NCBI GenBank assembly: GCA_905612235.1 | Contig: CAJQRF010000011.1 | Span: 40,835-104,834 of the forward strand | Direction: 5' to 3' | DNA length: 64,000 nucleotides | Source of the DNA: an uncultured Pelagibacteraceae bacterium | GTDB lineage: Bacteria; Pseudomonadota; Alphaproteobacteria; Pelagibacterales; Pelagibacteraceae | Part shown: piece after piece, positions 1-64,000 of the stretch | Layout: every line of letters begins with the position of its first letter | Numbering within the stretch: the stretch's first letter is position 1 | Program-made: the position numbers and the translations under genes | Notes under the pieces: model-generated | What the model saw: only the letters and a program-made list of their open reading frames with translations | What the model was told of the DNA's origin: nothing | Databases searched by the model: none

Positions 1-1205
1 AGGACAGGACCAAAAATTTCATCCTGAGCAATGGTCATATTTTCTTTTACGTTATCAAAAAGAGTTGGTTTTGCAAAAAAACCTTTTTGATTACTTTCTG
101 AAGTTCCTCCATGTAAAATAGAAGCCCCTTCATCAATGCCTTTTTGAATATAACCATCAACTTTGGCCAAATGTCCTTTTGATATCATAGAGCCCATATT
201 TGTATTTACATCTAAAGGGTTTCCAACTTTAATTTTTTTTACTTTTTTTAAAACTTTATCTAAAAATTCATCTTTAACTTTACTATGAATAATCTGACGC
301 ATATTAGCTGAACAGTTTTGCCCACCATTCCAAAAAGCTGAGTTAATAGCATTATCTATTAATGTGTCATTTATTTTTGCATCCTCTAGGACTAAAAAAG
401 GACTTTTTCCTCCCATTTCAAGACCAATAGATTTTAAATTACTTTCTCCAGAATATTTCATAAATAAACCACCAACTTCAGTCGATCCAGTAAACGAAAC
501 TGCGTCAACATCATTATGTCTTCCTAAAGCCTCGCCAGCATCACCAAAGCCAGGTATAACATTAAATACACCATCAGGAATTCCAGCTTCTTTTGATATT
601 TGTGCAATTCTAATTGCAGACAATGGAGTATCTTCAGCTGGTTTAATTATAACTGAACAGCCTGCTGCCAAAGCTGGAGCGAGTTTCCACACAGCCATCA
701 TTAATGGGAAATTCCATGGAACAACTCCCGCAACAACACCTATTGGTTCTTTTATAATTAAACTAGTTACTGATGGATCTGTTGGAGGAACTTTTCCAAA
801 AGTTTTGTCTATAAGTTCTGCATACCATTGAAAATGCATTGGTGTATCATTTGCTACTTCATTAATGCAATCAATAATTAATTTACCACTATCTACACAT
901 TCTAAGACTGCGTTCTCTTCACCATGATGAGTTAATAGTTCAGCAAATTTTAATAAAATATTTTTTCTATATTCTGGAGCAGTCTTTGACCAGACTCCAC
1001 TTTCAAAAGCTTTTCTTGAAGCACTTACTGCCAAATCCACATCTTGGTGATTACACCTAGCTACAGAACAAAGTACATCACCAGTTGCAGGATTTATACT
1101 TTCAAACTTTCTGCCATCAATAGCATCTACATATTTTCCATTAATAAATGCTCTTCCTTCAAATTTCAGTTTACTAGCAATAGATTTATAGTTTGTTGAG
1201 GTCAT
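1..1205 (-). CDS. NAD(P)-dependent aldehyde dehydrogenase (C-terminus cut by window edge)
   Basis: Absent from the ORF track because it runs off the window. Reverse translation from the ATG at 1205 gives MTSTNYKSIASKLKFEGRAFINGKYVDAIDGRKFESINPATGDV..., then LEMGGKSPF, GQNCSA and EIFGPV, typical ALDH superfamily motifs. The + ORF 364..831 is its antisense shadow. Confidence 0.85.
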   Translation of the reverse strand, partial: MTSTNYKSIASKLKFEGRAFINGKYVDAIDGRKFESINPATGDVLCSVARCNHQDVDLAVSASRKAFESGVWSKTAPEYRKNILLKFAELLTHHGEENAVLECVDSGKLIIDCINEVANDTPMHFQWYAELIDKTFGKVPPTDPSVTSLIIKEPIGVVAGVVPWNFPLMMAVWKLAPALAAGCSVIIKPAEDTPLSAIRIAQISKEAGIPDGVFNVIPGFGDAGEALGRHNDVDAVSFTGSTEVGGLFMKYSGESNLKSIGLEMGGKSPFLVLEDAKINDTLIDNAINSAFWNGGQNCSANMRQIIHSKVKDEFLDKVLKKVKKIKVGNPLDVNTNMGSMISKGHLAKVDGYIQKGIDEGASILHGGTSESNQKGFFAKPTLFDNVKENMTIAQDEIFGPV

Positions 1206-1298
1206 ATTTTTAAAATCATAAGTTAATTGAAATAAATATTACAGTAAAGCTTCTTTAACAAACTTTAAAAAAGGTATAATAGAAGAGGTCTATAGACA

Positions 1299-2210
1299 AT
1301 GTTATCAAATAAAAAAATCATCTGCCCTATAAACTTGCTGGAAGTTGCTAAAAAATTTGGGATTATTAATGCTGCTATAGTTAATGCTGGAGAAATATTT
1401 CCTATGGAATCGGTGCATAAAGCAGTTGAGCATGGGTTAATCAATCCAATATTTATTGGAAACAAAAATGAAATTGAAAAATATGCCAAGAAATTAAATT
1501 GGGACATAAACAAATATGAAATTATCGACGAAAAAAATGAAAATGCTACAGCTCAGATAGCTGCAAAACTTGCAAGTGAAAATAAAGTAAAAGTTATAGT
1601 TAAAGGACATATACATACTGATGTGTTAATGAAAGCTGTTTTGAAAAGGGACTTAAATTTGATAGGCAAAAAGAGGTTAAGTCATGTATGGCATATGACA
1701 TTAAATTCTAATGACAAACCTTTTATAATCACTGATGGAGTGGTGAATGTGCTGCCTAAATTGGAAGTAAAAATGCATATACTAAAAAATGCTATAGATT
1801 TTGCCAAGAAGATTGGAATTTCTAGACCTAAAGTTGCCATTCTTTCAGCTACTGAAGAAGTAATAGAGAGTGTCCCTAGTTCAATTGACGCTGATATAAT
1901 TACAAAAAGAGTCAAGGATGAAAAAATTGATGCAGATGTTTTTGGTCCTCTAGCTTTTGACAATTCAGTATCAAAAAAATCTGCTTCCATTAAAAGAATT
2001 AAAAACTCTGTTTCAGGGGATGTTGATATAATGTTGGTTCCTAATATTGAGACAGGAAATGCGCTGGTTAAAATGATGATTTATTTTATGGGAGCTTGTG
2101 CTGCTGGGGTCGTATTAGGAGGAAAAGCTCCAGTTGTAATCACTAGCCGCTCAGATGAAGCTGAAGCAAGATTAGCCTCGATAGCTGCTTCAATAGTTGC
2201 ACTTGGTTAA
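1299..2210 (+). CDS. phosphate acetyl/butyryl transferase family protein (short Pta/Ptb type)
   Basis: 303 aa; family-like core and C-terminus (GGKAPVVITSRSDEAEARLASIA). Could convert Xsc-derived acetyl phosphate, but lies 17 kb from xsc. Confidence 0.7.
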   Translation: MLSNKKIICPINLLEVAKKFGIINAAIVNAGEIFPMESVHKAVEHGLINPIFIGNKNEIEKYAKKLNWDINKYEIIDEKNENATAQIAAKLASENKVKVIVKGHIHTDVLMKAVLKRDLNLIGKKRLSHVWHMTLNSNDKPFIITDGVVNVLPKLEVKMHILKNAIDFAKKIGISRPKVAILSATEEVIESVPSSIDADIITKRVKDEKIDADVFGPLAFDNSVSKKSASIKRIKNSVSGDVDIMLVPNIETGNALVKMMIYFMGACAAGVVLGGKAPVVITSRSDEAEARLASIAASIVALG

Positions 2211-2239
2211 TGTAAAAAAGTAGTATTATTAATTAACTT

Positions 2240-4117
2240 ATGACATCATCTTTAGGAAATTTTTCTCTCTGGGTAACTTTGTTTTTTTCTATTTCCCAAT
2301 TTTTCTTTTCAAGAAAAAAAAATCAATTAAAATTTGTTACAATTAGTGCTAATGGATTGTTCATCGCATCATTTATATCTTTTTTTTTGTTGATGTACGC
2401 TCATGTAATTTCAGATTTTAGCTTAGTAAATGTTTTCCAAAACTCACATACTACAAAACCTTTAATCTATAAAATTTCTGGTGTCTGGGGAAATCACGAA
2501 GGTTCAATGTTATTATGGATACTTGTTTTGACCTTGTTTAACTTTTTTATATATAAGTTATATAATGATAAAAATTCCACTTTTATTTTTAAAACCTTGG
2601 AAATCCAATCACTTATCACAACAGGCTTTATAGTATTTACAATTTTTACGTCCAACCCATTTAAAAAAATGATTTCGGTTGCAGAAAATGGATTGGGCTT
2701 TAATCCTATATTACAAGACCCCGCTTTAGCTATTCACCCACCTCTTCTATATATTGGTTATGTTGGTTTCTCTGCTGCTTTTTCTATGAGTGTCGCTACT
2801 TTATCTTTAAATAAAAATGAAAGTTTTTATTGGTATAATTATATGAAGCCCTTTGTGCTGGCGGCTTGGACTTTTCTTTCAATTGGCATAGCTCTAGGTT
2901 CTTTGTGGGCATACTATGAACTGGGCTGGGGTGGTTGGTGGTTTTGGGATCCAGTTGAGAACGCTTCTTTCATGCCTTGGTTATTAGGTACCGCATTGTT
3001 GCACTCGCTTATTATTGCTGACAAAAGAAGATCACTTCAAGCTTGGGTTTTGTTGCTAGCAATACTTACTTTTCTTTTAAGTGTAATAGGTACATTCCTT
3101 GTCAGATCTGGAATATTAACTAGTGTTCATACGTTTGCTTTAGATCCTTCAAGAGGAATATATATTCTAGTATTTACAGCTCTTTTGGGAGGATACTCTT
3201 TAATACTGTTTGCCTCTAAATCAAAAATATATTTTAGTAATAATTATTTCTCTTTTTTTAGCAAAGAGGGAGCAATACTAATTAATAACATTTTTATGGT
3301 CGTTATTTGCTCAACAGTTTTTTTAGGAACAATCTATCCATTGCTAATAGAAGCTCTCACAGACAACAAAATTTCTGTTGGAGAGCCTTATTACAATTCA
3401 ACAGTAGTTCCTATTATATTGCCAGCAATTCTGATCATGGGTGTGGGTCCGCTCTTATCTTGGGAAAAAGAAAATATTTCAAAAGTAATTAAAAAAATAT
3501 TACCTAGTGCTATTTTTACATTGATGCTTTCAGTATTATTTTTTTCTATATATAAAATCTATAGCCTTATTGCCATAGCAGGTGTTTCTTTAGCTTTTTG
3601 GATAATTACTAATAATTTAATTATTATTTATAAAAAAAGATTTAACTATTCGATTGGGATGATTATTTCACATTTAGGTGTTGGGTTATTAATATTAGGT
3701 GTAACAGGATCAAGTGTTTGGCAAATAGAAAAAATTTCAAAAATGAAAATTAATGATGAAATCAAAATTAATAATTATAATATAATATTCAAAAAAATCA
3801 GTGAAATTAAAGGACCTAACTATTTGGCATTAAAAGGAAGCTTTTTTGTCTACAATAGTAAAAAAAAACTTATCACAACACTAAATCCAGAAAACCGATT
3901 TTATCCAATAACAGGAAATTTTACGTCAGAAGCATCAATACATACTAATATATCAAGAGACCTATATATTGTTCTAGGCAAGGGAAACATAAATAATGGC
4001 TGGACAGTAAGAGTTTATTATAACCCTCTTGTTATTTGGATTTGGATTGGAGCTTTAATAATATTTTTAGGTGGAATTGCATCCACGGTTCAAAATATAA
4101 AAAAAATACCAAAATGA
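2240..4117 (+). CDS. ccmF: cytochrome c-type biogenesis protein CcmF (heme lyase subunit)
   Basis: 625 aa polytopic protein with the WWD motif WGGWWFWDPVENASFMPWL. Confidence 0.92.
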   Translation: MTSSLGNFSLWVTLFFSISQFFFSRKKNQLKFVTISANGLFIASFISFFLLMYAHVISDFSLVNVFQNSHTTKPLIYKISGVWGNHEGSMLLWILVLTLFNFFIYKLYNDKNSTFIFKTLEIQSLITTGFIVFTIFTSNPFKKMISVAENGLGFNPILQDPALAIHPPLLYIGYVGFSAAFSMSVATLSLNKNESFYWYNYMKPFVLAAWTFLSIGIALGSLWAYYELGWGGWWFWDPVENASFMPWLLGTALLHSLIIADKRRSLQAWVLLLAILTFLLSVIGTFLVRSGILTSVHTFALDPSRGIYILVFTALLGGYSLILFASKSKIYFSNNYFSFFSKEGAILINNIFMVVICSTVFLGTIYPLLIEALTDNKISVGEPYYNSTVVPIILPAILIMGVGPLLSWEKENISKVIKKILPSAIFTLMLSVLFFSIYKIYSLIAIAGVSLAFWIITNNLIIIYKKRFNYSIGMIISHLGVGLLILGVTGSSVWQIEKISKMKINDEIKINNYNIIFKKISEIKGPNYLALKGSFFVYNSKKKLITTLNPENRFYPITGNFTSEASIHTNISRDLYIVLGKGNINNGWTVRVYYNPLVIWIWIGALIIFLGGIASTVQNIKKIPK

Positions 4118-4647
4118 AGAATCACTTATTAAAAATACCTTTTATATTTTTTTCAATTATTTTATTAATATTTTTTTATTTACTAATAATTGAAAGAAAT
4201 CCTACAGACATTCCTTCCGCTTTATTAAATAAAAAAGTTCAACAGTTTGAAACTAGCTCATTATTTAATAGTCAAAAATTTAATTCTTCACAAGAATTTG
4301 ATAACAATGTAGTGTTAGTAAATTTTTTTGCTTCTTGGTGCAAGCCCTGTAGAGACGAACATAAGTTTATTAAAAAAATTTCTGAAAAAAAAAATTTAAA
4401 AATAATAGGCATAAATTATAAAGATAATCCTAAAAAAGCAATTGAATGGCTTGAAAAATTAGGAAACCCATATTCAAATGTTGCGATAGATAGAAATGGA
4501 GAAATTGCAATAGATTGGGGTGTGTACGGAATACCTGAGACTTTTATAGTTGATGCCAAAGGTATTATTAAATTCCGTCACGTGGGACCTATTACAAAAA
4601 AAATATACAAGAAAATTAATTTATTAATTGATGAAGTAAAGCAATGA
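4114..4647 (+). CDS. ccmG: thiol:disulfide oxidoreductase CcmG/DsbE
   Basis: WCKPC thioredoxin motif after one N-terminal TM segment. ATG at 4114 overlaps the ccmF stop (ATGA); the track ORF start at 4036 is an upstream extension inside ccmF. Confidence 0.85.
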   Translation: MKNHLLKIPFIFFSIILLIFFYLLIIERNPTDIPSALLNKKVQQFETSSLFNSQKFNSSQEFDNNVVLVNFFASWCKPCRDEHKFIKKISEKKNLKIIGINYKDNPKKAIEWLEKLGNPYSNVAIDRNGEIAIDWGVYGIPETFIVDAKGIIKFRHVGPITKKIYKKINLLIDEVKQ

Positions 4648-5054
4648 TTAAAAATAAATTTTTTATAATATTTTCTTTTTTTTTATTCCAAACTTTCTTA
4701 ACTAATATCGGAGCTGTAGAGCCTGATGAAGTTTTGAAAAATAATGCACAAGAATTAAGAGCTCGGAATATTTCTAAAAATATAAGATGTATGGTTTGCC
4801 AAAATCAATCTATTGATGAATCAGAGGCCCCTCTTGCTAAAGATTTGCGCATTTTAATTAGAAATAAAATTAAAAGTGGAAAAGATGACAAGGAAATTTA
4901 TAATTTTTTAACAAGTAGGTATGGAGATTTTATTCTTTTGCAACCTGCTTTTAAATTAAATACTTTTGCTCTTTGGTTGCTTCCAGTGTTTTTTTTGTTA
5001 ATAGGTGTCTATGTAATTTTTAGACAAAATAAGCTATTTAAGAGAAAATCTTAA
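4644..5054 (+). CDS. ccmH: cytochrome c-type biogenesis protein CcmH
   Basis: Signal peptide, then the CMVCQNQSIDES (CxxC) CcmH/CycL signature and a C-terminal TM; start overlaps the ccmG stop. Confidence 0.85.
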   Translation: MIKNKFFIIFSFFLFQTFLTNIGAVEPDEVLKNNAQELRARNISKNIRCMVCQNQSIDESEAPLAKDLRILIRNKIKSGKDDKEIYNFLTSRYGDFILLQPAFKLNTFALWLLPVFFLLIGVYVIFRQNKLFKRKS

Positions 5055-5059
5055 AATAT

Positions 5060-5770
5060 TTAATTATTTTTATTTTTTTTATTTACTTTAATTTTAATTA
5101 TTTCAACCTTGTATCTCATTAAAAAAATTATTAATGAGTATATTATCATTGCTGAAAGCATTATAACCAAAGGTACTAACATGGTGTTGTGTATTGTTGG
5201 GGCTGAAGTGAGAGTTATGCTAGATGGTTGATGAAGTGTATTCCACCAATCTACTGAATATTTTATAACTGGTAAATTAAATAATCCAATAATTCCAATT
5301 ACTGATGTTAATTTATTTGCCTCTTCAAAGTTTTTTACATAATTCCATAAAAAGATATAAGTAAGGTAAAAGAAAAACAAAACTAACATAGATGTTAATC
5401 TAGCATCCCAAACCCACCAGACGCCCCATGTTGGTTTTCCCCATAATGATCCTGTAATAATAGAAATCAATGCAAAAATACATCCAATTGGCGCAATGCT
5501 TTTTGCCATTAAAGAAACAAATTTTATTTTAAAAACTAAATTTAATATTGAGGCTATTCCAATAAATCCAAAAAAACCAAGTGATAAAATTGAAGCTGGC
5601 ACATGAACATACATTATTCTGACTGAGTCACCTTGAATGTAATCTGGGGGAGATAAAAATAATGCATATATTAATCCTATTATGATTATTAAAAGCATTA
5701 GAAATACTAAATTATTAATTAACTTATTATTTGATGAAAGAATTCTTTTGGGTAAAAAAAATTTAAGCAT
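5060..5770 (-). CDS. ccmC: heme exporter protein CcmC
   Basis: 236 aa membrane protein with the WWD motif WGVWWVWDARLTS. Confidence 0.9.
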   Translation of the reverse strand: MLKFFLPKRILSSNNKLINNLVFLMLLIIIIGLIYALFLSPPDYIQGDSVRIMYVHVPASILSLGFFGFIGIASILNLVFKIKFVSLMAKSIAPIGCIFALISIITGSLWGKPTWGVWWVWDARLTSMLVLFFFYLTYIFLWNYVKNFEEANKLTSVIGIIGLFNLPVIKYSVDWWNTLHQPSSITLTSAPTIHNTMLVPLVIMLSAMIIYSLIIFLMRYKVEIIKIKVNKKNKNN

Positions 5771-5818
5771 TTTTTAATATTACATTTATAGGTGTATTGT
5801 TAAATACATTTTTTAAAA

Positions 5819-6238
5819 TTATTTTTCTAGTGCTTCGCTAACTTCAGGTGGCATATAGTTTTCATCATGTTTTGCTAAAATTTTTTCTGCTATAAAGTAT
5901 TTTTTATCTTTTAATTTACCTTCGGCTATAACTCCTTTACCTTCTGAGAACAGATTAGGTAAAAGCCCATTATAATTTACAATTATCTCATTTTTTAAAT
6001 CAGTAATAATAAAATTTATCGACTCATCATTTTTAATAAATGAATTATCTTTAACAAGACCCCCTATTCTTATTTTTTTATTTAAAGAAATATTTTGTTT
6101 ATTTTTAATTTCCGTAGGAGAAAAAAAATAAACTAAATTTTCTTCTAAAGATCTAAATATAAAAGTAATGATGATGATTGAAATTATTACAAATGACACC
6201 AAGAATAACATTCTCGATTTTACTTTATTACCAAACAT
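5819..6238 (-). CDS. ccmE: heme chaperone CcmE
   Basis: N-terminal anchor, OB-fold-sized body and a heme-binding [13 protein letters not shown]-terminal motif. Confidence 0.85.
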
Positions 6239-6264
6239 TTAATATTTTTAACTAATTAGATTTT

Positions 6265-6480
6265 TTAAAAAATTGGACTTTTGGATAAAGACTTTCTTAA
6301 ATCAAAGTCTTCAATTTTAACATCTTGATTTTGTTGGTATTCATTTAAATATAACTTCTCATATTTTTTAAATTTTTTATATGTTTTTGCGTATAAAACA
6401 AAACAACTAAAAAAAGTAAAAATAAACGCTGGCCAAACAAATTGACCATAACCATTTAAAAATAAAAATTCTAAGTCCAT
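6265..6480 (-). CDS. ccmD: heme exporter protein CcmD-like small membrane protein
   Basis: 71 aa, single TM, NGYGQFVWPAF resembles the CcmD GGYxxFVW motif; directly upstream of ccmE. Confidence 0.55.
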   Translation of the reverse strand: MDLEFLFLNGYGQFVWPAFIFTFFSCFVLYAKTYKKFKKYEKLYLNEYQQNQDVKIEDFDLRKSLSKSPIF

Positions 6481-6637
6481 CTAAAATGACTATCCTAAAG
6501 ATTGTATAAAAATACAAGAGTTAAATTGTCCCTAAAACTCCATTAAATTACTTAGACATTTTGCCGTCTATGTAACTATTGAATTATAGCATATTTTAAT
6601 ACTTATAAATGTTGATAAAATTAATCACACTTAAAAT

Positions 6638-7822
6638 ATGAATTTTCAAAAAAAAAATACTAATTTTGACATTGTTATTGTAGGAGGTGGCCCTATAGGA
6701 ATAGCTTTCGCTTGCGGATTAGCAAATACTACAATTAAAATAGCTATTGTGGACAAGCTATCAAAATATGCAATATCAAATCCTAAAGTAGATGGAAGAG
6801 AAATTGCATTAACTCAACATTCATTAAAAATTTTAGAAAAACTAAATGTTTGGAATTACGTTCCTAAAAAATTAATATCTACGATTAAAGAAGCTCGTGT
6901 ATTAGATGGTAATTCCAAGTATTTTTTAAATTTTGCTCACAGCGAAATTAAAAAAGAATGTTTGGGTTATATTGTTCCAAATTATTTAATAAGAAAAAGT
7001 CTTTTTAAAAGGGTAAAAAATCTTAAAAATGTAACTTTAATAAATAATAGCGAATGCTTAGCAGTAAATATTTCTAAAAAGTACGCTACACTTAAAATGT
7101 CCAATAAAAAAAATATTAAAACTTCTTTAGTTGTCGCTGCTGACAGTCGTTTTTCTAAAATGCGTTCAAAAATGGGAATTGCTGCATTTACACGTAATTT
7201 TGATAAAAACATGATTGTTTGTAGAATGAGACACGGAAAATCTCATAAAAATATAGCTTATGAATTTTTTCGTTATAATCAAACACAAGCATCATTGCCA
7301 TATATTAAAAATCAATCTGGTATAGTAACAACAGCAACTAAAGATCTGACTGAAGTTTTAATGAAAATGAACAAAAAACAATTTAATAAAGAGATGGAAA
7401 ATAATTTTGATAGTTCTTTTGGAAAAATGGAACTTGTAGGCAAGCGCTACTCTTATCCTATGATCACAACTTATGCTAAAAAATTTATAGCACATCGGTT
7501 TGCTCTAATAGGTGATGCTGCTGTTGGAATGCATCCTGTAACTGCTCATGGATTTAATTTAGGTTTAAAAGGATTGGATATATTAAATACTGAAATTAAA
7601 AAAGCTTTAAAAAACAAAACTGATATTGGTATTATAGATGCTCTTAAAAATTACCAAACTAAGCTACATCGTGCTGCTGCACCTGTATACTTAGCAACCA
7701 ATGGAATAATTAATCTTTATACATCTAATATTTTGCCAGCCAAAATCACTAGGCAATTTATACTAAGATTTGTTAATATTGTAAAACCAATTAAACAAAC
7801 ATTTTTAAACATATTAAAATAA
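6638..7822 (+). CDS. FAD-dependent monooxygenase, UbiH/UbiF/Coq6 family (ubiquinone biosynthesis hydroxylase)
   Basis: VIVGGGPIG dinucleotide fold and the GDAAVGMHPVTAHGFNLG family signature. Confidence 0.75.
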   Translation: MNFQKKNTNFDIVIVGGGPIGIAFACGLANTTIKIAIVDKLSKYAISNPKVDGREIALTQHSLKILEKLNVWNYVPKKLISTIKEARVLDGNSKYFLNFAHSEIKKECLGYIVPNYLIRKSLFKRVKNLKNVTLINNSECLAVNISKKYATLKMSNKKNIKTSLVVAADSRFSKMRSKMGIAAFTRNFDKNMIVCRMRHGKSHKNIAYEFFRYNQTQASLPYIKNQSGIVTTATKDLTEVLMKMNKKQFNKEMENNFDSSFGKMELVGKRYSYPMITTYAKKFIAHRFALIGDAAVGMHPVTAHGFNLGLKGLDILNTEIKKALKNKTDIGIIDALKNYQTKLHRAAAPVYLATNGIINLYTSNILPAKITRQFILRFVNIVKPIKQTFLNILK

Positions 7823-7825
7823 TAT

Positions 7826-8830
7826 TCAAATTAACAAAATAATTTTTGGGGCTGCACATGTCCCTTCGTGTATTCGTTTAAAGGCTGATGATCCATCTTT
7901 TAATTTTCTATATTCAATCCAATCAAGTTTTCCTATTTTATTTTCTGCTAAAATGATTAAAGTTTTTTCAAAATCTTTATTTGTATAGCAATAAGTTCCA
8001 ATAAATGTAACTTCCTGGAGCGTTGCTTTTCTAAAATCAAAGCTTCCACTAGGTTGAGTAAGACCAATGTGAATAATGACCCCACCTGGTTTTATTGATT
8101 GCATGGCTTGTTTTCTAGTAACCTCCATACCAACTGTGTCAAAAACTAAATCAAAATGATCATTGACTACACTCTTGCTTTCTGGTTTTGCAGGTATTGC
8201 ATCTAAATATTTAGAGCATTCTGCTAATCTTTTTTCGTTCGGCTCGACAATTACTATTTCTTTACAATTTTTTACTTTAGATAAAATTAACCCACTGAGC
8301 AATCCAATTGCTCCACCTCCTATAACTAAAACTTTTGCATTTTTTAATGACTTTGAAAGTTCCTTTTCACCAAGTTCAACTGCGTGTAATGCTACTGCTG
8401 TAGGTTCTGCTATAGGCGCTTCTTTTATTTCTAAATTTTTTGGTAATTCGTATATATTTTTATCTGGAATAGAAACATATTCGGCAAAACCACCTTGTCT
8501 TTCGATGGGTCGATTCATGCCTAAAATAATTCTTTTTTCACATAAATGTTCTCTGCCGCTTGAGCAGTACTCGCATGCACCACAGGTAATTAAAGGATTT
8601 AGAATAACTTTTTTACCAGAAAATTTACCCTTGTCTATTGTGCCACTTATTTCATGCCCCAATATCAATGGTGGAATTCTTCTGTTATCTTTTCCATGAT
8701 AAGCATGCATATCTGAACCACAGATACCTGAGGCAAAAACTTTTACTATACTTTCTTTGTTTATAATTTTAGGATTTTTTTCTTCTCTGTAAATTAATTC
8801 TTGTGTGCCAGTATAAACAAGAGCTTGCAT
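7826..8830 (-). CDS. zinc-dependent medium-chain alcohol/polyol dehydrogenase
   Basis: GICGSDMH, GHEISGT, structural-zinc cysteines (CGACEYC) and a GGGAIGLL Rossmann motif. Confidence 0.8.
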   Translation of the reverse strand: MQALVYTGTQELIYREEKNPKIINKESIVKVFASGICGSDMHAYHGKDNRRIPPLILGHEISGTIDKGKFSGKKVILNPLITCGACEYCSSGREHLCEKRIILGMNRPIERQGGFAEYVSIPDKNIYELPKNLEIKEAPIAEPTAVALHAVELGEKELSKSLKNAKVLVIGGGAIGLLSGLILSKVKNCKEIVIVEPNEKRLAECSKYLDAIPAKPESKSVVNDHFDLVFDTVGMEVTRKQAMQSIKPGGVIIHIGLTQPSGSFDFRKATLQEVTFIGTYCYTNKDFEKTLIILAENKIGKLDWIEYRKLKDGSSAFKRIHEGTCAAPKIILLI

Positions 8831-8832
8831 AA

Positions 8833-10119
8833 TTATTTTGAATGACCGTACTTTTTCAATCTTATGTCAGCTGTTCTTGCGTGAGCTTCCATTCCTTCAG
8901 CTCTTGCTAGTCTTGCCGCTGTAGCTCCTACCACTTTATTAGCATCCCTGCTCATTCTTTGGAATGTTAATGTTTTAATAAATTTCCCAACAAATAAGCC
9001 TCCTGTATATCTTCCTCCACCTTTTGTAGGCAAGATATGATTTGTACCAGAGCACTTATCTCCATATGCTACTGTTGTTTCTTCTCCTAAAAATAGCGAT
9101 CCATAATTTCTTAATCTCTTGAGCCACCAATCAAGATTTTCCGCATGAACTTCCAAATGTTCAGATGCATATTTGTCACTTACTATAGCCATCTCTTCGT
9201 TTGAATCACAAAGCACTACTTCACCATAATCTTTCCAAGCTGCTTCAGCGCTTATTCTTGGGAGTTCCGGTAATTCTTTTATTAATTCAGGAATTCGTTT
9301 TATTACGTAGTCAGCAACAGATTTATCTGTTGTAAATAACCAGCCGGGAGAATTGTAACCATGTTCTGCTTGGCCCACTATATCAACCGCCACTATTTCT
9401 TTGTCAGCAGACTTGTCGGCTATAATTGCAATTTCTGTTGGGCCAGCAAACTGATCTATTCCAACTTTTCCATAAACTATTCTTTTAGCTTCAGCTACAT
9501 ATTGATTACCTGCGCCAACTAAAAAATCGACTGGTGGGTTATTAAAACATCCATATGTCATTGAAGCTATTGCGGCTATGCCACCCAAATTTAAAATGAC
9601 ATCCGCACCGCAAAGATTGGCAGCGTAGATAATTCCAGCGTTAGCGCCATTTACATCTTTTGGAGGGCTTGCACAAATTATAGTTTTAACACCCGCAACC
9701 TTAGCTGGAGTAATTGCCATTACTGCTGAAGAAATATGAGCATAACGACCACCTGGGATATAACAGCCAGCTGTATCAACGGGTATAAGTCTTTGCCCTG
9801 CATATAAACCATCTGAAAGCTCAACCTCAAAATTATTATTCATGCTTTTAAGCTGATGTTCAGCAAATTTTCTTACTCTCTCGTGAGCAAACTGCACGTC
9901 ATCTTTTGTTTTTTGACTTACTTTTTTTGAAGCTTCTTCAATTTTTTCTTTAGAAACTATTACCTCACCTTCATAATTATCAAATTTTTTTGTTACTTCT
10001 TTAATGGCTTCTTCTCTTCTTTTTTCAATATCATTAAGAATATTTTGAACTATTTCCCTTGTTTTGTTATCATCTGTGGATGGATTTTTAATTGCTTTTT
10101 TTAAATATTTTATAGCCAT
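8833..10119 (-). CDS. histidinol dehydrogenase family protein (HisD or HpsN-like sulfopropanediol 3-dehydrogenase)
   Basis: 428 aa with QAEH and SEHLEVH HisD-family motifs. Not in a his operon context; 3 nt from the Zn-ADH gene. Confidence 0.8.
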   Translation of the reverse strand: MAIKYLKKAIKNPSTDDNKTREIVQNILNDIEKRREEAIKEVTKKFDNYEGEVIVSKEKIEEASKKVSQKTKDDVQFAHERVRKFAEHQLKSMNNNFEVELSDGLYAGQRLIPVDTAGCYIPGGRYAHISSAVMAITPAKVAGVKTIICASPPKDVNGANAGIIYAANLCGADVILNLGGIAAIASMTYGCFNNPPVDFLVGAGNQYVAEAKRIVYGKVGIDQFAGPTEIAIIADKSADKEIVAVDIVGQAEHGYNSPGWLFTTDKSVADYVIKRIPELIKELPELPRISAEAAWKDYGEVVLCDSNEEMAIVSDKYASEHLEVHAENLDWWLKRLRNYGSLFLGEETTVAYGDKCSGTNHILPTKGGGRYTGGLFVGKFIKTLTFQRMSRDANKVVGATAARLARAEGMEAHARTADIRLKKYGHSK

Positions 10120-10184
10120 AATTCACCTCTAAATATGATTTGTTATGAAATTTTTTTTATTTTAATATATAAATATTTTATTCT

Positions 10185-11090
10185 ATGAAAAACAAATATC
10201 CAAGAAATATGATTGGTTATGGGTCAAAAACTCCTACTATAAAATGGCCAAATAACTCAAAATTAGCTCTTCAAATAGTTTTAAATTATGAAGAGGGTTC
10301 AGAGAGCTGTGTTTTGCATGGAGATGGACATTCAGAAACTTTTTTATCAGAAATGGTTGGGGCTTTGCCTGTAAAAGGAAGACATATAAATATGGAATCG
10401 TTTTATGAATATGGTTCTCGTAGAGGTTTTTGGAGAATTCATGAAATGTTTCAAGAAAAAAAAATACCTTTAACTATTTTTGGTGTGGGGATGGCGTTAG
10501 AAAGAAATCAAAAAATATGTAATGCAATAAAAGAAGCTAACTATGAAGTAGCATCACATGGATGGAAATGGATTGATTATCAAAATGTATCAAAAGCTAA
10601 CGAAAAAAAACATATGGGTCTAGCAATAAAATCTATTAAAAAAATATTTGGTCAAAGACCTTTAGGTTGGTACACCGGCAGGTGTAGTTCAAATACAAGA
10701 GATTTAGTAATGGAAGAAGGTGGTTTCCTTTATGATAGCGATTCATACAGCGATGATCTTCCTTACTGGGAAGTTCGAGGTAAAAAGAAACAATTAATTA
10801 TCCCATATACGTTAGATAATAATGATATGAAGTTTGCTACCAGTCAAGGATTTAATAATGGTGATCAATTTTACACTTACTTGAAAGATAGTTTTGATAC
10901 CCTTTATAATGAAGGACAAACAAAACCCAAAATGATGTCTGTAGGATTACATTGTCGCTTAATAGGAAGGCCTGGAAGAATACAATCTTTAAAAAAGTTC
11001 CTTGATTATGTTCTAAAACATGACGATGTTTGGATCTGCAAACGCATAGACATTGCTCATCACTGGATAAAAAATTACTCAAATATTTAA
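10185..11090 (+). CDS. puuE: PuuE-type allantoinase (polysaccharide deacetylase fold)
   Basis: 301 aa; LQIVLNYEEGSESCVLHGD is very close to the PuuE signature; followed by allantoicase. Confidence 0.75.
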   Translation: MKNKYPRNMIGYGSKTPTIKWPNNSKLALQIVLNYEEGSESCVLHGDGHSETFLSEMVGALPVKGRHINMESFYEYGSRRGFWRIHEMFQEKKIPLTIFGVGMALERNQKICNAIKEANYEVASHGWKWIDYQNVSKANEKKHMGLAIKSIKKIFGQRPLGWYTGRCSSNTRDLVMEEGGFLYDSDSYSDDLPYWEVRGKKKQLIIPYTLDNNDMKFATSQGFNNGDQFYTYLKDSFDTLYNEGQTKPKMMSVGLHCRLIGRPGRIQSLKKFLDYVLKHDDVWICKRIDIAHHWIKNYSNI

Positions 11091-11098
11091 ATTTTTTT

Positions 11099-12094
11099 AT
11101 GAAAAAGAATAAATATATTTATACAAATGGATTAATTGATTTAGCTCAATCAAGATTAGGATCAAAAATTGTTTTTAAGACTGATGAATTTTTTGCTCCA
11201 GCTAGTCGAATTATAAACCCACTGCCGCCTGTATTTAAAGAAGGTGTTTTCGACTTACATGGAAAATGGATGGATGGATGGGAAACTAGGAGAAAAAGAA
11301 AAAAAGGCCATGACTATTTAATAATAAAACTTGGAAAACCTGGTAGAGTTTCTAAAGTTAATATTGATACATCCTTTTTTAATGGAAACCAACCAACGCA
11401 AGTTTCTTTAGAAGCATGTTTTAGTAAAAAAAATATTCCATATAAAAAAATAAAGTGGAATAAAATACTAAGCAATAAAAAAATAAAAGCAAATAATCAT
11501 CATTTTTTTAATATAAAAAGCAAAACTATTTATTCTCATATTAAATTAAATATTTTTCCTGATGGGGGTATTGCTAGACTTAGAATTTATGGTTCTATAG
11601 ATAATAATAAAATTAAATTTAAAAAAAAAATGATTAATCTTACTTCAGTTTTAAATGGTGCATCGATAATAGCATGTAACAACGAACACTTTGGTAAAGC
11701 TGAAAATATATTAGCTCCAGGCATGGGGAAAAATATGGGTGATGGATGGGAAACTAGAAGAAGCAGAGGAAAGAATTTTGATTGGCTTATACTAAAATGT
11801 GTCACCGCTGGAAAAGTAAATAAAATTCAGATTGATACCCATCACTTTAAGGGAAATTTTCCAGATGCATGTAGTTTACAAGCTGCTTATATAACAAAGA
11901 ATAATACACCTCAATTAATTGTTCAAAATTCTAATAAATGGAAATTATTATTAAATAAAGTAAAGTTAGGACCTCATCGAAAACATAATTTTCAAAATAC
12001 TTTAATGAAGAATACTAAAATAAATTATGTTAAAATTAATATATTTCCTGATGGTGGCATATCAAGAATAAGATTGTTTGGAAATCCAAAATAA
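11099..12094 (+). CDS. alc: allantoicase
   Basis: Two repeated allantoicase modules, each with DGWETRR. ATG at 11099; the track start at 11030 overlaps puuE and is an extension. Confidence 0.85.
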   Translation: MKKNKYIYTNGLIDLAQSRLGSKIVFKTDEFFAPASRIINPLPPVFKEGVFDLHGKWMDGWETRRKRKKGHDYLIIKLGKPGRVSKVNIDTSFFNGNQPTQVSLEACFSKKNIPYKKIKWNKILSNKKIKANNHHFFNIKSKTIYSHIKLNIFPDGGIARLRIYGSIDNNKIKFKKKMINLTSVLNGASIIACNNEHFGKAENILAPGMGKNMGDGWETRRSRGKNFDWLILKCVTAGKVNKIQIDTHHFKGNFPDACSLQAAYITKNNTPQLIVQNSNKWKLLLNKVKLGPHRKHNFQNTLMKNTKINYVKINIFPDGGISRIRLFGNPK

Positions 12095-12588
12095 TGGAAA
12101 CTATTATAAAACCTGTTAAAGTTACAAAAGATAACTTTTCTGATTTTGGAGACGTAATATCTTCAGAAAATATAAAGCCAATTGATATTAACGCAGGTTA
12201 CGCAAAGAGATTTGATGATCTAGCCAATATTAATACTCTTAAAGGTGAGGGAAAAACTATAGTAAGTATTTTTTCTGCACTAAAAAGAAACTTTCCCATT
12301 GAGATTGATATGATGGAAAAACACCCATTGGGTAGCCAAGCTTTTATTCCAATGATTAAAACAACTTTTTTAGCATTTGTTGCGCCTCAAGGAGATTTGC
12401 CAGAAATTAATAAAATTAAATCTTTTGTTATCCCTCCTTCAAAAGGAATAAATTACAAGCCAGGTATTTGGCATTTTCCTTTAATTTCTACTGAAGATAC
12501 TGATTACCTGGTAATTGATAGAAAAGGAGACGGAGACAACTTAATTATTCATCAATTTAGTAAAGAAAAAATCATTCTTAAATACTAA
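12094..12588 (+). CDS. allA: ureidoglycolate lyase
   Basis: 164 aa, HPLGSQAFIP motif, start overlaps the alc stop (TAATG). Confidence 0.8.
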   Translation: METIIKPVKVTKDNFSDFGDVISSENIKPIDINAGYAKRFDDLANINTLKGEGKTIVSIFSALKRNFPIEIDMMEKHPLGSQAFIPMIKTTFLAFVAPQGDLPEINKIKSFVIPPSKGINYKPGIWHFPLISTEDTDYLVIDRKGDGDNLIIHQFSKEKIILKY

Positions 12589-12715
12589 TACTTCAAATGT
12601 ATTATGGACCGTAAATATAGTTCGGCAACCATAAAACAATTTGTGGAAATACAAATGCACCAACTATAATGATTGCTGAAAAAGCTGCAGACATGATAAT
12701 AGAAGATGACAAATT

Positions 12716-13291
12716 ATGATTGAACAAATAATTATTTTTTTTCAAATAGTTTTTATAGACCTAGTCTTAGCAGGAGATAATGTAATTATTATCGGCATGG
12801 TGGCTTCTAAGTTTGATCTCAAATTAAGAAAAAAAATTATATTTTGGGGTATAGGAGCTGCAATTATCTTAAGAATTATATTTACTTTAATCACCGCATA
12901 TTTGCTTCAAATTAATGGTCTTAAATTTATAGGAGGATTACTACTGCTATATATTTCCTATAAACTTTATAAAGATGTAATTAAAAATAAAACAGAAAAT
13001 GAAGCTAATATTAAAGTTGATAAATCAAGTTTTTTTAAAGCAATTATGACAGTAATTATTGCAGATGTAAGCATGAGTTTAGATAATGTGCTGGGAGTTG
13101 CTGGTGCAGCCAAAGATCATTACATTTTATTAATTTTTGGTTTAATTTTATCTATTATTTTGATGGCTACAGTAGCTAATATTATATCTACATGGATAAA
13201 AAAATATAGATGGATTGGTTGGATAGGATTGTTTGCGATAGTGGTAGTTGCGATAGATTTAATTTATAGTGATTTAAAATTATTTTTATAA
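12716..13291 (+). CDS. TerC/YjbE family integral membrane protein
   Basis: 191 aa, duplicated AGDNVIIIG / [12 protein letters not shown] motifs. Confidence 0.75.
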
Positions 13292-13293
13292 AT

Positions 13294-14061
13294 ATGTATC
13301 TTAAAAAAATAAATTTAAAAAATAAAACTGCCTTAGTTACTGGTGCAGGAAAAGGTATTGGCTTAGCTTGTGCTGTTGCTTTAGCTGAGGCTGGGGCTAA
13401 TTTAATTATCATTAGCAGAACTCAGAAAGATCTAGATAAAGTTGCTAAAATAATAAGAACATTTAAATCTAAATGTGTTTCTTACGCTTGCGATGTTACC
13501 AATTACTCGCAAATAAAAAGCTTCATAAATAAACAAAAAAAAATTGATATTTTGGTAAATAACGCTGGAACTAATATTCCTGAACATTTTACAAAAGTAA
13601 AAAAAAAAAATATGGAATATTTAGTTAAACTTAATACCGTAGCAACTTTTAATATAGCTCAACTATGTACTTTAAAAATGCTTGAATCAAAAAATAGAAA
13701 AAAAATAGGTGGTTCAATTATTAATATGTCTTCTCAAATGGCTCATGTGGGTGGTCCTACCAGAAGTGTTTACAATATGACAAAAGCTGGATTGGAAGGT
13801 TTGACTAAAGGTATGGCGCTTGATTTAGCAAAGAGTAATATTAGAGTCAATACGGTATGCCCAACTTTTATAGTTACTCCTATGACAAAAAAATTTCTTA
13901 AGGATAAAAAATTTAAAGAAACTATGTTAAAAAATATTCCATTAGGGAGATTTGCTCAAACAAGTGATGTGGCTACTACCGTTGCTTTTTTAGCTTCAGA
14001 TGCTTCTTCAATGATAACAGGAACTTCAATACTTATCGATGGTGGTTGGACAGCAATGTAG
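13294..14061 (+). CDS. short-chain dehydrogenase/reductase (SDR)
   Basis: TGAGKGIG cofactor motif and a YNMTK (YxxxK) catalytic motif. Contains an in-frame A12 run at 13599-13610. Confidence 0.85.
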   Translation: MYLKKINLKNKTALVTGAGKGIGLACAVALAEAGANLIIISRTQKDLDKVAKIIRTFKSKCVSYACDVTNYSQIKSFINKQKKIDILVNNAGTNIPEHFTKVKKKNMEYLVKLNTVATFNIAQLCTLKMLESKNRKKIGGSIINMSSQMAHVGGPTRSVYNMTKAGLEGLTKGMALDLAKSNIRVNTVCPTFIVTPMTKKFLKDKKFKETMLKNIPLGRFAQTSDVATTVAFLASDASSMITGTSILIDGGWTAM

Positions 14062-14165
14062 AAAAGAAATTTGTATAGATCTAAGATACTATAATCCAAT
14101 CAAATATAATAATACATAATGATTTAATTTTTGTTAGGAATGATTTTGAAGTATAAGATAATAAT

Positions 14166-14537
14166 ATGAGTAATTTTACAGATGTAAAAGTGTTTATGGA
14201 AACTTTTGGCCAAATGGTAAGAACTAAACCAAATTTTCCAGACGATAAAACTATGCAGCTTAGACTTGATTTAATTAAAGAAGAGTTGAGTGAATTAGAA
14301 GAGGCGATGAAAACTAAAAATCTAAAAGAAATTGCTGATGCTTTAACTGATATTTTGTATGTCACTTATGGTGCGGGATATGCGTATGGCATAGATTTAG
14401 ACCAATGTTTTAAAGAAGTGCAAAGAGCAAATATGAGTAAATTGGGAAAAGATGGAAAACCTATTTATAATGAAAAAGGTAAAGTAATGAAAGGACCTAA
14501 TTATATTGGTCCAAACCTCAAGCCGTTTGTAGAGTGA
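14166..14537 (+). CDS. MazG-like nucleoside triphosphate pyrophosphohydrolase family protein
   Basis: 123 aa all-alpha; EELSELEEA...DALTDILYV resembles the MazG/HisE-like metal-binding helices. Confidence 0.55.
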   Translation: MSNFTDVKVFMETFGQMVRTKPNFPDDKTMQLRLDLIKEELSELEEAMKTKNLKEIADALTDILYVTYGAGYAYGIDLDQCFKEVQRANMSKLGKDGKPIYNEKGKVMKGPNYIGPNLKPFVE

Positions 14538-14884
14538 GCAAAAGAAAAATAACAGACCCATTTAATGTAAAATTTAAACCATTTAATAACTATGGTTCAC
14601 CAATTCCTGGAATGAGTTGGCATAAAATTACTTATAAACAAAAAACAGGACAAGGAACTTATATATTAAAAATGGAACCAGGTGCAAAAAGCAAACTCCA
14701 TAAACATGTAGATTTTGAAGAATTTATTATGCTTGATGGTGATCTGATTGATCCTGACAATAAAACTTTTAAAAAAGGAGACATCGTAACATTCGCGCCA
14801 GGCACTAGTCATTCTTCTTACACAAAAAATGGTTGTTTAATTCTAGTTTTTATGAGAGCTCTTAACAAAGCAATTAACAAATAA
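14534..14884 (+). CDS. cupin domain protein
   Basis: 116 aa; HKHVDFEEFIMLDGDL...PGTSH fits a cupin two-motif pattern. GTG start overlaps the upstream stop. Confidence 0.5.
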   Translation: MSKRKITDPFNVKFKPFNNYGSPIPGMSWHKITYKQKTGQGTYILKMEPGAKSKLHKHVDFEEFIMLDGDLIDPDNKTFKKGDIVTFAPGTSHSSYTKNGCLILVFMRALNKAINK

Positions 14885-14914
14885 AACTAATAAATTTTAA
14901 GGAATTAAATTAGC

Positions 14915-15643
14915 ATGATTGGAATTTTAGGTGGAATGGGAACGCAGGCTGGCCTAGATTTCTGCAATAAGTTAGCAATTTTAAATAGAGGTAAAGTTGA
15001 TCAAAAGTATCCGATCTTCATATTATACAATAAATCAAATATTCCTGGGAGACCTGAAAACTTACACAAATACAACAAAGTATTAAAAAGTTTAATTAAA
15101 GGATGTCTTTTACTTCAAAAAAATAAATGTAAATTTATTGTTATTCCTTGTAACACTGCGCATTATTGGTACGACGATTTACAAAAAAGAATTAGAATCC
15201 CAATAATTAGTATGCCTAAAGAAGTATATCTACACGCTAAAAAAAATTGTAAAAACAATTCTAAAATAGGAATTCTTGCTACTGAAGAAACGTTAAAAAC
15301 TAACGTTTATTATAAGTTTTTTTATAAAAACTTCAGTCTAATAAGTCCAAAAAAATCTTTACAAACTAAAAATGTCAATAAAGCAATTAAATATGTAAAA
15401 ATGGGAAAAATTAAAAATGCAGAACAAATTATAAAGCCCGCTATCAATTATTTAATAAAAATGAAATGTAGCAAAATAATATTAGGATGTACTGAGTTGC
15501 CGATAGCAATTTTTGCATTTAAATCTTTTAAAAAAATAAAGTTATCTAAGATTTTTTTAGACCCTAATTTAATATTAGCCAGTGCTTCAATGAAAAAATA
15601 CAAAAGTTTTCAAGCGAGAGGATTAAAACAAATAAAGAGCTAA
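14915..15643 (+). CDS. aspartate/glutamate racemase family protein
   Basis: Both catalytic-cysteine motifs are present: PCNTAHYW and GCTELP. Confidence 0.8.
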   Translation: MIGILGGMGTQAGLDFCNKLAILNRGKVDQKYPIFILYNKSNIPGRPENLHKYNKVLKSLIKGCLLLQKNKCKFIVIPCNTAHYWYDDLQKRIRIPIISMPKEVYLHAKKNCKNNSKIGILATEETLKTNVYYKFFYKNFSLISPKKSLQTKNVNKAIKYVKMGKIKNAEQIIKPAINYLIKMKCSKIILGCTELPIAIFAFKSFKKIKLSKIFLDPNLILASASMKKYKSFQARGLKQIKS

Positions 15644-15657
15644 AAAAATCTTTGTAA

Positions 15658-16272
15658 TTACATTTCACCAACTAATTGAGCTAAAACATAAAAAGCCAAG
15701 AAGGACATAAATATAATAATTAATATATTTATTATTTTCCAGATTTCTTCAGTTTTAAGATAGTTAGATAAATGCTTAGAGGCATATCCAATGAAAAAGA
15801 AAAATATTATTGATGATGTGGATGCTCCCAAACCAAAAAATATTTTTTGTTTTAACATAAGATCTTTAGAAAAATTACCTAAGAAAAAAACAGTATCAGA
15901 ATACACGTGTGGATTAAGGTAAGTAAAACCTAATGTTTTAAATATGATTGGTATCAATGATTCTTTATTATTCTTAACACTTAAATTCAATTTATCTATT
16001 TTAGTATTAATTTTACTCCATATAAAATGTAATAAAAAAATTAATAATAATATATTTAAAATAAATTCAATAAATGGTGTAAAAAAATCTTGAAAAAAAT
16101 GAAATACAAAAATTCCTAAAAAAATTAATAAAAAATCAGAAATTGAACAAATCAAACAAACAATAAAGGTGTACTCTTTTTTTAAACCCTGCTCTATTAC
16201 AAAAATATTTTGTGCTCCTATGGCTAAAATCAAACTCATTCCAGTAACAAAACCAAGGATTAAGTAACTCAT
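15658..16272 (-). CDS. LysE/ArgO family amino-acid exporter
   Basis: 204 aa, six-TM pattern, N-terminal GxxxGxSLILAIGAQN typical of LysE. Confidence 0.75.
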   Translation of the reverse strand: MSYLILGFVTGMSLILAIGAQNIFVIEQGLKKEYTFIVCLICSISDFLLIFLGIFVFHFFQDFFTPFIEFILNILLLIFLLHFIWSKINTKIDKLNLSVKNNKESLIPIIFKTLGFTYLNPHVYSDTVFFLGNFSKDLMLKQKIFFGLGASTSSIIFFFFIGYASKHLSNYLKTEEIWKIINILIIIFMSFLAFYVLAQLVGEM

Positions 16273-16277
16273 AATTA

Positions 16278-17039
16278 TTATCTTCTTTTGTTTAAAAATT
16301 TATTAATTACATTATTAAACTCTTTAACTTTTTCTAAATGAATGTTGTGAGCGCAATCTTTAAAAATAACAAGTGAACTATTTGAAATATGATGATTTAA
16401 AGTTTGAGCTTGTTTTCTATTATACGATTTATCTTTATCTCCCCACACAATTAAAGTTTCATTTTTTATATTTTTTAAATTTTTCAGACCATTCCAATTT
16501 TTCATAGCTATCAAAGCATTATCTGCTGTTTCAGCAGTGGTGAAATTATCAGTACCAGAGCAAAGATAAAAATGCTTTGCTTTTTCTCTTTCAATAAACC
16601 ATGTTTTGGCAATTTTAAGCGCTGTTGTTTGCAATCCATTTTTTTTAATTTTTTCTCTAGATTTGTCAATTGTTTCAAATCGTCCAGGCATTTCTCCTAT
16701 TGGACCTGTGCTGTAACAAACTAACTTTGAAATTTTTTCTCCGTTTATTTTTGCCATTTCTTGAACAATCATACCCCCCATTGAATGTCCTAATAGATTA
16801 TACTTATTTATTTTTTTTTCTTTTAAACAATTTACTAACAATTTGGCGATTGACTTTATGCAATTATGTGATTTTATATTTTTGCTTTTACCAAAACCTG
16901 GGAGGTCTGGAGCAATTACTCTAAAGCTTTTTTTAAAAAAATTTATTTGAGGCTTCCATATTTTGGACGAACCTAAAAAACCGTGAACAAATACTAGAGG
17001 AAAACCTTTTCCTATATCTTCAATGTATATATCATGCAT
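16278..17039 (-). CDS. alpha/beta hydrolase
   Basis: HGFLGS oxyanion region and a GHSMGG nucleophile elbow. Confidence 0.8.
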   Translation of the reverse strand: MHDIYIEDIGKGFPLVFVHGFLGSSKIWKPQINFFKKSFRVIAPDLPGFGKSKNIKSHNCIKSIAKLLVNCLKEKKINKYNLLGHSMGGMIVQEMAKINGEKISKLVCYSTGPIGEMPGRFETIDKSREKIKKNGLQTTALKIAKTWFIEREKAKHFYLCSGTDNFTTAETADNALIAMKNWNGLKNLKNIKNETLIVWGDKDKSYNRKQAQTLNHHISNSSLVIFKDCAHNIHLEKVKEFNNVINKFLNKRR

Positions 17040-17987
17040 TTAATTTAAAGATTTAGGTAATTTAAAGGTTACACTTTCTTTTGTTAGAACAATTTCTTCA
17101 ATAATAACTTTGCAGTGTTTTTTTATTTCATTAATAAGATTTTGAACTAATTGCTCAGGCGCAGATGCTCCAGAAGTAATTCCTATTTTTTTACTTTTAA
17201 TAATTAAATCAATTGGCAGTTTTTCACCAAAAGTTATTAGTTCTGAGTTGATGCAGCCAGATTTTTTTGCTACTTCGATCAATCTTTGGGAATTTGATGA
17301 ATTTTCACTTCCAACTACAAAAAACATATCACACATAGGTGCAATTTTTTTAACAGCTTCCTGTCGATTTGTTGTTGCATAACAAATATCTTCTTTGATA
17401 GGTGATTTTATTTTAGGAAATTTACTTTTGAATACGTCAATAATATCTTTCGTATCATCAACCGATAGTGTCGTCTGAGTAACATAAGACACTGGTTTAC
17501 TTATTTGTTTTTCATTTATATTTTGAGCATCTTCATATGTCTCAATTAATTTTATAGATCCTTTTGGAAGCTGACCCATTGTGCCGAGAACCTCTGGATG
17601 ATTTTTATGACCTACTAGAAATATATAATAACCATTTTTATAATGAAATTCAGCTTCTCTATGAACCTTTGTCACAAGAGGACATGTGGCATCTATATGA
17701 AACATTTTTTTAGAAGAGGCTTCTTCTGGAACTGATTTTGGAACGCCGTGAGCAGAAAAAATAACAGGTCTTGAATGGTCTTCTATTTCATTAAGTTCTT
17801 CTACAAAAACAGCACCTTTTTTTTTTAAATCATCTACTACATGTTTATTATGAACTATTTCATGTCTTACATAAACAGGTGTACCATATTTATCTAAAGC
17901 TTTTTCAACTATATCTATAGCTCTAACAACGCCAGCACAAAAACCTCTTGGGGCCGCTAAAAGTATTTTAATTTCTTTTTTTTTCAT
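17040..17987 (-). CDS. ispH: 4-hydroxy-3-methylbut-2-enyl diphosphate reductase
   Basis: 315 aa, PRGFCAGV and conserved cluster cysteines, full-length IspH/LytB pattern. Confidence 0.92.
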   Translation of the reverse strand: MKKKEIKILLAAPRGFCAGVVRAIDIVEKALDKYGTPVYVRHEIVHNKHVVDDLKKKGAVFVEELNEIEDHSRPVIFSAHGVPKSVPEEASSKKMFHIDATCPLVTKVHREAEFHYKNGYYIFLVGHKNHPEVLGTMGQLPKGSIKLIETYEDAQNINEKQISKPVSYVTQTTLSVDDTKDIIDVFKSKFPKIKSPIKEDICYATTNRQEAVKKIAPMCDMFFVVGSENSSNSQRLIEVAKKSGCINSELITFGEKLPIDLIIKSKKIGITSGASAPEQLVQNLINEIKKHCKVIIEEIVLTKESVTFKLPKSLN

Positions 17988-18156
17988 TTTTCTCTAATAA
18001 ATATTCAAGCAATATATGCGGAAATGTTAAAGACGCCAATCCAATAAATATAGTTTTTGTTAATAAGCTATTTAAGTATGCATCATTTAAATTAAACATA
18101 AATAAAGCTGAAAAAATAAATAAGACCCCAGTTAAAGCTGTTAAAGGAAACGACAT
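17968..18156 (-). CDS. small hypothetical membrane protein
   Basis: 62 aa, two hydrophobic segments, overlaps the ispH start by 20 nt on the same strand. No recognisable family. Confidence 0.3.
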   Translation of the reverse strand: MSFPLTALTGVLFIFSALFMFNLNDAYLNSLLTKTIFIGLASLTFPHILLEYLLEKNEKKRN

Positions 18157-18226
18157 AATAAGAAATTTTTACAAAGAAACGTCTTTAAAGAGCTTAAAAT
18201 AGATAATTTCAACTTTAAAAATGATT

Positions 18227-20002
18227 TTAAACTTGTTGAACCTTCATGTCTTTAATATTGATACCAGCTACTTGAACGGGTTTTTTCATAGCATCTCTTC
18301 TAAAAGGTTCACCCAATTCTTGGTTTAAAATTATTTCTATAAAAGTGGTTATGCCTTTTTTTTGATCTTCACATGATTGCTTGATTGCATTAGTAGTTTC
18401 TTCCATGGTTTTCACCGTAATACCTTTTAATCCACATGCGTCAGCTACTTTGGCATAACTTAATTCTGGATCTAACTCTGTACCAACGAAATTATCATCA
18501 AACCATAAAATAGAATTTCTTTTTTCAGCTCCCCATTGGTAGTTTCTAAAAATTACCATAGCAATCGCTGGCCATTCTTTTCTTGCGCAAGAACTCATTT
18601 CATTCATGCTGATGCCAAAAGCTCCGTCACCAGCAAAACCAATCACTGGGGTTTTAGGACAACCAATTTTTGCACCTAAAATAGATGGAAAGCCATAACC
18701 GCAAGGGCCGAAAAGTCCTGGTGCTAAATATTTTCTTCCTTTTTCAAAAGTTGGGTATGCATTTCCGATTGCACAATTATTACCTATATCACTAGATATT
18801 ATAACATCTTCCGGCATTCCTGCTTGAATAGCTCTCCACGCTTGTCTAGGTGACATTCTATCCTTATCTCTTTCTCTAGCCTCTTTATTCCAAACAGTTC
18901 CTTTGTCATCGTCTTCATGATCTAAACTTGATAATTTTTGTAACCAAGCAGATTTTGTTTGGTGAATTAAATTTTTTCTTTTTTCTCTACCAGTATCACC
19001 AGCATCAGATGAAAGTTTATCAAGTATTTGTTTCGCAACTAATTTTGCATCTCCACAAATCCCAACTGTTACTTTCTTGGTCAAACCTATTCTATCAGAA
19101 TTCATATCAACTTGAATTATACTTGCATCTTTAGGCCAATAATCCATTCCATAACCTGGTAAAGTTGAAAAAGGATTTAATCTTGTTCCAAGAGCTAAAA
19201 CAACATCAGCTTTAGAAATTAATTCCATTGCTGCCTTTGATCCATTGTATCCAAGTGGTCCAACTGCAAGAGCGTGGCTACCTGGAAAACTATCATTATG
19301 TTGATATCCCGAACATACAGGTGCATCTAATTTTTCTGCAAGTTTTTTACAATCCTCTATAGCTCCTCCAATAACAACACCTGCGCCTGATAAAATAACT
19401 GGAAATTTTGCTTCAGATAACAATTTTGCAGCTCTATTAATTGCTTCAAATCCTCCTGCTTGTCTTTCCAATCTAACTATTGGTGGTAACTCAATATCAA
19501 TAACTTGAGTCCAATAATCTCTTGGCACATTTATTTGTGCTGGAGCTGAACCTCTTATAGCTTTTTCAATGACACGATTTAAAACTTCTGCCATTCTTGA
19601 TGCGTCTCTAACTTCTTCTTGATAGCAAACCATATCTTTAAATAAATTCATTTGTTCTACTTCTTGAAATCCACCTTGACCCATTGTTTTATTTGCTGCT
19701 TGAGGTGTCACTAAAAGTAATGGAGTATGATTCCAGTAAGCTGTTTTTATTGGTGTTACTAATCCTGTAATACCTGGTCCATTTTGCGCAATAACCATTG
19801 ACATTTTTCCAGTTGATCTTGTATATCCGTCAGCAATTAAACCACCGTTAGTTTCATGAGCAACATCCCAGAATGTAATACCTGCTTTTGGAAATATATC
19901 TGAAATCGGCATAAATGCTGAGCCGATAATTCCAAAAGCATGTTCTATGCCATGCATTTGCAGCACTTTTACGAAAGCTTCTTCTGTTGTCATTTTTGTC
20001 AT
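18227..20002 (-). CDS. xsc: sulfoacetaldehyde acetyltransferase
   Basis: From the ATG at 20002 the protein starts MTKMTTEEAFVKVLQMHGIEHAFGIIGSAFMPISD, a characteristic Xsc N-terminus, with the ThDP motif GDGAFG...N. The 59 extra codons in the track ORF run into the divergent promoter and are rejected. Confidence 0.85.
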   Translation of the reverse strand: MTKMTTEEAFVKVLQMHGIEHAFGIIGSAFMPISDIFPKAGITFWDVAHETNGGLIADGYTRSTGKMSMVIAQNGPGITGLVTPIKTAYWNHTPLLLVTPQAANKTMGQGGFQEVEQMNLFKDMVCYQEEVRDASRMAEVLNRVIEKAIRGSAPAQINVPRDYWTQVIDIELPPIVRLERQAGGFEAINRAAKLLSEAKFPVILSGAGVVIGGAIEDCKKLAEKLDAPVCSGYQHNDSFPGSHALAVGPLGYNGSKAAMELISKADVVLALGTRLNPFSTLPGYGMDYWPKDASIIQVDMNSDRIGLTKKVTVGICGDAKLVAKQILDKLSSDAGDTGREKRKNLIHQTKSAWLQKLSSLDHEDDDKGTVWNKEARERDKDRMSPRQAWRAIQAGMPEDVIISSDIGNNCAIGNAYPTFEKGRKYLAPGLFGPCGYGFPSILGAKIGCPKTPVIGFAGDGAFGISMNEMSSCARKEWPAIAMVIFRNYQWGAEKRNSILWFDDNFVGTELDPELSYAKVADACGLKGITVKTMEETTNAIKQSCEDQKKGITTFIEIILNQELGEPFRRDAMKKPVQVAGINIKDMKVQQV

Positions 20003-20109
20003 AAAATATCTTTTTAAATAAATTTTTCTTAATATTGGCGTTTTTTTGCTTAATGTCAAAAAACTTACTTTAATTATATCAAATTTAGGTCTATATCCAG
20101 TAAGAAAAA

Positions 20110-20397
20110 ATGTCTCAAACAGATTTAATAATTCATGATGAAAAAGATAACGTTGCAGTAGTTGTTGTTGAAAAAACAACGAAAAATCAAGAATGCAATG
20201 GTTGGATTATGGAAAACGATAAAACCATTAACATTACATCAATCAATGAAATTCCATTAGGTCATAAAATAGCTCTACAGGATCTTAAAGAAGGCGATAC
20301 AATACTAAAATATGGTCATGATATTGGTAAAGTTGTTAAGCCAATAGCAAAAGGTGATCATGTTCATGTTCACAATGTCAAAACTAAGAAGTGGTAA
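20110..20397 (+). CDS. suyA: UxaA-family small (SAF-domain) subunit, probable (2R)-sulfolactate sulfo-lyase subunit alpha
   Basis: 95 aa SAF-like N-terminal module of the altronate-dehydratase family, encoded as a separate gene. Divergent from xsc. Confidence 0.6.
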
Positions 20398-20401
20398 AAA
20401 T

Positions 20402-21568
20402 ATGGAAATTCCAAAAAGTTTTTTAGGTTTTAAAAGAGAAAATGGCAGAGCTGGTACTAGAAATCATGTGATTATCCTGCCAGTTGATGATATTTCAAAT
20501 GCTTGTGCCGAAGCTGTTGCAAATAATATTAAAGGAACAATTGCATTACCTCATTCTTATGGAAGACTTCAATTTGGCGCTGATTTAGAATTGCACTTTA
20601 GAACAATGATTGGAACTGGAAGCAATCCAAATGTTGCAGCAGTAATAGTTATTGGAATTGAACCTAAATGGACAAAAAAAATAGTGGATGGAATTGCAAA
20701 AACTGGGAAACCTGTTGAAGGTTTTCATATTGAGCGCACTGGAGATATTGGCACAGTTATGAAGGCTTCAAAAAAAGCTCAAGAATTTGTGATGTGGGCA
20801 TCTGAAAAACAAAGAGAAGAATGTCCTTTAAGTGATTTGTGGATATCAGTTAAGTGTGGAGAATCTGATACAACTTCTGGATTGGCTGCAAACCCAACAG
20901 TTGGAAATTTAATGGATAAATTAGAACCATTAGGAGTTCATTTGTGTTTTGGAGAAACATCAGAGCTTACGGGGGCTGAAACTGTTTGTGCTAAGAGAGG
21001 TTCTACACCAGAGGCTTCTGAAAAATTTATGAAGGCGTGGAACTCTTATAACGATTTTATACTTAAAGAGGCAACTGATGACCTTTCAGAAAGCCAACCT
21101 ACTGCAGGAAATATTGCAGGAGGTCTTACAACAATTGAAGAAAAGGCATTTGGGAACTTTCAAAAGATAGGGGCATGTAAGTTTATAGATGTTTTGGGGC
21201 CAGCAGAAGAACCTAAAAAAGGAAAAGGTCTTTACTTTATGGATACTTCATCTGCAGCAGCAGAATGCGTAACTCTTCAAGCAGCAGCTGGTTTCAATAT
21301 TCATTTATTTCCAACAGGTCAAGGTAACATTGTAGGAAATCCTATTGAACCTGTTATTAAATTAACAGCTAATCCGTTAACTGTTAAAGGTATGGGCGAA
21401 CATATTGATTGTGATGTTTCAAAAATACTTACACGTGAGATGAACATGTCTCAAGCTGGTGATGAATTAATTAAAACCACAATAAGAGTAGCTAACGGTA
21501 GACTAACCTGCGCAGAAGCATTAGGTCATAAAGAGTTTGTAATGACTAAACTTTACAGAAGTGCGTAA
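20402..21568 (+). CDS. suyB: UxaA-family large subunit, probable (2R)-sulfolactate sulfo-lyase subunit beta
   Basis: 388 aa UxaA C-terminal-type protein starting at the ATG at 20402, 4 nt after suyA. The split two-gene architecture matches SuyAB. Confidence 0.6.
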
Positions 21569-21963
21569 TGACAAAATCTGAAAATGATTGTTTTTTATGC
21601 AGTAGAGCAAAAAACGAATGTATTTATTCGAGTAAGTTTGTGTTTGTTATTAGGGATAATAAATTTCCTGTTACCAAACACCACACATTAATTGCAACCC
21701 ATAGACATGTTTCTGATTTCTTTGATTTAAATAATGAAGAACTTAATGATTTATCTAATGTACTTAAAAAACAAAGACAATTATTAATAAACTTAGATAA
21801 AGAAATTACTGGTTTTAATGTAGGGGTTAATGCTGGTGTCGATGCAGGTCAATCAATTATGCACTGTCATATTCATTTAATTCCACGAAGAAAAGGTGAT
21901 ATGGATAATCCTAGAGGTGGCGTTAGAGGAGTGATACCATCAAAACAAAAATATAATAAATGA
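21568..21963 (+). CDS. HIT family nucleotide hydrolase/transferase
   Basis: 131 aa with the histidine triad HCHIHLIPR. Start overlaps the suyB stop (TAATG). Confidence 0.85.
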   Translation: MTKSENDCFLCSRAKNECIYSSKFVFVIRDNKFPVTKHHTLIATHRHVSDFFDLNNEELNDLSNVLKKQRQLLINLDKEITGFNVGVNAGVDAGQSIMHCHIHLIPRRKGDMDNPRGGVRGVIPSKQKYNK

Positions 21964-22880
21964 ATAAAGATTATTTTTCAAAAGTAAGAATCTTAGATGG
22001 TGGCATGGGACAGACCCTACTTCAAAAAGGATTAAAGGCTAAAGGATCTCTTTGGTCAGCTACTGCATTGATTGAAGAAAAATATCACCAACTAGTAATA
22101 GATACCCATTTAGATTTTATAAAATCTGGAGCAGACGTCATTGTTACCAATAATTTTGCTGCACGAAGATCAAGAACTCTACAAAATAATGTAGATGAAC
22201 ACTTTAATTATGCTAATAAAAAAGCTGGGGAACTTGCTCTGAAAGCAAAAGAAGTTTCAAAAAAAAATATTTTAATAGCAGGTAGTTTGCCAGCTCAATA
22301 TGATACTTATGTACCTGATGAAAGAGATCAAAATTTAATAAAGGAAGATTTTTATGATCAAGCTAATTTATTAAAACCTTTTATTGATTTTTTTTACTTA
22401 GATGTTTTATCTAGTATTAGAGAAATTGAAATTGCATTAAATGTGGTTGAAAAAATGAATCTTCCTGTTTTGATTGGAATGCATATTAGCGAAAATGGTA
22501 AATTACCTTCAGGTGAAACTATAACTAAAATGGTCGAAACATGTAAAAGTAAAAATTGGTTAGGTTTAATTGCGTCATGTGTTTCGCCAGAAATTATAGA
22601 AAATACTATTGATGAGATTAGATCATTAAAAATTTCTTTTGGCTTTAAAGCAAATCTTTGGAAAGAACAACCACTGCCAGTTGGCGAAATTGTTAGAATA
22701 GATGCAGCTGGTTTTGGAGAAAACCCTGTTGTTGTTTTGGGTACTAGAGATGAGATTACAGCAGAAAAGTTTTATGACTTTTCAAAAAAAATGGTTGATA
22801 AAGGTGCTACTATTTTAGGTGGATGCTGTGAGACAAAACCAGCTCATATTAACGCTATTTCCGAATTGAAGCAGATCTAG
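21960..22880 (+). CDS. homocysteine S-methyltransferase (MmuM/BHMT-type)
   Basis: LDGGMGQ N-terminus and zinc-ligand cysteines (SCVSPE, GGCCETKP). Start overlaps the HIT stop (ATGA). Confidence 0.8.
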   Translation: MNKDYFSKVRILDGGMGQTLLQKGLKAKGSLWSATALIEEKYHQLVIDTHLDFIKSGADVIVTNNFAARRSRTLQNNVDEHFNYANKKAGELALKAKEVSKKNILIAGSLPAQYDTYVPDERDQNLIKEDFYDQANLLKPFIDFFYLDVLSSIREIEIALNVVEKMNLPVLIGMHISENGKLPSGETITKMVETCKSKNWLGLIASCVSPEIIENTIDEIRSLKISFGFKANLWKEQPLPVGEIVRIDAAGFGENPVVVLGTRDEITAEKFYDFSKKMVDKGATILGGCCETKPAHINAISELKQI

Positions 22881-23319
22881 CTTTCTTAATTCTCCATCTA
22901 GATCCTTCTCTAACTATATAACCTACGCAATTTTTTGCTCCACACTTGCAAACAAATTGTTTATAGTCCTCATCATAACCAAATCCATAATCATAAGATA
23001 ATTCTTCACCTTTTTTTATATCTTTAATAGCAGTAATCCATAGTTTCAAACCTTTACCTTCTACTTCACAATTTGGATTGCAAGAATGATTGATTAATCT
23101 TGCATCATTATACTTAAAGTCTCCATCCAGATCATATCTGCTGTTCAAATTAAATAAATATATTGCTTTATCGTTATCAAATTTTGGATTTGTGTCGGTT
23201 TCTTTTTTTGTGATGAGCTTACCTTTATAATTAATAACTAATTTTCCAGATTTTATATTTTTTGTTGCATAAAGACCTTTATTATCAATATTTGATTTTT
23301 TAATTTTATATAATTTCAT
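22855..23319 (-). CDS. SET-domain protein (putative protein-lysine methyltransferase)
   Basis: 154 aa; NHSCNPN, ELSYDYGF and a post-SET CKCGAKNC. 3' end overlaps the convergent methyltransferase gene by 26 nt. Confidence 0.8.
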   Translation of the reverse strand: MKLYKIKKSNIDNKGLYATKNIKSGKLVINYKGKLITKKETDTNPKFDNDKAIYLFNLNSRYDLDGDFKYNDARLINHSCNPNCEVEGKGLKLWITAIKDIKKGEELSYDYGFGYDEDYKQFVCKCGAKNCVGYIVREGSRWRIKKARSASIRK

Positions 23320-23321
23320 AG

Positions 23322-23626
23322 TTATTTGTTTGTACTGGTAAATACATAATATGCAACAGCTTCAATTTCTTCAGGGGTTAAAATACCTTCCCAAGGTGGC
23401 ATAACTCCAGCACCATTTGTCACAGCATAAATAATCTGATCAATCTGCAGTTTAAGCATATCAAGATTTGGACCAATATCGCCTGATGATTCTGCAGATT
23501 TCAAAGTGTGACAAGTCCCACACGCTGCTTTATTGTTATAAATCTCTAATCCTAAAATCATTTTTTCATCAGCAAAAGAAACTTTTGAAAAAAAAATAAA
23601 ACTAAGATGAGTAGTTTTTTTTTCAT
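23322..23626 (-). CDS. class I c-type cytochrome, apparently split by a frameshift between signal peptide and mature domain
   Basis: Mature domain 23322..23561 has a CGTCH heme site and a VMPPW Met-ligand region but no signal peptide. An ATG at 23626 opens MKKKLLILVLFFF... in another frame; one extra nt in the T9 run (mRNA sense) at 23588-23596 would join them. Confidence 0.65.
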
Positions 23627-23635
23627 ATATAAAAT

Positions 23636-24739
23636 CTATATTGCTTTTGGAGGTATCGTTTTGGGTGCATTAATCCGTTTACTTATTTGCCTTCTTATAT
23701 AAGAAACTGCAACACCAAAAAATAAAGCTATAAAAATTGACAATATTCCATAAACAATTGGGTAGTTATTTGATAAATTATAAATTGTATTTCCAAAATC
23801 ACTAATCTCTGCGATTTTATTTGTTGGAAGTGTTAAGCTTGCTTTTCCACTTTCTTTATTTTTAAAAAAAGTTTCATATGCCATCAGCAGTCCAATTGAG
23901 AGCATAAGCACAGCTAATAAGGCTTTAAGTTGAGACCCCTGAAGTCTTTGTCCAATTTTTTGACCTACATGAACTCCAGCAATAGATCCTGTGATTAGTA
24001 TTAAAACAAGCATTAAATCAATTGTTTGATAGGTGAAAGCGTGAGAGATTGTAACAAATCCTGTTACGAATATAGTTACAAATAATGAAGTGCCAGGAAC
24101 AAGTTTTGTTGGCATGCCAATTATATATATCATTGCTGGCACCATTAAAAATGCTCCACCCACACCCATAATAGCAGAGACAAAACCAACAATAACACCT
24201 AATAAAAGTGGAACTAAAGCGCTTTCATAAACTTTAGATGTCTTAAATCTCATTCTAAAAGGAAGTCCATGTATCCAGTAATGAGTATGTAATTTTTTTT
24301 TTATTGGAATTTTATTTTTGAAAATATTAAGTTCTTTGAGTCCATCTCTAAGCATGAAACTGCCAATGATTGCCAATACATACATGTATGCTAACGCGAT
24401 TACTATATCTATTTTACCAATTCCTTTAAAATAACTGAATGTTAAAATTCCAATAAAAGTTCCTGCTAACCCACCAGTAATTATTAACCAACCTATTTTA
24501 ATATCTAATGTTTTTTTAAACCAATGAGTGAGAGCTCCAGATGATGATGAGGCTAAAATATTATTTGCTTCATTTGCTACTGCATAAATTGGAGGTATGC
24601 CCATAAAAATTAACAAGGGGGTCATCAAAAATCCTCCCCCCACACCGAATAATCCAGATAAAAAACCTACGCTATAACTTACGAAAAGTATTAAAATTAC
24701 GTTTATTTGAACTTCTGCTATGGGTAAAAAAACTTCCAT
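23636..24739 (-). CDS. TauE/SafE family sulfite/organosulfonate exporter-like membrane protein
   Basis: 367 aa, internal duplication with FGVGGGFLMTP and MGVGGAFLMVP motifs. Confidence 0.8.
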   Translation of the reverse strand: MEVFLPIAEVQINVILILFVSYSVGFLSGLFGVGGGFLMTPLLIFMGIPPIYAVANEANNILASSSSGALTHWFKKTLDIKIGWLIITGGLAGTFIGILTFSYFKGIGKIDIVIALAYMYVLAIIGSFMLRDGLKELNIFKNKIPIKKKLHTHYWIHGLPFRMRFKTSKVYESALVPLLLGVIVGFVSAIMGVGGAFLMVPAMIYIIGMPTKLVPGTSLFVTIFVTGFVTISHAFTYQTIDLMLVLILITGSIAGVHVGQKIGQRLQGSQLKALLAVLMLSIGLLMAYETFFKNKESGKASLTLPTNKIAEISDFGNTIYNLSNNYPIVYGILSIFIALFFGVAVSYIRRQISKRINAPKTIPPKAI

Positions 24740-24795
24740 AAAATATTTAGTTTATAAATATTCTTGAAATATAATAATGTCAACTAGTAGATAGC

Positions 24796-25146
24796 TTAAT
24801 AAATAGTTGCGCCAAAGACTTTAACATCATCATCTTCGACACCAAGCACTAAACGCCCTAAGAAATCCCCTGGAATCGTATTACTATTCTGTTTATAAAT
24901 AACTGTTACATGAAGGTTTCTTCTTAAACAGCCCAATACTTCTTTTTTATCTGATAAACTTGTTAGCAACTTGTTATTTGCCCATTGTTTCCCCAGCTCC
25001 ACTTCATTAGCTCCAAAAAGCATTTTTGTTGAAAAATCTCTTGTAAAACCACCGTAATCTTTAATATTAGACGACTTTACGAGATTTTTCCAAATAGGGT
25101 TGGCTATTTTTATAATCTCTTCGTCAGTTTTCTTGAGAAGATCCAT
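24796..25146 (-). CDS. hypothetical protein (116 aa), immediately downstream of aprA
   Basis: Soluble-looking ORF with no motif I recognise. Sits 16 nt after aprA on the same strand. Confidence 0.5.
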   Translation of the reverse strand: MDLLKKTDEEIIKIANPIWKNLVKSSNIKDYGGFTRDFSTKMLFGANEVELGKQWANNKLLTSLSDKKEVLGCLRRNLHVTVIYKQNSNTIPGDFLGRLVLGVEDDDVKVFGATIY

Positions 25147-25162
25147 TTATTTTTCTGATAAT

Positions 25163-27022
25163 TTAAGAAGCTTTCTTTTTCTCTTTTTCATCAACTATAT
25201 GGTAAACAGGAACTTTTTCTAAAGTAAATTTTCCAGTTTGGGGATCTCGTCTTGATACAGTCAAGCAATGCCAGTTTTCATCATCTAATTTCATGTGATC
25301 ACCACGATAATAATAACCAGGCCAACGAGTTTCTTCACGAAATAAAGTGTGTTCTGTTACACATTGAGAAGTTAAAGCACGGTGTTTTAACTCCCAAGCA
25401 CGCATAAGTTGGTGGTAATCTTCAGCTCCTACATTTTCTAAATCTTCTTCTAACCATTTAAGAAGTTCTAAACCTTTTTTAAGCATATTGCCGTTTGTCA
25501 TATAATTAGTAGCAATACCTCCAACGTATTCATCCATAATTCTTTGTAGACGTTGAAGACCTTGAATTGGAGAAATATAGCTTGGAGAAACTGTTCCTCC
25601 AGTAATTTCATTACGACCTATGGTATAATTTTCTAATGGTTTATAAATAACTTTTTTAAAATTTTCACACTGTTTTTCAGAAACATTTATATTTTCTGCT
25701 TTTTTATCTTCTATATATTTTACTGCTGCTTTTGCAGCTAAACGTCCTTCGGTAAAAGAGCCTGAAGAAAATTTATGAGCGCTACCTCCAACAGTATCTC
25801 CTGCTCCAAAAAGTCCTTCAACAGTTAACATTCTGTTGTATCCCCAGAAATATTCTGGTGGGGAAAGATCTTCTGGACCGCTTACCCAAGCACCTGAACA
25901 GGTGGCATGAGATCCCATTACGTAAGGTTCAGAAGTAGTTAGTTCAGGATTAGTATACTTTGGATCAATATTTTGAGATGCCCAAACTACAGCTTGACCA
26001 ACAGTCATGCCAAGAAAATTTTCCCACCCAACAGTCTCTAGGTGTGGATCTTGAAATGCTTCAGTTGTCACCATTTGAATTGGCCCTCTACCAGCAATCG
26101 TTTCTTGAATAAATGCATGATTTCGTAAACATGTTGGTGTTGGATGATGATCAATATATTCACCAACTAATTCTTTAGTTTGATCATACCATTTTTTTTC
26201 GTAATTTTCTCCGTTTGCATTTTGAGTATAAGTTTTTAAATGTAAGAAATAAGCACCTACTGGACCATATCCATCTTTAAATCTACATAAAACAATTCTG
26301 TTTTCCATTTGAGTCATTTTAGCGCCAACAGCAATTGGTAATGCATAAGCAGAACCATTACTCCATGGTGCGTACCAAGTTCTTCCCATACCTTCACCTA
26401 CAGCTCTTGGTTTAAAAATATGTGATGCTCCACCAGCAGCTACAATTACTGTTTTAGCGCGAAAAACATAATAATCTCCCGTGCGCATATTAAAACCAAC
26501 TGCACCACCTACTCTATTCTCGTTCGTCTCATCCATTAGTAAATGAGTTATCATAATTCTATTATATATTTTATCAGCAGATTTTTTTGCTGCTTCAGCA
26601 ACAATTGGTTTGTAACTTTCTCCATGAATCATTATCTGCCATTTACCTTCTCTTAGATAACGACCAGTTTTTTCATTTTTCATCATTGGCAAACCCCACT
26701 CATCAAACATATGTACTGTTGAGTCAACATGACGAGCCATATCATAGCCAAGATCTTCTCGAACCATACCCATCAGGTCATTACGTGCATATCTAACATG
26801 ATCTTCAGGTTGATTCTCATCCCACTGCATGCCCATGTAACAATTAATTGCATACAGTCCTTGAGCTACTGCACCGCTTCTATCTATGTTTGCTTTTTCA
26901 ACACAAATGATTTTTAAATCTCTTCCCCAATGTCTAGCTTCAAAGGCAGCACCAGTTCCTGCCATCCCGCCCCCAACAACAAGTACATCACAATCTTCAA
27001 AATGTGTTTTATGTTTGGCCAT
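25163..27022 (-). CDS. aprA: adenylylsulfate (APS) reductase alpha subunit
   Basis: 619 aa flavoprotein, VVGGGMAGTGAA FAD fold, AprA-length and pattern; overlaps aprB by 1 nt. Confidence 0.9.
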   Translation of the reverse strand: MAKHKTHFEDCDVLVVGGGMAGTGAAFEARHWGRDLKIICVEKANIDRSGAVAQGLYAINCYMGMQWDENQPEDHVRYARNDLMGMVREDLGYDMARHVDSTVHMFDEWGLPMMKNEKTGRYLREGKWQIMIHGESYKPIVAEAAKKSADKIYNRIMITHLLMDETNENRVGGAVGFNMRTGDYYVFRAKTVIVAAGGASHIFKPRAVGEGMGRTWYAPWSNGSAYALPIAVGAKMTQMENRIVLCRFKDGYGPVGAYFLHLKTYTQNANGENYEKKWYDQTKELVGEYIDHHPTPTCLRNHAFIQETIAGRGPIQMVTTEAFQDPHLETVGWENFLGMTVGQAVVWASQNIDPKYTNPELTTSEPYVMGSHATCSGAWVSGPEDLSPPEYFWGYNRMLTVEGLFGAGDTVGGSAHKFSSGSFTEGRLAAKAAVKYIEDKKAENINVSEKQCENFKKVIYKPLENYTIGRNEITGGTVSPSYISPIQGLQRLQRIMDEYVGGIATNYMTNGNMLKKGLELLKWLEEDLENVGAEDYHQLMRAWELKHRALTSQCVTEHTLFREETRWPGYYYRGDHMKLDDENWHCLTVSRRDPQTGKFTLEKVPVYHIVDEKEKKKAS

Positions 27023-27492
27023 TAATAATAGACACCTTTTTTAAATGAATCTTTAGGAATTGATGGTAGTTCTTTTTTTGTGTTTAATCCTTTAGGTTCA
27101 TTATAAAGAATCTGAGATTTAATTTCACCTGGATTAGGCTTTTCTCCTTCAGCAAGTTTTGGAATAAATTTACCCCAAGGCTTGGTTGTTATAGGAGAAA
27201 CAAAGTTTTTTTCTTTGCCATTTCTAAATTTTATCTTCCAAGAGATTGTACCTTTTTCTTCTTCTCTTCTAACTCTTACGCTGTGACCCATTGGAGCAAA
27301 GTCAGCGTACCCACGAACATCTATTGCGTGATTGGGGCAAGCTTTAACGCAAGCATAACATTCCCAACAAAAATTAGGTTCAATATTTACAGCACGTCTA
27401 ATCGTTTCATCAATGTGCATAATATCAGATGGGCAAATATCTACGCAGTGTCCGCAACCATCGCAGCGAGTCATGTATACAAATGTTGACAT
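27022..27492 (-). CDS. aprB: adenylylsulfate (APS) reductase beta subunit
   Basis: 156 aa, two [4Fe-4S] motifs (CDGCGHCVDICP, CWECYACVKACP) plus the AprB C-terminal tail. Confidence 0.9.
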   Translation of the reverse strand: MSTFVYMTRCDGCGHCVDICPSDIMHIDETIRRAVNIEPNFCWECYACVKACPNHAIDVRGYADFAPMGHSVRVRREEEKGTISWKIKFRNGKEKNFVSPITTKPWGKFIPKLAEGEKPNPGEIKSQILYNEPKGLNTKKELPSIPKDSFKKGVYY

Positions 27493-27597
27493 TTTAATTT
27501 ATGCCTTTCTTTAAACTTTTACTCAATTTGGATAGCTCGTTTATCAAGCTTCATTAAAATCGAATTAATCTTATTATGTATATATTTAGTGTTCATA

Positions 27598-28398
27598 TTA
27601 ATAGTGTTTTGGTGCCTCACGTTTAATTCCTAAGCCAAATCGTTTAGGTGCATCAGCTTCAGGAGGTAAATTATCTCTTGATCCATCGGCTTCAGCTAAA
27701 TTTTTTTGAATTGCTGCTCCTGGCTTATAAAACATGTGTGCAAATTTTGACCAGTAAACTCCACCAAATAAGACTAGGTTAGAAACGCCATATAAAACTA
27801 AAAATACCTTATCATCCCATCTGTCATTTAAATTTAAAGATTGTAAATAAGACCAAATTAATCCAAACAAAGATGTAGCAATAAGTGCAAGCACAAATAA
27901 ATCTGCTTTAATAATTCTGTACCAAGGTTGTGCTTCTGAGTAAACATCTACTCTTAAGAACAGCCAAAACCAACTTCCACCTAGAACAGTCATAAATGCA
28001 CCTGCATGCCAAATTATAGGCCATGCCGATGGTGTGTTAGAAGATGAAGAAGTATAACAAAAAATCATAACAGCCGAAGCAATCCAAAATAAAATAGTTC
28101 CATACATTCCTAGTAAATGTGCAACTCTTCTTTTGCCGGCGCCTAACTCCGAAGTAGTTCCAATATCGTAGACTACAGATTTAACAATAATAGAAGCTCT
28201 TTCTCTAGTTCCTAATACTCTTGTCGCAGATTTTTTTGCTTTTTTTGCATTTTCAAAAAAATATTTTACATTTTTTTTATGAATTATATCAAGCAATGTT
28301 CCCATAGCCGCGAGCACCACCATTACAATTAAAAACAATTGAATATAGAGAGGCGAAACTATATCTGTGAGCGTTGAAAATGGATTGTTATAAATCAT
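27598..28398 (-). CDS. aprM: AprM-like membrane anchor of APS reductase
   Basis: 266 aa polytopic protein directly upstream of aprBA, the aprM-aprBA arrangement described for sulfur oxidisers and SAR11. Assignment rests on context plus topology. Confidence 0.7.
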   Translation of the reverse strand: MIYNNPFSTLTDIVSPLYIQLFLIVMVVLAAMGTLLDIIHKKNVKYFFENAKKAKKSATRVLGTRERASIIVKSVVYDIGTTSELGAGKRRVAHLLGMYGTILFWIASAVMIFCYTSSSSNTPSAWPIIWHAGAFMTVLGGSWFWLFLRVDVYSEAQPWYRIIKADLFVLALIATSLFGLIWSYLQSLNLNDRWDDKVFLVLYGVSNLVLFGGVYWSKFAHMFYKPGAAIQKNLAEADGSRDNLPPEADAPKRFGLGIKREAPKHY

Positions 28399-28413
28399 TA
28401 CACCTCTAAAATT

Positions 28414-28448
28414 AATATAGACGGTCTTTTGAAAGAACCGTCTATATT
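28414..28448. promoter_or_regulatory. long near-perfect palindrome (attenuator/terminator or operator) just upstream of the aprM ribosome-binding site
   Basis: AATATAGACGGTCTTT-TG-AAAGAACCGTCTATATT: 12 bp, a 1-nt bulge, then 3-4 bp. It lies 40 nt after the CADD-like stop and 15 nt before the aprM SD (AGAGGTG). Confidence 0.5.
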
Positions 28449-28487
28449 GTCTCTATAAATATCTTAAATTTATTGTACTAAAATCAA

Positions 28488-29159
28488 CTAAGCAGCTACT
28501 TGCATTGGAATATTATGCTTAACTGCCATTCCAGTTAAAAAATTCCAAAGATATTTAGCTGTAGATAAAGCTGATTTTTCCGCCTTAACTTGTTCAGCTA
28601 CAGTTAAACCATCAAGTAATTTTTCACATGCTACTCTGTGGTATTTGTCAGCAGTTTTATGAACTTCAAAAAATTCCAATCCTTCTTTTGAAGAAACTCC
28701 ATAATGATTTTTTAGTCCTCTAATCTTAGTTTCAGCAATTTCTGGAATTTGTCTTTCGTAAGTGTAAAGAGAGGCTAAACCTTCTGCATAACTAGCTCTT
28801 CCATTTTTGAAAAAATTATCAATCATATCTTCAGTAAACTTTTCTTTAGTAACTGAATCTATTTTTGATTTATCCGCACCCATAGCTGATGCAAAATTTT
28901 TCCAAAGTTTAGGATGATCTGCGTTTTGGTTTTCTTCATCTTGAAGATTTTCAAGTAAAATTTTTCTTTTCTCGATATCTTCACACAAAGAATGAGTAGC
29001 ACTAATATAACGTGGAAACGCTTTTACATGTTGATAATACTGCTCAGCATAATCTTTTATTATTTCTCTAGTTAGTTTGCCTTCATTCCAAGATTTGTAA
29101 AATGGATGATTTAGTAAGTGGTACTGGTCCAGTTTTTTGTTTAGTTCTTTTGAAAACAT
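28488..29159 (-). CDS. CADD/PqqC-like heme-oxygenase-fold di-metal oxygenase
   Basis: Aligns by eye along its length with Chlamydia CADD (CT610): HPFYKSW..G.LT, YYQHVKAFPRYISA.HS.C, LL.NL.DEEN, LW..F, LYTYERQIPEIA..KIRGL, H..AD..H. Confidence 0.8.
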   Translation of the reverse strand: MFSKELNKKLDQYHLLNHPFYKSWNEGKLTREIIKDYAEQYYQHVKAFPRYISATHSLCEDIEKRKILLENLQDEENQNADHPKLWKNFASAMGADKSKIDSVTKEKFTEDMIDNFFKNGRASYAEGLASLYTYERQIPEIAETKIRGLKNHYGVSSKEGLEFFEVHKTADKYHRVACEKLLDGLTVAEQVKAEKSALSTAKYLWNFLTGMAVKHNIPMQVAA

Positions 29160-29267
29160 TTATTCCTCCTGAGTTAATAATTTTAATACTTACTTTTTTC
29201 TTAACTTTAATCAAGATACATTTCTTAAATTTATAGAAGGTTAGCCTTCAACCAAAGGTTGTGTAAT

Positions 29268-29642
29268 TTATTTTAATTTACCTTTTTCTCTTAGTTCTTT
29301 TCTGATTTTTGTGGCTGAAATTTTCTGAATTTCCTCAGACAAAACTATTTTTTCAATTTTGTAACCAACTCCTCTACCGTAGCAAATGTTTGTAATATTT
29401 GGCACAAGAACAACTTTAAATCTATTTTTAAATTTTGGGTCTAGTCTCTCAGTTATTTTTAATTTTACTTCGTTAAAATCAAATGGATTATCATCTACCC
29501 CTTTGACATCTCTTACCTGTATGCAAACTTGTCCTGTTTTCTTAATTATTTTTTCAAATAATGCGTAGTGTCCATCATGGAAAGGCTGCCATCTTCCAAG
29601 CATTTGTGCTGTTGGTTTTTTGTTATCCCACGCGTAAGACAT
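29268..29642 (-). CDS. small HxGH nucleotidyltransferase (NMNAT/cytidylyltransferase-like)
   Basis: 124 aa; GRWQPFHDGH (HxGH) and ISATKIR (ISxTxxR) motifs of the nucleotidylyl transferase superfamily. Confidence 0.65.
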   Translation of the reverse strand: MSYAWDNKKPTAQMLGRWQPFHDGHYALFEKIIKKTGQVCIQVRDVKGVDDNPFDFNEVKLKITERLDPKFKNRFKVVLVPNITNICYGRGVGYKIEKIVLSEEIQKISATKIRKELREKGKLK

Positions 29643-29644
29643 TG

Positions 29645-30052
29645 TTATTTAATTTCCCTTGAAATTTTTGCTGCCCATTCTTTAGCATTTTGAGTTGTTA
29701 CATGGTAATCATATTTTTCTGGTTTTACAAATAATGCATTTGTATCATCAAATCTTCCTTTTTTTATAGTATCTACCCATACCGTATAATCAGCATTAAA
29801 TAACTCTCTAGTTTTAGGCAACGGACAAATAAAGTCTGCAACTACACGATGCCCTTCTTTGATATACTTGTCAGCATAATCTGACATCCTTTTAGCTTGT
29901 CTTAATCTCGCTTCTGGTGAAAAATCCCAATCATTAAGCTGTTCTCTTATTTTGTCCGCATTAAGCCATTTTGCGTCTAGTAAGGCTGCAAGTTCAGAAG
30001 CCAAAGTTGTTTTTCCAGATCCTGGCAAACCCATTACAAGAATTTTCTTCAT
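29645..30052 (-). CDS. small P-loop kinase, adenylylsulfate (APS) kinase-like
   Basis: 135 aa; GLPGSGKTTLA Walker A, then NADKIREQLNDWDFSPEARLRQAKRM...VVADFICP, paralleling the CysC pattern D..R..L...LGFS..DR.EN.RR...FISP. Confidence 0.6.
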   Translation of the reverse strand: MKKILVMGLPGSGKTTLASELAALLDAKWLNADKIREQLNDWDFSPEARLRQAKRMSDYADKYIKEGHRVVADFICPLPKTRELFNADYTVWVDTIKKGRFDDTNALFVKPEKYDYHVTTQNAKEWAAKISREIK

Positions 30053-30073
30053 AAATTTTGTATACTTCAGTTT

Positions 30074-31303
30074 TTATGCGGTAGCAAGTCTTGGTAGTGG
30101 CTTCTCGTCAATCGGCAAGTGGACTAAAGTTGCAAAAAAAGAAAGAGCAATAGATAAATACCAAGCATAATCAAATGACCCATATTCATCATAAAAATAC
30201 CCTCCTAAATAAGCACCTAAAAATGATCCTATTTGATGACTAAAAAATACTAACCCATACAATGTTGCTAAATATTTTGTACCAAAAATTTGTGAAATGA
30301 TTCCGTTTGTTGGCGGAATAGTTGCTAACCAAAGAAATCCATAGAGCACACCAAAACCTATTGCTACATAAGTTGATGTAGGAAGAATTAGAAACAAAAT
30401 TAGTACAATTCCACGAGCAAAATATAAAATACTCAATAATATTTTTTTACTATATTTTCCTGACAAGTATCCAAAAGTTAGTGTGCCAAAAACATTAAAA
30501 AGACCTATTAAAGATAAAATTGCAGTAGCTGTCCATATTTCAAATCCACGTTCTTGAATGTAACTAGGTATGTGTGCTGAAACTAAAGTTATATTAAAAC
30601 CACAAACAAAGAAACCAAATGTTAAAAGTATAAAACCTTTATGATTAAATGCTTCTTTTAGAGCTTCTGTGAGAGTTTGATTGTCTACTTTAGTGCTGTC
30701 GCTTATATTCTTTTCTTTCTTAACTTCGCGAAGAAAGATCGCAGCAATTACTCCAAATAAAACTAGGTACAAATATGTGTTTAGTGTTTTTTCCCATCCA
30801 AACGCAGATAATGCGAATTTTGTGTATATAGGAGAAAAAAAATAACCAATTGATGCCATAGCAACCACAATTCCTATAGCCATACCTCTGGTTTTGTTTG
30901 GAAAATGCTTTCCAACCGCAGCAATCTGAACACTTATTGCTGTCCCACCTAAACCAATTCCAATTAGTAAACCTAAATTAATTTGAAAAAATATTCCTGT
31001 GTTTGGTCCTGAATAAAGCAAATAAATTCCTAATGCTACAAAGCAAGATGCAATTATTGTAACTTTTGCACTTCCAATTTTATCTGCTAAAGCACCAAAG
31101 ATTGGTGCAAACATTCCCCACATCAACATTTGCAATCCTATTGCTAAACCAAACTCTGTAATTGTGGACTGTAAATCTTTTACAAAAAAATCTGTAAATA
31201 ACCCAAAGACCATACGGAGTCCCATAAATACCGCAACTATTAAGCAAGCAGAAATAAGTGTAATGAGAGCTACTTGATTTGGAAAAAATTTTTCTTTTAT
31301 CAT
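30074..31303 (-). CDS. MFS transporter
   Basis: 409 aa, 12-TM pattern. Start overlaps the metC-like stop (ATGA). Confidence 0.85.
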   Translation of the reverse strand: MIKEKFFPNQVALITLISACLIVAVFMGLRMVFGLFTDFFVKDLQSTITEFGLAIGLQMLMWGMFAPIFGALADKIGSAKVTIIASCFVALGIYLLYSGPNTGIFFQINLGLLIGIGLGGTAISVQIAAVGKHFPNKTRGMAIGIVVAMASIGYFFSPIYTKFALSAFGWEKTLNTYLYLVLFGVIAAIFLREVKKEKNISDSTKVDNQTLTEALKEAFNHKGFILLTFGFFVCGFNITLVSAHIPSYIQERGFEIWTATAILSLIGLFNVFGTLTFGYLSGKYSKKILLSILYFARGIVLILFLILPTSTYVAIGFGVLYGFLWLATIPPTNGIISQIFGTKYLATLYGLVFFSHQIGSFLGAYLGGYFYDEYGSFDYAWYLSIALSFFATLVHLPIDEKPLPRLATA

Positions 31304-32478
31304 TTAATAAATTTTAAAGAACTTTTTAAATCATTTATTAAATCCTTAGGATCTTCAAGGCCGATATGTAAACGAACTAGGTGTTCATTTTTTTCAAATT
31401 TAAAATAACGTCTTGTTCCTAGTTCAACTGGATCTGTATAAACAACAAGACTTTCAAATCCTCCCCAACTATAGCCTATTCCAAAAAGCTCTAAAGAATT
31501 TACAAATTTATATATTGAGTTTTTACTCTTACTTTTTATAATTAAACTTAATAACCCTGATGCTCCTGAATAATATTTTTTCCATAATTTAAATTCTTTT
31601 GACGAAGTTTTGTAAGGGTATAATATTTTTGATATTTTTTTTTGATTTTTTAAAAAATTAATAACTGTTTTTGTACTTTCTTGATGCTTGTCCATTCTTA
31701 TATCTAATGTTCTTAATCCTCTTATAATTAAATAAGCATCATCTGGAGATAAACGATAACCTGATAAGTGATTGTACCACCAAACCTTTTTATAAACTTT
31801 TTTATTAACCGCAACAGTTCCCCCCATCACGTCGCTGTGGCCCGAATAATATTTAGTTGCTGACGTGATTGCCATATCAAAACCTAATTTTAATGGTTTA
31901 AAAAAATAGGCAGTTGCCCAAGTATTGTCTATAGCTGTTAAAATATTTTTACTTTTAGCAAAAGAAACTACTTTCCCTAGGTCCTGCATTTCAAATGTAT
32001 TGCTACCAGGATTTTCTACGTAAATTAGTTTAGTTTTTTTATTAATTTTATTTTTTAAGTCTTCAAAATTATTAGGGTTATACCAAACTGCCTTTACATT
32101 AAATTCTTTTAATAAATCATCTGTAAGTTTTTGTGTAGGTCTATACACGCCATCTGAAATTACTATTTCATCACCTGGTCTGCATATACTCATTATAGCT
32201 AAAACAACAGCACTAAATCCTGTTGGTGTTAAAAAAACTTGATAGGCATCTTCTAATCCTCTTAGAAATTTTTGTAATTGAACTGTTGTTTGCGTCCCTT
32301 GTCTTCCATAATCCCAATGTTCAACATCTTTATGTTCTGCAATATCTTTTTGATGTTTTCTTAATTCTTGCATCGTTTTAAATAATATTGTCGATGCACG
32401 TACTACAGGAGGATTAACTGATCTTGTATTATAATCTTTAGCTGCTGTTTTTAGGTATGTTTTTATTGATCTTTTCAT
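31300..32478 (-). CDS. metC: PLP-dependent cystathionine beta-lyase family enzyme
   Basis: TSATKYYSGHSDVMGG PLP-lysine motif of Cys/Met metabolism enzymes. ATG at 32478 preferred over the GTG at 32517. Confidence 0.78.
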   Translation of the reverse strand: MKRSIKTYLKTAAKDYNTRSVNPPVVRASTILFKTMQELRKHQKDIAEHKDVEHWDYGRQGTQTTVQLQKFLRGLEDAYQVFLTPTGFSAVVLAIMSICRPGDEIVISDGVYRPTQKLTDDLLKEFNVKAVWYNPNNFEDLKNKINKKTKLIYVENPGSNTFEMQDLGKVVSFAKSKNILTAIDNTWATAYFFKPLKLGFDMAITSATKYYSGHSDVMGGTVAVNKKVYKKVWWYNHLSGYRLSPDDAYLIIRGLRTLDIRMDKHQESTKTVINFLKNQKKISKILYPYKTSSKEFKLWKKYYSGASGLLSLIIKSKSKNSIYKFVNSLELFGIGYSWGGFESLVVYTDPVELGTRRYFKFEKNEHLVRLHIGLEDPKDLINDLKSSLKFIK

Positions 32479-32564
32479 AAAATATTTGATAACAAAATAG
32501 GAGAATGCTATATCCACCGGATAAGGTCAATCAGATTAACAAAAAAAATAAGGAGATAAAAAAT

Positions 32565-32648
32565 ATGGGTTATCCTAAAAAGCACCGAGGCAGAAGAAAA
32601 GTGGGTTCAAAAAAGAGAAGAGCTCGTAAAAGAAATAAGAGAAAATAG
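32565..32648 (+). CDS. 27-aa polybasic peptide (MGYPKKHRGRRKVGSKKRRARKRNKRK)
   Basis: Below the ORF-track cutoff. A perfect AAGGAG SD precedes the ATG with a 9-nt spacer (ATAAAAAAT). 17 of 27 residues are Lys/Arg. 18 nt upstream of the next + gene. Confidence 0.45.
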   Translation: MGYPKKHRGRRKVGSKKRRARKRNKRK

Positions 32649-32666
32649 CTTTTTATATAAGTAAAA

Positions 32667-33749
32667 ATGCACTCTAATAAGTTTTCAAATAAAGTAAAAA
32701 AATATGCTTTAATTTCATTTTTAATTCCATTGTTGACAATAAATTCCTGTCTCTTGCTTTATAAGTTTTTTGGAAATTTGTATGTATATCCTGCTCCAAA
32801 TTTTGACTACAGTAAAAATGAAGTTACGTACAGTTACGATAAATATAAAAATATTTTAAGTGATAATAAATCAAAATCATTTACTAATTGTCCTAAAAAC
32901 TATCTTACTAGAACTTTTGTAACTTATGATGGTATAAGAATTGAAACATTTGATAGAGATGGTCTACCCAGGGGAACCGCTAAAGACAATTATATAGCAA
33001 TCAATAAAATAGAAAAAAATACGCCGGATAAACAAAAAATTAAATCAATTATACTTAAAAAAACTAATATTAAAAATTTCCATTGTGTAAAAAATTATCA
33101 TTTTTTTTACGGATTGTTAGAAAAAGTAAATTTTTTAGAATCATTTTTGTTAAAAACTATCTTATTGAAAGAAAGTTCCTTTGCTAAAGTAAAAAACCCT
33201 TATTTGTATGGTGAGGTATCTATAAGTAGAACGGCCAGATATTTTCCTGCAGTATTTATATTTAAACCATTTATTATTTTAAGCGCTTTTATGCTTCTGT
33301 TATATTGGAAAAGTAATTTAAATTTATTTAATTATATTAAAAATGAAAATAAATTAGATTCGATTTCTAAAAAATTTTTTTATTTTGGTGTTCTTTCTTG
33401 TTTATTTTTAATCTTGCATGCAGTATTATTGGGTGTAGATTATGATTCAAGCATATTTAGGAAAATAAGAAGGTTAATAATAACTCTTTTTATAATTTTT
33501 GAATTAACTTCCCAAGTTTTATTAACAAAAAATATTTTTGATCATAAAAAATATTTAAAAAAATATATAAATCCAACTATTCTTAAAATGAAGATTATTT
33601 TTGTTGTAGTGATGTTTGTTATTACCATAATATCATTTACATTTTTGATTTATGGAGATCCAACAACTACATTCCAAAATGTTTTGGAATGGAATTATTT
33701 TAGTCTGCTTCTTGTTTACTATCTTTTAAGTAGATTGCTCTGGAAATAA
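32667..33749 (+). CDS. hypothetical membrane protein
   Basis: 360 aa; N-terminal signal/anchor, soluble middle, four or five C-terminal TM segments; no family recognised. Confidence 0.55.
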   Translation: MHSNKFSNKVKKYALISFLIPLLTINSCLLLYKFFGNLYVYPAPNFDYSKNEVTYSYDKYKNILSDNKSKSFTNCPKNYLTRTFVTYDGIRIETFDRDGLPRGTAKDNYIAINKIEKNTPDKQKIKSIILKKTNIKNFHCVKNYHFFYGLLEKVNFLESFLLKTILLKESSFAKVKNPYLYGEVSISRTARYFPAVFIFKPFIILSAFMLLLYWKSNLNLFNYIKNENKLDSISKKFFYFGVLSCLFLILHAVLLGVDYDSSIFRKIRRLIITLFIIFELTSQVLLTKNIFDHKKYLKKYINPTILKMKIIFVVVMFVITIISFTFLIYGDPTTTFQNVLEWNYFSLLLVYYLLSRLLWK

Positions 33750-33925
33750 AAACCTGGTCCACACACCCGAAGGTGCATGAACAAAAGTTTTTGGTTCGTC
33801 GTTTTAGGCGCTACCGCCGAACCCGCCACTCCACTTGTTTAGCGCTGCTTAGTGGAGTTTTCTGCCCTATAAGCTTGAACCTTTCGGTTTTTCCTTATCT
33901 GGCCAGTTAAGAGTTGCCTCTTAAG
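33750..33925 (-). ncRNA. unassigned structured small RNA (multi-hairpin, about 170 nt)
   Basis: ORF-free patch, much more GC-rich than its flanks, between convergent genes. Read on the minus strand it forms hairpins capped by GCAA (33914-17), GAAA (33882-85) and UUCG (33768-71), plus a 7-bp hairpin at 33829-57. A closing helix CUGGCC/GG(A)CCAG is followed by U5. Confidence 0.6.
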
Positions 33926-34004
33926 TCAAATACATTTAACCACATTAAAAAAAAAATTAAATCACTATTTAGTTGTTTTATAAGTCTAATAACTAACCTG
34001 TTAA

Positions 34005-35153
34005 CTATGGGGATAAATATTTATTGACAGTACTTGTTATCCAGCCACCACCCAAAACTTTGTCACCAATATTATTTGTTGAATAAAATACACATGCTTG
34101 TCCAGGCGAAATTCCTGCTTCTTCTTCTTCTAATTTTACTTCCGCTTTATTTTGTTTAATTTCAATTTTAGCTTTAATGAATCTTCCTGTGGATCTAACT
34201 TTAATAAATAAATTATTTTTGTAATTTTCAATATTACTTAAAATATTAACGTTTTTCAAAAAAATTTTATTTATCATCAACTCTGATCTTTTTCCTACGA
34301 TAACCTTATTTTCTTTTGCAATAATATTTACTACATACAGTGGTTCATCGTGAGAAATTCCAATTCCTTTTCTTTGACCAATTGTAAAATTAATTATCCC
34401 ATCATGTTTTCCAATAATGTTGTTTTTTGTATCGAAGATATCTCCTGCCATAAAAGATTCAGGCCTATATTTATTGATCACTGAAGCATAATTGCCATTA
34501 GGTACAAAACAAATATCTTGACTATCAGGCTTGTCTGCTACATTTAAATTTAGCTCTGTAGCAATGTTTCTTGTGTTTTTTTTATTTAAAGCACCTAAAG
34601 GAAACCTTAAAAAATTAAGCTGCTCTTGAGTTGTTGCAAAAAGAAAGTAGCTTTGATCTCTTGATATATCAAAAGCCCTATACATTTCTGCTTTACCATT
34701 ATTTTGAATTCTATTAACATAATGGCCTGTCACTAAGGTATCAGCATTTAAATCTTTAGCATAAGAATATAGATCTCTAAATTTTACTGTTTGGTTACAT
34801 GTAACGCATGGTATGGGTGTTTCTCCAGATGCATAACTATCAATAAATGATTCTATAACTTCTTCTCTAAATTTTTTTTGGTAGTATAAAATTTTATGAT
34901 TAATATTTAATTTTTGAGCTACTCTTTTTGCATCCAAAATATCTTGTCCAGCGCAGCATTGTTTTTTAGATTTTGAGGCTTTAGAATCGTCATAAAGCTT
35001 AAGTGTTATTCCCGTGACATCGTACCCTTCTTTTTTCATTAAACCAGCTACAGTAGATGAATCTACGCCACCTGACATAGCTACTACTACTTTTGTATCT
35101 TTAGGTTTCTTTAAAAAACCAAGTGAGTTTGTTTTTTTTTCCATAATGTTCAT
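34005..35153 (-). CDS. mnmA: tRNA-specific 2-thiouridylase
   Basis: PP-loop AMSGGVDSS, conserved cysteines, full MnmA-length pattern. Confidence 0.92.
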
Positions 35154-35199
35154 AAATTAATATGTTTGTTTTATTATATAAAATGATATTTTTCTACAA

Positions 35200-35376
35200 A
35201 TGTTTTTTATTTATGAACCTGGAGATTTTGTAATTAACCCTGATAATAAAGGTTGGGGAATTGGACAAATTCAGTCTATAGTAAAAAATAAAGTTACAGT
35301 CAATTTTGAAAATGTGGGCAAAAAAGTTATAAATAACAAAGAGATTTTATTAGAAAGAATTAAAAAAATTGAATAA
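35200..35376 (+). CDS. DUF3553-like small protein
   Basis: 58 aa, below the track cutoff; EPGDFVINPDNKGWGIGQIQSIVKNKVTVNFENVGKKVI matches the DUF3553 pattern common in alphaproteobacteria. Confidence 0.65.
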   Translation: MFFIYEPGDFVINPDNKGWGIGQIQSIVKNKVTVNFENVGKKVINNKEILLERIKKIE

Positions 35377-36151
35377 TTTAAATTTAAAAAATACAGCAGA
35401 AGATCTTATAGATACTTTTTTAAAAGCTGGAGAGGTAGCAAAAGAAATTAGTAAAAGTGGGATTAAAATTACAATCAAGCCAGACAATTCTCCCGTAACA
35501 AATGGAGATTTGGCTGTAGATGAAATTTTAAGAGTTAAAATAAAAACTATTACACCAGACATTCCAATTATTTCAGAAGAAACTGTAAATTTAAACATCG
35601 AGGTTAATAAGCAAAATAAAAATTTTTGGTTAATAGACCCAATAGATGGAACTAGAGACTATATAAATAAAAAAGATGAATATACTTTAAATGCAGCATT
35701 GATAATTAATTTAATGCCTGCAATTGGTATAGTTTACGCTCCAGCTAAAGATAGGTTGTTTTTTTCTTATGGTAAAAACCTAGCTTACGAAATCAAAAAT
35801 GGAAAAAAATCAATTTTAAATTGCAAAAAAGTAAATAAAAAAGATGTTATAGGGTTAGAAAATTCTCGAACAACACCAAATGAAGTTTTGGATATCTATG
35901 ATAAATTTAAAGTCACTAAAAAAGTGAAAATGTCCAGCTCTCTTAAATTTTGCACTTTAGCTTCCGGTGAAGCCGACATATACGCAGCTAATGCGAGAGC
36001 ATTTGAGTGGGATATAGCAGCAGGACATGCAGTATTAGAACACGCAGGAGGTTCTGTTAAAAATCATGAGGGAGAAATATTTTTTTACGGTAAAGATAAA
36101 TACAAAAATTTACCTTTAATTGCTTTAAGATCAAATTATTTAGATAAATAA
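35369..36151 (+). CDS. cysQ: inositol monophosphatase family protein, probable 3'(2'),5'-bisphosphate nucleotidase
   Basis: WLIDPIDGT and WDIAAGHAV motifs. TTG start at 35369 overlaps the small upstream ORF; the true start is uncertain. Confidence 0.75.
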   Translation: MNNLNLKNTAEDLIDTFLKAGEVAKEISKSGIKITIKPDNSPVTNGDLAVDEILRVKIKTITPDIPIISEETVNLNIEVNKQNKNFWLIDPIDGTRDYINKKDEYTLNAALIINLMPAIGIVYAPAKDRLFFSYGKNLAYEIKNGKKSILNCKKVNKKDVIGLENSRTTPNEVLDIYDKFKVTKKVKMSSSLKFCTLASGEADIYAANARAFEWDIAAGHAVLEHAGGSVKNHEGEIFFYGKDKYKNLPLIALRSNYLDK

Positions 36152-36241
36152 ATACAACTTAAAGTTGCGCCTAAATTGGTCATCATAACTCTTTTTATTT
36201 ATTAAAAAAAACAATATACTAATGCATTAAGGGGAGATTCT

Positions 36242-36514
36242 ATGTTGAAAAAGTTAATGTTTATAACTGTAATAGGTTTGCTTACATCAGGGTGCTTTAT
36301 GGCACCGCTGGCATTAATAGGTCCGCTATCGTCAGGATTTAGCACAGCTTCAATAATACAATCAGGCATATCTAGTGGGGCCAATTTATTAGTTAAAAAA
36401 TCTACAGGAAAAACTATTTCTGAACATATTTTTGAATCAACAAGTGAAGAAACTTTATCAAGTGCATATTTTCCAAAAAGCGCCAATTACAAAACTCAAT
36501 ATTCTCAAAAATAA
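36242..36514 (+). CDS. small putative lipoprotein
   Basis: 90 aa; signal peptide ending in the lipobox-like LLTSGC; GGGGAG SD upstream. Confidence 0.45.
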   Translation: MLKKLMFITVIGLLTSGCFMAPLALIGPLSSGFSTASIIQSGISSGANLLVKKSTGKTISEHIFESTSEETLSSAYFPKSANYKTQYSQK

Positions 36515-36550
36515 AAACTTCCTAAATAAAAAAATAATTTAAATACAGAT

Positions 36551-36676
36551 ATGTTGAAAACTATACTGACCATAGTGATATCAGTCACTGCATTCGGAAT
36601 TTTATTTTATTTTTATGTAAAAAAAATATTAAAAAAAAGATTAGATTTTTTATTAAAAAATAGTAAAAAAAAGTAA
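36551..36676 (+). CDS. possible 41-aa single-TM peptide
   Basis: MLKTILTIVISVTAFGILFYFYVKKILKKRLDFLLKNSKKK; fills an otherwise empty spacer. Composition could arise by chance in AT-rich DNA. Confidence 0.2.
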   Translation: MLKTILTIVISVTAFGILFYFYVKKILKKRLDFLLKNSKKK

Positions 36677-36679
36677 TAT

Positions 36680-37240
36680 TTAGAGCATTTTGCAAAATTT
36701 CAAAAACTCATCTTTAGGGATATCCAATACTCTCTTTGAAACTTCATAACTGAAACCAGATCTAGCCAAAATCGAAATATCCTTTTTGTAAAATAGGGAT
36801 CTATTACTTTCCTCTCTATTGGGGCCTATTCTTCTTTTTTTACATATTCTTATTGCGGAAAAAAAATCAGGATCAGATTCATTTTCTTTAATTTTAGATA
36901 TACTTCCCTTAATATATTCTTCATCAATTCCTTTTTTTATTAAATTATATCTAATTTTATTAAGTGAATATCCTCTTCTTAAAAATGATTTTGATTTAGC
37001 ATCTGAATAATACTTATCATTTAAAAGATTTTGATCAACTAAAGATAAAACTACTGTATCTATTAAATCAAAAATTTCTTTTTTACTGGTTTTTTTTTGA
37101 TTTATCTTAATTAATTTTTTAAAGAGATATGTTTTAAGCTGTTGTTTTGATGGACTGTATTTTTCTAAATAAGAATAGGCAAAATTTCTTATATCATCAA
37201 TTGTTGCCTCTAAATTCTTCTTATTTTTTATAGGATTCAT
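36680..37240 (-). CDS. recX: RecX-like regulatory protein
   Basis: 186 aa basic helical-repeat protein of RecX size and pattern; weak by-eye match only. Confidence 0.5.
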   Translation of the reverse strand: MNPIKNKKNLEATIDDIRNFAYSYLEKYSPSKQQLKTYLFKKLIKINQKKTSKKEIFDLIDTVVLSLVDQNLLNDKYYSDAKSKSFLRRGYSLNKIRYNLIKKGIDEEYIKGSISKIKENESDPDFFSAIRICKKRRIGPNREESNRSLFYKKDISILARSGFSYEVSKRVLDIPKDEFLKFCKML

Positions 37241-37275
37241 GATTTTAATATACTATATTATAAAACTAAATTTAT

Positions 37276-37749
37276 ATGCTAATGCAATTTCAAGATTTCT
37301 TAACATTTGAAAATATATATTTCTGGGCAAATTGTTTAATTCTGCCTTTTTGGATGTTGCTTATAGCTCTTCCAAATTCAAGATTTACTCAATTTTTTCT
37401 TAATTCAATTATTTTACCTTTGATTCTTGGTGCAATCTACACATACGTTATTTATCAGGCTATTTTACTTGAAGAATCTTTGTTCGATGTTTTCAAAATC
37501 TATTTGAATTTGGATAATTTATATACAGTATTTGCTACTGAAAGTTTTTTACTCGTTTTTTGGTTGCATTTCATTACGATAAATCTTTTTTTAGGATCTT
37601 GGATTGCTAGAGATGGAGTAAAGCATAACATTCAGCGAAAACTAGTTTGTGTTCCATTAATTTTAGTTTATTTTACTGGACCATTAGGGCTAGTCTCTTA
37701 TTGGTTTATAAGAATATTTCACGCAAAGAGATTAAGTTTTCATGATTAG
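37276..37749 (+). CDS. DUF4281 (ABA4-like) membrane protein
   Basis: 157 aa, four TM; N-terminal FxxANxLILPFWxLLIxxP pattern typical of the family. Confidence 0.5.
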   Translation: MLMQFQDFLTFENIYFWANCLILPFWMLLIALPNSRFTQFFLNSIILPLILGAIYTYVIYQAILLEESLFDVFKIYLNLDNLYTVFATESFLLVFWLHFITINLFLGSWIARDGVKHNIQRKLVCVPLILVYFTGPLGLVSYWFIRIFHAKRLSFHD

Positions 37750-37757
37750 ATAAATTT

Positions 37758-38798
37758 ATGAAGATTCAAAATTTAAGAAAAAAACAATTTATAAAAAAGA
37801 TTTTTATAAAAATCTGCAGAATTCTTGGTTACGAAATAATTGATCACAATAATCTATACATACCTACATCAGATAAATTTGCCACTGAAGAACTTAGTAA
37901 ACCTGGCAAAAGATCTATTAGTGTACCTCTTGGTGAAGTTAAAATCACAAGACAAGTTAAAAATTTAGATATTATTATTAAGACTTGCACTGGTGTTAAA
38001 TTAGTTAGTCAATCCAAAGAAAGGGTTTTTGAACACAATAAATCAGAATATACTTTTAGATCAATTAATTCTGTAATCAGAAGTGTAAATTATGCAAAAA
38101 AAGAAATGCCTAATATTGTGTTTAATATCTTTGTTATTGATCACAGTTCTTGCTCTGAAGACTTATCTACGATTAAAAACTTATTAGAAAATTCTAATAT
38201 TTCTTTTAAAATAATAAATTTAAACATTGATGAATTTTCTAGCAAAATTAACAAAAAAAATACTAAGGGGGAGAATGTTACTGAAAATATGATAGCTACT
38301 ATGTCAAGTATTTATAAATCTTTTTTGCTTGCCAAAGAAAAATGTAATGATTTGGTTTATTTTGTTGAAGATGATTATGTTCATCAAATTGAAACAATAA
38401 AGGAAATGATATTTTCTTACGAAAGAATTTCATCTCAGATAAACAGGGATTTTATCATATGCCCTTCTGACTATCCTTTTTTATATAATAAAGTTGATAA
38501 AACTGAAATTTATTTAGGTAATAAAAGACATTGGAGAAAAACTGAAGAAACGCTACTTACTTTTATGATTAGCATGAATTTACTAAACAAACATTGGAAT
38601 CTATTTGAGAAAATGTGCCAATTTGAGAATTCGCCTTTTGAAGAACCACTCCATAAAATATATCAGAATGAATTATGTTTATCCCCTATACCTTCATTGG
38701 CTATGCATTGCACAAATGTTAACTCTGTGTTTGGTCTACCTCCAAATTATGATTGGAAAAAAGTTTGGGAAGAGAATAAAAATTACAAGAATGATTAA
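37758..38798 (+). CDS. hypothetical protein, possibly glycosyltransferase-like
   Basis: 346 aa soluble protein; VYFVEDDY could be a DxD-type motif; otherwise unrecognised. Confidence 0.35.
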   Translation: MKIQNLRKKQFIKKIFIKICRILGYEIIDHNNLYIPTSDKFATEELSKPGKRSISVPLGEVKITRQVKNLDIIIKTCTGVKLVSQSKERVFEHNKSEYTFRSINSVIRSVNYAKKEMPNIVFNIFVIDHSSCSEDLSTIKNLLENSNISFKIINLNIDEFSSKINKKNTKGENVTENMIATMSSIYKSFLLAKEKCNDLVYFVEDDYVHQIETIKEMIFSYERISSQINRDFIICPSDYPFLYNKVDKTEIYLGNKRHWRKTEETLLTFMISMNLLNKHWNLFEKMCQFENSPFEEPLHKIYQNELCLSPIPSLAMHCTNVNSVFGLPPNYDWKKVWEENKNYKND

Positions 38799-38801
38799 AT
38801 A

Positions 38802-38841
38802 AAAACAGCCTTTATTTTTAATTGGAAATAAAGGCTGTTTT
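38802..38841. terminator. bidirectional intrinsic terminator
   Basis: 16-bp perfect stem AAAACAGCCTTTATTT / AAATAAAGGCTGTTTT with an 8-nt loop, U-runs on both strands, between convergent genes. Confidence 0.75.
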
Positions 38842-38847
38842 AATATG

Positions 38848-39123
38848 CTATTTGTTAAACATTTCCTTAAGTGCTTTAGCTGGTAAAAACTTAACTTTTT
38901 GAGAAGCTCCAATTTGGATTTGCTCTCCAGTTCTTGGATTTCGACCTACTCTAGCTTTTCTTTTAGCCACTTTATAAGTTCCAAAACCCGCAATTTTTAC
39001 CTGCTCATCACCTTTTAAACTGCCTAAAATAATCTCAGTAATTCCATCAAAAGTGCGTTCAGCATCAGCTTTACTAAGATTCATAGAAGACGATATTTTT
39101 GCAACTAGTTGTTTTTTGTTCAT
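38848..39123 (-). CDS. hup: HU family DNA-binding protein
   Basis: 91 aa; GFGTYKV...RVGRNPRTGEQIQI arm motif. Confidence 0.9.
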   Translation of the reverse strand: MNKKQLVAKISSSMNLSKADAERTFDGITEIILGSLKGDEQVKIAGFGTYKVAKRKARVGRNPRTGEQIQIGASQKVKFLPAKALKEMFNK

Positions 39124-39288
39124 TTTACCCCTTTTATTGTGGTTTTTTTAACTTTTTACACAAATACAAGTAAAATCAACATTTTTTTTAGCGTATAGTG
39201 AAGATATCAACACAATATATAGTTATCACGTCTAAAAACGTTGAATTTATTGACTTTTTTAAAAATTATATTTTATTAAATTTTTTTT

Positions 39289-40404
39289 TTAAAACAAACC
39301 TAAGGATTTCAAATCATTAAAAGTCACAAAAAACATTAAAGAAAACAGTAAAAAAAGACCGATTCGAAAAAAACCTTCTTGGGTTTTTTGACTTAAAGGT
39401 CTGCCGAGGAGTTTCTCAAAAAAATAAAACATTAAATGACCGCCATCTAACATTGGAATTGGAAACAAATTTACTAAACCTAAGCTTATTGAAATATATG
39501 CCATTATACTAAAAAAGGGCAAAATTCCATATTCAGCTACTTGTCCAGTTAATTTTGCTATTTTTATAGGGCCACCTAGCTGGGAAGTGTCCGCTGCGCC
39601 AATAATCATTTTTCCAAGGTAATTTAATGAAGTTGTAGTAACAAACCAAACCTCTTTTAATGAATAGTATATTGATTTGCTGAAGCTAAGAGATTCCTTC
39701 TTAAATTCATTATTTAAGGGAGATAATTTAATACCAACAATTCTTTTATTAACCGCGTTTCCAAACGAATCTTCTCCTGCAACTAAATTTGGTTTAACCA
39801 AAATTGAAATCTCTTGCTTGTTTCTGAGTAATAAAAAATTTATTTTTTCGGTAGTGGATATATTAATAAATGTGGAGACTTCCAATATACTTTCGACCTT
39901 TCTGCCATTAATAGAAATAATTTTATCATTTTTTTTCATTCCTGCTGAAAAAGCTGGACTATTTGGTTGAACTTCTGTGATTACTGCTGGAGTCATGTCT
40001 TTCCCAGCAATCATATTTATTGCAAAAAAAATTAGAATAGCCAATACAAAGTTTGCTAAAGGGCCAGCAAAAACAATTAAAGATCTTTGGTATAGCGGTT
40101 TTAATATAAATAATTTATTTCTATCTTCATCACTGTATTTTCTTATTTCTTCTTGCTGTTCCGCTTGACTAAAAACGTTTCTATCACCAAAGAATTTTAC
40201 ATATCCTCCTAATGGAATCCAGCAAAATTTCCAACGAGTGCCATATTTATCATTCCAACCAAAAATTTCTCTTCCAAAGCCTATAGAAAAATCAGTTATT
40301 CCAACGCCATATTTTTTTGCAAAATAATAGTGTCCATATTCATGAATAAACACCACTATTGTTATCAATACAAAAAAAGGTACTACGTAATTTATTATTC
40401 CCAT
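39289..40404 (-). CDS. rseP: RIP zinc metalloprotease RseP (site-2 protease)
   Basis: HEYGHY zinc motif, a PDZ-sized middle domain, NLFPIPMLDGGH second motif. Confidence 0.9.
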   Translation of the reverse strand: MGIINYVVPFFVLITIVVFIHEYGHYYFAKKYGVGITDFSIGFGREIFGWNDKYGTRWKFCWIPLGGYVKFFGDRNVFSQAEQQEEIRKYSDEDRNKLFILKPLYQRSLIVFAGPLANFVLAILIFFAINMIAGKDMTPAVITEVQPNSPAFSAGMKKNDKIISINGRKVESILEVSTFINISTTEKINFLLLRNKQEISILVKPNLVAGEDSFGNAVNKRIVGIKLSPLNNEFKKESLSFSKSIYYSLKEVWFVTTTSLNYLGKMIIGAADTSQLGGPIKIAKLTGQVAEYGILPFFSIMAYISISLGLVNLFPIPMLDGGHLMFYFFEKLLGRPLSQKTQEGFFRIGLFLLFSLMFFVTFNDLKSLGLF

Positions 40405-41072
40405 GGTCCTTTCACAATTTTATTTTTTTTTTTATTAAAAAATAATATCAAAATTATCCCAGATATAAAACCACCAATATGGGCTGCATAAGCAACGCCG
40501 CCTCCACTTGAAAAAAATTGAAGAATAAACCAAAAACCTAAAACATATAAAGCTCTTATTTTAATAAGTTGACTAAAAAAACCAAAGGGAATTAAAACTA
40601 GTACTTTGGCATTAGGATGATTAATTAAATAAGCTCCGAGCACCCCACCAATGGCACCACTTGCTCCCACCATTGGAATTTGGGAGTGTGTATCCATAAA
40701 AACCTGGGTCATTGCAGCACCAACACCAGAAAGTATATAGAATAATAAAAATTTTTTTGGTCCTAAATTGTCTTCAATATTGTCTGCAAAAATCCACATA
40801 TAAAGCATATTTCCAATTAAATGCATAAATCCTCCATGCATAAACATAGAGGTAAAAATAGTTATATAACCAGGCGCCGCATAAAGATCTAAAGGTAACT
40901 GTTTATGACCCATCAATACAGATGGGATCAATCCATAAGAATAAAAAAGCTGTCCACTTTTGTAGCTTACGGTGCTAAATTGCAATAAAAAGACTAAGAT
41001 ACATAAACCAATTATAAAATAAGTTATAATTGGTTGGTTTGAAGTTGGATTGTCATCTTTTAAAGGAATCAT
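40395..41072 (-). CDS. rhomboid family intramembrane serine protease
   Basis: HGGFMHLIGNM and GASGAIGGVLGA catalytic motifs, and the AHIGG motif. Confidence 0.85.
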   Translation of the reverse strand: MIPLKDDNPTSNQPIITYFIIGLCILVFLLQFSTVSYKSGQLFYSYGLIPSVLMGHKQLPLDLYAAPGYITIFTSMFMHGGFMHLIGNMLYMWIFADNIEDNLGPKKFLLFYILSGVGAAMTQVFMDTHSQIPMVGASGAIGGVLGAYLINHPNAKVLVLIPFGFFSQLIKIRALYVLGFWFILQFFSSGGGVAYAAHIGGFISGIILILFFNKKKNKIVKGPWE

Positions 41073-42504
41073 TACTCATTATAGCAATTGCTGGCCCAAC
41101 TGTTGCCACTAAAAAAGAAAGAAAGAGCAAAGATTTAGAAACAAATGAAGGAAATAGGTCTGCAGACAATAAAAAACCTACCAACAAACTTTTTGAAAAG
41201 TCTGGGACTGGAAACAGAAGAAAGCCACCTATTAAACCAAAAATTATGGAAATAAATGCAGTTTTTTCATTTAACTGTTTATTATAAAAACTATAAAATA
41301 CTGCAAAAACAAAAGCGCAACAAAATAAATCTGCCAACAGAAATAAATATAAAACACTAAATCCTTTTGATGATATGACAAAAGCTATAATAGACAAAAC
41401 TATTACGAAATATCTTGATAATTTTAAATAATTTTGTTTATGCGAAAGTCCCAACGTAGCTTTAGCATCAACTATAACTAAGCTTGATATAGCATTAACT
41501 AAAGTATCTACTGTACTAATTGTCAGTGAAAGTCCTAAAGTTATAATTATTATAGATAACAATTCTGTTTGGTCTTTTAACAATAAAGAAAAAAAACTTA
41601 AATCTGGAATTACTTTAGGATTTATTGATACAGCTACTAAACCACTAAATCCCATAAAGAAAACGATTGGGATTATTACTATAAAAGAAACTATTAAGCT
41701 TTTTTTTAAAATTCTATTATTTTTTGCAGCATAAATTCTTTGCCAGTTTCCCTGATGAAAGAGATTGGTCGCAGCTACAGCAATAAAAAAAGTCAATCCC
41801 GCCGTATAGTTTGGTAAATAACTACCACTTAATAATAGAGGGTTTTTTTGACTTATAAACTCCAAAGAAAATTGATTGCCTACGAATGAATACAAATAAA
41901 AAATGGAAATTAAAAGTAAAATTAAAATTACCCCTAATTGTATGGTGTCTGTAAAAATTGAAACCTTCAATCCGCCATAAAGTGTATATGTTACGGTAGT
42001 AATTAATACCACAAAAGATGTTATCCATAAAGCTGTTCCAGAAATATAATTTATTAACATAGCAACAGCAGTAACTTCAGCGCACAAAAATATGAACATA
42101 TAAAATATACTCATAATTAAAATTAATTTAAATAAATTCTTTCTGAATTTTTTTCTTAGAAATTCAACTAAAGTAGATCCCTTAGGAAATTCTTTTCTTA
42201 TTTTTTTTCCAAAAAATATCAAAAGTATCATGGGAAAAGCTGTTCCGATGGAATAACCTACTACTGCTCCTATTCCTCCCCATGTTGCTGCAGAGGCTGG
42301 CCCAAATAAAATCCAGGCTCCAAGAGATGAGGCTATAAAACTTGCTGAAAGTGAAAAAGAACCCACACTTCTATTTGCTATTAAATAATTTTCAAGATCT
42401 TGGTATTTTTTAGAATAAACCAATCCCAAAAGTGTAAAAATTAAACTAATTACTATAACTAGAGTTAATGATGTTGATTGGTTGATAAAGTATGTTTTAT
42501 CCAT
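41053..42504 (-). CDS. thiV: sodium:solute symporter family transporter (ThiV-type, thiamine-precursor uptake candidate)
   Basis: 483 aa SSS-type polytopic protein directly behind a TPP riboswitch. Confidence 0.75.
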   Translation of the reverse strand: MDKTYFINQSTSLTLVIVISLIFTLLGLVYSKKYQDLENYLIANRSVGSFSLSASFIASSLGAWILFGPASAATWGGIGAVVGYSIGTAFPMILLIFFGKKIRKEFPKGSTLVEFLRKKFRKNLFKLILIMSIFYMFIFLCAEVTAVAMLINYISGTALWITSFVVLITTVTYTLYGGLKVSIFTDTIQLGVILILLLISIFYLYSFVGNQFSLEFISQKNPLLLSGSYLPNYTAGLTFFIAVAATNLFHQGNWQRIYAAKNNRILKKSLIVSFIVIIPIVFFMGFSGLVAVSINPKVIPDLSFFSLLLKDQTELLSIIIITLGLSLTISTVDTLVNAISSLVIVDAKATLGLSHKQNYLKLSRYFVIVLSIIAFVISSKGFSVLYLFLLADLFCCAFVFAVFYSFYNKQLNEKTAFISIIFGLIGGFLLFPVPDFSKSLLVGFLLSADLFPSFVSKSLLFLSFLVATVGPAIAIMSNDSFKR

Positions 42505-42507
42505 TGT

Positions 42508-42576
42508 TCTCCCTTTCTGAATTACCGGACAGGTTATTAGGGTATAATCTCAGTCACTATTGACACCCCTGATTAT
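42508..42576 (-). promoter_or_regulatory. TPP (THI-box) riboswitch
   Basis: Minus-strand RNA AAUCAGGGGUGUCAAUAGUGACUGAGAUUAUACCCUAAUAACCUGUCCGGUAAUUCAGAAAGGGAGAACAAUG carries GGGGUG, a short hairpin, CUGAGA, ACCC, AACCUG, GGUAAU and AGGGA. The SD (GGGAG) is embedded in the 3' part. Confidence 0.8.
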
Positions 42577-42598
42577 TTAAAAATATATTAGTATAAAA

Positions 42599-43657
42599 TT
42601 AAAAGCAAACTATATGGTCAATGTTAATTGGTCTTTTTATGCCAAATTTCTCATCAACTTCATGTTGATGTATGTGGTGTGAATGAACAAAAACTGGAAT
42701 TAGTAAATTGCTTAAAGTTTTTAGCGTATAAATAAAATTAGTACCTCGAAACTTTCTATCAACAACTTCTAATTTTAAATTGCTTTTATCATCATGCTCT
42801 AAATCTTCTGGTTGCAATAAAAGTTGAACATCTGAACCTTTTGGATAGTGTTTAATGAAATTGCCTTTAATAGTTCCTAAATCGTTATTTTCCAAAGTAT
42901 TTTCACCAGTTACTTTAGCTGGTATCAAAATACCTCTATTTAAAAAATTAACAACTTCTACAGAATTAGGAAAATGGTATACGTTGTATGGATCGTCATA
43001 TTGTCTAAGCTGACCATTTAAAATAATTCCACATTTTGAACCTAAATAAAAAGCTTCGTAAGAATCGTGAGTTACAATGATTGTTGTTATTTTTAATTCA
43101 TTTAAAATCTTTTTTAATTTAACCTGAATTTCTTCTTTAAAGTTTTGATCGACATTTGACAAAGGTTCGTCTAATAATAGTAAATCTGGTTTAGAAAGTA
43201 GAGATCTTGCTAATGATGCTCTTTGAGCTTCACCAGAACTAATTTCGTGTGGAAACTTATCTACAATATGCTCTAAATGAAGAAATTTTACTACTTCCTC
43301 AATGGTTAAGTTTTTTTCTTTTGTTTTATTCCTTGCTGCTCCAAATTTAATATTTTCGATTACATTGTAGTGTGGAAATAAACAATTATCCTGAAACGAG
43401 AGTGAAATATTTCTTTTTTCAGGTTCAATATGAATATCTTTAGAAGATATAATTTTATTTTTTAAAAAAATTTTTCCTGATTGAACTTTTTCAAGACCGG
43501 CAATAGTTCGCAAAATTGTTGTTTTTCCAATTCCTGATGGCCCTAATAAACAAATAACATCTCCTTCATTTTCAATATTTAAAGAAACATTGCTGACTTT
43601 ATTTTTTTCGCTTGCAGCAAATGTAACATTATTAATTTCTAGAAAGTTTACAGACAT
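42599..43657 (-). CDS. sfuC: Fe(3+)-type ABC transporter ATP-binding protein
   Basis: Walker A GPSGIGKTT, signature ISSGEAQR, Walker B LLLLDEP, and a C-terminal regulatory domain. Confidence 0.88.
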   Translation of the reverse strand: MSVNFLEINNVTFAASEKNKVSNVSLNIENEGDVICLLGPSGIGKTTILRTIAGLEKVQSGKIFLKNKIISSKDIHIEPEKRNISLSFQDNCLFPHYNVIENIKFGAARNKTKEKNLTIEEVVKFLHLEHIVDKFPHEISSGEAQRASLARSLLSKPDLLLLDEPLSNVDQNFKEEIQVKLKKILNELKITTIIVTHDSYEAFYLGSKCGIILNGQLRQYDDPYNVYHFPNSVEVVNFLNRGILIPAKVTGENTLENNDLGTIKGNFIKHYPKGSDVQLLLQPEDLEHDDKSNLKLEVVDRKFRGTNFIYTLKTLSNLLIPVFVHSHHIHQHEVDEKFGIKRPINIDHIVCF

Positions 43658-43662
43658 AAAAT

Positions 43663-45297
43663 TTAATCTTTAAGGATATACTTAGATGTAAATAAAATAA
43701 AGACACTTGCTATAAGAATAAGAAATAAAGAGGGCGCTGCGGCAGCTTCTAATAGGTCTTGGGAAGCAAAAATGTACGCAGTAGTGGCAAAAGTTTCAAA
43801 ATTAAAAGGTCTCATAATAAGAGTAATAGGCAATTCTTTTATAATTTCAATTGCAATTAATACACCAATTAAAAGAATTGAATTTTTTAAATATGGAATA
43901 TGTATTTTAGTAAAGGTTTTAAATTTTGAGTACCCAAGTAAGTAGGAACTTTCATCTATAGAATAATTAATTTTCAAGTATCCTGATTTAATTCCATTAC
44001 AAGCTAATGAATAAAATCTGATAAAATAAACAAGAACTAAACCTAAAATTGAACCTATAAAAATAGGTTTAATAGTATCAAGTTCTAAAAAATTTATTAT
44101 TCTATTATCAAGCCATGAAATAAAAGTTATAAAAGCAACAGCAAGGATAATTCCTGGTATTGCATAACCAGAAACTGAAAAAGCAGTTAAAGATTCCAGA
44201 ATTTTGCTTTTAGAAACTCTATTTCCATAATTTGAAATAAAAGCTAAAGATATTAATAAACAGCATGATACAAATACTAATAATATAGTGTTAAAAAATA
44301 ACTCCAATATATTTAAATCAATAAAATGTTTTGGGAAAATGATGGTCCAGTAAAGCATTTGAAGAACTGGAAATATAAAACTTAAAAAAAATACAACAAA
44401 ACAGAATGAAAAAGCTAAATATGATTTATGACCTTTTAAAATTATTGGAGATTTTGACTTAAACCCACCCTTTGTAGGAGAGTGGTATTGTGCTTTTTTT
44501 CTAGAAAAATTTTCAAGCATAAATAAACCTAAAATAAAAATAAGTAAATAAAACGAAAGTCTATTAGCTAAAGTGAGATCATCAAATGAAATCCACGCAT
44601 TATATATTCCTGTTGTTAAAGTTGATAAACCAAAAAAAGAAACAGATCCAAAATCAGAAAGTGTCTCCATGGCAACCAAAGAAAGTCCGGCAGCAATTGC
44701 AGGTCTAGCTGATGGTAGGATAATTTTAAAAAATGATTTTCTTCTTGAAAATCCAAGATTTTTCCCTAATTCAATTAAATTTTGTGATTGGTAATGAAAT
44801 GATGCCCTAGTCAGTACATAAACATATCCAAATAATGAGAATGAAATTGAAATAATGGCTCCCAACATTCCATCAAATTTAGGAATAAATGAATTATAAT
44901 TTCCTTCACCAAATAAATTTTTTAATATTGAAAAAGCCGTGCCAAAATTTTCAAAAAAAGCAGTTAATGAGTAAGCATATATATAAGCAGGTATGGCGAA
45001 TGATAAGATTAAAGCCCATTTAAAAAAATTTACTCCAGGAAATTTGTAAAAAGAAACTATATAAGCGCAGCCTACGCCAATAACAAATGTTAAGGTCAAC
45101 ACTCCTATTAAAAGAAATAGTGAATTAAAAATATAGTCATATAGAAATGTATCTTTTATAATAGAAGAGTAATTGCTCGTAGCATCAAAAAAACTAGTAA
45201 AAACTGTTATGATGGGTATTGCTACAATTAGTGATATTAAAAAAGAACTAATATACCAAATATTGATTTTCTTAAATTCCATACTTAATACCTTCAA
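43663..45297 (-). CDS. sfuB: Fe(3+)-type ABC transporter permease (duplicated membrane domain)
   Basis: 544 aa with two permease halves. TTG at 45297 lies 11 nt from an AAGGAG; an in-frame ATG at 45282 is the alternative start. Confidence 0.88.
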   Translation of the reverse strand: MKVLSMEFKKINIWYISSFLISLIVAIPIITVFTSFFDATSNYSSIIKDTFLYDYIFNSLFLLIGVLTLTFVIGVGCAYIVSFYKFPGVNFFKWALILSFAIPAYIYAYSLTAFFENFGTAFSILKNLFGEGNYNSFIPKFDGMLGAIISISFSLFGYVYVLTRASFHYQSQNLIELGKNLGFSRRKSFFKIILPSARPAIAAGLSLVAMETLSDFGSVSFFGLSTLTTGIYNAWISFDDLTLANRLSFYLLIFILGLFMLENFSRKKAQYHSPTKGGFKSKSPIILKGHKSYLAFSFCFVVFFLSFIFPVLQMLYWTIIFPKHFIDLNILELFFNTILLVFVSCCLLISLAFISNYGNRVSKSKILESLTAFSVSGYAIPGIILAVAFITFISWLDNRIINFLELDTIKPIFIGSILGLVLVYFIRFYSLACNGIKSGYLKINYSIDESSYLLGYSKFKTFTKIHIPYLKNSILLIGVLIAIEIIKELPITLIMRPFNFETFATTAYIFASQDLLEAAAAPSLFLILIASVFILFTSKYILKD

Positions 45298-45652
45298 TCA
45301 CTGTATAACTCCTTATTTTTTAATTCAAATAATATGCTTACCAGCTATTCCTCTAAGTAGTTTGGTAAGTATATTATAAAAACTACCGACTAAGAGGAAA
45401 CGAAAATTTTATAAGTTTCTTCATTTCTTTATTGCTAACAGTTGATAGTCTTCTCCCATTTATTTTATTGTTAACTTTTTTACATGCATCCATGCAGGGA
45501 TTGCACGATTTTGCAGACTTATGCAGTCAACATTAAATAAAATTTTTAATTTTTTTTTAATAACTTCATGCATAATTATCATTCCATTTATATCTTTAAT
45601 TTTTTTTAATCTTGCTCTTTGTTTAATTTTATCTATTCTTAATTTATTTTTT

Positions 45653-45682
45653 CCCCTTTACTGTCAAAAGTTAGTAAAGGGG
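45653..45682 (-). other. intercistronic stem-loop in the sfuA-sfuB spacer
   Basis: CCCCTTTAC-N12-GTAAAGGGG, a 9-bp GC-anchored stem. On the transcribed (minus) strand an A-run follows, so it is not a canonical terminator. Confidence 0.45.
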
Positions 45683-45747
45683 CATTATTTTTATATTCAA
45701 ATTCTAATATTTTATTTTTATTATATTTGAACATTCTTACTTAATAA

Positions 45748-46770
45748 TTACTTCCATTTAGCTGCCAACATTACTTCTAATGCGTCAGCTTGTTTTTTTC
45801 CATAAGAAGAGACTTTAGTTTTAAGATCTTGTTTAAATCCTAAGCCCATTTTAGCTAACAATTCGTGAGGCTTAACACCATCAATCATTGGATATTCAAA
45901 TGTATTATTAACTATATGTTCTTGGGCTTCTTTAGTTACCAAAAACTCAAGAAGTTTAATTGCATTAGCTTTATTAGGAGCGTATTTTAATATTCCACCT
46001 CCACTAATATTCATATGAGTTCCTCTTCCATCTTGATTAGGGAAAAATGGCTTAACTTTTTTAGCTGCTGCTTGTTGTTCTGCTCCTTTTTGTCCAGATA
46101 ACATCAAAGCTAAATAATATGTATTAGCTACCGCTAAATCTGCCTCGCCGGCTGCTACAGCTAAAATCTGAGCTCTATCATTGCCTTTCGAATCTCTAGC
46201 CATATTAGCAACTACTTCTTTTGCCCATGCTGCGGTTGCCTTTTTGCCGTTATTTTCAATTAACGACGCTACTAATGATTGATTATAAACATTATTTGAT
46301 TTTCTTATTACAATTTTGCCTTTCCATTTAGGTTTGGCCAAATCTTCATAAGTCATTCCTTTAAGATCGTTTGAACTTACTCTTTCTGGAGAATAGTAAA
46401 TTATTCTTGCTCTCTTAGCTATTCCAGTCCAATAGGCTGTCCTAAAATTTGAGGGCACCACTGCTTTTATAGCTTTAGAACTTGCTCCTCTTTGAAACAT
46501 TCCTTTTGATTGAAAAGCTCCTAATCTTCCTGCATCTGCTGTTATATAAAGATCAACTTTTGAATCTTTTCCTTCTTCAGTTATTCTTTTTTGAAGAGCC
46601 TTATCTTTTCCTGATACAATATTTACTTTAATTCCAGTTTTTGCAGTAAATTTTTCATAAAGCTGAACGTCAGAATCATAATGTCTTGCGCTAAAAACAT
46701 TGACCTCGTTAGCAATAGATACTGCTGATAATGAAAATAAAATTGTTAATATTAATGTTATTTTTTTCAT
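45748..46770 (-). CDS. sfuA: Fe(3+) ABC transporter periplasmic binding protein
   Basis: 340 aa, signal peptide MKKITLILTILFSLSAVSIA, FbpA/SfuA-like pattern; first gene of the operon. Confidence 0.88.
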   Translation of the reverse strand: MKKITLILTILFSLSAVSIANEVNVFSARHYDSDVQLYEKFTAKTGIKVNIVSGKDKALQKRITEEGKDSKVDLYITADAGRLGAFQSKGMFQRGASSKAIKAVVPSNFRTAYWTGIAKRARIIYYSPERVSSNDLKGMTYEDLAKPKWKGKIVIRKSNNVYNQSLVASLIENNGKKATAAWAKEVVANMARDSKGNDRAQILAVAAGEADLAVANTYYLALMLSGQKGAEQQAAAKKVKPFFPNQDGRGTHMNISGGGILKYAPNKANAIKLLEFLVTKEAQEHIVNNTFEYPMIDGVKPHELLAKMGLGFKQDLKTKVSSYGKKQADALEVMLAAKWK

Positions 46771-46796
46771 TTTTATTTACTTATTAAAAAATTTTT

Positions 46797-46837
46797 TATA
46801 ATGATAATAGTTATCATTTGCAATGATAATGATTATC
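46797..46837. promoter_or_regulatory. two tandem Fur boxes upstream of sfuA
   Basis: TATAATGATAATAGTTATC (46797-46815; 16/19) and TGCAATGATAATGATTATC (46819-46837; 15/19), both scored against the GATAATGATAATCATTATC consensus. They lie 27-67 nt upstream of the sfuA ATG. Confidence 0.65.
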
Positions 46838-46923
46838 AGTATCAATATGTCGCAGATAGTACAACCAAAAAGTGTATATGAGCAAGTTTATTCTGTGTAT
46901 ATGATTAGTTGTATAGGTATTTT

Positions 46924-47241
46924 ATGACAGACGAAAAAACATCAATACTTTTATCTAACGTATCCATTGAAGGAGAAGTGGTGGAAAAAGATAAAATTAT
47001 AATAGACGCAAAGATAAATGGAGACGTTAAGGCTGAGGATGTAATAACTCATTCAAAGTCGAATATCTCAGGGAACATCAAATCAAAATTTGCCTCTTTG
47101 GGTGGAAAACTTAAAGGGAATGTAAATTCTGAAAAGATATATATTAAAAAAACAGCAGATATAGAGGGTGTATTAAATCAAAAAACATTATCTATACAAG
47201 AAGGCGCGCAGTTAAAAATTAAATCTGAAACTAGTAAATAA
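46924..47241 (+). CDS. bactofilin family cytoskeletal protein
   Basis: Repetitive beta-helix pattern (IEGEVVEKDKIIIDAKINGDVKAEDVI...GNIKS...GKLKGNV...IEGVL). ATG at 46924 preferred over the TTG at 46909. Confidence 0.72.
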   Translation: MTDEKTSILLSNVSIEGEVVEKDKIIIDAKINGDVKAEDVITHSKSNISGNIKSKFASLGGKLKGNVNSEKIYIKKTADIEGVLNQKTLSIQEGAQLKIKSETSK

Positions 47242-47244
47242 TAA

Positions 47245-48135
47245 TTAAAATTCCCATTTTTTTATTTTACTATATAAAAAATTTCTAAACGCTATTACTC
47301 TCGCTACATTCTTAAGTGACTGAGGATAAACAAAGTGAGCTTCGGTTTTGGGTCCTTCAACTTTAGGCAATACTCTAATTATGTTTGGAACTGATACAGT
47401 TATATAGTCAGGAAGTGCTGCTAAACCTACTCCACTTTGGACAGCAAGAAGTAAACCGTAAACACTATTTACTTTCATGATAGGTTTTCTTTTCTTATCA
47501 TCTTTTGCTCCTATTTTTAAAGCCCAGTCAGGATTAAAAACTGGAGATGGCGCTCCTCTTCCGTAAGAAATAAAATTATGTTTATTTAAATCAGATAAAC
47601 TTTTGGGGTAACCAGATAGCTCTAAATACTTTGTTGAACCATAAATATGATAATTAATATCAATTAGTTTTTTTTGGATATGATTTAATTGTTTTGGACG
47701 TCTCATCCAAATTCCAATGTCTGCCTGTCGCGTACTGAGGTCAAGCTCCTTGTCATCAAAAATTAGCTCAATCTCAATTTCGGGATTAAGTTTCATAAAC
47801 TCTTGTATTCTAGGGGTAAGCCAAGTTGTGCCAAAGCTAACTACAGTAGTAACAGTAAGTTTGCCACTTGGTTTATTTTTTTTATCTATTAAAGTTGATT
47901 CTACATCTTTAAGTTTGGAAATAATTTCATGTGCTGTTTTAAAAAGATATTCTCCATTTTCTGTTAAAGATAGACCTCTGGCATGTCTCTCAAATAATTG
48001 TGTTTTTAGAGCTTGTTCTAAAGATTGAATTTGCCTACTGATTGCCGATTGACTTAAGTTTAGTATGTAAGTTGCCTTGGTAAAATTTCCCGCTTCTGCC
48101 ACGGCATGAAATATTTTAAGTTTGTCCCAATCCAT
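47245..48135 (-). CDS. LysR family transcriptional regulator
   Basis: N-terminal wHTH FTKATYILNLSQSAISRQIQSLE plus a LysR substrate-binding domain of the expected length. Confidence 0.9.
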   Translation of the reverse strand: MDWDKLKIFHAVAEAGNFTKATYILNLSQSAISRQIQSLEQALKTQLFERHARGLSLTENGEYLFKTAHEIISKLKDVESTLIDKKNKPSGKLTVTTVVSFGTTWLTPRIQEFMKLNPEIEIELIFDDKELDLSTRQADIGIWMRRPKQLNHIQKKLIDINYHIYGSTKYLELSGYPKSLSDLNKHNFISYGRGAPSPVFNPDWALKIGAKDDKKRKPIMKVNSVYGLLLAVQSGVGLAALPDYITVSVPNIIRVLPKVEGPKTEAHFVYPQSLKNVARVIAFRNFLYSKIKKWEF

Positions 48136-48136
48136 A

Positions 48137-49138
48137 TTATTTATTTAAATCTACTAAAATTCTTCCTGAAGTTTTTCCACTTAACATTTCAGGAAAAATA
48201 TTTAACAATTCTTCTAAATTAACAGTTTTTATATTTTTTTCTAAAAGTTTAAAATCAACTAAATCTGTAACCTGTGACCAAATAAATTCTCTTCTCTTTT
48301 TGCTAATCGTAACGGAATCTATTCCCCATAATTTTACACCTCTGATTATAAAAGGCATTACTGACGTGTTAAGTTTGATTCCTCCTGCGTTCCCACATGC
48401 TGCAACTATTCCATTGGGTTTAGTTTGCGAAATTGCATTTGCCAAAACGTTGCCTCCAACTGTATCGACAACACCATCCCATAAACCTTTTCCTAGAAGT
48501 TTTGCTTCACCTTCAAATTCTTTTCTTGCAACAATATTTTTTGCACCTAGATCTTTTAAATAATTAGATTTATTCTCCTTGCCAGTCATTGCTGTAACGT
48601 TATATCCAAATTTAGAAAGCACCATTACAGCTATACTTCCAACTCCTCCCGTTGCGCCAGTTACTAATACATCATTAACTTTATCTCCTAACAATAATTC
48701 TTCTCTAGCTTTTATTGCAAAAGCACATAATAGAGATGTAAAACCTGCTGTACCAAGAATCATTGCATTTTTATTTGAAATAGCTTTAGGTTTTTTTACT
48801 AATAACTCATTTTTTACTTTTACTAGTTGTGAATAACCGCCAGGAAAGATTTCACCAACTCTACATCCGGTTAAAACAACATCATCACCAGGTTTAAAAT
48901 CATGGGTTTCACTTTCAATAACTTTTCCTGAAAAATCTATACCAGGTATATGAGGATATTCTTTAACGAGCCTTGCACCATTTTTTAAAATCAAAGCATC
49001 TTTATAATTTAAACCAGAATATTCTATTTTAACTAAAACATCTCCAGTTTTAAAAAAACTTTTGTCTAACTCTTTTATTTCTCGAGAAAATTGTTCACCT
49101 GTTTGATTTAGAACTATTGCTTTAAACTTATCAACCAT
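48137..49138 (-). CDS. YhdH/AcuI-type MDR NADPH-dependent oxidoreductase (acrylyl-CoA reductase-like)
   Basis: 333 aa zinc-less MDR with the YhdH pattern (GIDFSG, VLVTGATGGVGS). Confidence 0.75.
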   Translation of the reverse strand: MVDKFKAIVLNQTGEQFSREIKELDKSFFKTGDVLVKIEYSGLNYKDALILKNGARLVKEYPHIPGIDFSGKVIESETHDFKPGDDVVLTGCRVGEIFPGGYSQLVKVKNELLVKKPKAISNKNAMILGTAGFTSLLCAFAIKAREELLLGDKVNDVLVTGATGGVGSIAVMVLSKFGYNVTAMTGKENKSNYLKDLGAKNIVARKEFEGEAKLLGKGLWDGVVDTVGGNVLANAISQTKPNGIVAACGNAGGIKLNTSVMPFIIRGVKLWGIDSVTISKKRREFIWSQVTDLVDFKLLEKNIKTVNLEELLNIFPEMLSGKTSGRILVDLNK

Positions 49139-49173
49139 TTTGTAAACTTCTAAGAATATTTATTAATAAACAA

Positions 49174-49785
49174 CTAATCTTTATTAATATATCTTAAGTA
49201 GCGATTTTGAAAACTTAAATCATCCTTGAAGGCACCAAGAAAATAATTTGTTACAGTTGTTGCAGTTTCTTTTTTAATTCCTCTAGTGGTCATGCATTGA
49301 TGTGAAGCGTCTATTGTTACAGCAACTCCTCTTGGTTGTAAGACATCCATTATTGTTTTTGCTATTTGCATTGTTAAACGTTCTTGTGTTTGTAATCTTT
49401 TTGAAAAAACTTCAACTACTCTTGCTAGTTTACTTAAACCCACTACTTTATTGGATGGAATGTAAGCAACATGTGCTACACCCATAATTGGAGCCATATG
49501 ATGTTCACAGTGACTTTGTAAGCTAATGTTTTTTTCAATCACCATATCATCGTAACCATCAACTTCTGTAAAGGTTTTGGATAAATATTTATTAGGTTCC
49601 TCGGTGTAACCTTTAAAATATTCTTTATAAGCTTTTATTACTCTTTTTGGTGTTGAAAGGAGTCCTTCACGGTTAGGGTTCTCTCCTATCCATTCAATGA
49701 TTGTTTTAACAGCTGCTTCAGCTTGTTCATCAGAAACCTGTTGTTTTTTTCTTTCTACTTGTTTTGCGTCTTTTACTAATTTCAT
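49174..49785 (-). CDS. folE: GTP cyclohydrolase I
   Basis: SHCEHHMAPIMG and the HQCMTTRG motif. Confidence 0.92.
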   Translation of the reverse strand: MKLVKDAKQVERKKQQVSDEQAEAAVKTIIEWIGENPNREGLLSTPKRVIKAYKEYFKGYTEEPNKYLSKTFTEVDGYDDMVIEKNISLQSHCEHHMAPIMGVAHVAYIPSNKVVGLSKLARVVEVFSKRLQTQERLTMQIAKTIMDVLQPRGVAVTIDASHQCMTTRGIKKETATTVTNYFLGAFKDDLSFQNRYLRYINKD

Positions 49786-49829
49786 AATATTAATTTTATA
49801 ATTATTTTAATATCTATATAATATAATTA

Positions 49830-50297
49830 ATGTTTAAAAAAAGAAATAATATAAAAGAAATTGAAGAAGGCAAGTATTTAGAACCAAAATTTGATAAAAA
49901 TGGCCTTATACCTGTTGTAGTTAGTGATTTTAGAAATGGTGACATCCTGATGCATGGGCACATGAATAGTTTAGCTCTTAAAAAAACTATAGAAACAAAA
50001 GAAGCTTATTATTGGAGTCGTTCACGAAAAAAAATATGGCACAAAGGTCAGATAAGTGGTTTTGTGCAAAAAGTGAAAGAAATGAAAATAGATGATGATC
50101 AAGACTCGGTTTGGATATCTGTTGATATTGGCAATGGTGCAAGCTGTCATGTGGGTTATCGTTCTTGTTTTTATCGATCTATACCGTTAGGGAAAATTAA
50201 AAATACAAAAAAAATAAAAATTAATTTTAAAGAAAAAAAAAAAGTTTTTAATCCTAGCAAAGTTTATAAAAATCAACCCAACCCAACAAAATTATAA
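49830..50297 (+). CDS. hisI: phosphoribosyl-AMP cyclohydrolase (monofunctional, with a basic C-terminal extension)
   Basis: GLIPVVV.D......LM.G.MN..AL..T......YWSRSR...W.KG..SG pattern and a CH..YRSCF motif. Confidence 0.88.
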   Translation: MFKKRNNIKEIEEGKYLEPKFDKNGLIPVVVSDFRNGDILMHGHMNSLALKKTIETKEAYYWSRSRKKIWHKGQISGFVQKVKEMKIDDDQDSVWISVDIGNGASCHVGYRSCFYRSIPLGKIKNTKKIKINFKEKKKVFNPSKVYKNQPNPTKL

Positions 50298-50677
50298 TGA
50301 GTGAAAAAGATTTTCAAAAAAATGTATTAGGTGAAGAACTTGAAGATTGTTCATTAGATCCAGTTACTGGATGGCTTAGAGATGGCTGTTGTAATACAAA
50401 CGAAGAAGACCGTGGTTTTCATACGGTATGTGCTAAAGTTACAAATAAATTTTTAGAATGGTCTAAGGAAGCTGGAAATGATTTAATCACTCCTCACCAT
50501 GAATTTAATTTTCCTGGTTTAAAAGACGGTGATAGTTGGTGTGTTTGTGCAGCTACATACGCTCAATCAATAGAGGCGGGCACCGCATGTAAAATTTTTT
50601 TAAAAAAAACCAATTATAAAACTTTAGAAATTGTACCGCTGGAAAAACTCAAAAAATACGCAATAGACCTTTCGTAA
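50297..50677 (+). CDS. DUF2237 family protein
   Basis: 126 aa; TGWLRDGCCNT...GFHTVCA pattern typical of DUF2237. Start overlaps the hisI stop (ATGA). Confidence 0.65.
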   Translation: MSEKDFQKNVLGEELEDCSLDPVTGWLRDGCCNTNEEDRGFHTVCAKVTNKFLEWSKEAGNDLITPHHEFNFPGLKDGDSWCVCAATYAQSIEAGTACKIFLKKTNYKTLEIVPLEKLKKYAIDLS

Positions 50678-50682
50678 TCTTT

Positions 50683-52290
50683 TTACATATTTCCATACTT
50701 TGGACCGCCGCCGCCTTCTGGCGCTACCCAAATGATATTTTGAGATGGTTCTTTAATATCACATGTTTTACAGTGTATGCAATTCTGTGAATTAATTACA
50801 AATTTTTCTTGTTGCACTTCGTAAACCCCTACAGGACAGTATCGTTGAGCAGGTTCATCATATTTTTTTAATGTATAGTTGATTGGTAAATTAGGATCTT
50901 TTAATTTTAGATGCACAGGTTGGTTTTCAGTATGGTTGGTACCAGTTAAATAAACTGAACTTGTTTTATCAAATGTTAATTTTCCATCAGGTTTTGGATA
51001 TTCTATTTTTTTAGTTTCGTTAGCTAGTTCTAAAGATTTGTGATCAGCATGTTTATGTTTTAGAGTAAAAGGCAATTTTCCTCTAAATAATATTTGATCT
51101 ACCCCTGTAAAAATAATTCCTAAAATTAAACCCCAGCTAAAACTTGGTTTAACATTTCTTACCGCATAAAGCTCTTTGTAAGCCCAGCACTTTCGAAATT
51201 TTTTTTCATAGATTGATAAATCTGTTTTATTTTTTATATTTTCAACAATAGTTTCTGCTGCAACAATTCCACTCTTCATTGCTGTATGAGAGCCTTTAAT
51301 TTTTGTCATATTTAAGGTCCCTGCATCACAACCAATTAATAAACCACCGGGCATATACATTTTTGGTAAACTTTGGATACCACCTTCAATTAAAGCTCTT
51401 GCTCCAAATGCAATTCTTTTTCCTCCCTCTAGTATTTTTCTAATATCTTTATGAGTTTTAAATCTCTGAAATTCATCAAAAGGTGATAAATATGGATTTT
51501 TGTAATCTAAACCAATTACATAACCAATATAAATTTGTTTTTTTTCTGCATGATAAACAAAACTACCTCCATAAGTTTTGTTATCAAGTGGCCACCCAGT
51601 TGTATGCATAACCAAACCTTCTTCGTGTTGTTTTTCGTTAACTTCCCATATCTCTTTAAAACCAATTCCATATTGTTGTGGGTTTTTGCCATTATCAAGA
51701 TTGTATTTTTTAATAATTTCTTTTCCCAAATGGCCTCTACAGCCTTCTGCAAAAACGGTAACTTTAGCATGCAATTCCATGCCTTCTTGATATGTATCCT
51801 TTTTATGACCATTTTTATCTAAACCCATATCTAATGTGGCTACACCTTTTATTGATCCATTTTCATTATATAAAACTTCACTAGCTGGAAATCCTGGAAA
51901 TATTTCAACACCAAGTTTTTCTGCTTGTTCAGCTAACCAACGGCACAAATTAGCAAGGCTAATAATATAATTTTTATGATTTTTTTGAACAGGAGGCAAA
52001 AGCCATGTGGGCCAGCTAAAAGATTTACTTTTTCCTAAAAATAAGAATTTTTCTTTAGAAACTTTTGTTTTGACAGGAGCTCCTTCTTCTTGCCATTTAG
52101 GTAATAATTCATCAAGTGCTTTGGTTTCAAAAACGTTTCCACTTAATATATGAGCACCAACTTCTGATCCTTTTTCTAAAATACAAACACTGATATTTGG
52201 ATCAATTTGTTTTAATTTAATTGCAGTAGATAGGCCAGCTGGTCCTGCGCCAACAATTACTACGTCGTATTCCATTGCTTCTCTAGACAT
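50683..52290 (-). CDS. electron transfer flavoprotein-ubiquinone oxidoreductase
   Basis: VVIVGAGPAGLS FAD fold and a C-terminal CIHCKTCDIKEP cluster motif; 535 aa. Confidence 0.92.
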   Translation of the reverse strand: MSREAMEYDVVIVGAGPAGLSTAIKLKQIDPNISVCILEKGSEVGAHILSGNVFETKALDELLPKWQEEGAPVKTKVSKEKFLFLGKSKSFSWPTWLLPPVQKNHKNYIISLANLCRWLAEQAEKLGVEIFPGFPASEVLYNENGSIKGVATLDMGLDKNGHKKDTYQEGMELHAKVTVFAEGCRGHLGKEIIKKYNLDNGKNPQQYGIGFKEIWEVNEKQHEEGLVMHTTGWPLDNKTYGGSFVYHAEKKQIYIGYVIGLDYKNPYLSPFDEFQRFKTHKDIRKILEGGKRIAFGARALIEGGIQSLPKMYMPGGLLIGCDAGTLNMTKIKGSHTAMKSGIVAAETIVENIKNKTDLSIYEKKFRKCWAYKELYAVRNVKPSFSWGLILGIIFTGVDQILFRGKLPFTLKHKHADHKSLELANETKKIEYPKPDGKLTFDKTSSVYLTGTNHTENQPVHLKLKDPNLPINYTLKKYDEPAQRYCPVGVYEVQQEKFVINSQNCIHCKTCDIKEPSQNIIWVAPEGGGGPKYGNM

Positions 52291-52311
52291 GAAATGACTA
52301 TATCAAAATTT

Positions 52312-53265
52312 TTATTTTTGGATAGTGTTGAGTTTGTTTAACTCTTCTAAAAATTGTGGCAAAGCTTCAAATAAATCTGCCTCAAGACCATAGTCAGCAA
52401 TGCTAAAAATTGGAGCTTCTCCATCCTTATTTATTGCTACAATCACTTTGCTTTCCTTCATGCCAGCTAAGTGTTGAATTGCCCCTGAAATTCCTACAGC
52501 AATATATAAATCTGGAACAACAACCTTGCCAGTTTGTCCCACTTGATGATCATTGCCAATATAACCAGCATCTACAGCTGCTCTGGATGCTCCTACTGCA
52601 GCGTTTAATTTGTCAGCAATAGAATTAATAAGTTTAAAATTTTCTCCACTTTGCATGCCACGGCCACCTGATATTACTATTCTAGCCGTTCCTAACTCAG
52701 GTCTTTCAGATTTTGTTTCTTCTCTTTTGATAAATTTTGATACATTTTTGATATCAGCAGGTTCTATTTTTTCTATGGATGCCGATCCACCTGATTTTGG
52801 TGCAGGCTCAAATGAAGTTGGTCTTATTGTTATACATTTTTTTTTATCACTACTTTTTACCGTTGCAAATGCATTGCCAGCATAAATTGGTCTTAAAAAT
52901 TCTTCTGAATTATTTATTTTAATTACATCACTTATTTGCGAGCTATCCAGTAACGCAGAAACTCTTGGCATAAAGTTTTTTCCAAAAGTATTAGCAGATG
53001 CAATTATATGTGTATAAGACTCTGAAACTTTAATTATTAAAGGAGTTAAATTTTCTGCTAAAAAATTTTCATAATTTGGTGAATCGCAGTAAATAACTTT
53101 TTTTACTAACGGAATTGCCGCAACTTCTTTTGCTACGCTATCGCATTTATTTCCAGCAACTAAAACATGTGTTTCTTTATCAATTTTAGATGCTGCTGTA
53201 ATTGCATTTAAAGTAAAGACCTTTAAATTTGAATTATCATGTTCAGCAATTAGTAAAATTGACAT
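52312..53265 (-). CDS. etfA: electron transfer flavoprotein alpha subunit
   Basis: AVGISGAIQHLAGM FAD-binding signature. Confidence 0.92.
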   Translation of the reverse strand: MSILLIAEHDNSNLKVFTLNAITAASKIDKETHVLVAGNKCDSVAKEVAAIPLVKKVIYCDSPNYENFLAENLTPLIIKVSESYTHIIASANTFGKNFMPRVSALLDSSQISDVIKINNSEEFLRPIYAGNAFATVKSSDKKKCITIRPTSFEPAPKSGGSASIEKIEPADIKNVSKFIKREETKSERPELGTARIVISGGRGMQSGENFKLINSIADKLNAAVGASRAAVDAGYIGNDHQVGQTGKVVVPDLYIAVGISGAIQHLAGMKESKVIVAINKDGEAPIFSIADYGLEADLFEALPQFLEELNKLNTIQK

Positions 53266-54014
53266 TATATAACTTTAGCCTCGTTTTTAAGTTTACTAAT
53301 TAATTCAGCAACATTAGCTACTTTTATTCCACTTTTTCTTTTTGGTGGTTCTTCAACTTTGATTTGCTGAATCCTGTTTGTAATATCTACACCAAGATCT
53401 TTAGCATTTAATTGTTCAATTGGCTTTTTCTTCGCTTTCATTATATTGGGTAGAGAAGCAAACCTTGGTTCATTAAGTCTTAAATCGCACGTTATAATTG
53501 CTGGTAGATTAATTTGTATAGTTTCCAAACCTTCATCAACTTCTCTCGTTACTTCAATAACTTTATCTTTATGTTCAATTTTTGATGCAAAAGTTCCTTG
53601 GGGCCAATCCAGCATAGCAGCTAGCATTTGTCCTGTTTGATTACAATCGTCATCAATAGCTTGCTTTCCTAAAAAAACAAGATCAGGTTTTTCTTTTTCA
53701 ACAATTTTTTTTAAAACTTTTGCTATACCTAGAGGTTCTATATAATTATCTGATTTGACATGTATACCTCTGTCCGCTCCGACTGCTAGAGCTTTTCGCA
53801 CTGTTTCTTGAGCTTTTTCTTCCCCAATTGTAACAGCAATAATTTCTTTTGCTTTACCAGATTCTTTTAACCTTACAGCTTCTTCAATAGCATTATCATC
53901 TGGAGGATTTGTTGACATTTTGACATTATCTTTATTAACACCACTGCCATCTTCTTTAACTCTAATTTGCACATTGTAATCAATAACCCTTTTAACAGCG
54001 ACTAAAATTTTCAT
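53265..54014 (-). CDS. etfB: electron transfer flavoprotein beta subunit
   Basis: [16 protein letters not shown]-terminus and the overall EtfB pattern; 1-nt overlaps on both sides. Confidence 0.92.
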
Positions 54015-56446
54015 TATCCTCTTAAAAGTTTATTTTCTGAATCATAAGGACTCTCTTCTAAAATGGTAGCATCATACATTTTTCCAAGAATATCAATTTT
54101 CAATTTTTGTCCTGTTGTCGCAATCTCTGGTTTAACCATTCCTAAAGCTATCGATTTACCCAATCTAAAACCAAAATCTCCTCCAGTTGCTCGACCAACA
54201 ACTTTCCCTTTATCATAAATAGGGTTATTTCCTAATACGTCTGCATCTTCAACATTATGAATTTCTAAAGTTACTAATTTATTATTAAAACCTTTTTCTC
54301 TCCATTTATTTAAAGCTTCTAATCCAATAAAATTTCCTTTATTTGGGTGGACAAACCTATCCAATCCAGATTCATAAGGTGAATATTCAATTGATAATTC
54401 AGTTCCTACCAATTTATATGATTTTTCAAGCCTTAAACTGTTCATGGCTCTAATGCCATAAGGTTTAAGTCCTAAGTCTTTTCCAGCTTCCATTAATTTA
54501 TCAAAAATGTGGTTTTGGTACTCGATTGGATGATGCAGCTCCCAACCTAGTTCTCCAACAAAATTTACTCTCATAGCATTAACTGGTGCGTTTCCAACAT
54601 TTACATTTTTTGCACTTAACCATTTAAAATTATCGTTGGAAAAATCATCTTTTGAGACTCTTTTCATTAAATCTCTGGCTTTAGGACCTGACACAACCAA
54701 AACTCCTAAACTATTAGTTAAGTTTTCAAATTGAACGCTTCCATCTTTTGGCATCCATTTATTAATCCAATCATGATCTAATCTTTGATTGGCACCTGCA
54801 GAAACTAAATAAAAACTATCTTCGCTTTCCCTCATGATTGTAAATTCAGAGTGAACTCCTCCTTTTGTATTTAGTGCATGACACAAACCAATTCTTCCTA
54901 TTTTTTTAGGAAGTTTATTAGCTACTAAATAATCTAAAAAATTTTCTGCTCCTGGTCCTTTTATTCTGCATTTTGCAAATGCTGTCATATCTAGTAACCC
55001 AACATTTTCTCTAACATTTTTGCACTCTTTTTCTATCGCTTTAAACCATTTAGATCTTCGAAAAGACCAATCATCTTTCTGCCCCATCCCATCCACTGCA
55101 AAAAAGTTTGGTCTTTCCCAACCAAATTTTTGACCAAAAACTGCACCTAGATTTTTCATTCTGTCATAACAAGGTGATGTTCTTAATTCTCTAGCAGCGC
55201 CTCTTTCTTCATCTGGGTAATGAACTTTAAATACATGATTATATGCTTCTTCATTTTTTTCTTTAAGATATGATTTGGTTGCATAATCACCATATCGTCT
55301 TGGTTCAACACCAAGCATATCTACTGTTGGTTCACCATCTACTATCCATTCAGCAAGTTGCCAGCCAGCTCCTCCTGCTGCTGTAATACCAAAACTATGT
55401 CCTTCATTAATCCAAAAATTTTTTAAACCCCACGCAGGACCAACGATTGGATTTCCGTCTGGCGTATAACAAATAGCACCATTGTAAACTTTTTTAACTC
55501 CAACTTCACCAAAAGCTGGAACACGATGAATTGCACCTTCTATATGTGGAGCAAGTCTATCTAAATCTTCTTGAAATAATTCATATTCTGAATCTTTTGA
55601 AGGTCCATCAACATAACAACATGGAGCTCCATCTTCGTAAGGTCCTAATAGTAATCCTCCCGCTTCTTCTCTCATATACCACCTGCTATCACTATCTCTT
55701 AGCACTCCCATTTCCGGTAGGCCGTCTTTTTTCCTTTTTTGAATTTCAGGATGCGCTTCAGTAACTATATATTGATGCTCTACTGGAATCGCAGGAATAT
55801 TAAGGCCAACCATTTCACCAGTTTGTCTAGCAAAATTTCCTGTGCATGAAACAACATGTTCACATTCTATTGTTCCTTTGTCAGTTTCTACCACCCAGCC
55901 ATTTTTTGTTTGTTTAATTCCAGTTACTACTGTGTTTCTATAAATTTCTGCTCCTCTATTCCTAGCACCCGTAGCTAAAGCTTGAGTTAGATCTGCTGGC
56001 TGAATATAACCATCCTCTGGATGTTGAATCGCACCAACTAAATCTTTAACATTACATAAAGGCCAAATATCTTTTACTTGTTGTGGTGTTAAAAACTTCA
56101 CATCAACACCAATGGTTTGAGCAACACCTGCGTACTGGTGATATTCATCCATTCTATCTTTTGTGCTAGCTAAACGAATATTTGATACAACGCTAAATCC
56201 TACATTTTTACCAGTCTCTTTTTCTAAAGTTTTATAAAAATCAACAGCATACTTATGAAGTTGTCCTACGGAATAACTCATATTAAATAGAGGTAATAGA
56301 CCAGCTGCATGCCAAGTCGAGCCTGATGTTAATTCTTTTCTTTCAACGCAAACGACATCAGACCATCCTTTTTTCGCTAAATGGTAGAGCATACTAACTC
56401 CAACAACCCCTCCCCCGATTACGACTACTTTGGCTTTTGATTTCAT
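54014..56446 (-). CDS. dimethylglycine/sarcosine dehydrogenase family (FAD oxidoreductase fused to a GcvT-type folate domain)
   Basis: 810 aa; [15 protein letters not shown] domain followed by an aminomethyltransferase-like C-terminal half; co-oriented with etfBA and ETF-QO. Confidence 0.85.
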
Positions 56447-56511
56447 AAAATAAATATGGTTAAATTTATGTAATTACTAAATGGAAGGATATAATACGTC
56501 AACAAAATTAA

Positions 56512-57093
56512 ATGACTAAAAAGATTATACTTTTGCTTGCTATAGCCGGTCCTTTTGTAGCGTATTTTTTATATACGCGACTCATGAGGTTTGATAAAAA
56601 AAAATACCCTATAAAAATACTTTCTCTAATTAGTGTTGTTCTGATTGTTGCTAGCTTAGGATCTTTAAGACTTTATGACAATTATTCACCTTCCTTAACT
56701 AAACCAAATATATCTTTAAAACCAATTGATGTTATATCAATTCAGTTAAATTCTCTTCAAAGGAATAATATTCCATTTAAAGATGCAGGCATTGAACAAA
56801 TTTGGGAATTTGCGCACCCAAATAATAAAAAAATAACAGGTCCTTTAAAAAAATTTAAAAAAATGATTTACAGTGAAAGTTATAAAATGTTAATTGGACA
56901 TGAAAATAGTGATATCACTATTTTGAGCGAGGATTCAAACAAATCAATCTATAAAGTTTTTATATTATCTAGTGATAAAAAAAAATACTCTTATATTTGG
57001 AAAATTGAAAAAGTCAATCAAGAAGGAAATTTAAAAAATTGCTGGATGACTATCAGTGTATCTATCCCTGAATACTTGGGTGAGATTATATGA
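56512..57093 (+). CDS. hypothetical protein, DUF4864-like
   Basis: N-terminal TM, then VISIQLNSLQRNN...IWEFAHPNNKKITGPL..F..M, resembling DUF4864. Confidence 0.4.
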   Translation: MTKKIILLLAIAGPFVAYFLYTRLMRFDKKKYPIKILSLISVVLIVASLGSLRLYDNYSPSLTKPNISLKPIDVISIQLNSLQRNNIPFKDAGIEQIWEFAHPNNKKITGPLKKFKKMIYSESYKMLIGHENSDITILSEDSNKSIYKVFILSSDKKKYSYIWKIEKVNQEGNLKNCWMTISVSIPEYLGEII

Positions 57094-57242
57094 GCAACGA
57101 AATTAAATATAGTAAAAATGAGTTAGATGACATCTGTGAAGAATGTAAAAAAGAGAAAAAAAGTGTTTCTCAAAATTTAATTATGTATGGTTATAAAATC
57201 TGTGAGTCTTGTCGATTATCAAAAACTATTTTCCCAATTTAG
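57090..57242 (+). CDS. 50-aa CxxC...CxxC zinc-ribbon peptide
   Basis: MSNEIKYSKNELDDICEECKKEKKSVSQNLIMYGYKICESCRLSKTIFPI. Below the track cutoff. ATGA overlap with the upstream stop; its 3' end overlaps the convergent gene by 4 nt. Confidence 0.4.
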   Translation: MSNEIKYSKNELDDICEECKKEKKSVSQNLIMYGYKICESCRLSKTIFPI

Positions 57243-57787
57243 CTTTGTCCAAAAAATTTTAATATTATGGCTAGAACAATAGCTTGAACTAAAAAGCCTA
57301 TAACAACAACACCAATAGCTCTCCAAGTACTTTCGTAGTCTAGTGCTTGCCTTACGGCAATAACCATAGCAACTAGCATCCATATGCCAGATCCAATAAA
57401 TGTTATGCTCATTAATTCTGGGGTAAATCCAAATATTCGAATTAAACCTGGTGCGCTTGAAAATCCGATTGTTCTCAAAAGTTGACCATGATCTGCTTCA
57501 GTTTTTGACTCAGGGAAAAGTTTTGTTCCAATAAAGTATATTAAATATGCCCAAAGGTACCAACTAACCAGCGATAATAATGGTGCCAATAAAAAATTTG
57601 AAGCTCCAAGTGATATTGCTCCAATGCCTGCTGCAATACTTGAAAGAACAACTACTAACGCAGCTTGAAGAGTGGCTGATTTGTCAGCCTCAACTTCTTC
57701 ATATAAACTAACATCAAGCTTGCATGCTCTTATTATTCTATTAATAAATACTGAATTCATTTTTTCTCTATACCATATTGTTGCCAT
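57239..57787 (-). CDS. Yip1-domain membrane protein
   Basis: 182 aa; soluble N-terminus (LYEEVEADKSAT) followed by five TM segments, as in the YIP1 family. Confidence 0.55.
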   Translation of the reverse strand: MATIWYREKMNSVFINRIIRACKLDVSLYEEVEADKSATLQAALVVVLSSIAAGIGAISLGASNFLLAPLLSLVSWYLWAYLIYFIGTKLFPESKTEADHGQLLRTIGFSSAPGLIRIFGFTPELMSITFIGSGIWMLVAMVIAVRQALDYESTWRAIGVVVIGFLVQAIVLAIILKFFGQS

Positions 57788-57808
57788 TAAAATATATGAA
57801 ATAACACT

Positions 57809-58435
57809 ATGTCAGCAGTTTTTTTAAATTCCTTTATTTTGTTCTTTATTACTATTGATACCATAGGAAACTTGCCTTTTTTTATTAGTTTAACAGAAGG
57901 GGCTCCAATTAAGAAAAAAAATCAGATAGCTGTAAAAAGTATAATTATAGCATTTTTTATAACAATCTTATTTGCTTATCTTGGTAAATATTTACTTGAT
58001 GCAATCGGTGTTTCTTTAGATTCATTAAAAATTGCTGGTGGTGTTATTCTTATGTTTATAGCAATAGATATACTATTTGAGAAAAGAAAAATAAGACGAG
58101 AAAAAAAAGTAGAAGCAGCTCTTGATGAAAAAAACTTTGATGAAGTTATTGTATTCCCAATAGCAATACCCTTTATTGCAGGACCTTCTACATTAGCAAC
58201 AATTATACTATTGATGGGTAATTACTCTGATTCAATTGAATCACAGATGGTTGTTATTTTTGCATTAATAGTTGCATTAATTGTAAGTTTGTTTTTAATG
58301 ATTGGAACAAATTTTACAACAAAATATATTCCCCAACAAATTCTACATGCTACATCTAGAGTATTTGCTTTTATTCTAGCTGCGTTAGCAACACAATTTA
58401 TAATCGACGGTATTAAAGCAAGTTTTAATATTTAA
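57809..58435 (+). CDS. MarC family (UPF0056) membrane protein
   Basis: 208 aa, six TM, N-terminal FFITIDTIGNLPFF motif. Confidence 0.8.
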   Translation: MSAVFLNSFILFFITIDTIGNLPFFISLTEGAPIKKKNQIAVKSIIIAFFITILFAYLGKYLLDAIGVSLDSLKIAGGVILMFIAIDILFEKRKIRREKKVEAALDEKNFDEVIVFPIAIPFIAGPSTLATIILLMGNYSDSIESQMVVIFALIVALIVSLFLMIGTNFTTKYIPQQILHATSRVFAFILAALATQFIIDGIKASFNI

Positions 58436-58439
58436 TTGC

Positions 58440-59879
58440 TTATTTTACCTCACGAGTATTTGCGTTAAATGATTCTGTAAACGGAATTGGCACTACTACA
58501 GCGTCAACTGGTTTACTAGAATACTTTGCTGGCAAGTGAACTTTATATTTCTTTCCAAAATTGGCAATTGGGAAACCTTTAGCGTTCTTGTGTCCTTCAT
58601 ACGGAACATATCCCATTGCAATATTTTTACCTTTTTCTGGGTGATACCAAGGAGAGGTAATATAACCAACCGGTTTACCTCCTTCGGCATCTGATATTAA
58701 CCAGAAGTCTGGAGCATATTCTTCAATTGGTTTTCCACCTAATTCCATACCGACAAGTTGAAGTTTGTAAGGTTTGTCTCCATTAGAAATTTGGCTTTTC
58801 ATTTTTTCTAAAGCCTCTTTCCCAATATAATCAGCTGATTTGTTCCATTCACCTTTTCCAGATAAGGAAACTTGATATCCTAAGTTACACTGAAAAGGAT
58901 TATGTTCATTATCCATATCTTGACCCCAAGATAATATTCCAGCTTGAATTCTTCTATGGTGAGCAGGAGCAATAACCATTAATTTATGTTTCTTTCCAGC
59001 TTTAAGAACTGCATTCCACATATCTTCAGCATATAAAGTTGCATCACGAAGATAAATTTCATAACCAGCTTCACCTGAGAAACCAGATTGTGAAATTACA
59101 CAACTTCTTCCTCCAACTTTAGCTTCGGCTAAACCATAAAATGGCATGTTGTCTAAATCAACTTGATCTCCAATTAAATCTTTCATTAAAGCTTTTGATT
59201 TAGGGCCTTGAATTTGAACTGGACAAGAATCAATTTCATCAATTTCGACATTGAATCTTTTATCTGCATTCACTCCTTGCAAATATAAGCCTATACCTGA
59301 ATCTGATAAACTAAACCAAAATTCATCTTCTGCTACTCTTAACAAAACAGGATCGTTTAATACTCCACCGTTGTAGTTACAAAGAATAACATAACGTGCT
59401 CTCATTGTTGAAATTTTAGTAGCATCACGTGTTATTACATAATCTGTAAATTTTTCAGCATCAGGTCCTTTAACACGTATTTGTCTTTCAACAGCAACGT
59501 TCCACATTGTTACGTGTTTTTTAATTGCTTCATATTCAACCATAGCTCCACCTTTTTCAGGTCTCACATAACCTCGAGGATGGTAAATACGGTTATAAAT
59601 TGTAGCTCTCCAACATCCTGCTTTCATTGATAAATGCCAATAAGGGGATTTTCTTACTCTTGTTGAAATTAACATTTCAACTTTAGTAGAACCACTTTGT
59701 CTTAAATTGTAAGGAACGCGTCTATCTGATTGATCTACAGATGTTTCGTGTCTAACTTTACTGTAATCAACTTTTTCAGGTTTAAAAGAAACTGATTTAG
59801 TTTTTTTTACTTTTTTAACTTTTTTAACTTTAATTTTTTTAGATTTACTTTTTTTAGATTTTTTCTTTTTTTTAGGCAT
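58440..59879 (-). CDS. GcvT/DmdA-family tetrahydrofolate-dependent (amino)methyltransferase with a Lys-rich N-terminal extension
   Basis: Core RKSPYW...AGC..ATIYN...P.GY...EYEAIKKHVTMWNVAVERQIRVKGPDAEKF...RD parallels DmdA/GcvT N-terminal regions. The ATG at 59879 overlaps the upstream stop by 8 nt; the track start at 59969 lies inside the upstream gene. Confidence 0.78.
   Translation of the reverse strand: MPKKKKKSKKSKSKKIKVKKVKKVKKTKSVSFKPEKVDYSKVRHETSVDQSDRRVPYNLRQSGSTKVEMLISTRVRKSPYWHLSMKAGCWRATIYNRIYHPRGYVRPEKGGAMVEYEAIKKHVTMWNVAVERQIRVKGPDAEKFTDYVITRDATKISTMRARYVILCNYNGGVLNDPVLLRVAEDEFWFSLSDSGIGLYLQGVNADKRFNVEIDEIDSCPVQIQGPKSKALMKDLIGDQVDLDNMPFYGLAEAKVGGRSCVISQSGFSGEAGYEIYLRDATLYAEDMWNAVLKAGKKHKLMVIAPAHHRRIQAGILSWGQDMDNEHNPFQCNLGYQVSLSGKGEWNKSADYIGKEALEKMKSQISNGDKPYKLQLVGMELGGKPIEEYAPDFWLISDAEGGKPVGYITSPWYHPEKGKNIAMGYVPYEGHKNAKGFPIANFGKKYKVHLPAKYSSKPVDAVVVPIPFTESFNANTREVK
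59793..59879 (-). repeat. Lys-codon low-complexity tract with 9-nt periodicity
   Basis: Encodes MPKKKKKSKKSKSKKIKVKKVKKVKKTKS (18 Lys in 29 residues). Plus-strand TTTTTTAAC-type units repeat at 59801-59840. Confidence 0.6.
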
Positions 59880-60600
59880 AGTTGTTCTCCGATAACCATT
59901 TGTTTGTTTCATTAAGACCACCAAATGTATAGATATGAAAATTTTGTGTAACGCTTTTAATTTCTTCAATCATATCATCTGGTTTTCTTGGTTTAAATAA
60001 ATCAATTGCTTTACTTGCATTTGATTTTAAAAAGTTAAGAGAATTTTTTGCTCCAACAATACTGGCAAACTTAAGTAAGCTCGTAATTTTGGCTGGCCCA
60101 GCTATCCCTATATGTACTGGTAAAGTTTGTTTAGAAACAAAGTCTATTATTGGAGAAGTTTCCATTAACCACTGAGTAACTATATAATCTGCGTATGGTT
60201 TCTTATCTATCATAGCTTTTTCTAAATCTGTGTCGGATATATCAGGGGAACCCTCCGGATGTCCAGCGATTCCTATCTTAAAATCTTCAAATAATCCTGT
60301 CTCAAATAGTTGTAGCGAACTGTGAAAATCTCCAACAGGTTGAGCTCCACCCCCTATTACAAGGGCTTGTTTTACGCCAAAATCTTTACACATATTAACG
60401 TAGTCTTTGAGTTCATTTTCATTTTTTATTGATCTAGCTGGAAAATGTGGAACAGGGTTTTTACCAAGCTTTACAAGTTCTTTAGCTTTATTAGCTACAT
60501 CTTTGTATTGATCTCCACTTAAAAGAGTGATGTAAACATCTTTAATATTGGGCAAAGTATTAAGATCAGTCTTAAGTCCTATCTCTAAAGAAAAATTCAT
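59872..60600 (-). CDS. methylenetetrahydrofolate reductase (MetF)-like protein
   Basis: 242 aa; PHFPARS, ALVIGGG, AGHPEGSP motifs of the MTHFR fold. Shorter than classical MetF. Confidence 0.7.
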   Translation of the reverse strand: MNFSLEIGLKTDLNTLPNIKDVYITLLSGDQYKDVANKAKELVKLGKNPVPHFPARSIKNENELKDYVNMCKDFGVKQALVIGGGAQPVGDFHSSLQLFETGLFEDFKIGIAGHPEGSPDISDTDLEKAMIDKKPYADYIVTQWLMETSPIIDFVSKQTLPVHIGIAGPAKITSLLKFASIVGAKNSLNFLKSNASKAIDLFKPRKPDDMIEEIKSVTQNFHIYTFGGLNETNKWLSENNYA

Positions 60601-60693
60601 AGCCTACGGGATATATCAGCGGACCTAGGTGAATGTCCAGCAATTTCATCTAAAACCTATTGCCTATTTTAACTAAAATGTTAGGTTTTTAAT

Positions 60694-61890
60694 ATGACTT
60701 CTAAGCTTAATGGTCACAGAAATATATATGACGTTGTAAAAAAAGGAAAATTAGACGTTGTTAATCAACCTATAAGTAAAGCTCACGGTCTTCCTAACGA
60801 ATGTTATAATAGTAGGGAATACACAAGTATTGAAAGAAAGAAAATATTTGAAGACAAATGGATAGTTGTTGGTGTTGCTAGTTCAATCTCCAAACCTGGA
60901 GATGCAAAACCTTTTGATGTACTTGGCATTCCTTTAATTTTATTAAGAACCAAAAACAATAAAATCAAAGTATACCATAATGTGTGTAGCCACAGAGGTT
61001 ATAAAATTTTACAAAAAGAATGTTCTATTAAAAATATATTAAGATGTCCTTATCATTCTTGGTCTTATAATCTTGAAGGAAAGCTAGTAGCCACTCCTCA
61101 TTTAGGGGGAATGAATAAACACAATTCTAAAGATTTTGACAAATCTATAAATGGTCTTAAAGAAGTTCGTTCATATGTTTGGCTAGACATGATTATGGTC
61201 AATATTTCTAATAACGAAATTCCTTTTGAACAATATATTAAACCTTTACAGGATCGTTGGTCTAAGTTTTGGCCAAAAAAAGATCAGAAACTAATTCAAC
61301 ATTCAAAAGATTTAGGTTATTTTAAATTGACAGCAAAATGCAATTGGAAGTTTGCAATAGAAAATTACTGTGAAAGTTATCATCTTCCATGGGTTCACCC
61401 TGGATTAAATTCTTACTCCAAAATTAGTGATCATTATCACATTGAAGGTTTGCCTAATAAATTTGCTGGACAAGGTACCATTGTATATAACCCAAGATTT
61501 AAAGGTAAACTTAAATTTCCGTGCTTTCCTAATTGGCCTAAAGATAAATTAAATATTGCTGAATATGTTGCTCTGTTTCCAAATGTAATGCTAGGAATTC
61601 ATAAAGATCACTATTATGCTTATTGGCTGGAACCAGTTAGTCATGAATTAACTATTGAGCATATGGAAATTTATTATGTAGGAAATATAGGAGCAAATTC
61701 AAAAAAATTTAAAAATCTTAGAAAACAAAATTTTAAACTTTGGCATAGTGTACAAACTGAAGATGTTGGTATTATTGAAGGAATGCAAGAAGGAAGAAAT
61801 TCTCCTTCTTATAATGGTGGTAATTTTTCTCCAGTTATGGATAATCCAACTCATCATTTTCATAAATGGATAGCAAAGAATTTAGTTTAA
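60694..61890 (+). CDS. Rieske [2Fe-2S] non-heme iron oxygenase, alpha-subunit type
   Basis: CSHRG-x17-CPYHSW Rieske motif, then a catalytic domain with ENYCESYHLPWVHP-type iron ligands. No reductase partner in the window. Confidence 0.85.
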   Translation: MTSKLNGHRNIYDVVKKGKLDVVNQPISKAHGLPNECYNSREYTSIERKKIFEDKWIVVGVASSISKPGDAKPFDVLGIPLILLRTKNNKIKVYHNVCSHRGYKILQKECSIKNILRCPYHSWSYNLEGKLVATPHLGGMNKHNSKDFDKSINGLKEVRSYVWLDMIMVNISNNEIPFEQYIKPLQDRWSKFWPKKDQKLIQHSKDLGYFKLTAKCNWKFAIENYCESYHLPWVHPGLNSYSKISDHYHIEGLPNKFAGQGTIVYNPRFKGKLKFPCFPNWPKDKLNIAEYVALFPNVMLGIHKDHYYAYWLEPVSHELTIEHMEIYYVGNIGANSKKFKNLRKQNFKLWHSVQTEDVGIIEGMQEGRNSPSYNGGNFSPVMDNPTHHFHKWIAKNLV

Positions 61891-61891
61891 T

Positions 61892-62743
61892 ATGAATAAT
61901 AGATTAGAGGCTATTGTTGATCTTCATAAATATCCAATTCAGGATCTAAATTCCTCATTAATAAAAGAAGTAATCCAAAAATGTAAAAAAGATTTAAACC
62001 AGTTTAGTTGCGCAACTATTCCTGATTTTATTTTACCTAAATCTTTAAAAATCATGCACTCAGAGTTAGAAAAACAACTCGATGAAGTTTATATGTCAAA
62101 ACAAAGTATCAATGCTTATTTATATTCTAAAAATGATCCTTCCCTACCTAAAGAACACCCAAAACGAATATTTATGGATCGTTATAACGGTTATTTAAAT
62201 TCAGAAGTCTTTGATAAAGATTCAGAAATGAAATTTCTTTATGAACAAGATGAACTTTTAAAGTTTGTTTCTGCTTGTCTTGGAGTGTCACCAATCTACA
62301 GATGGGCTGATCCTTTAGCTTGTCATGCTTACAATGTTATGAATCCTGAAGGAATTCTTCCTTGGCACTTTGATAGTTGTGAATTTACTTTAAGTTTTAT
62401 GATACAAAAGCCAGAAAACGGTGGAATATTTGAGTACTGCCCTAATATACGTGAACCAGGAAATGAAAATTTAGAAGAGGTTAAAAAAGTACTTAATGGA
62501 AATCGTAAAGGAGTTCGTCAATTAAAGTTAGAGCCAGGTGATTTACAAATATTTAAAGGGCGTTTTACACTTCATCGTGTTACAAAAATAGAAGGAAGCC
62601 GCGCAAGATATCTTTGTATACCAGCTTATGTTCTGGATCCTTGGAGAGTAAATACTCCTGAACATTCAAAAGCTATATATGGAAAAGTATTACCCATTCA
62701 TATTGAAAGAAATAAGCTTAGATCGGATGGTTTAGCTGATTAA
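61892..62743 (+). CDS. Fe(II)/2-oxoglutarate-dependent oxygenase-like protein
   Basis: 283 aa; WHFDS (HxD) and a distal LHRV His with a basic residue downstream; family uncertain. Confidence 0.45.
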   Translation: MNNRLEAIVDLHKYPIQDLNSSLIKEVIQKCKKDLNQFSCATIPDFILPKSLKIMHSELEKQLDEVYMSKQSINAYLYSKNDPSLPKEHPKRIFMDRYNGYLNSEVFDKDSEMKFLYEQDELLKFVSACLGVSPIYRWADPLACHAYNVMNPEGILPWHFDSCEFTLSFMIQKPENGGIFEYCPNIREPGNENLEEVKKVLNGNRKGVRQLKLEPGDLQIFKGRFTLHRVTKIEGSRARYLCIPAYVLDPWRVNTPEHSKAIYGKVLPIHIERNKLRSDGLAD

Positions 62744-63470
62744 GAAAAATATTAATGAAGCTGAATGGAAAGTAAGAGTTGATCTTGCTGCCATGTTTAG
62801 ACTAACTCACATGATGGGTTGGGATGATACTGTTTGGAATCATATAACTGCTAGAACACCTGGAACAGATCATACTTTTTTCATGCATGAATTTGGGCTT
62901 GTTTATGAAGAAATAAAAGCTTCAAATTTAATTAAAGTAGATGAAAATGGCAAAGTTTTAGAAGGACCAGAAAATGTAAATACAGCAGGTTTCATAATTC
63001 ATAGCGCAGTTCACTTAAATCATCCAAAAAATAAATTTGTTTTTCATGCCCATCCGCCAAAAGCATTAGCTGCAACATTATTAAAAGATGGAATTCCATA
63101 TTTAGTTCAGGACTCAGCAATGCTTTATGGAAAAGTGGGTTATCATAACTGGGAAGGTGTGTCGGTAGATAAAGATGAAAGATTTAGAATAGCGGAAAAT
63201 CTTGGAGAAAATAAAGTTTTAATTATGAGAAATCATGGGCTTTTAACTGTTGGAGAAACAGCGGGAGAGTCATTCATGAATATGTATTATGCCATAAGAA
63301 TGTGCGAAGTTGCGGTGCAAGCTCAAGGTTCAAATTTAAAATTAAAAACACCAGAAAAATCTTTATGGGAAAAAACTGTAAAGGCATATGATGCTTTTGC
63401 TCCAGGACCAAATGAATGGCCGGCTTTGCTCAGGAGATGCGATGCTATAGATCCATCATATAAGGAATAA
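62739..63470 (+). CDS. class II aldolase/adducin N-terminal domain family protein
   Basis: EAEWKVRVDLAAMFRL..MMGWDD.V.NHITAR and HSAVH...HAHPP motifs. The conserved N-terminus lies upstream of the first ATG (62793), so a non-ATG start (ATT 62739 or 62751) is inferred. Confidence 0.75.
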   Translation: MKKNINEAEWKVRVDLAAMFRLTHMMGWDDTVWNHITARTPGTDHTFFMHEFGLVYEEIKASNLIKVDENGKVLEGPENVNTAGFIIHSAVHLNHPKNKFVFHAHPPKALAATLLKDGIPYLVQDSAMLYGKVGYHNWEGVSVDKDERFRIAENLGENKVLIMRNHGLLTVGETAGESFMNMYYAIRMCEVAVQAQGSNLKLKTPEKSLWEKTVKAYDAFAPGPNEWPALLRRCDAIDPSYKE

Positions 63471-63472
63471 TT

Positions 63473-64000
63473 ATGTCGAGTAGTATAAATAAAGTAACTG
63501 TTATAGGAACTGGGGTTATTGGTGCTGGGTGGATTATTAGATGCTTAGCTCATAATAAAAAAGTTGTTGCATTTGACAAAGATCTAAAATTAAAAAAAAA
63601 ACTAGTTGCTGAGATAAAACGTACTTGGCCTTATGTAAAAAAATTATTCAATAAAAAAACACTTAATTTAAAAAACTTCAAATATGTTACTTCAATAGAA
63701 GAAGCTTTGAAAGAAGCTGACTTTATACAGGAGTGTGCAACTGAAAATTATAAAATAAAAACTAAAATAATGAGTATTATTGGAAAGTACTCAAAACCTA
63801 ATGCTATAATTTCATCAAGTTCATCTGGACTGCTTCCAACAAGAATATATTCTAAATGTAAAAATCCAGCGCGAGCTATGATTGGGCACCCTTTTAATCC
63901 TGTTTATATGTGTCCAGGAGTAGAAATTGTCCCCGGTAAAAAAACTAAAAAAAAATTCCTAAATAGAGCTAATAAATTTTATAAATCAATATCGATGAAT
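63473..64000 (+). CDS. 3-hydroxyacyl-CoA dehydrogenase-fold enzyme, L-carnitine dehydrogenase-like (3' end outside window)
   Basis: Open to the window end: MSSSINKVTVIGTGVIGAGWIIRCLAHNKKVVAFD...WPYV...ECATENYKIK...GHPFNP, matching the carnitine dehydrogenase N-terminal pattern (GxGVIGxGW..R.LAHG..V.A.D). Confidence 0.75.
   Translation, partial: MSSSINKVTVIGTGVIGAGWIIRCLAHNKKVVAFDKDLKLKKKLVAEIKRTWPYVKKLFNKKTLNLKNFKYVTSIEEALKEADFIQECATENYKIKTKIMSIIGKYSKPNAIISSSSSGLLPTRIYSKCKNPARAMIGHPFNPVYMCPGVEIVPGKKTKKKFLNRANKFYKSISMN

Follow-up and report, generated by a model that had tools for sequence, protein, structure and literature searches.

Gene content of the locus

The window, a 64,000-nt stretch of DNA from a SAR11 (Pelagibacterales) genome, ends within five tightly packed plus-strand genes for oxidative enzymes: a Rieske oxygenase, an Fe/2OG enzyme of the BesD/HalD fold, a class II aldolase/adducin-type protein, a carnitine-dehydrogenase-like (CDH-like) protein, and an FrhB-like protein (Table 1). 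The original prediction described the first four as one operon. Their open reading frames and operon-type junctions (a 1-nt spacer, a 5-nt overlap, and a 2-nt spacer) were confirmed, and Pfam and NCBIfam domain calls upheld all four family assignments. However, reading the contig past the window added the FrhB-like gene, with which the operon stops; the next gene, a convergent ALDH, lies 354 nt away. This longer reading agreed with the claim that no BKACE, thioesterase, or Rieske reductase gene lies in or adjoining the operon.

Table 1. Features of the operon and its neighborhood. Window coordinates equal those of contig segment L001 (C11:101000-120000) plus 60165.
Feature	Coordinates	Strand	Remarks
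ETF-QO	50683-52290		
ETF beta + alpha	52312-54014		
DMGDH	54014-56446		
GcvT-family aminomethyltransferase-like	58440..59879	-	Second gene of divergent pair; Pfam GCV_T 137 bits, plus GCV_T_C
MTHFR-like protein, 242 aa	59872..60600	-	Divergent from Rieske gene; Pfam MTHFR 21.8 bits, below cut-off of 24
Divergent intergenic region	60601..60693	.	93 nt; presumed promoters of both transcription units
Gene 1, Rieske non-haem-iron oxygenase alpha subunit	60694..61890	+	Stop TAA 61888-90
Gene 2, Fe(II)/2-oxoglutarate hydroxylase, BesD/HalD fold	61892..62743	+	1-nt spacer after gene 1
Gene 3, class II aldolase/adducin-family enzyme, PRK07044 subfamily	62739..63470	+	Apparent start ATT 62739
Gene 4 (5' part in window), L-carnitine-dehydrogenase-like, 3-hydroxyacyl-CoA-dehydrogenase family	63473..64000	+	2-nt spacer after gene 3; full length 315 aa (L001 3308-4255), end at window-equivalent 64420
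Gene 5, FrhB/FdhB-like flavin/[4Fe-4S] protein, 408 aa	L001 4258-5484 = window-equivalent 64423-65649	+	2 nt after gene 4; outside window

A consensus promoter scan of the intergenic region gave sites no more numerous than chance, and the region had no Rfam match. On its far side lie the divergent MTHFR-like/GcvT-like pair and then the DMGDH, ETF, and ETF-QO genes, as originally claimed. We surveyed 200 other Pelagibacterales genomes (201 with the source, 153 of them high quality). The MTHFR-like gene is near-core in SAR11, with a single-copy orthologue in 126 of the 153 high-quality genomes, mostly beside the Rieske gene. The protein is 73% identical to the copy in genome G009, while the GcvT-like protein, which probably starts at the ATG at about 59879 and not at TTG 59969, is 81% identical to the product of the gene at the same position there.

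Gene 3 appears to start at the ATT at 62739, overlapping the gene 2 stop by 5 nt. Its frame is open from 62736, after an in-frame TAG at 62733-35, and the conserved N-terminal region is encoded ahead of the first ATG (62793); in an alignment, four orthologues, including those of G105, G009, and G083, have their ATG start at the position of this ATT. In a 94%-related metagenome contig, the gene is likewise called from its first ATG (225 aa), leaving the same 49-nt gap.

Predicted functions of the encoded proteins

Gene 1 matched the Pfam Rieske (65 bits) and Ring_hydroxyl_A (141 bits) domains and carries the Rieske motifs C98-x-H100 and C118-x2-H121. It thus shares its two-domain architecture and CxH...CxxH motif with carnitine monooxygenase (CntA/CntB) of Acinetobacter baumannii, choline monooxygenase, and OxyBAC. 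CntA was also the best solved structure (6y8j; E 3.6e-30; residues 31-376 aligned), and Y225, E227, H230, H235, and D357 align with CntA Y203, E205, H208, H213, and D323. The two enzymes therefore share the bridging Glu, the 2-His-1-Asp iron site, and a Tyr at the position of Y203, the pi-cation residue that binds the trimethylammonium group in CntA (PMC7948474). By the group Va signature of quaternary-amine oxygenases, which include CntA and choline monooxygenase (PMC7948474), we predict that gene 1 encodes a quaternary-amine-type enzyme of this group. However, a phmmer score of only 108.7 bits indicates that it is not a CntA orthologue, and no counterpart of the CntB reductase is encoded nearby. 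The NCBIfam equivalog model of GbcA scored 120 bits, against a cut-off of 670.

Unlike CntA, the gene 1 clade is SAR11-wide (orthologues in 95/153 high-quality genomes) and usually heads a betaine operon, beside homocysteine S-methyltransferase-family and OpuAC transporter genes and the MTHFR-like/GcvT-like pair. The presence of this pair next to the Rieske gene even in divergent SAR11 genomes, together with the CntA Tyr203-type residue, supports the proposed link of the operon to quaternary-amine and one-carbon metabolism. Methyl groups from the operon's substrate may be transferred to these folate enzymes.

Gene 2 matched HalD (PF23169) at 46 bits against a cut-off of 26. The PDB folds closest to its AlphaFold model (pLDDT 96.3) were HalD, HalB, BesD, HalA, and the Hydrox homologue (TM 0.64-0.78). 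Because these act on free lysine or ornithine, they point to a small zwitterionic substrate. Gene 2 shares the fold, the 2OG-binding Arg, and the distal His with the BesD/HalA-D halogenases and their lysine-hydroxylase homologue. By contrast with those enzymes, to which its identity is just 13-18%, it sits in a catabolic operon of primary metabolism, and nothing indicates lysine or ornithine as the substrate. Across 109 family representatives, W158-H159-x-D161 was invariant, H228 was 98% conserved, and R239 was 96% conserved. The invariant HxD triad indicates a hydroxylase and rules out a radical halogenase. The original prediction assumed a substrate that was already hydroxylated, but an HxD-type Fe/2OG enzyme more likely adds the hydroxyl itself. 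Metagenome clusters of this family hold up to 9291 members, every one unnamed.

Gene 3 (Aldolase_II 138 bits; NF005451 266.7 bits against a cut-off of 207; best solved structure 3ocr, E 5e-49) probably encodes a metal-dependent decarboxylase or lyase. Gene 4 matched 3HCDH_N (128 bits) and 3HCDH, and its best NCBIfam model was L-carnitine dehydrogenase (NF005471), although its 347.5 bits fall below the equivalog cut-off of 414. This best model agrees with the classical carnitine-to-glycine-betaine route through L-carnitine dehydrogenase, BKACE, and betainyl-CoA thioesterase, as does the presence of a BKACE gene on another contig of the source genome (C33:5204-6067), beside an OpuAC-type ABC transporter. 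Thus, the claim that the operon holds no textbook carnitine, glycine betaine, or stachydrine pathway stood for the operon itself, but part of the carnitine route is present in dispersed form.

Gene 5 has both FrhB_FdhB_N and FrhB_FdhB_C, eight invariant Cys, and a best fold match to 8riu_B (TM 0.66/0.72), with HCAR also matched. Its domains, cluster-type cysteines, and fold are those of the FrhB/FdhB modules (F420-reducing CODH and Fwd subunits, the N-terminal half of Fsr, FrhB, and plant HCAR), and we predict a flavin/2x[4Fe-4S] oxidoreductase. Unlike those modules, it belongs to an aerobic alphaproteobacterium without F420 biosynthesis and has no hydrogenase, formate dehydrogenase, or sulfite-reductase partner; the genes linked to it encode an Fe/2OG hydroxylase and a class II aldolase. 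An F420-linked enzyme was ruled out because cofH (F420 biosynthesis) was not found in seven complete genomes bearing the module described below. Gene 5 is also not an obligate reductase of the Rieske enzyme.

Conservation and mosaic origin of the operon

The four-gene block, whose lack of conservation had been named beforehand as refuting, was absent from the 200 other Pelagibacterales genomes, in none of which the Rieske gene abuts a HalD-like gene. Only sub-blocks and looser linkage are kept. Of the 50 other genomes with a HalD-like gene, 40 have a copy on the Rieske strand, 0.8-7.5 kb downstream of the Rieske gene (41/51 with the source). The operon is a mosaic of three units that most relatives keep apart: the Rieske gene, a HalD-like/aldolase/FrhB-like module, and a CDH orthologue. 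The five-gene arrangement is lineage-specific and compacted inside a SAR11 betaine and one-carbon island.

The module, which comprises a HalD-like hydroxylase, a beta-hydroxyacid dehydrogenase, a class II aldolase, and an FrhB-like protein, occurs in about 12% of genomes. Among the 153 high-quality genomes, HalD-like genes were found in 48, and close FrhB-like and aldolase orthologues in 19 and 16, respectively. All 17 of the 201 genomes with a close aldolase orthologue carry it beside an FrhB-like gene. Of the 19 other FrhB-positive genomes, 16 have the four module genes side by side, and HalD-like abuts FrhB-like in G069. The dehydrogenase is HIBADH-like in annotated loci (L016 and L022) and CDH-like in the window, G105, and the P0271 contig; CDH thus fills the slot of the HIBADH-like enzyme of most module copies. 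Outside SAR11, HalD-like genes accompany HIBADH-like, class II aldolase, MR/MLE, or FGGY kinase genes.

In threonate catabolism, LtnD/OtnC pair a beta-hydroxyacid dehydrogenase with a class II aldolase-family decarboxylase. Here a class II aldolase/adducin protein is likewise paired with an NAD-dependent beta-hydroxyacid dehydrogenase, which most copies of the module have in HIBADH-like form, and this pairing suggests keto-acid decarboxylation for the module. However, this operon has no kinase or isomerase, its substrates are probably not phosphorylated, and the pair is accompanied by an Fe/2OG hydroxylase and an FrhB-like protein. The OtnC model was not matched among the gene 3 NCBIfam results.

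CDH-like orthologues were present in 92 of 201 genomes (58/153 high-quality), with BKACE within 100 nt in 83 of the 92. By contrast, the CDH gene here is detached from BKACE and lies between the aldolase-like and FrhB-like genes, behind the Rieske and Fe/2OG genes, with no thioesterase in view. CDH is split from BKACE in seven genomes, five of which (window, G105, G165, G043, and G159) have it beside a HalD-like or FrhB-like gene; FrhB-like is <2 kb from CDH-like in G043, G159, G069, G105, and the window. An island in G069 unites BKACE, CDH, thioesterase, and GBBH-like TauD enzymes with HalD-like and FrhB-like genes. Its class II aldolase alongside CDH and BKACE is shared with a published Arctic SAR11 island, whose annotation comprises CDH, BKACE, BBOX, and class II aldolase but lists neither HalD-like nor FrhB-like genes (PMC12421898).

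Proposed pathway and alternatives

We tentatively read the operon, part of the betaine island, as degrading a small onium carboxylate (gamma-butyrobetaine or carnitine type) by a CoA-independent oxidative route. Its substrate, the sequence of steps, and all of the reactions are predictions from the observed gene content, residues, folds, distribution, and linkage. The HalD-like hydroxylase would install a beta-hydroxyl, the NAD-dependent dehydrogenase would yield a beta-keto acid, and the class II aldolase-type enzyme would decarboxylate or cleave this acid via a metal-bound enolate. The Rieske enzyme would oxidize a carbon adjoining the onium group, in the same or a related betaine, like CntA and choline monooxygenase. 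Products such as trimethylamine, glycine betaine, and C1 units could feed the neighboring DMGDH, ETF, and folate enzymes, with BKACE on the other contig offering the classical alternative fate of the keto acid. The FrhB-like protein may act on a pathway intermediate, as HCAR does, or hand electrons to a partner.

Several observations fit this reading poorly. The GBBH-like TauD enzymes of the G069 island would make a BBOX-like role of the HalD-like protein redundant there. An alpha-hydroxy-carbonyl, the group usually chelated by enzymes of the class II aldolase family, is absent from 3-dehydrocarnitine. Of the 16 contiguous-module genomes, 14 have no CDH or BKACE, so neither is essential to the module. 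In addition, typical SAR11 operons place the HalD-like gene after a small kinase and a small gene and before enoyl-CoA hydratase and CoA-binding genes, hinting at other chemistry. The original suggestion, an undescribed catabolic route for a hydroxylated substrate, was partly supported: our literature search found no publication on this gene combination, but the block is not conserved, and the hydroxyl more likely comes from the Fe/2OG enzyme.

Because the block is confined to this lineage, its co-transcription could stem from genome compaction and need not reflect a single pathway. It is conceivable, though on the unlikely side, that streamlining joined three independent routes sharing only a promoter and a general theme of osmolyte catabolism: choline/betaine-type oxidation to glycine betaine by the Rieske enzyme, CDH/BKACE carnitine degradation, and HalD-like/aldolase/FrhB-like action on an unrelated substrate. 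The units do occur independently (95/153 genomes have the Rieske gene, about 58 have CDH with BKACE, and about 16-19 have the module), CDH is normally attached to BKACE, and most genomes that bear the module have it 0.4-1 Mb away from the Rieske gene. The exact arrangement is confined to this lineage, and in variants of the operon ALDH, M24, kinase, and ECH genes have been shuffled in. However, CDH adjoins HalD-like/FrhB-like genes in five of the seven split genomes, its replacement of the HIBADH-like dehydrogenase argues that it works in the module, and the same-strand linkage of Rieske to HalD-like genes (41/51) speaks for association.

We consider it improbable that the substrates are sulfonium osmolytes (DMSP, gonyol, dimethylsulfonio-hydroxybutyrate, or similar) rather than ammonium compounds. 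The pi-cation tyrosine would then bind dimethylsulfonium, and the DmdA-like GcvT and MTHFR-like proteins would remove S-methyl as methyl-THF. Gonyol is a 3-hydroxy acid analogous to carnitine, and the GcvT-like protein has DMSP demethylase as its best NCBIfam model and a MTHFR-like partner, as might be expected of a methyl-THF-forming demethylase. Related operons also contain M24 (the family of DddP), enoyl-CoA hydratase, and CoA-binding genes, resembling acrylate/DMSP handling. However, the 238-bit DMSP demethylase match is far below the cut-off of 410, the BKACE, CDH, GBBH-like, and OpuAC transporter context is of carnitine/betaine type, and characterized group V Rieske enzymes all act on ammonium compounds (PMC7948474).

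A biosynthetic or modifying role, with the HalD-like hydroxylase and its partners producing and not degrading a hydroxylated compatible solute or an activated head group, is very improbable. In typical SAR11 operons a small APS-kinase-like gene and a 124-135-aa gene precede HalD-like, a pairing that might suit head-group activation, but both are absent here. The neighbors are catabolic (DMGDH, ETF, ETF-QO, ALDH, and BKACE), the predicted decarboxylase and dehydrogenase point to degradation, and SAR11 is already known to oxidize osmolytes for energy (PMC3160333).

The operon and its setting

The window (G+C ~30%) belongs to an assembly of 835 kb that is 62% complete, on a contig that runs 23 kb beyond the window end. 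Its close homologues bear Pelagibacterales or Candidatus Pelagibacter names, and the genome is therefore assigned to SAR11. When we read the sequence, the four plus-strand ORFs and their junctions were as the original prediction had given them, and Pfam and NCBIfam agreed on all four family assignments (Rieske oxygenase, Fe/2OG oxygenase, class II aldolase-like protein, and L-carnitine dehydrogenase-like [CDH-like] protein). Profile searches also recovered the predicted neighbors, namely a divergent MTHFR-like/GcvT-like pair, DMGDH, ETF beta and alpha, and ETF-QO. Reading the contig past the window revealed a further gene, encoding an FrhB-like protein, 2 nt past the dehydrogenase, and the operon therefore has five genes. 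No textbook carnitine genes that would complete a pathway were found downstream. After gene 5 came a 354-nt gap, a convergent ALDH gene, agmatinase, and then typA, nadA, and nadC. Thus, the layout stood and grew by one gene, while the accompanying interpretation, an undescribed catabolic route for a hydroxylated quaternary amine or related osmolyte, was supported in part only.

Coordinates of the operon, its neighbors, and associated features (window positions unless a locus, L, cut from a sampled genome, G, is named)
Feature	Position	Strand	Remarks
DMGDH	54014-56446		
MTHFR-like/GcvT-like pair	58440-60600	-	divergent from operon
Gene 1, Rieske oxygenase	60694-61890	+	
Gene 2, HalD-like Fe/2OG hydroxylase	61892-62743	+	1 nt after gene 1
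Gene 3, class II aldolase-like	frame open from 62736; first ATG 62793	+	start region 62733-62795
Gene 4, CDH-like dehydrogenase	from 63473	+	2 nt after gene 3; 315 aa in full
Gene 5, FrhB/FdhB-like	beyond window	+	2 nt after gene 4; 408 aa
65-aa ORF	L001 5634-5831 (window-equivalent 65799-65996)		two hydrophobic/transmembrane segments
Window-genome BKACE region	L042 1253-6076		contig C33
P-loop and 124-135-aa genes	L012 10474-11255; L016 10657-11438; L025 3928-4338, 8856-9230; L026 8775-9556		precede HalD-like gene
Split GcvT-like gene beside MTHFR-like gene	L026 (G035:C1) 5395-6754		310 + 162 aa
Autotransporter beta-domain genes	L025 (G105:C7) 4422-8823, 9227-10922		707, 750 aa
393-aa protein gene	L022 (G083:C1) 10741-11922		upstream of paralogous module

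The start of gene 3 appears to be non-canonical. An ATT at 62739 aligned with the ATG of four orthologues (from genomes G105, G009, and G083) and overlapped the TAA of gene 2 (AUUAA), an arrangement that could indicate termination-reinitiation coupling. A metagenome contig, P0271, whose FrhB-like protein is 94% identical, had the same 225-aa first-ATG call of the aldolase and the same 49-nt gap. Because this start is common to a related population, it is not a sequencing error. A scan of the operon for promoters and terminators found sites no more numerous than in shuffles, and an Rfam search of positions 1-8500 of L001, the locus that spans the operon, gave no match. We note that a small ORF occupies the gap between the FrhB-like and ALDH genes (see table), and that a 67-aa gene is called at its position on P0271.

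On the opposite strand, the MTHFR-like protein is 242 aa long, scored below the Pfam MTHFR cut-off, and was single-copy in 126/153 SAR11 genomes, where its gene was always followed by a DmdA-like GcvT gene. An assignment of the latter as DmdA was rejected at the equivalog level (238 bits vs. 410). Their probable counterparts in HTCC1062 are SAR11_1264 (metF) and SAR11_1265 (aminomethyltransferase), a co-regulated pair whose expression falls under sulfur limitation (PMC5069961). The corresponding GcvT-like gene of G035 appears as two ORFs and may carry a frameshift or be a pseudogene.

Predicted functions of the five proteins

Gene 1 contained both Rieske [2Fe-2S] motifs of the CxH...CxxH type (C98-S-H100 and C118-P-Y-H121) and matched the Pfam families Rieske (65 bits) and Ring_hydroxyl_A (140.8 bits). 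Its best solved relative was CntA (E 3.6e-30, near full-length alignment). E227, H230, H235, and D357 aligned with the bridging carboxylate and 2-His-1-Asp residues of CntA (E205, H208, H213, and D323, numbered as in PMC7948474; the PDB chain offset is +20), and Y225 in NYCESYH aligned with CntA Y203 in NYMECYH. An aromatic residue at this position makes a pi-cation contact to the trimethylammonium group and is typical of clade Va (CntA, choline monooxygenases [CMO], and OxyBAC), which oxidizes chain carbons; Asn is found in clade Vb (GbcA and Stc2), which performs N-demethylation (PMC7948474). Given Y225 at the Y203 position, gene 1 is, judging by its residues, a Va-type quaternary-amine oxygenase. 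A GbcA identity (NF058607) was rejected, as the match reached 120.6 bits vs. a cut-off of 670 and aligned residues 27-240 only. However, while gene 1 shares the motifs, iron site, and aromatic residue of CntA, CMO, and OxyBAC, it differs in its surroundings, no FNR or ferredoxin-type reductase (CntB or GbcB type) being encoded by the operon or by the ~10 kb flanking it on each side.

Gene 2 matched the Pfam HalD family (PF23169) at 46 bits vs. a gathering cut-off of 26. Its AlphaFold model had a pLDDT of 96.3; the 41 best fold matches in the PDB were all BesD, HalA, HalB, HalD, or Hydrox, and superposition on HalD, HalB, BesD, HalA, and a lysine-hydroxylase homologue gave TM scores of 0.64-0.78 at 13-18% identity. 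The modeled fold thus places gene 2 in a family with known activity on free amino acids. We rejected a halogenase assignment because gene 2 keeps HxD (H159-F-D161) instead of the halogenase signature HxG/A, seen as WHWG at the aligned site of HalD. WHxD was present in 109/109 family representatives, among which the distal His and Arg were 96%-98% conserved, and the motif marks gene 2 as a hydroxylase-type enzyme.

Gene 3 is assigned by its profile matches to the PRK07044 subfamily of the class II aldolase/adducin family (PF00596, 137.9 bits; NF005451, 266.7 bits vs. a cut-off of 207). Its nearest structure was 3ocr (E 4.7e-49), a structure without an assigned function, and FHAHPP (H103 and H105) and RNHG (H166) motifs, putative counterparts of the metal-binding His triad of FucA-type enzymes, could be seen in its sequence. 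For gene 4, the best model was L-carnitine dehydrogenase (NF005471, PRK07066), which the full 315-aa protein matched at 347.5 bits, under the equivalog cut-off of 414.

Gene 5 matched PF04432 (104 bits) and PF04422 (42 bits). Eight cysteines (C16, C19, C22, C61, C185, C212, C279, and C282), forming a CxxCxxC...CP pattern plus four further positions, did not vary among 16 sequences, the most distant of which was 31% identical. The best fold match of the structural model was 8riu_B (TM 0.66/0.72), and its matches took in the F420-reducing modules of CODH and Fwd, Fsr, FrhB, FdhB, and also plant HCAR. In seven complete SAR11 genomes where the gene belongs to a HalD-like, dehydrogenase, class II aldolase, and FrhB-like set (hereafter, the module), a search for cofH (TIGR03551) gave nothing >28 bits vs. 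a cut-off of 374. F420 is therefore not the partner of this protein, and F420 dependence was rejected. We likewise rejected an obligate Rieske reductase because the two genes differ in distribution: the Rieske gene occurred in 95/153 genomes vs. 19 for close FrhB-like genes, and the two lay 0.4-1 Mb apart in most module-bearing genomes. The protein would then act either as a catalyst, like HCAR, or as a partner in electron transfer that the Rieske enzyme can do without. The labels “carnitine dehydrogenase” on gene 4 and “F420 hydrogenase beta subunit” on gene 5 should not be taken at face value.

Origin of the operon within SAR11

We sampled 201 Pelagibacterales genomes, 153 of which were of high quality and formed the basis of orthologue counts. 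HalD-like genes were present in 48/153, CDH-like genes in 58/153, BKACE in 61/153, and close aldolase genes in 16/153. In the typical layout (G157 and G035), the Rieske gene heads a long betaine operon and diverges either from the gene of an OpuAC transporter or straight from the MTHFR-like/GcvT-like pair. It is followed by homocysteine S-methyltransferase-family (BHMT-like), DMGDH/SARDH-like, methyltransferase, and M24 genes; then by small APS-kinase-like, small unassigned, HalD-like, enoyl-CoA hydratase, and CoA-binding genes; and further on by ETF-QO, DMGDH, and ETF. In 41 of the 51 HalD-positive genomes, the Rieske gene was followed on its own strand, at a distance of 0.8-7.5 kb, by a HalD-like copy; the two abutted in the window only.

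Several local features accompany these operons. In typical ones, two small genes that are absent from the window came before the HalD-like gene: an APS-kinase-like P-loop gene (135-136 aa) and a gene of 124-135 aa without a Pfam match. In G105, two autotransporter beta-domain genes were inserted mid-operon, and the HalD-like gene was tandemly duplicated, the copies being only ~50% identical.

Besides the window genome, 19 genomes were FrhB-positive; in 16 of them the module formed an unbroken run, and in G069 the HalD-like gene directly abutted the FrhB-like gene. Its location varied: in G005, G009, and G101, it sat behind the Rieske gene, facing a window-type MTHFR-like/GcvT-like pair (73%/81% identical), and in about a dozen genomes, it was 0.4-1 Mb from the Rieske gene. 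The dehydrogenase varied as well. It was HIBADH-like at the annotated loci L016 and L022 and CDH-like in the window, G105, and P0271, where the order was HalD-like, aldolase, CDH, and FrhB-like. A metagenome variant opposite a window-type divergent pair read Rieske, ALDH, M24, HalD-like, aldolase, and FrhB-like. CDH and BKACE were both absent from the 14 genomes with a HIBADH-type module. The occurrence of two beta-hydroxyacid dehydrogenase families in one slot suggests that the module oxidizes a beta-hydroxy acid that carnitine dehydrogenase can also handle. A paralogous HIBADH-type module in G083 had a 393-aa protein without a Pfam match directly upstream and a 171-aa SRPBCC protein after its HalD-like, HIBADH-like, aldolase, and FrhB-like genes.

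In SAR11, CDH-like orthologues typically had BKACE ≤100 nt away (83/92 genomes). The two were apart in seven genomes, including that of the window, whose BKACE was on another contig, convergent with an OpuAC-permease-ATPase-SDR unit; its carnitine genes are therefore dispersed over two loci. In five of these seven split genomes (the window genome, G105, G165, G043, and G159), CDH adjoined HalD-like or FrhB-like genes. An island in G069 (L043, G069:C1:950001-969000) contained GMC oxidoreductase, HD protein, TauD, thioesterase, class II aldolase paralogue, BKACE, CDH, GFA protein, SDR, FrhB-like, HalD-like, ABC ATPase, GBBH-like TauD, and GDPD genes, the second of its two TauD-family enzymes having a GBBH-like N-domain. 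This island resembles an Arctic SAR11 island annotated as one for carnitine and betaine (PMC12421898) and adds the HalD-like and FrhB-like genes. Outside SAR11, FrhB-like homologues in 400 sampled Pseudomonadota genomes were ≤42% identical, with none adjacent to HalD-like or aldolase homologues, and metagenome contigs showed no more than two or three of the HalD-like, HIBADH-like, and aldolase genes together.

Three elements are fused in the operon in a lineage-specific way: the Rieske Va gene of the SAR11 backbone, an accessory module (HalD-like, aldolase, and FrhB-like), and a relocated CDH orthologue. The whole is placed within a betaine and one-carbon island. Genes in this SAR11 island are so shuffled that their adjacency in a single genome does not suffice to define a pathway. 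The main rival to a single route is that the five genes form a patchwork, transcribed together but serving three pathways; a sulfonium substrate or a biosynthetic role is less likely.

A possible route and its significance

The operon is probably a variant of quaternary-amine/osmolyte catabolic clusters, a kind already known, and the module within it is uncharacterized and environmentally abundant. Our literature search found no characterization of this set of genes. The homarine hom operon (PMC13236597) was rejected as a match because its protein families differ, and the MtgBCD system was set aside because it is stated to be missing from SAR11 (PNAS 2025, PMC12478193). The Arctic SAR11 island (PMC12421898) shares the theme and overlaps in CDH, BKACE, and class II aldolase, but its published gene list is without Rieske, HalD-like, and FrhB-like genes.

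In the likeliest reading, held with limited confidence, the BesD-fold hydroxylase would convert a small onium carboxylate (gamma-butyrobetaine or carnitine type) to a beta-hydroxy acid, the dehydrogenase would oxidize this to a beta-keto acid, and the class II aldolase-type enzyme would decarboxylate or cleave the product. For this last step, the LtnD/OtnC pair is a precedent, and BKACE would be the CoA-dependent alternative. The Rieske enzyme would oxidize a carbon beside the onium group in the manner of CntA or CMO. A bolder scheme, which we consider speculative and rather unlikely as a whole, is a hitherto unrecognized, CoA-independent SAR11 route for carnitine/gamma-butyrobetaine-type betaines or their sulfonium analogues. 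In it, the hydroxylase, the dehydrogenase, and the aldolase-type decarboxylase would shorten the chain. The non-F420 FrhB-type enzyme would then perform a new reaction, either reductive C-N/C-S cleavage of the alpha-onium ketone so formed or, as a new Rieske reductase class, the supply of electrons to the group Va Rieske oxygenase, with release of trimethylamine and a C3 unit.

SAR11 is the most abundant heterotroph of the surface ocean, and its turnover of nitrogen and sulfur osmolytes (glycine betaine, TMAO, DMSP, homarine, and carnitine) shapes the fluxes of carbon, nitrogen, and trace gases in the sea. Should the module turn out to break down carnitine-type betaines by a new route, this would mean an extra marine source of trimethylamine as well as an unfamiliar task for BesD-fold hydroxylases (in primary catabolism), adducin-type class II aldolases, and FrhB-type proteins without F420. 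Otherwise, the results would still be of value for annotation, both for the carnitine dehydrogenase and F420 hydrogenase labels and for pathways based on adjacency. The genes are not rare: HalD-like metagenome clusters had thousands of members, none of them named, and Rieske and HalD-like genes occurred in ~60% and ~30% of sampled SAR11 genomes, respectively.
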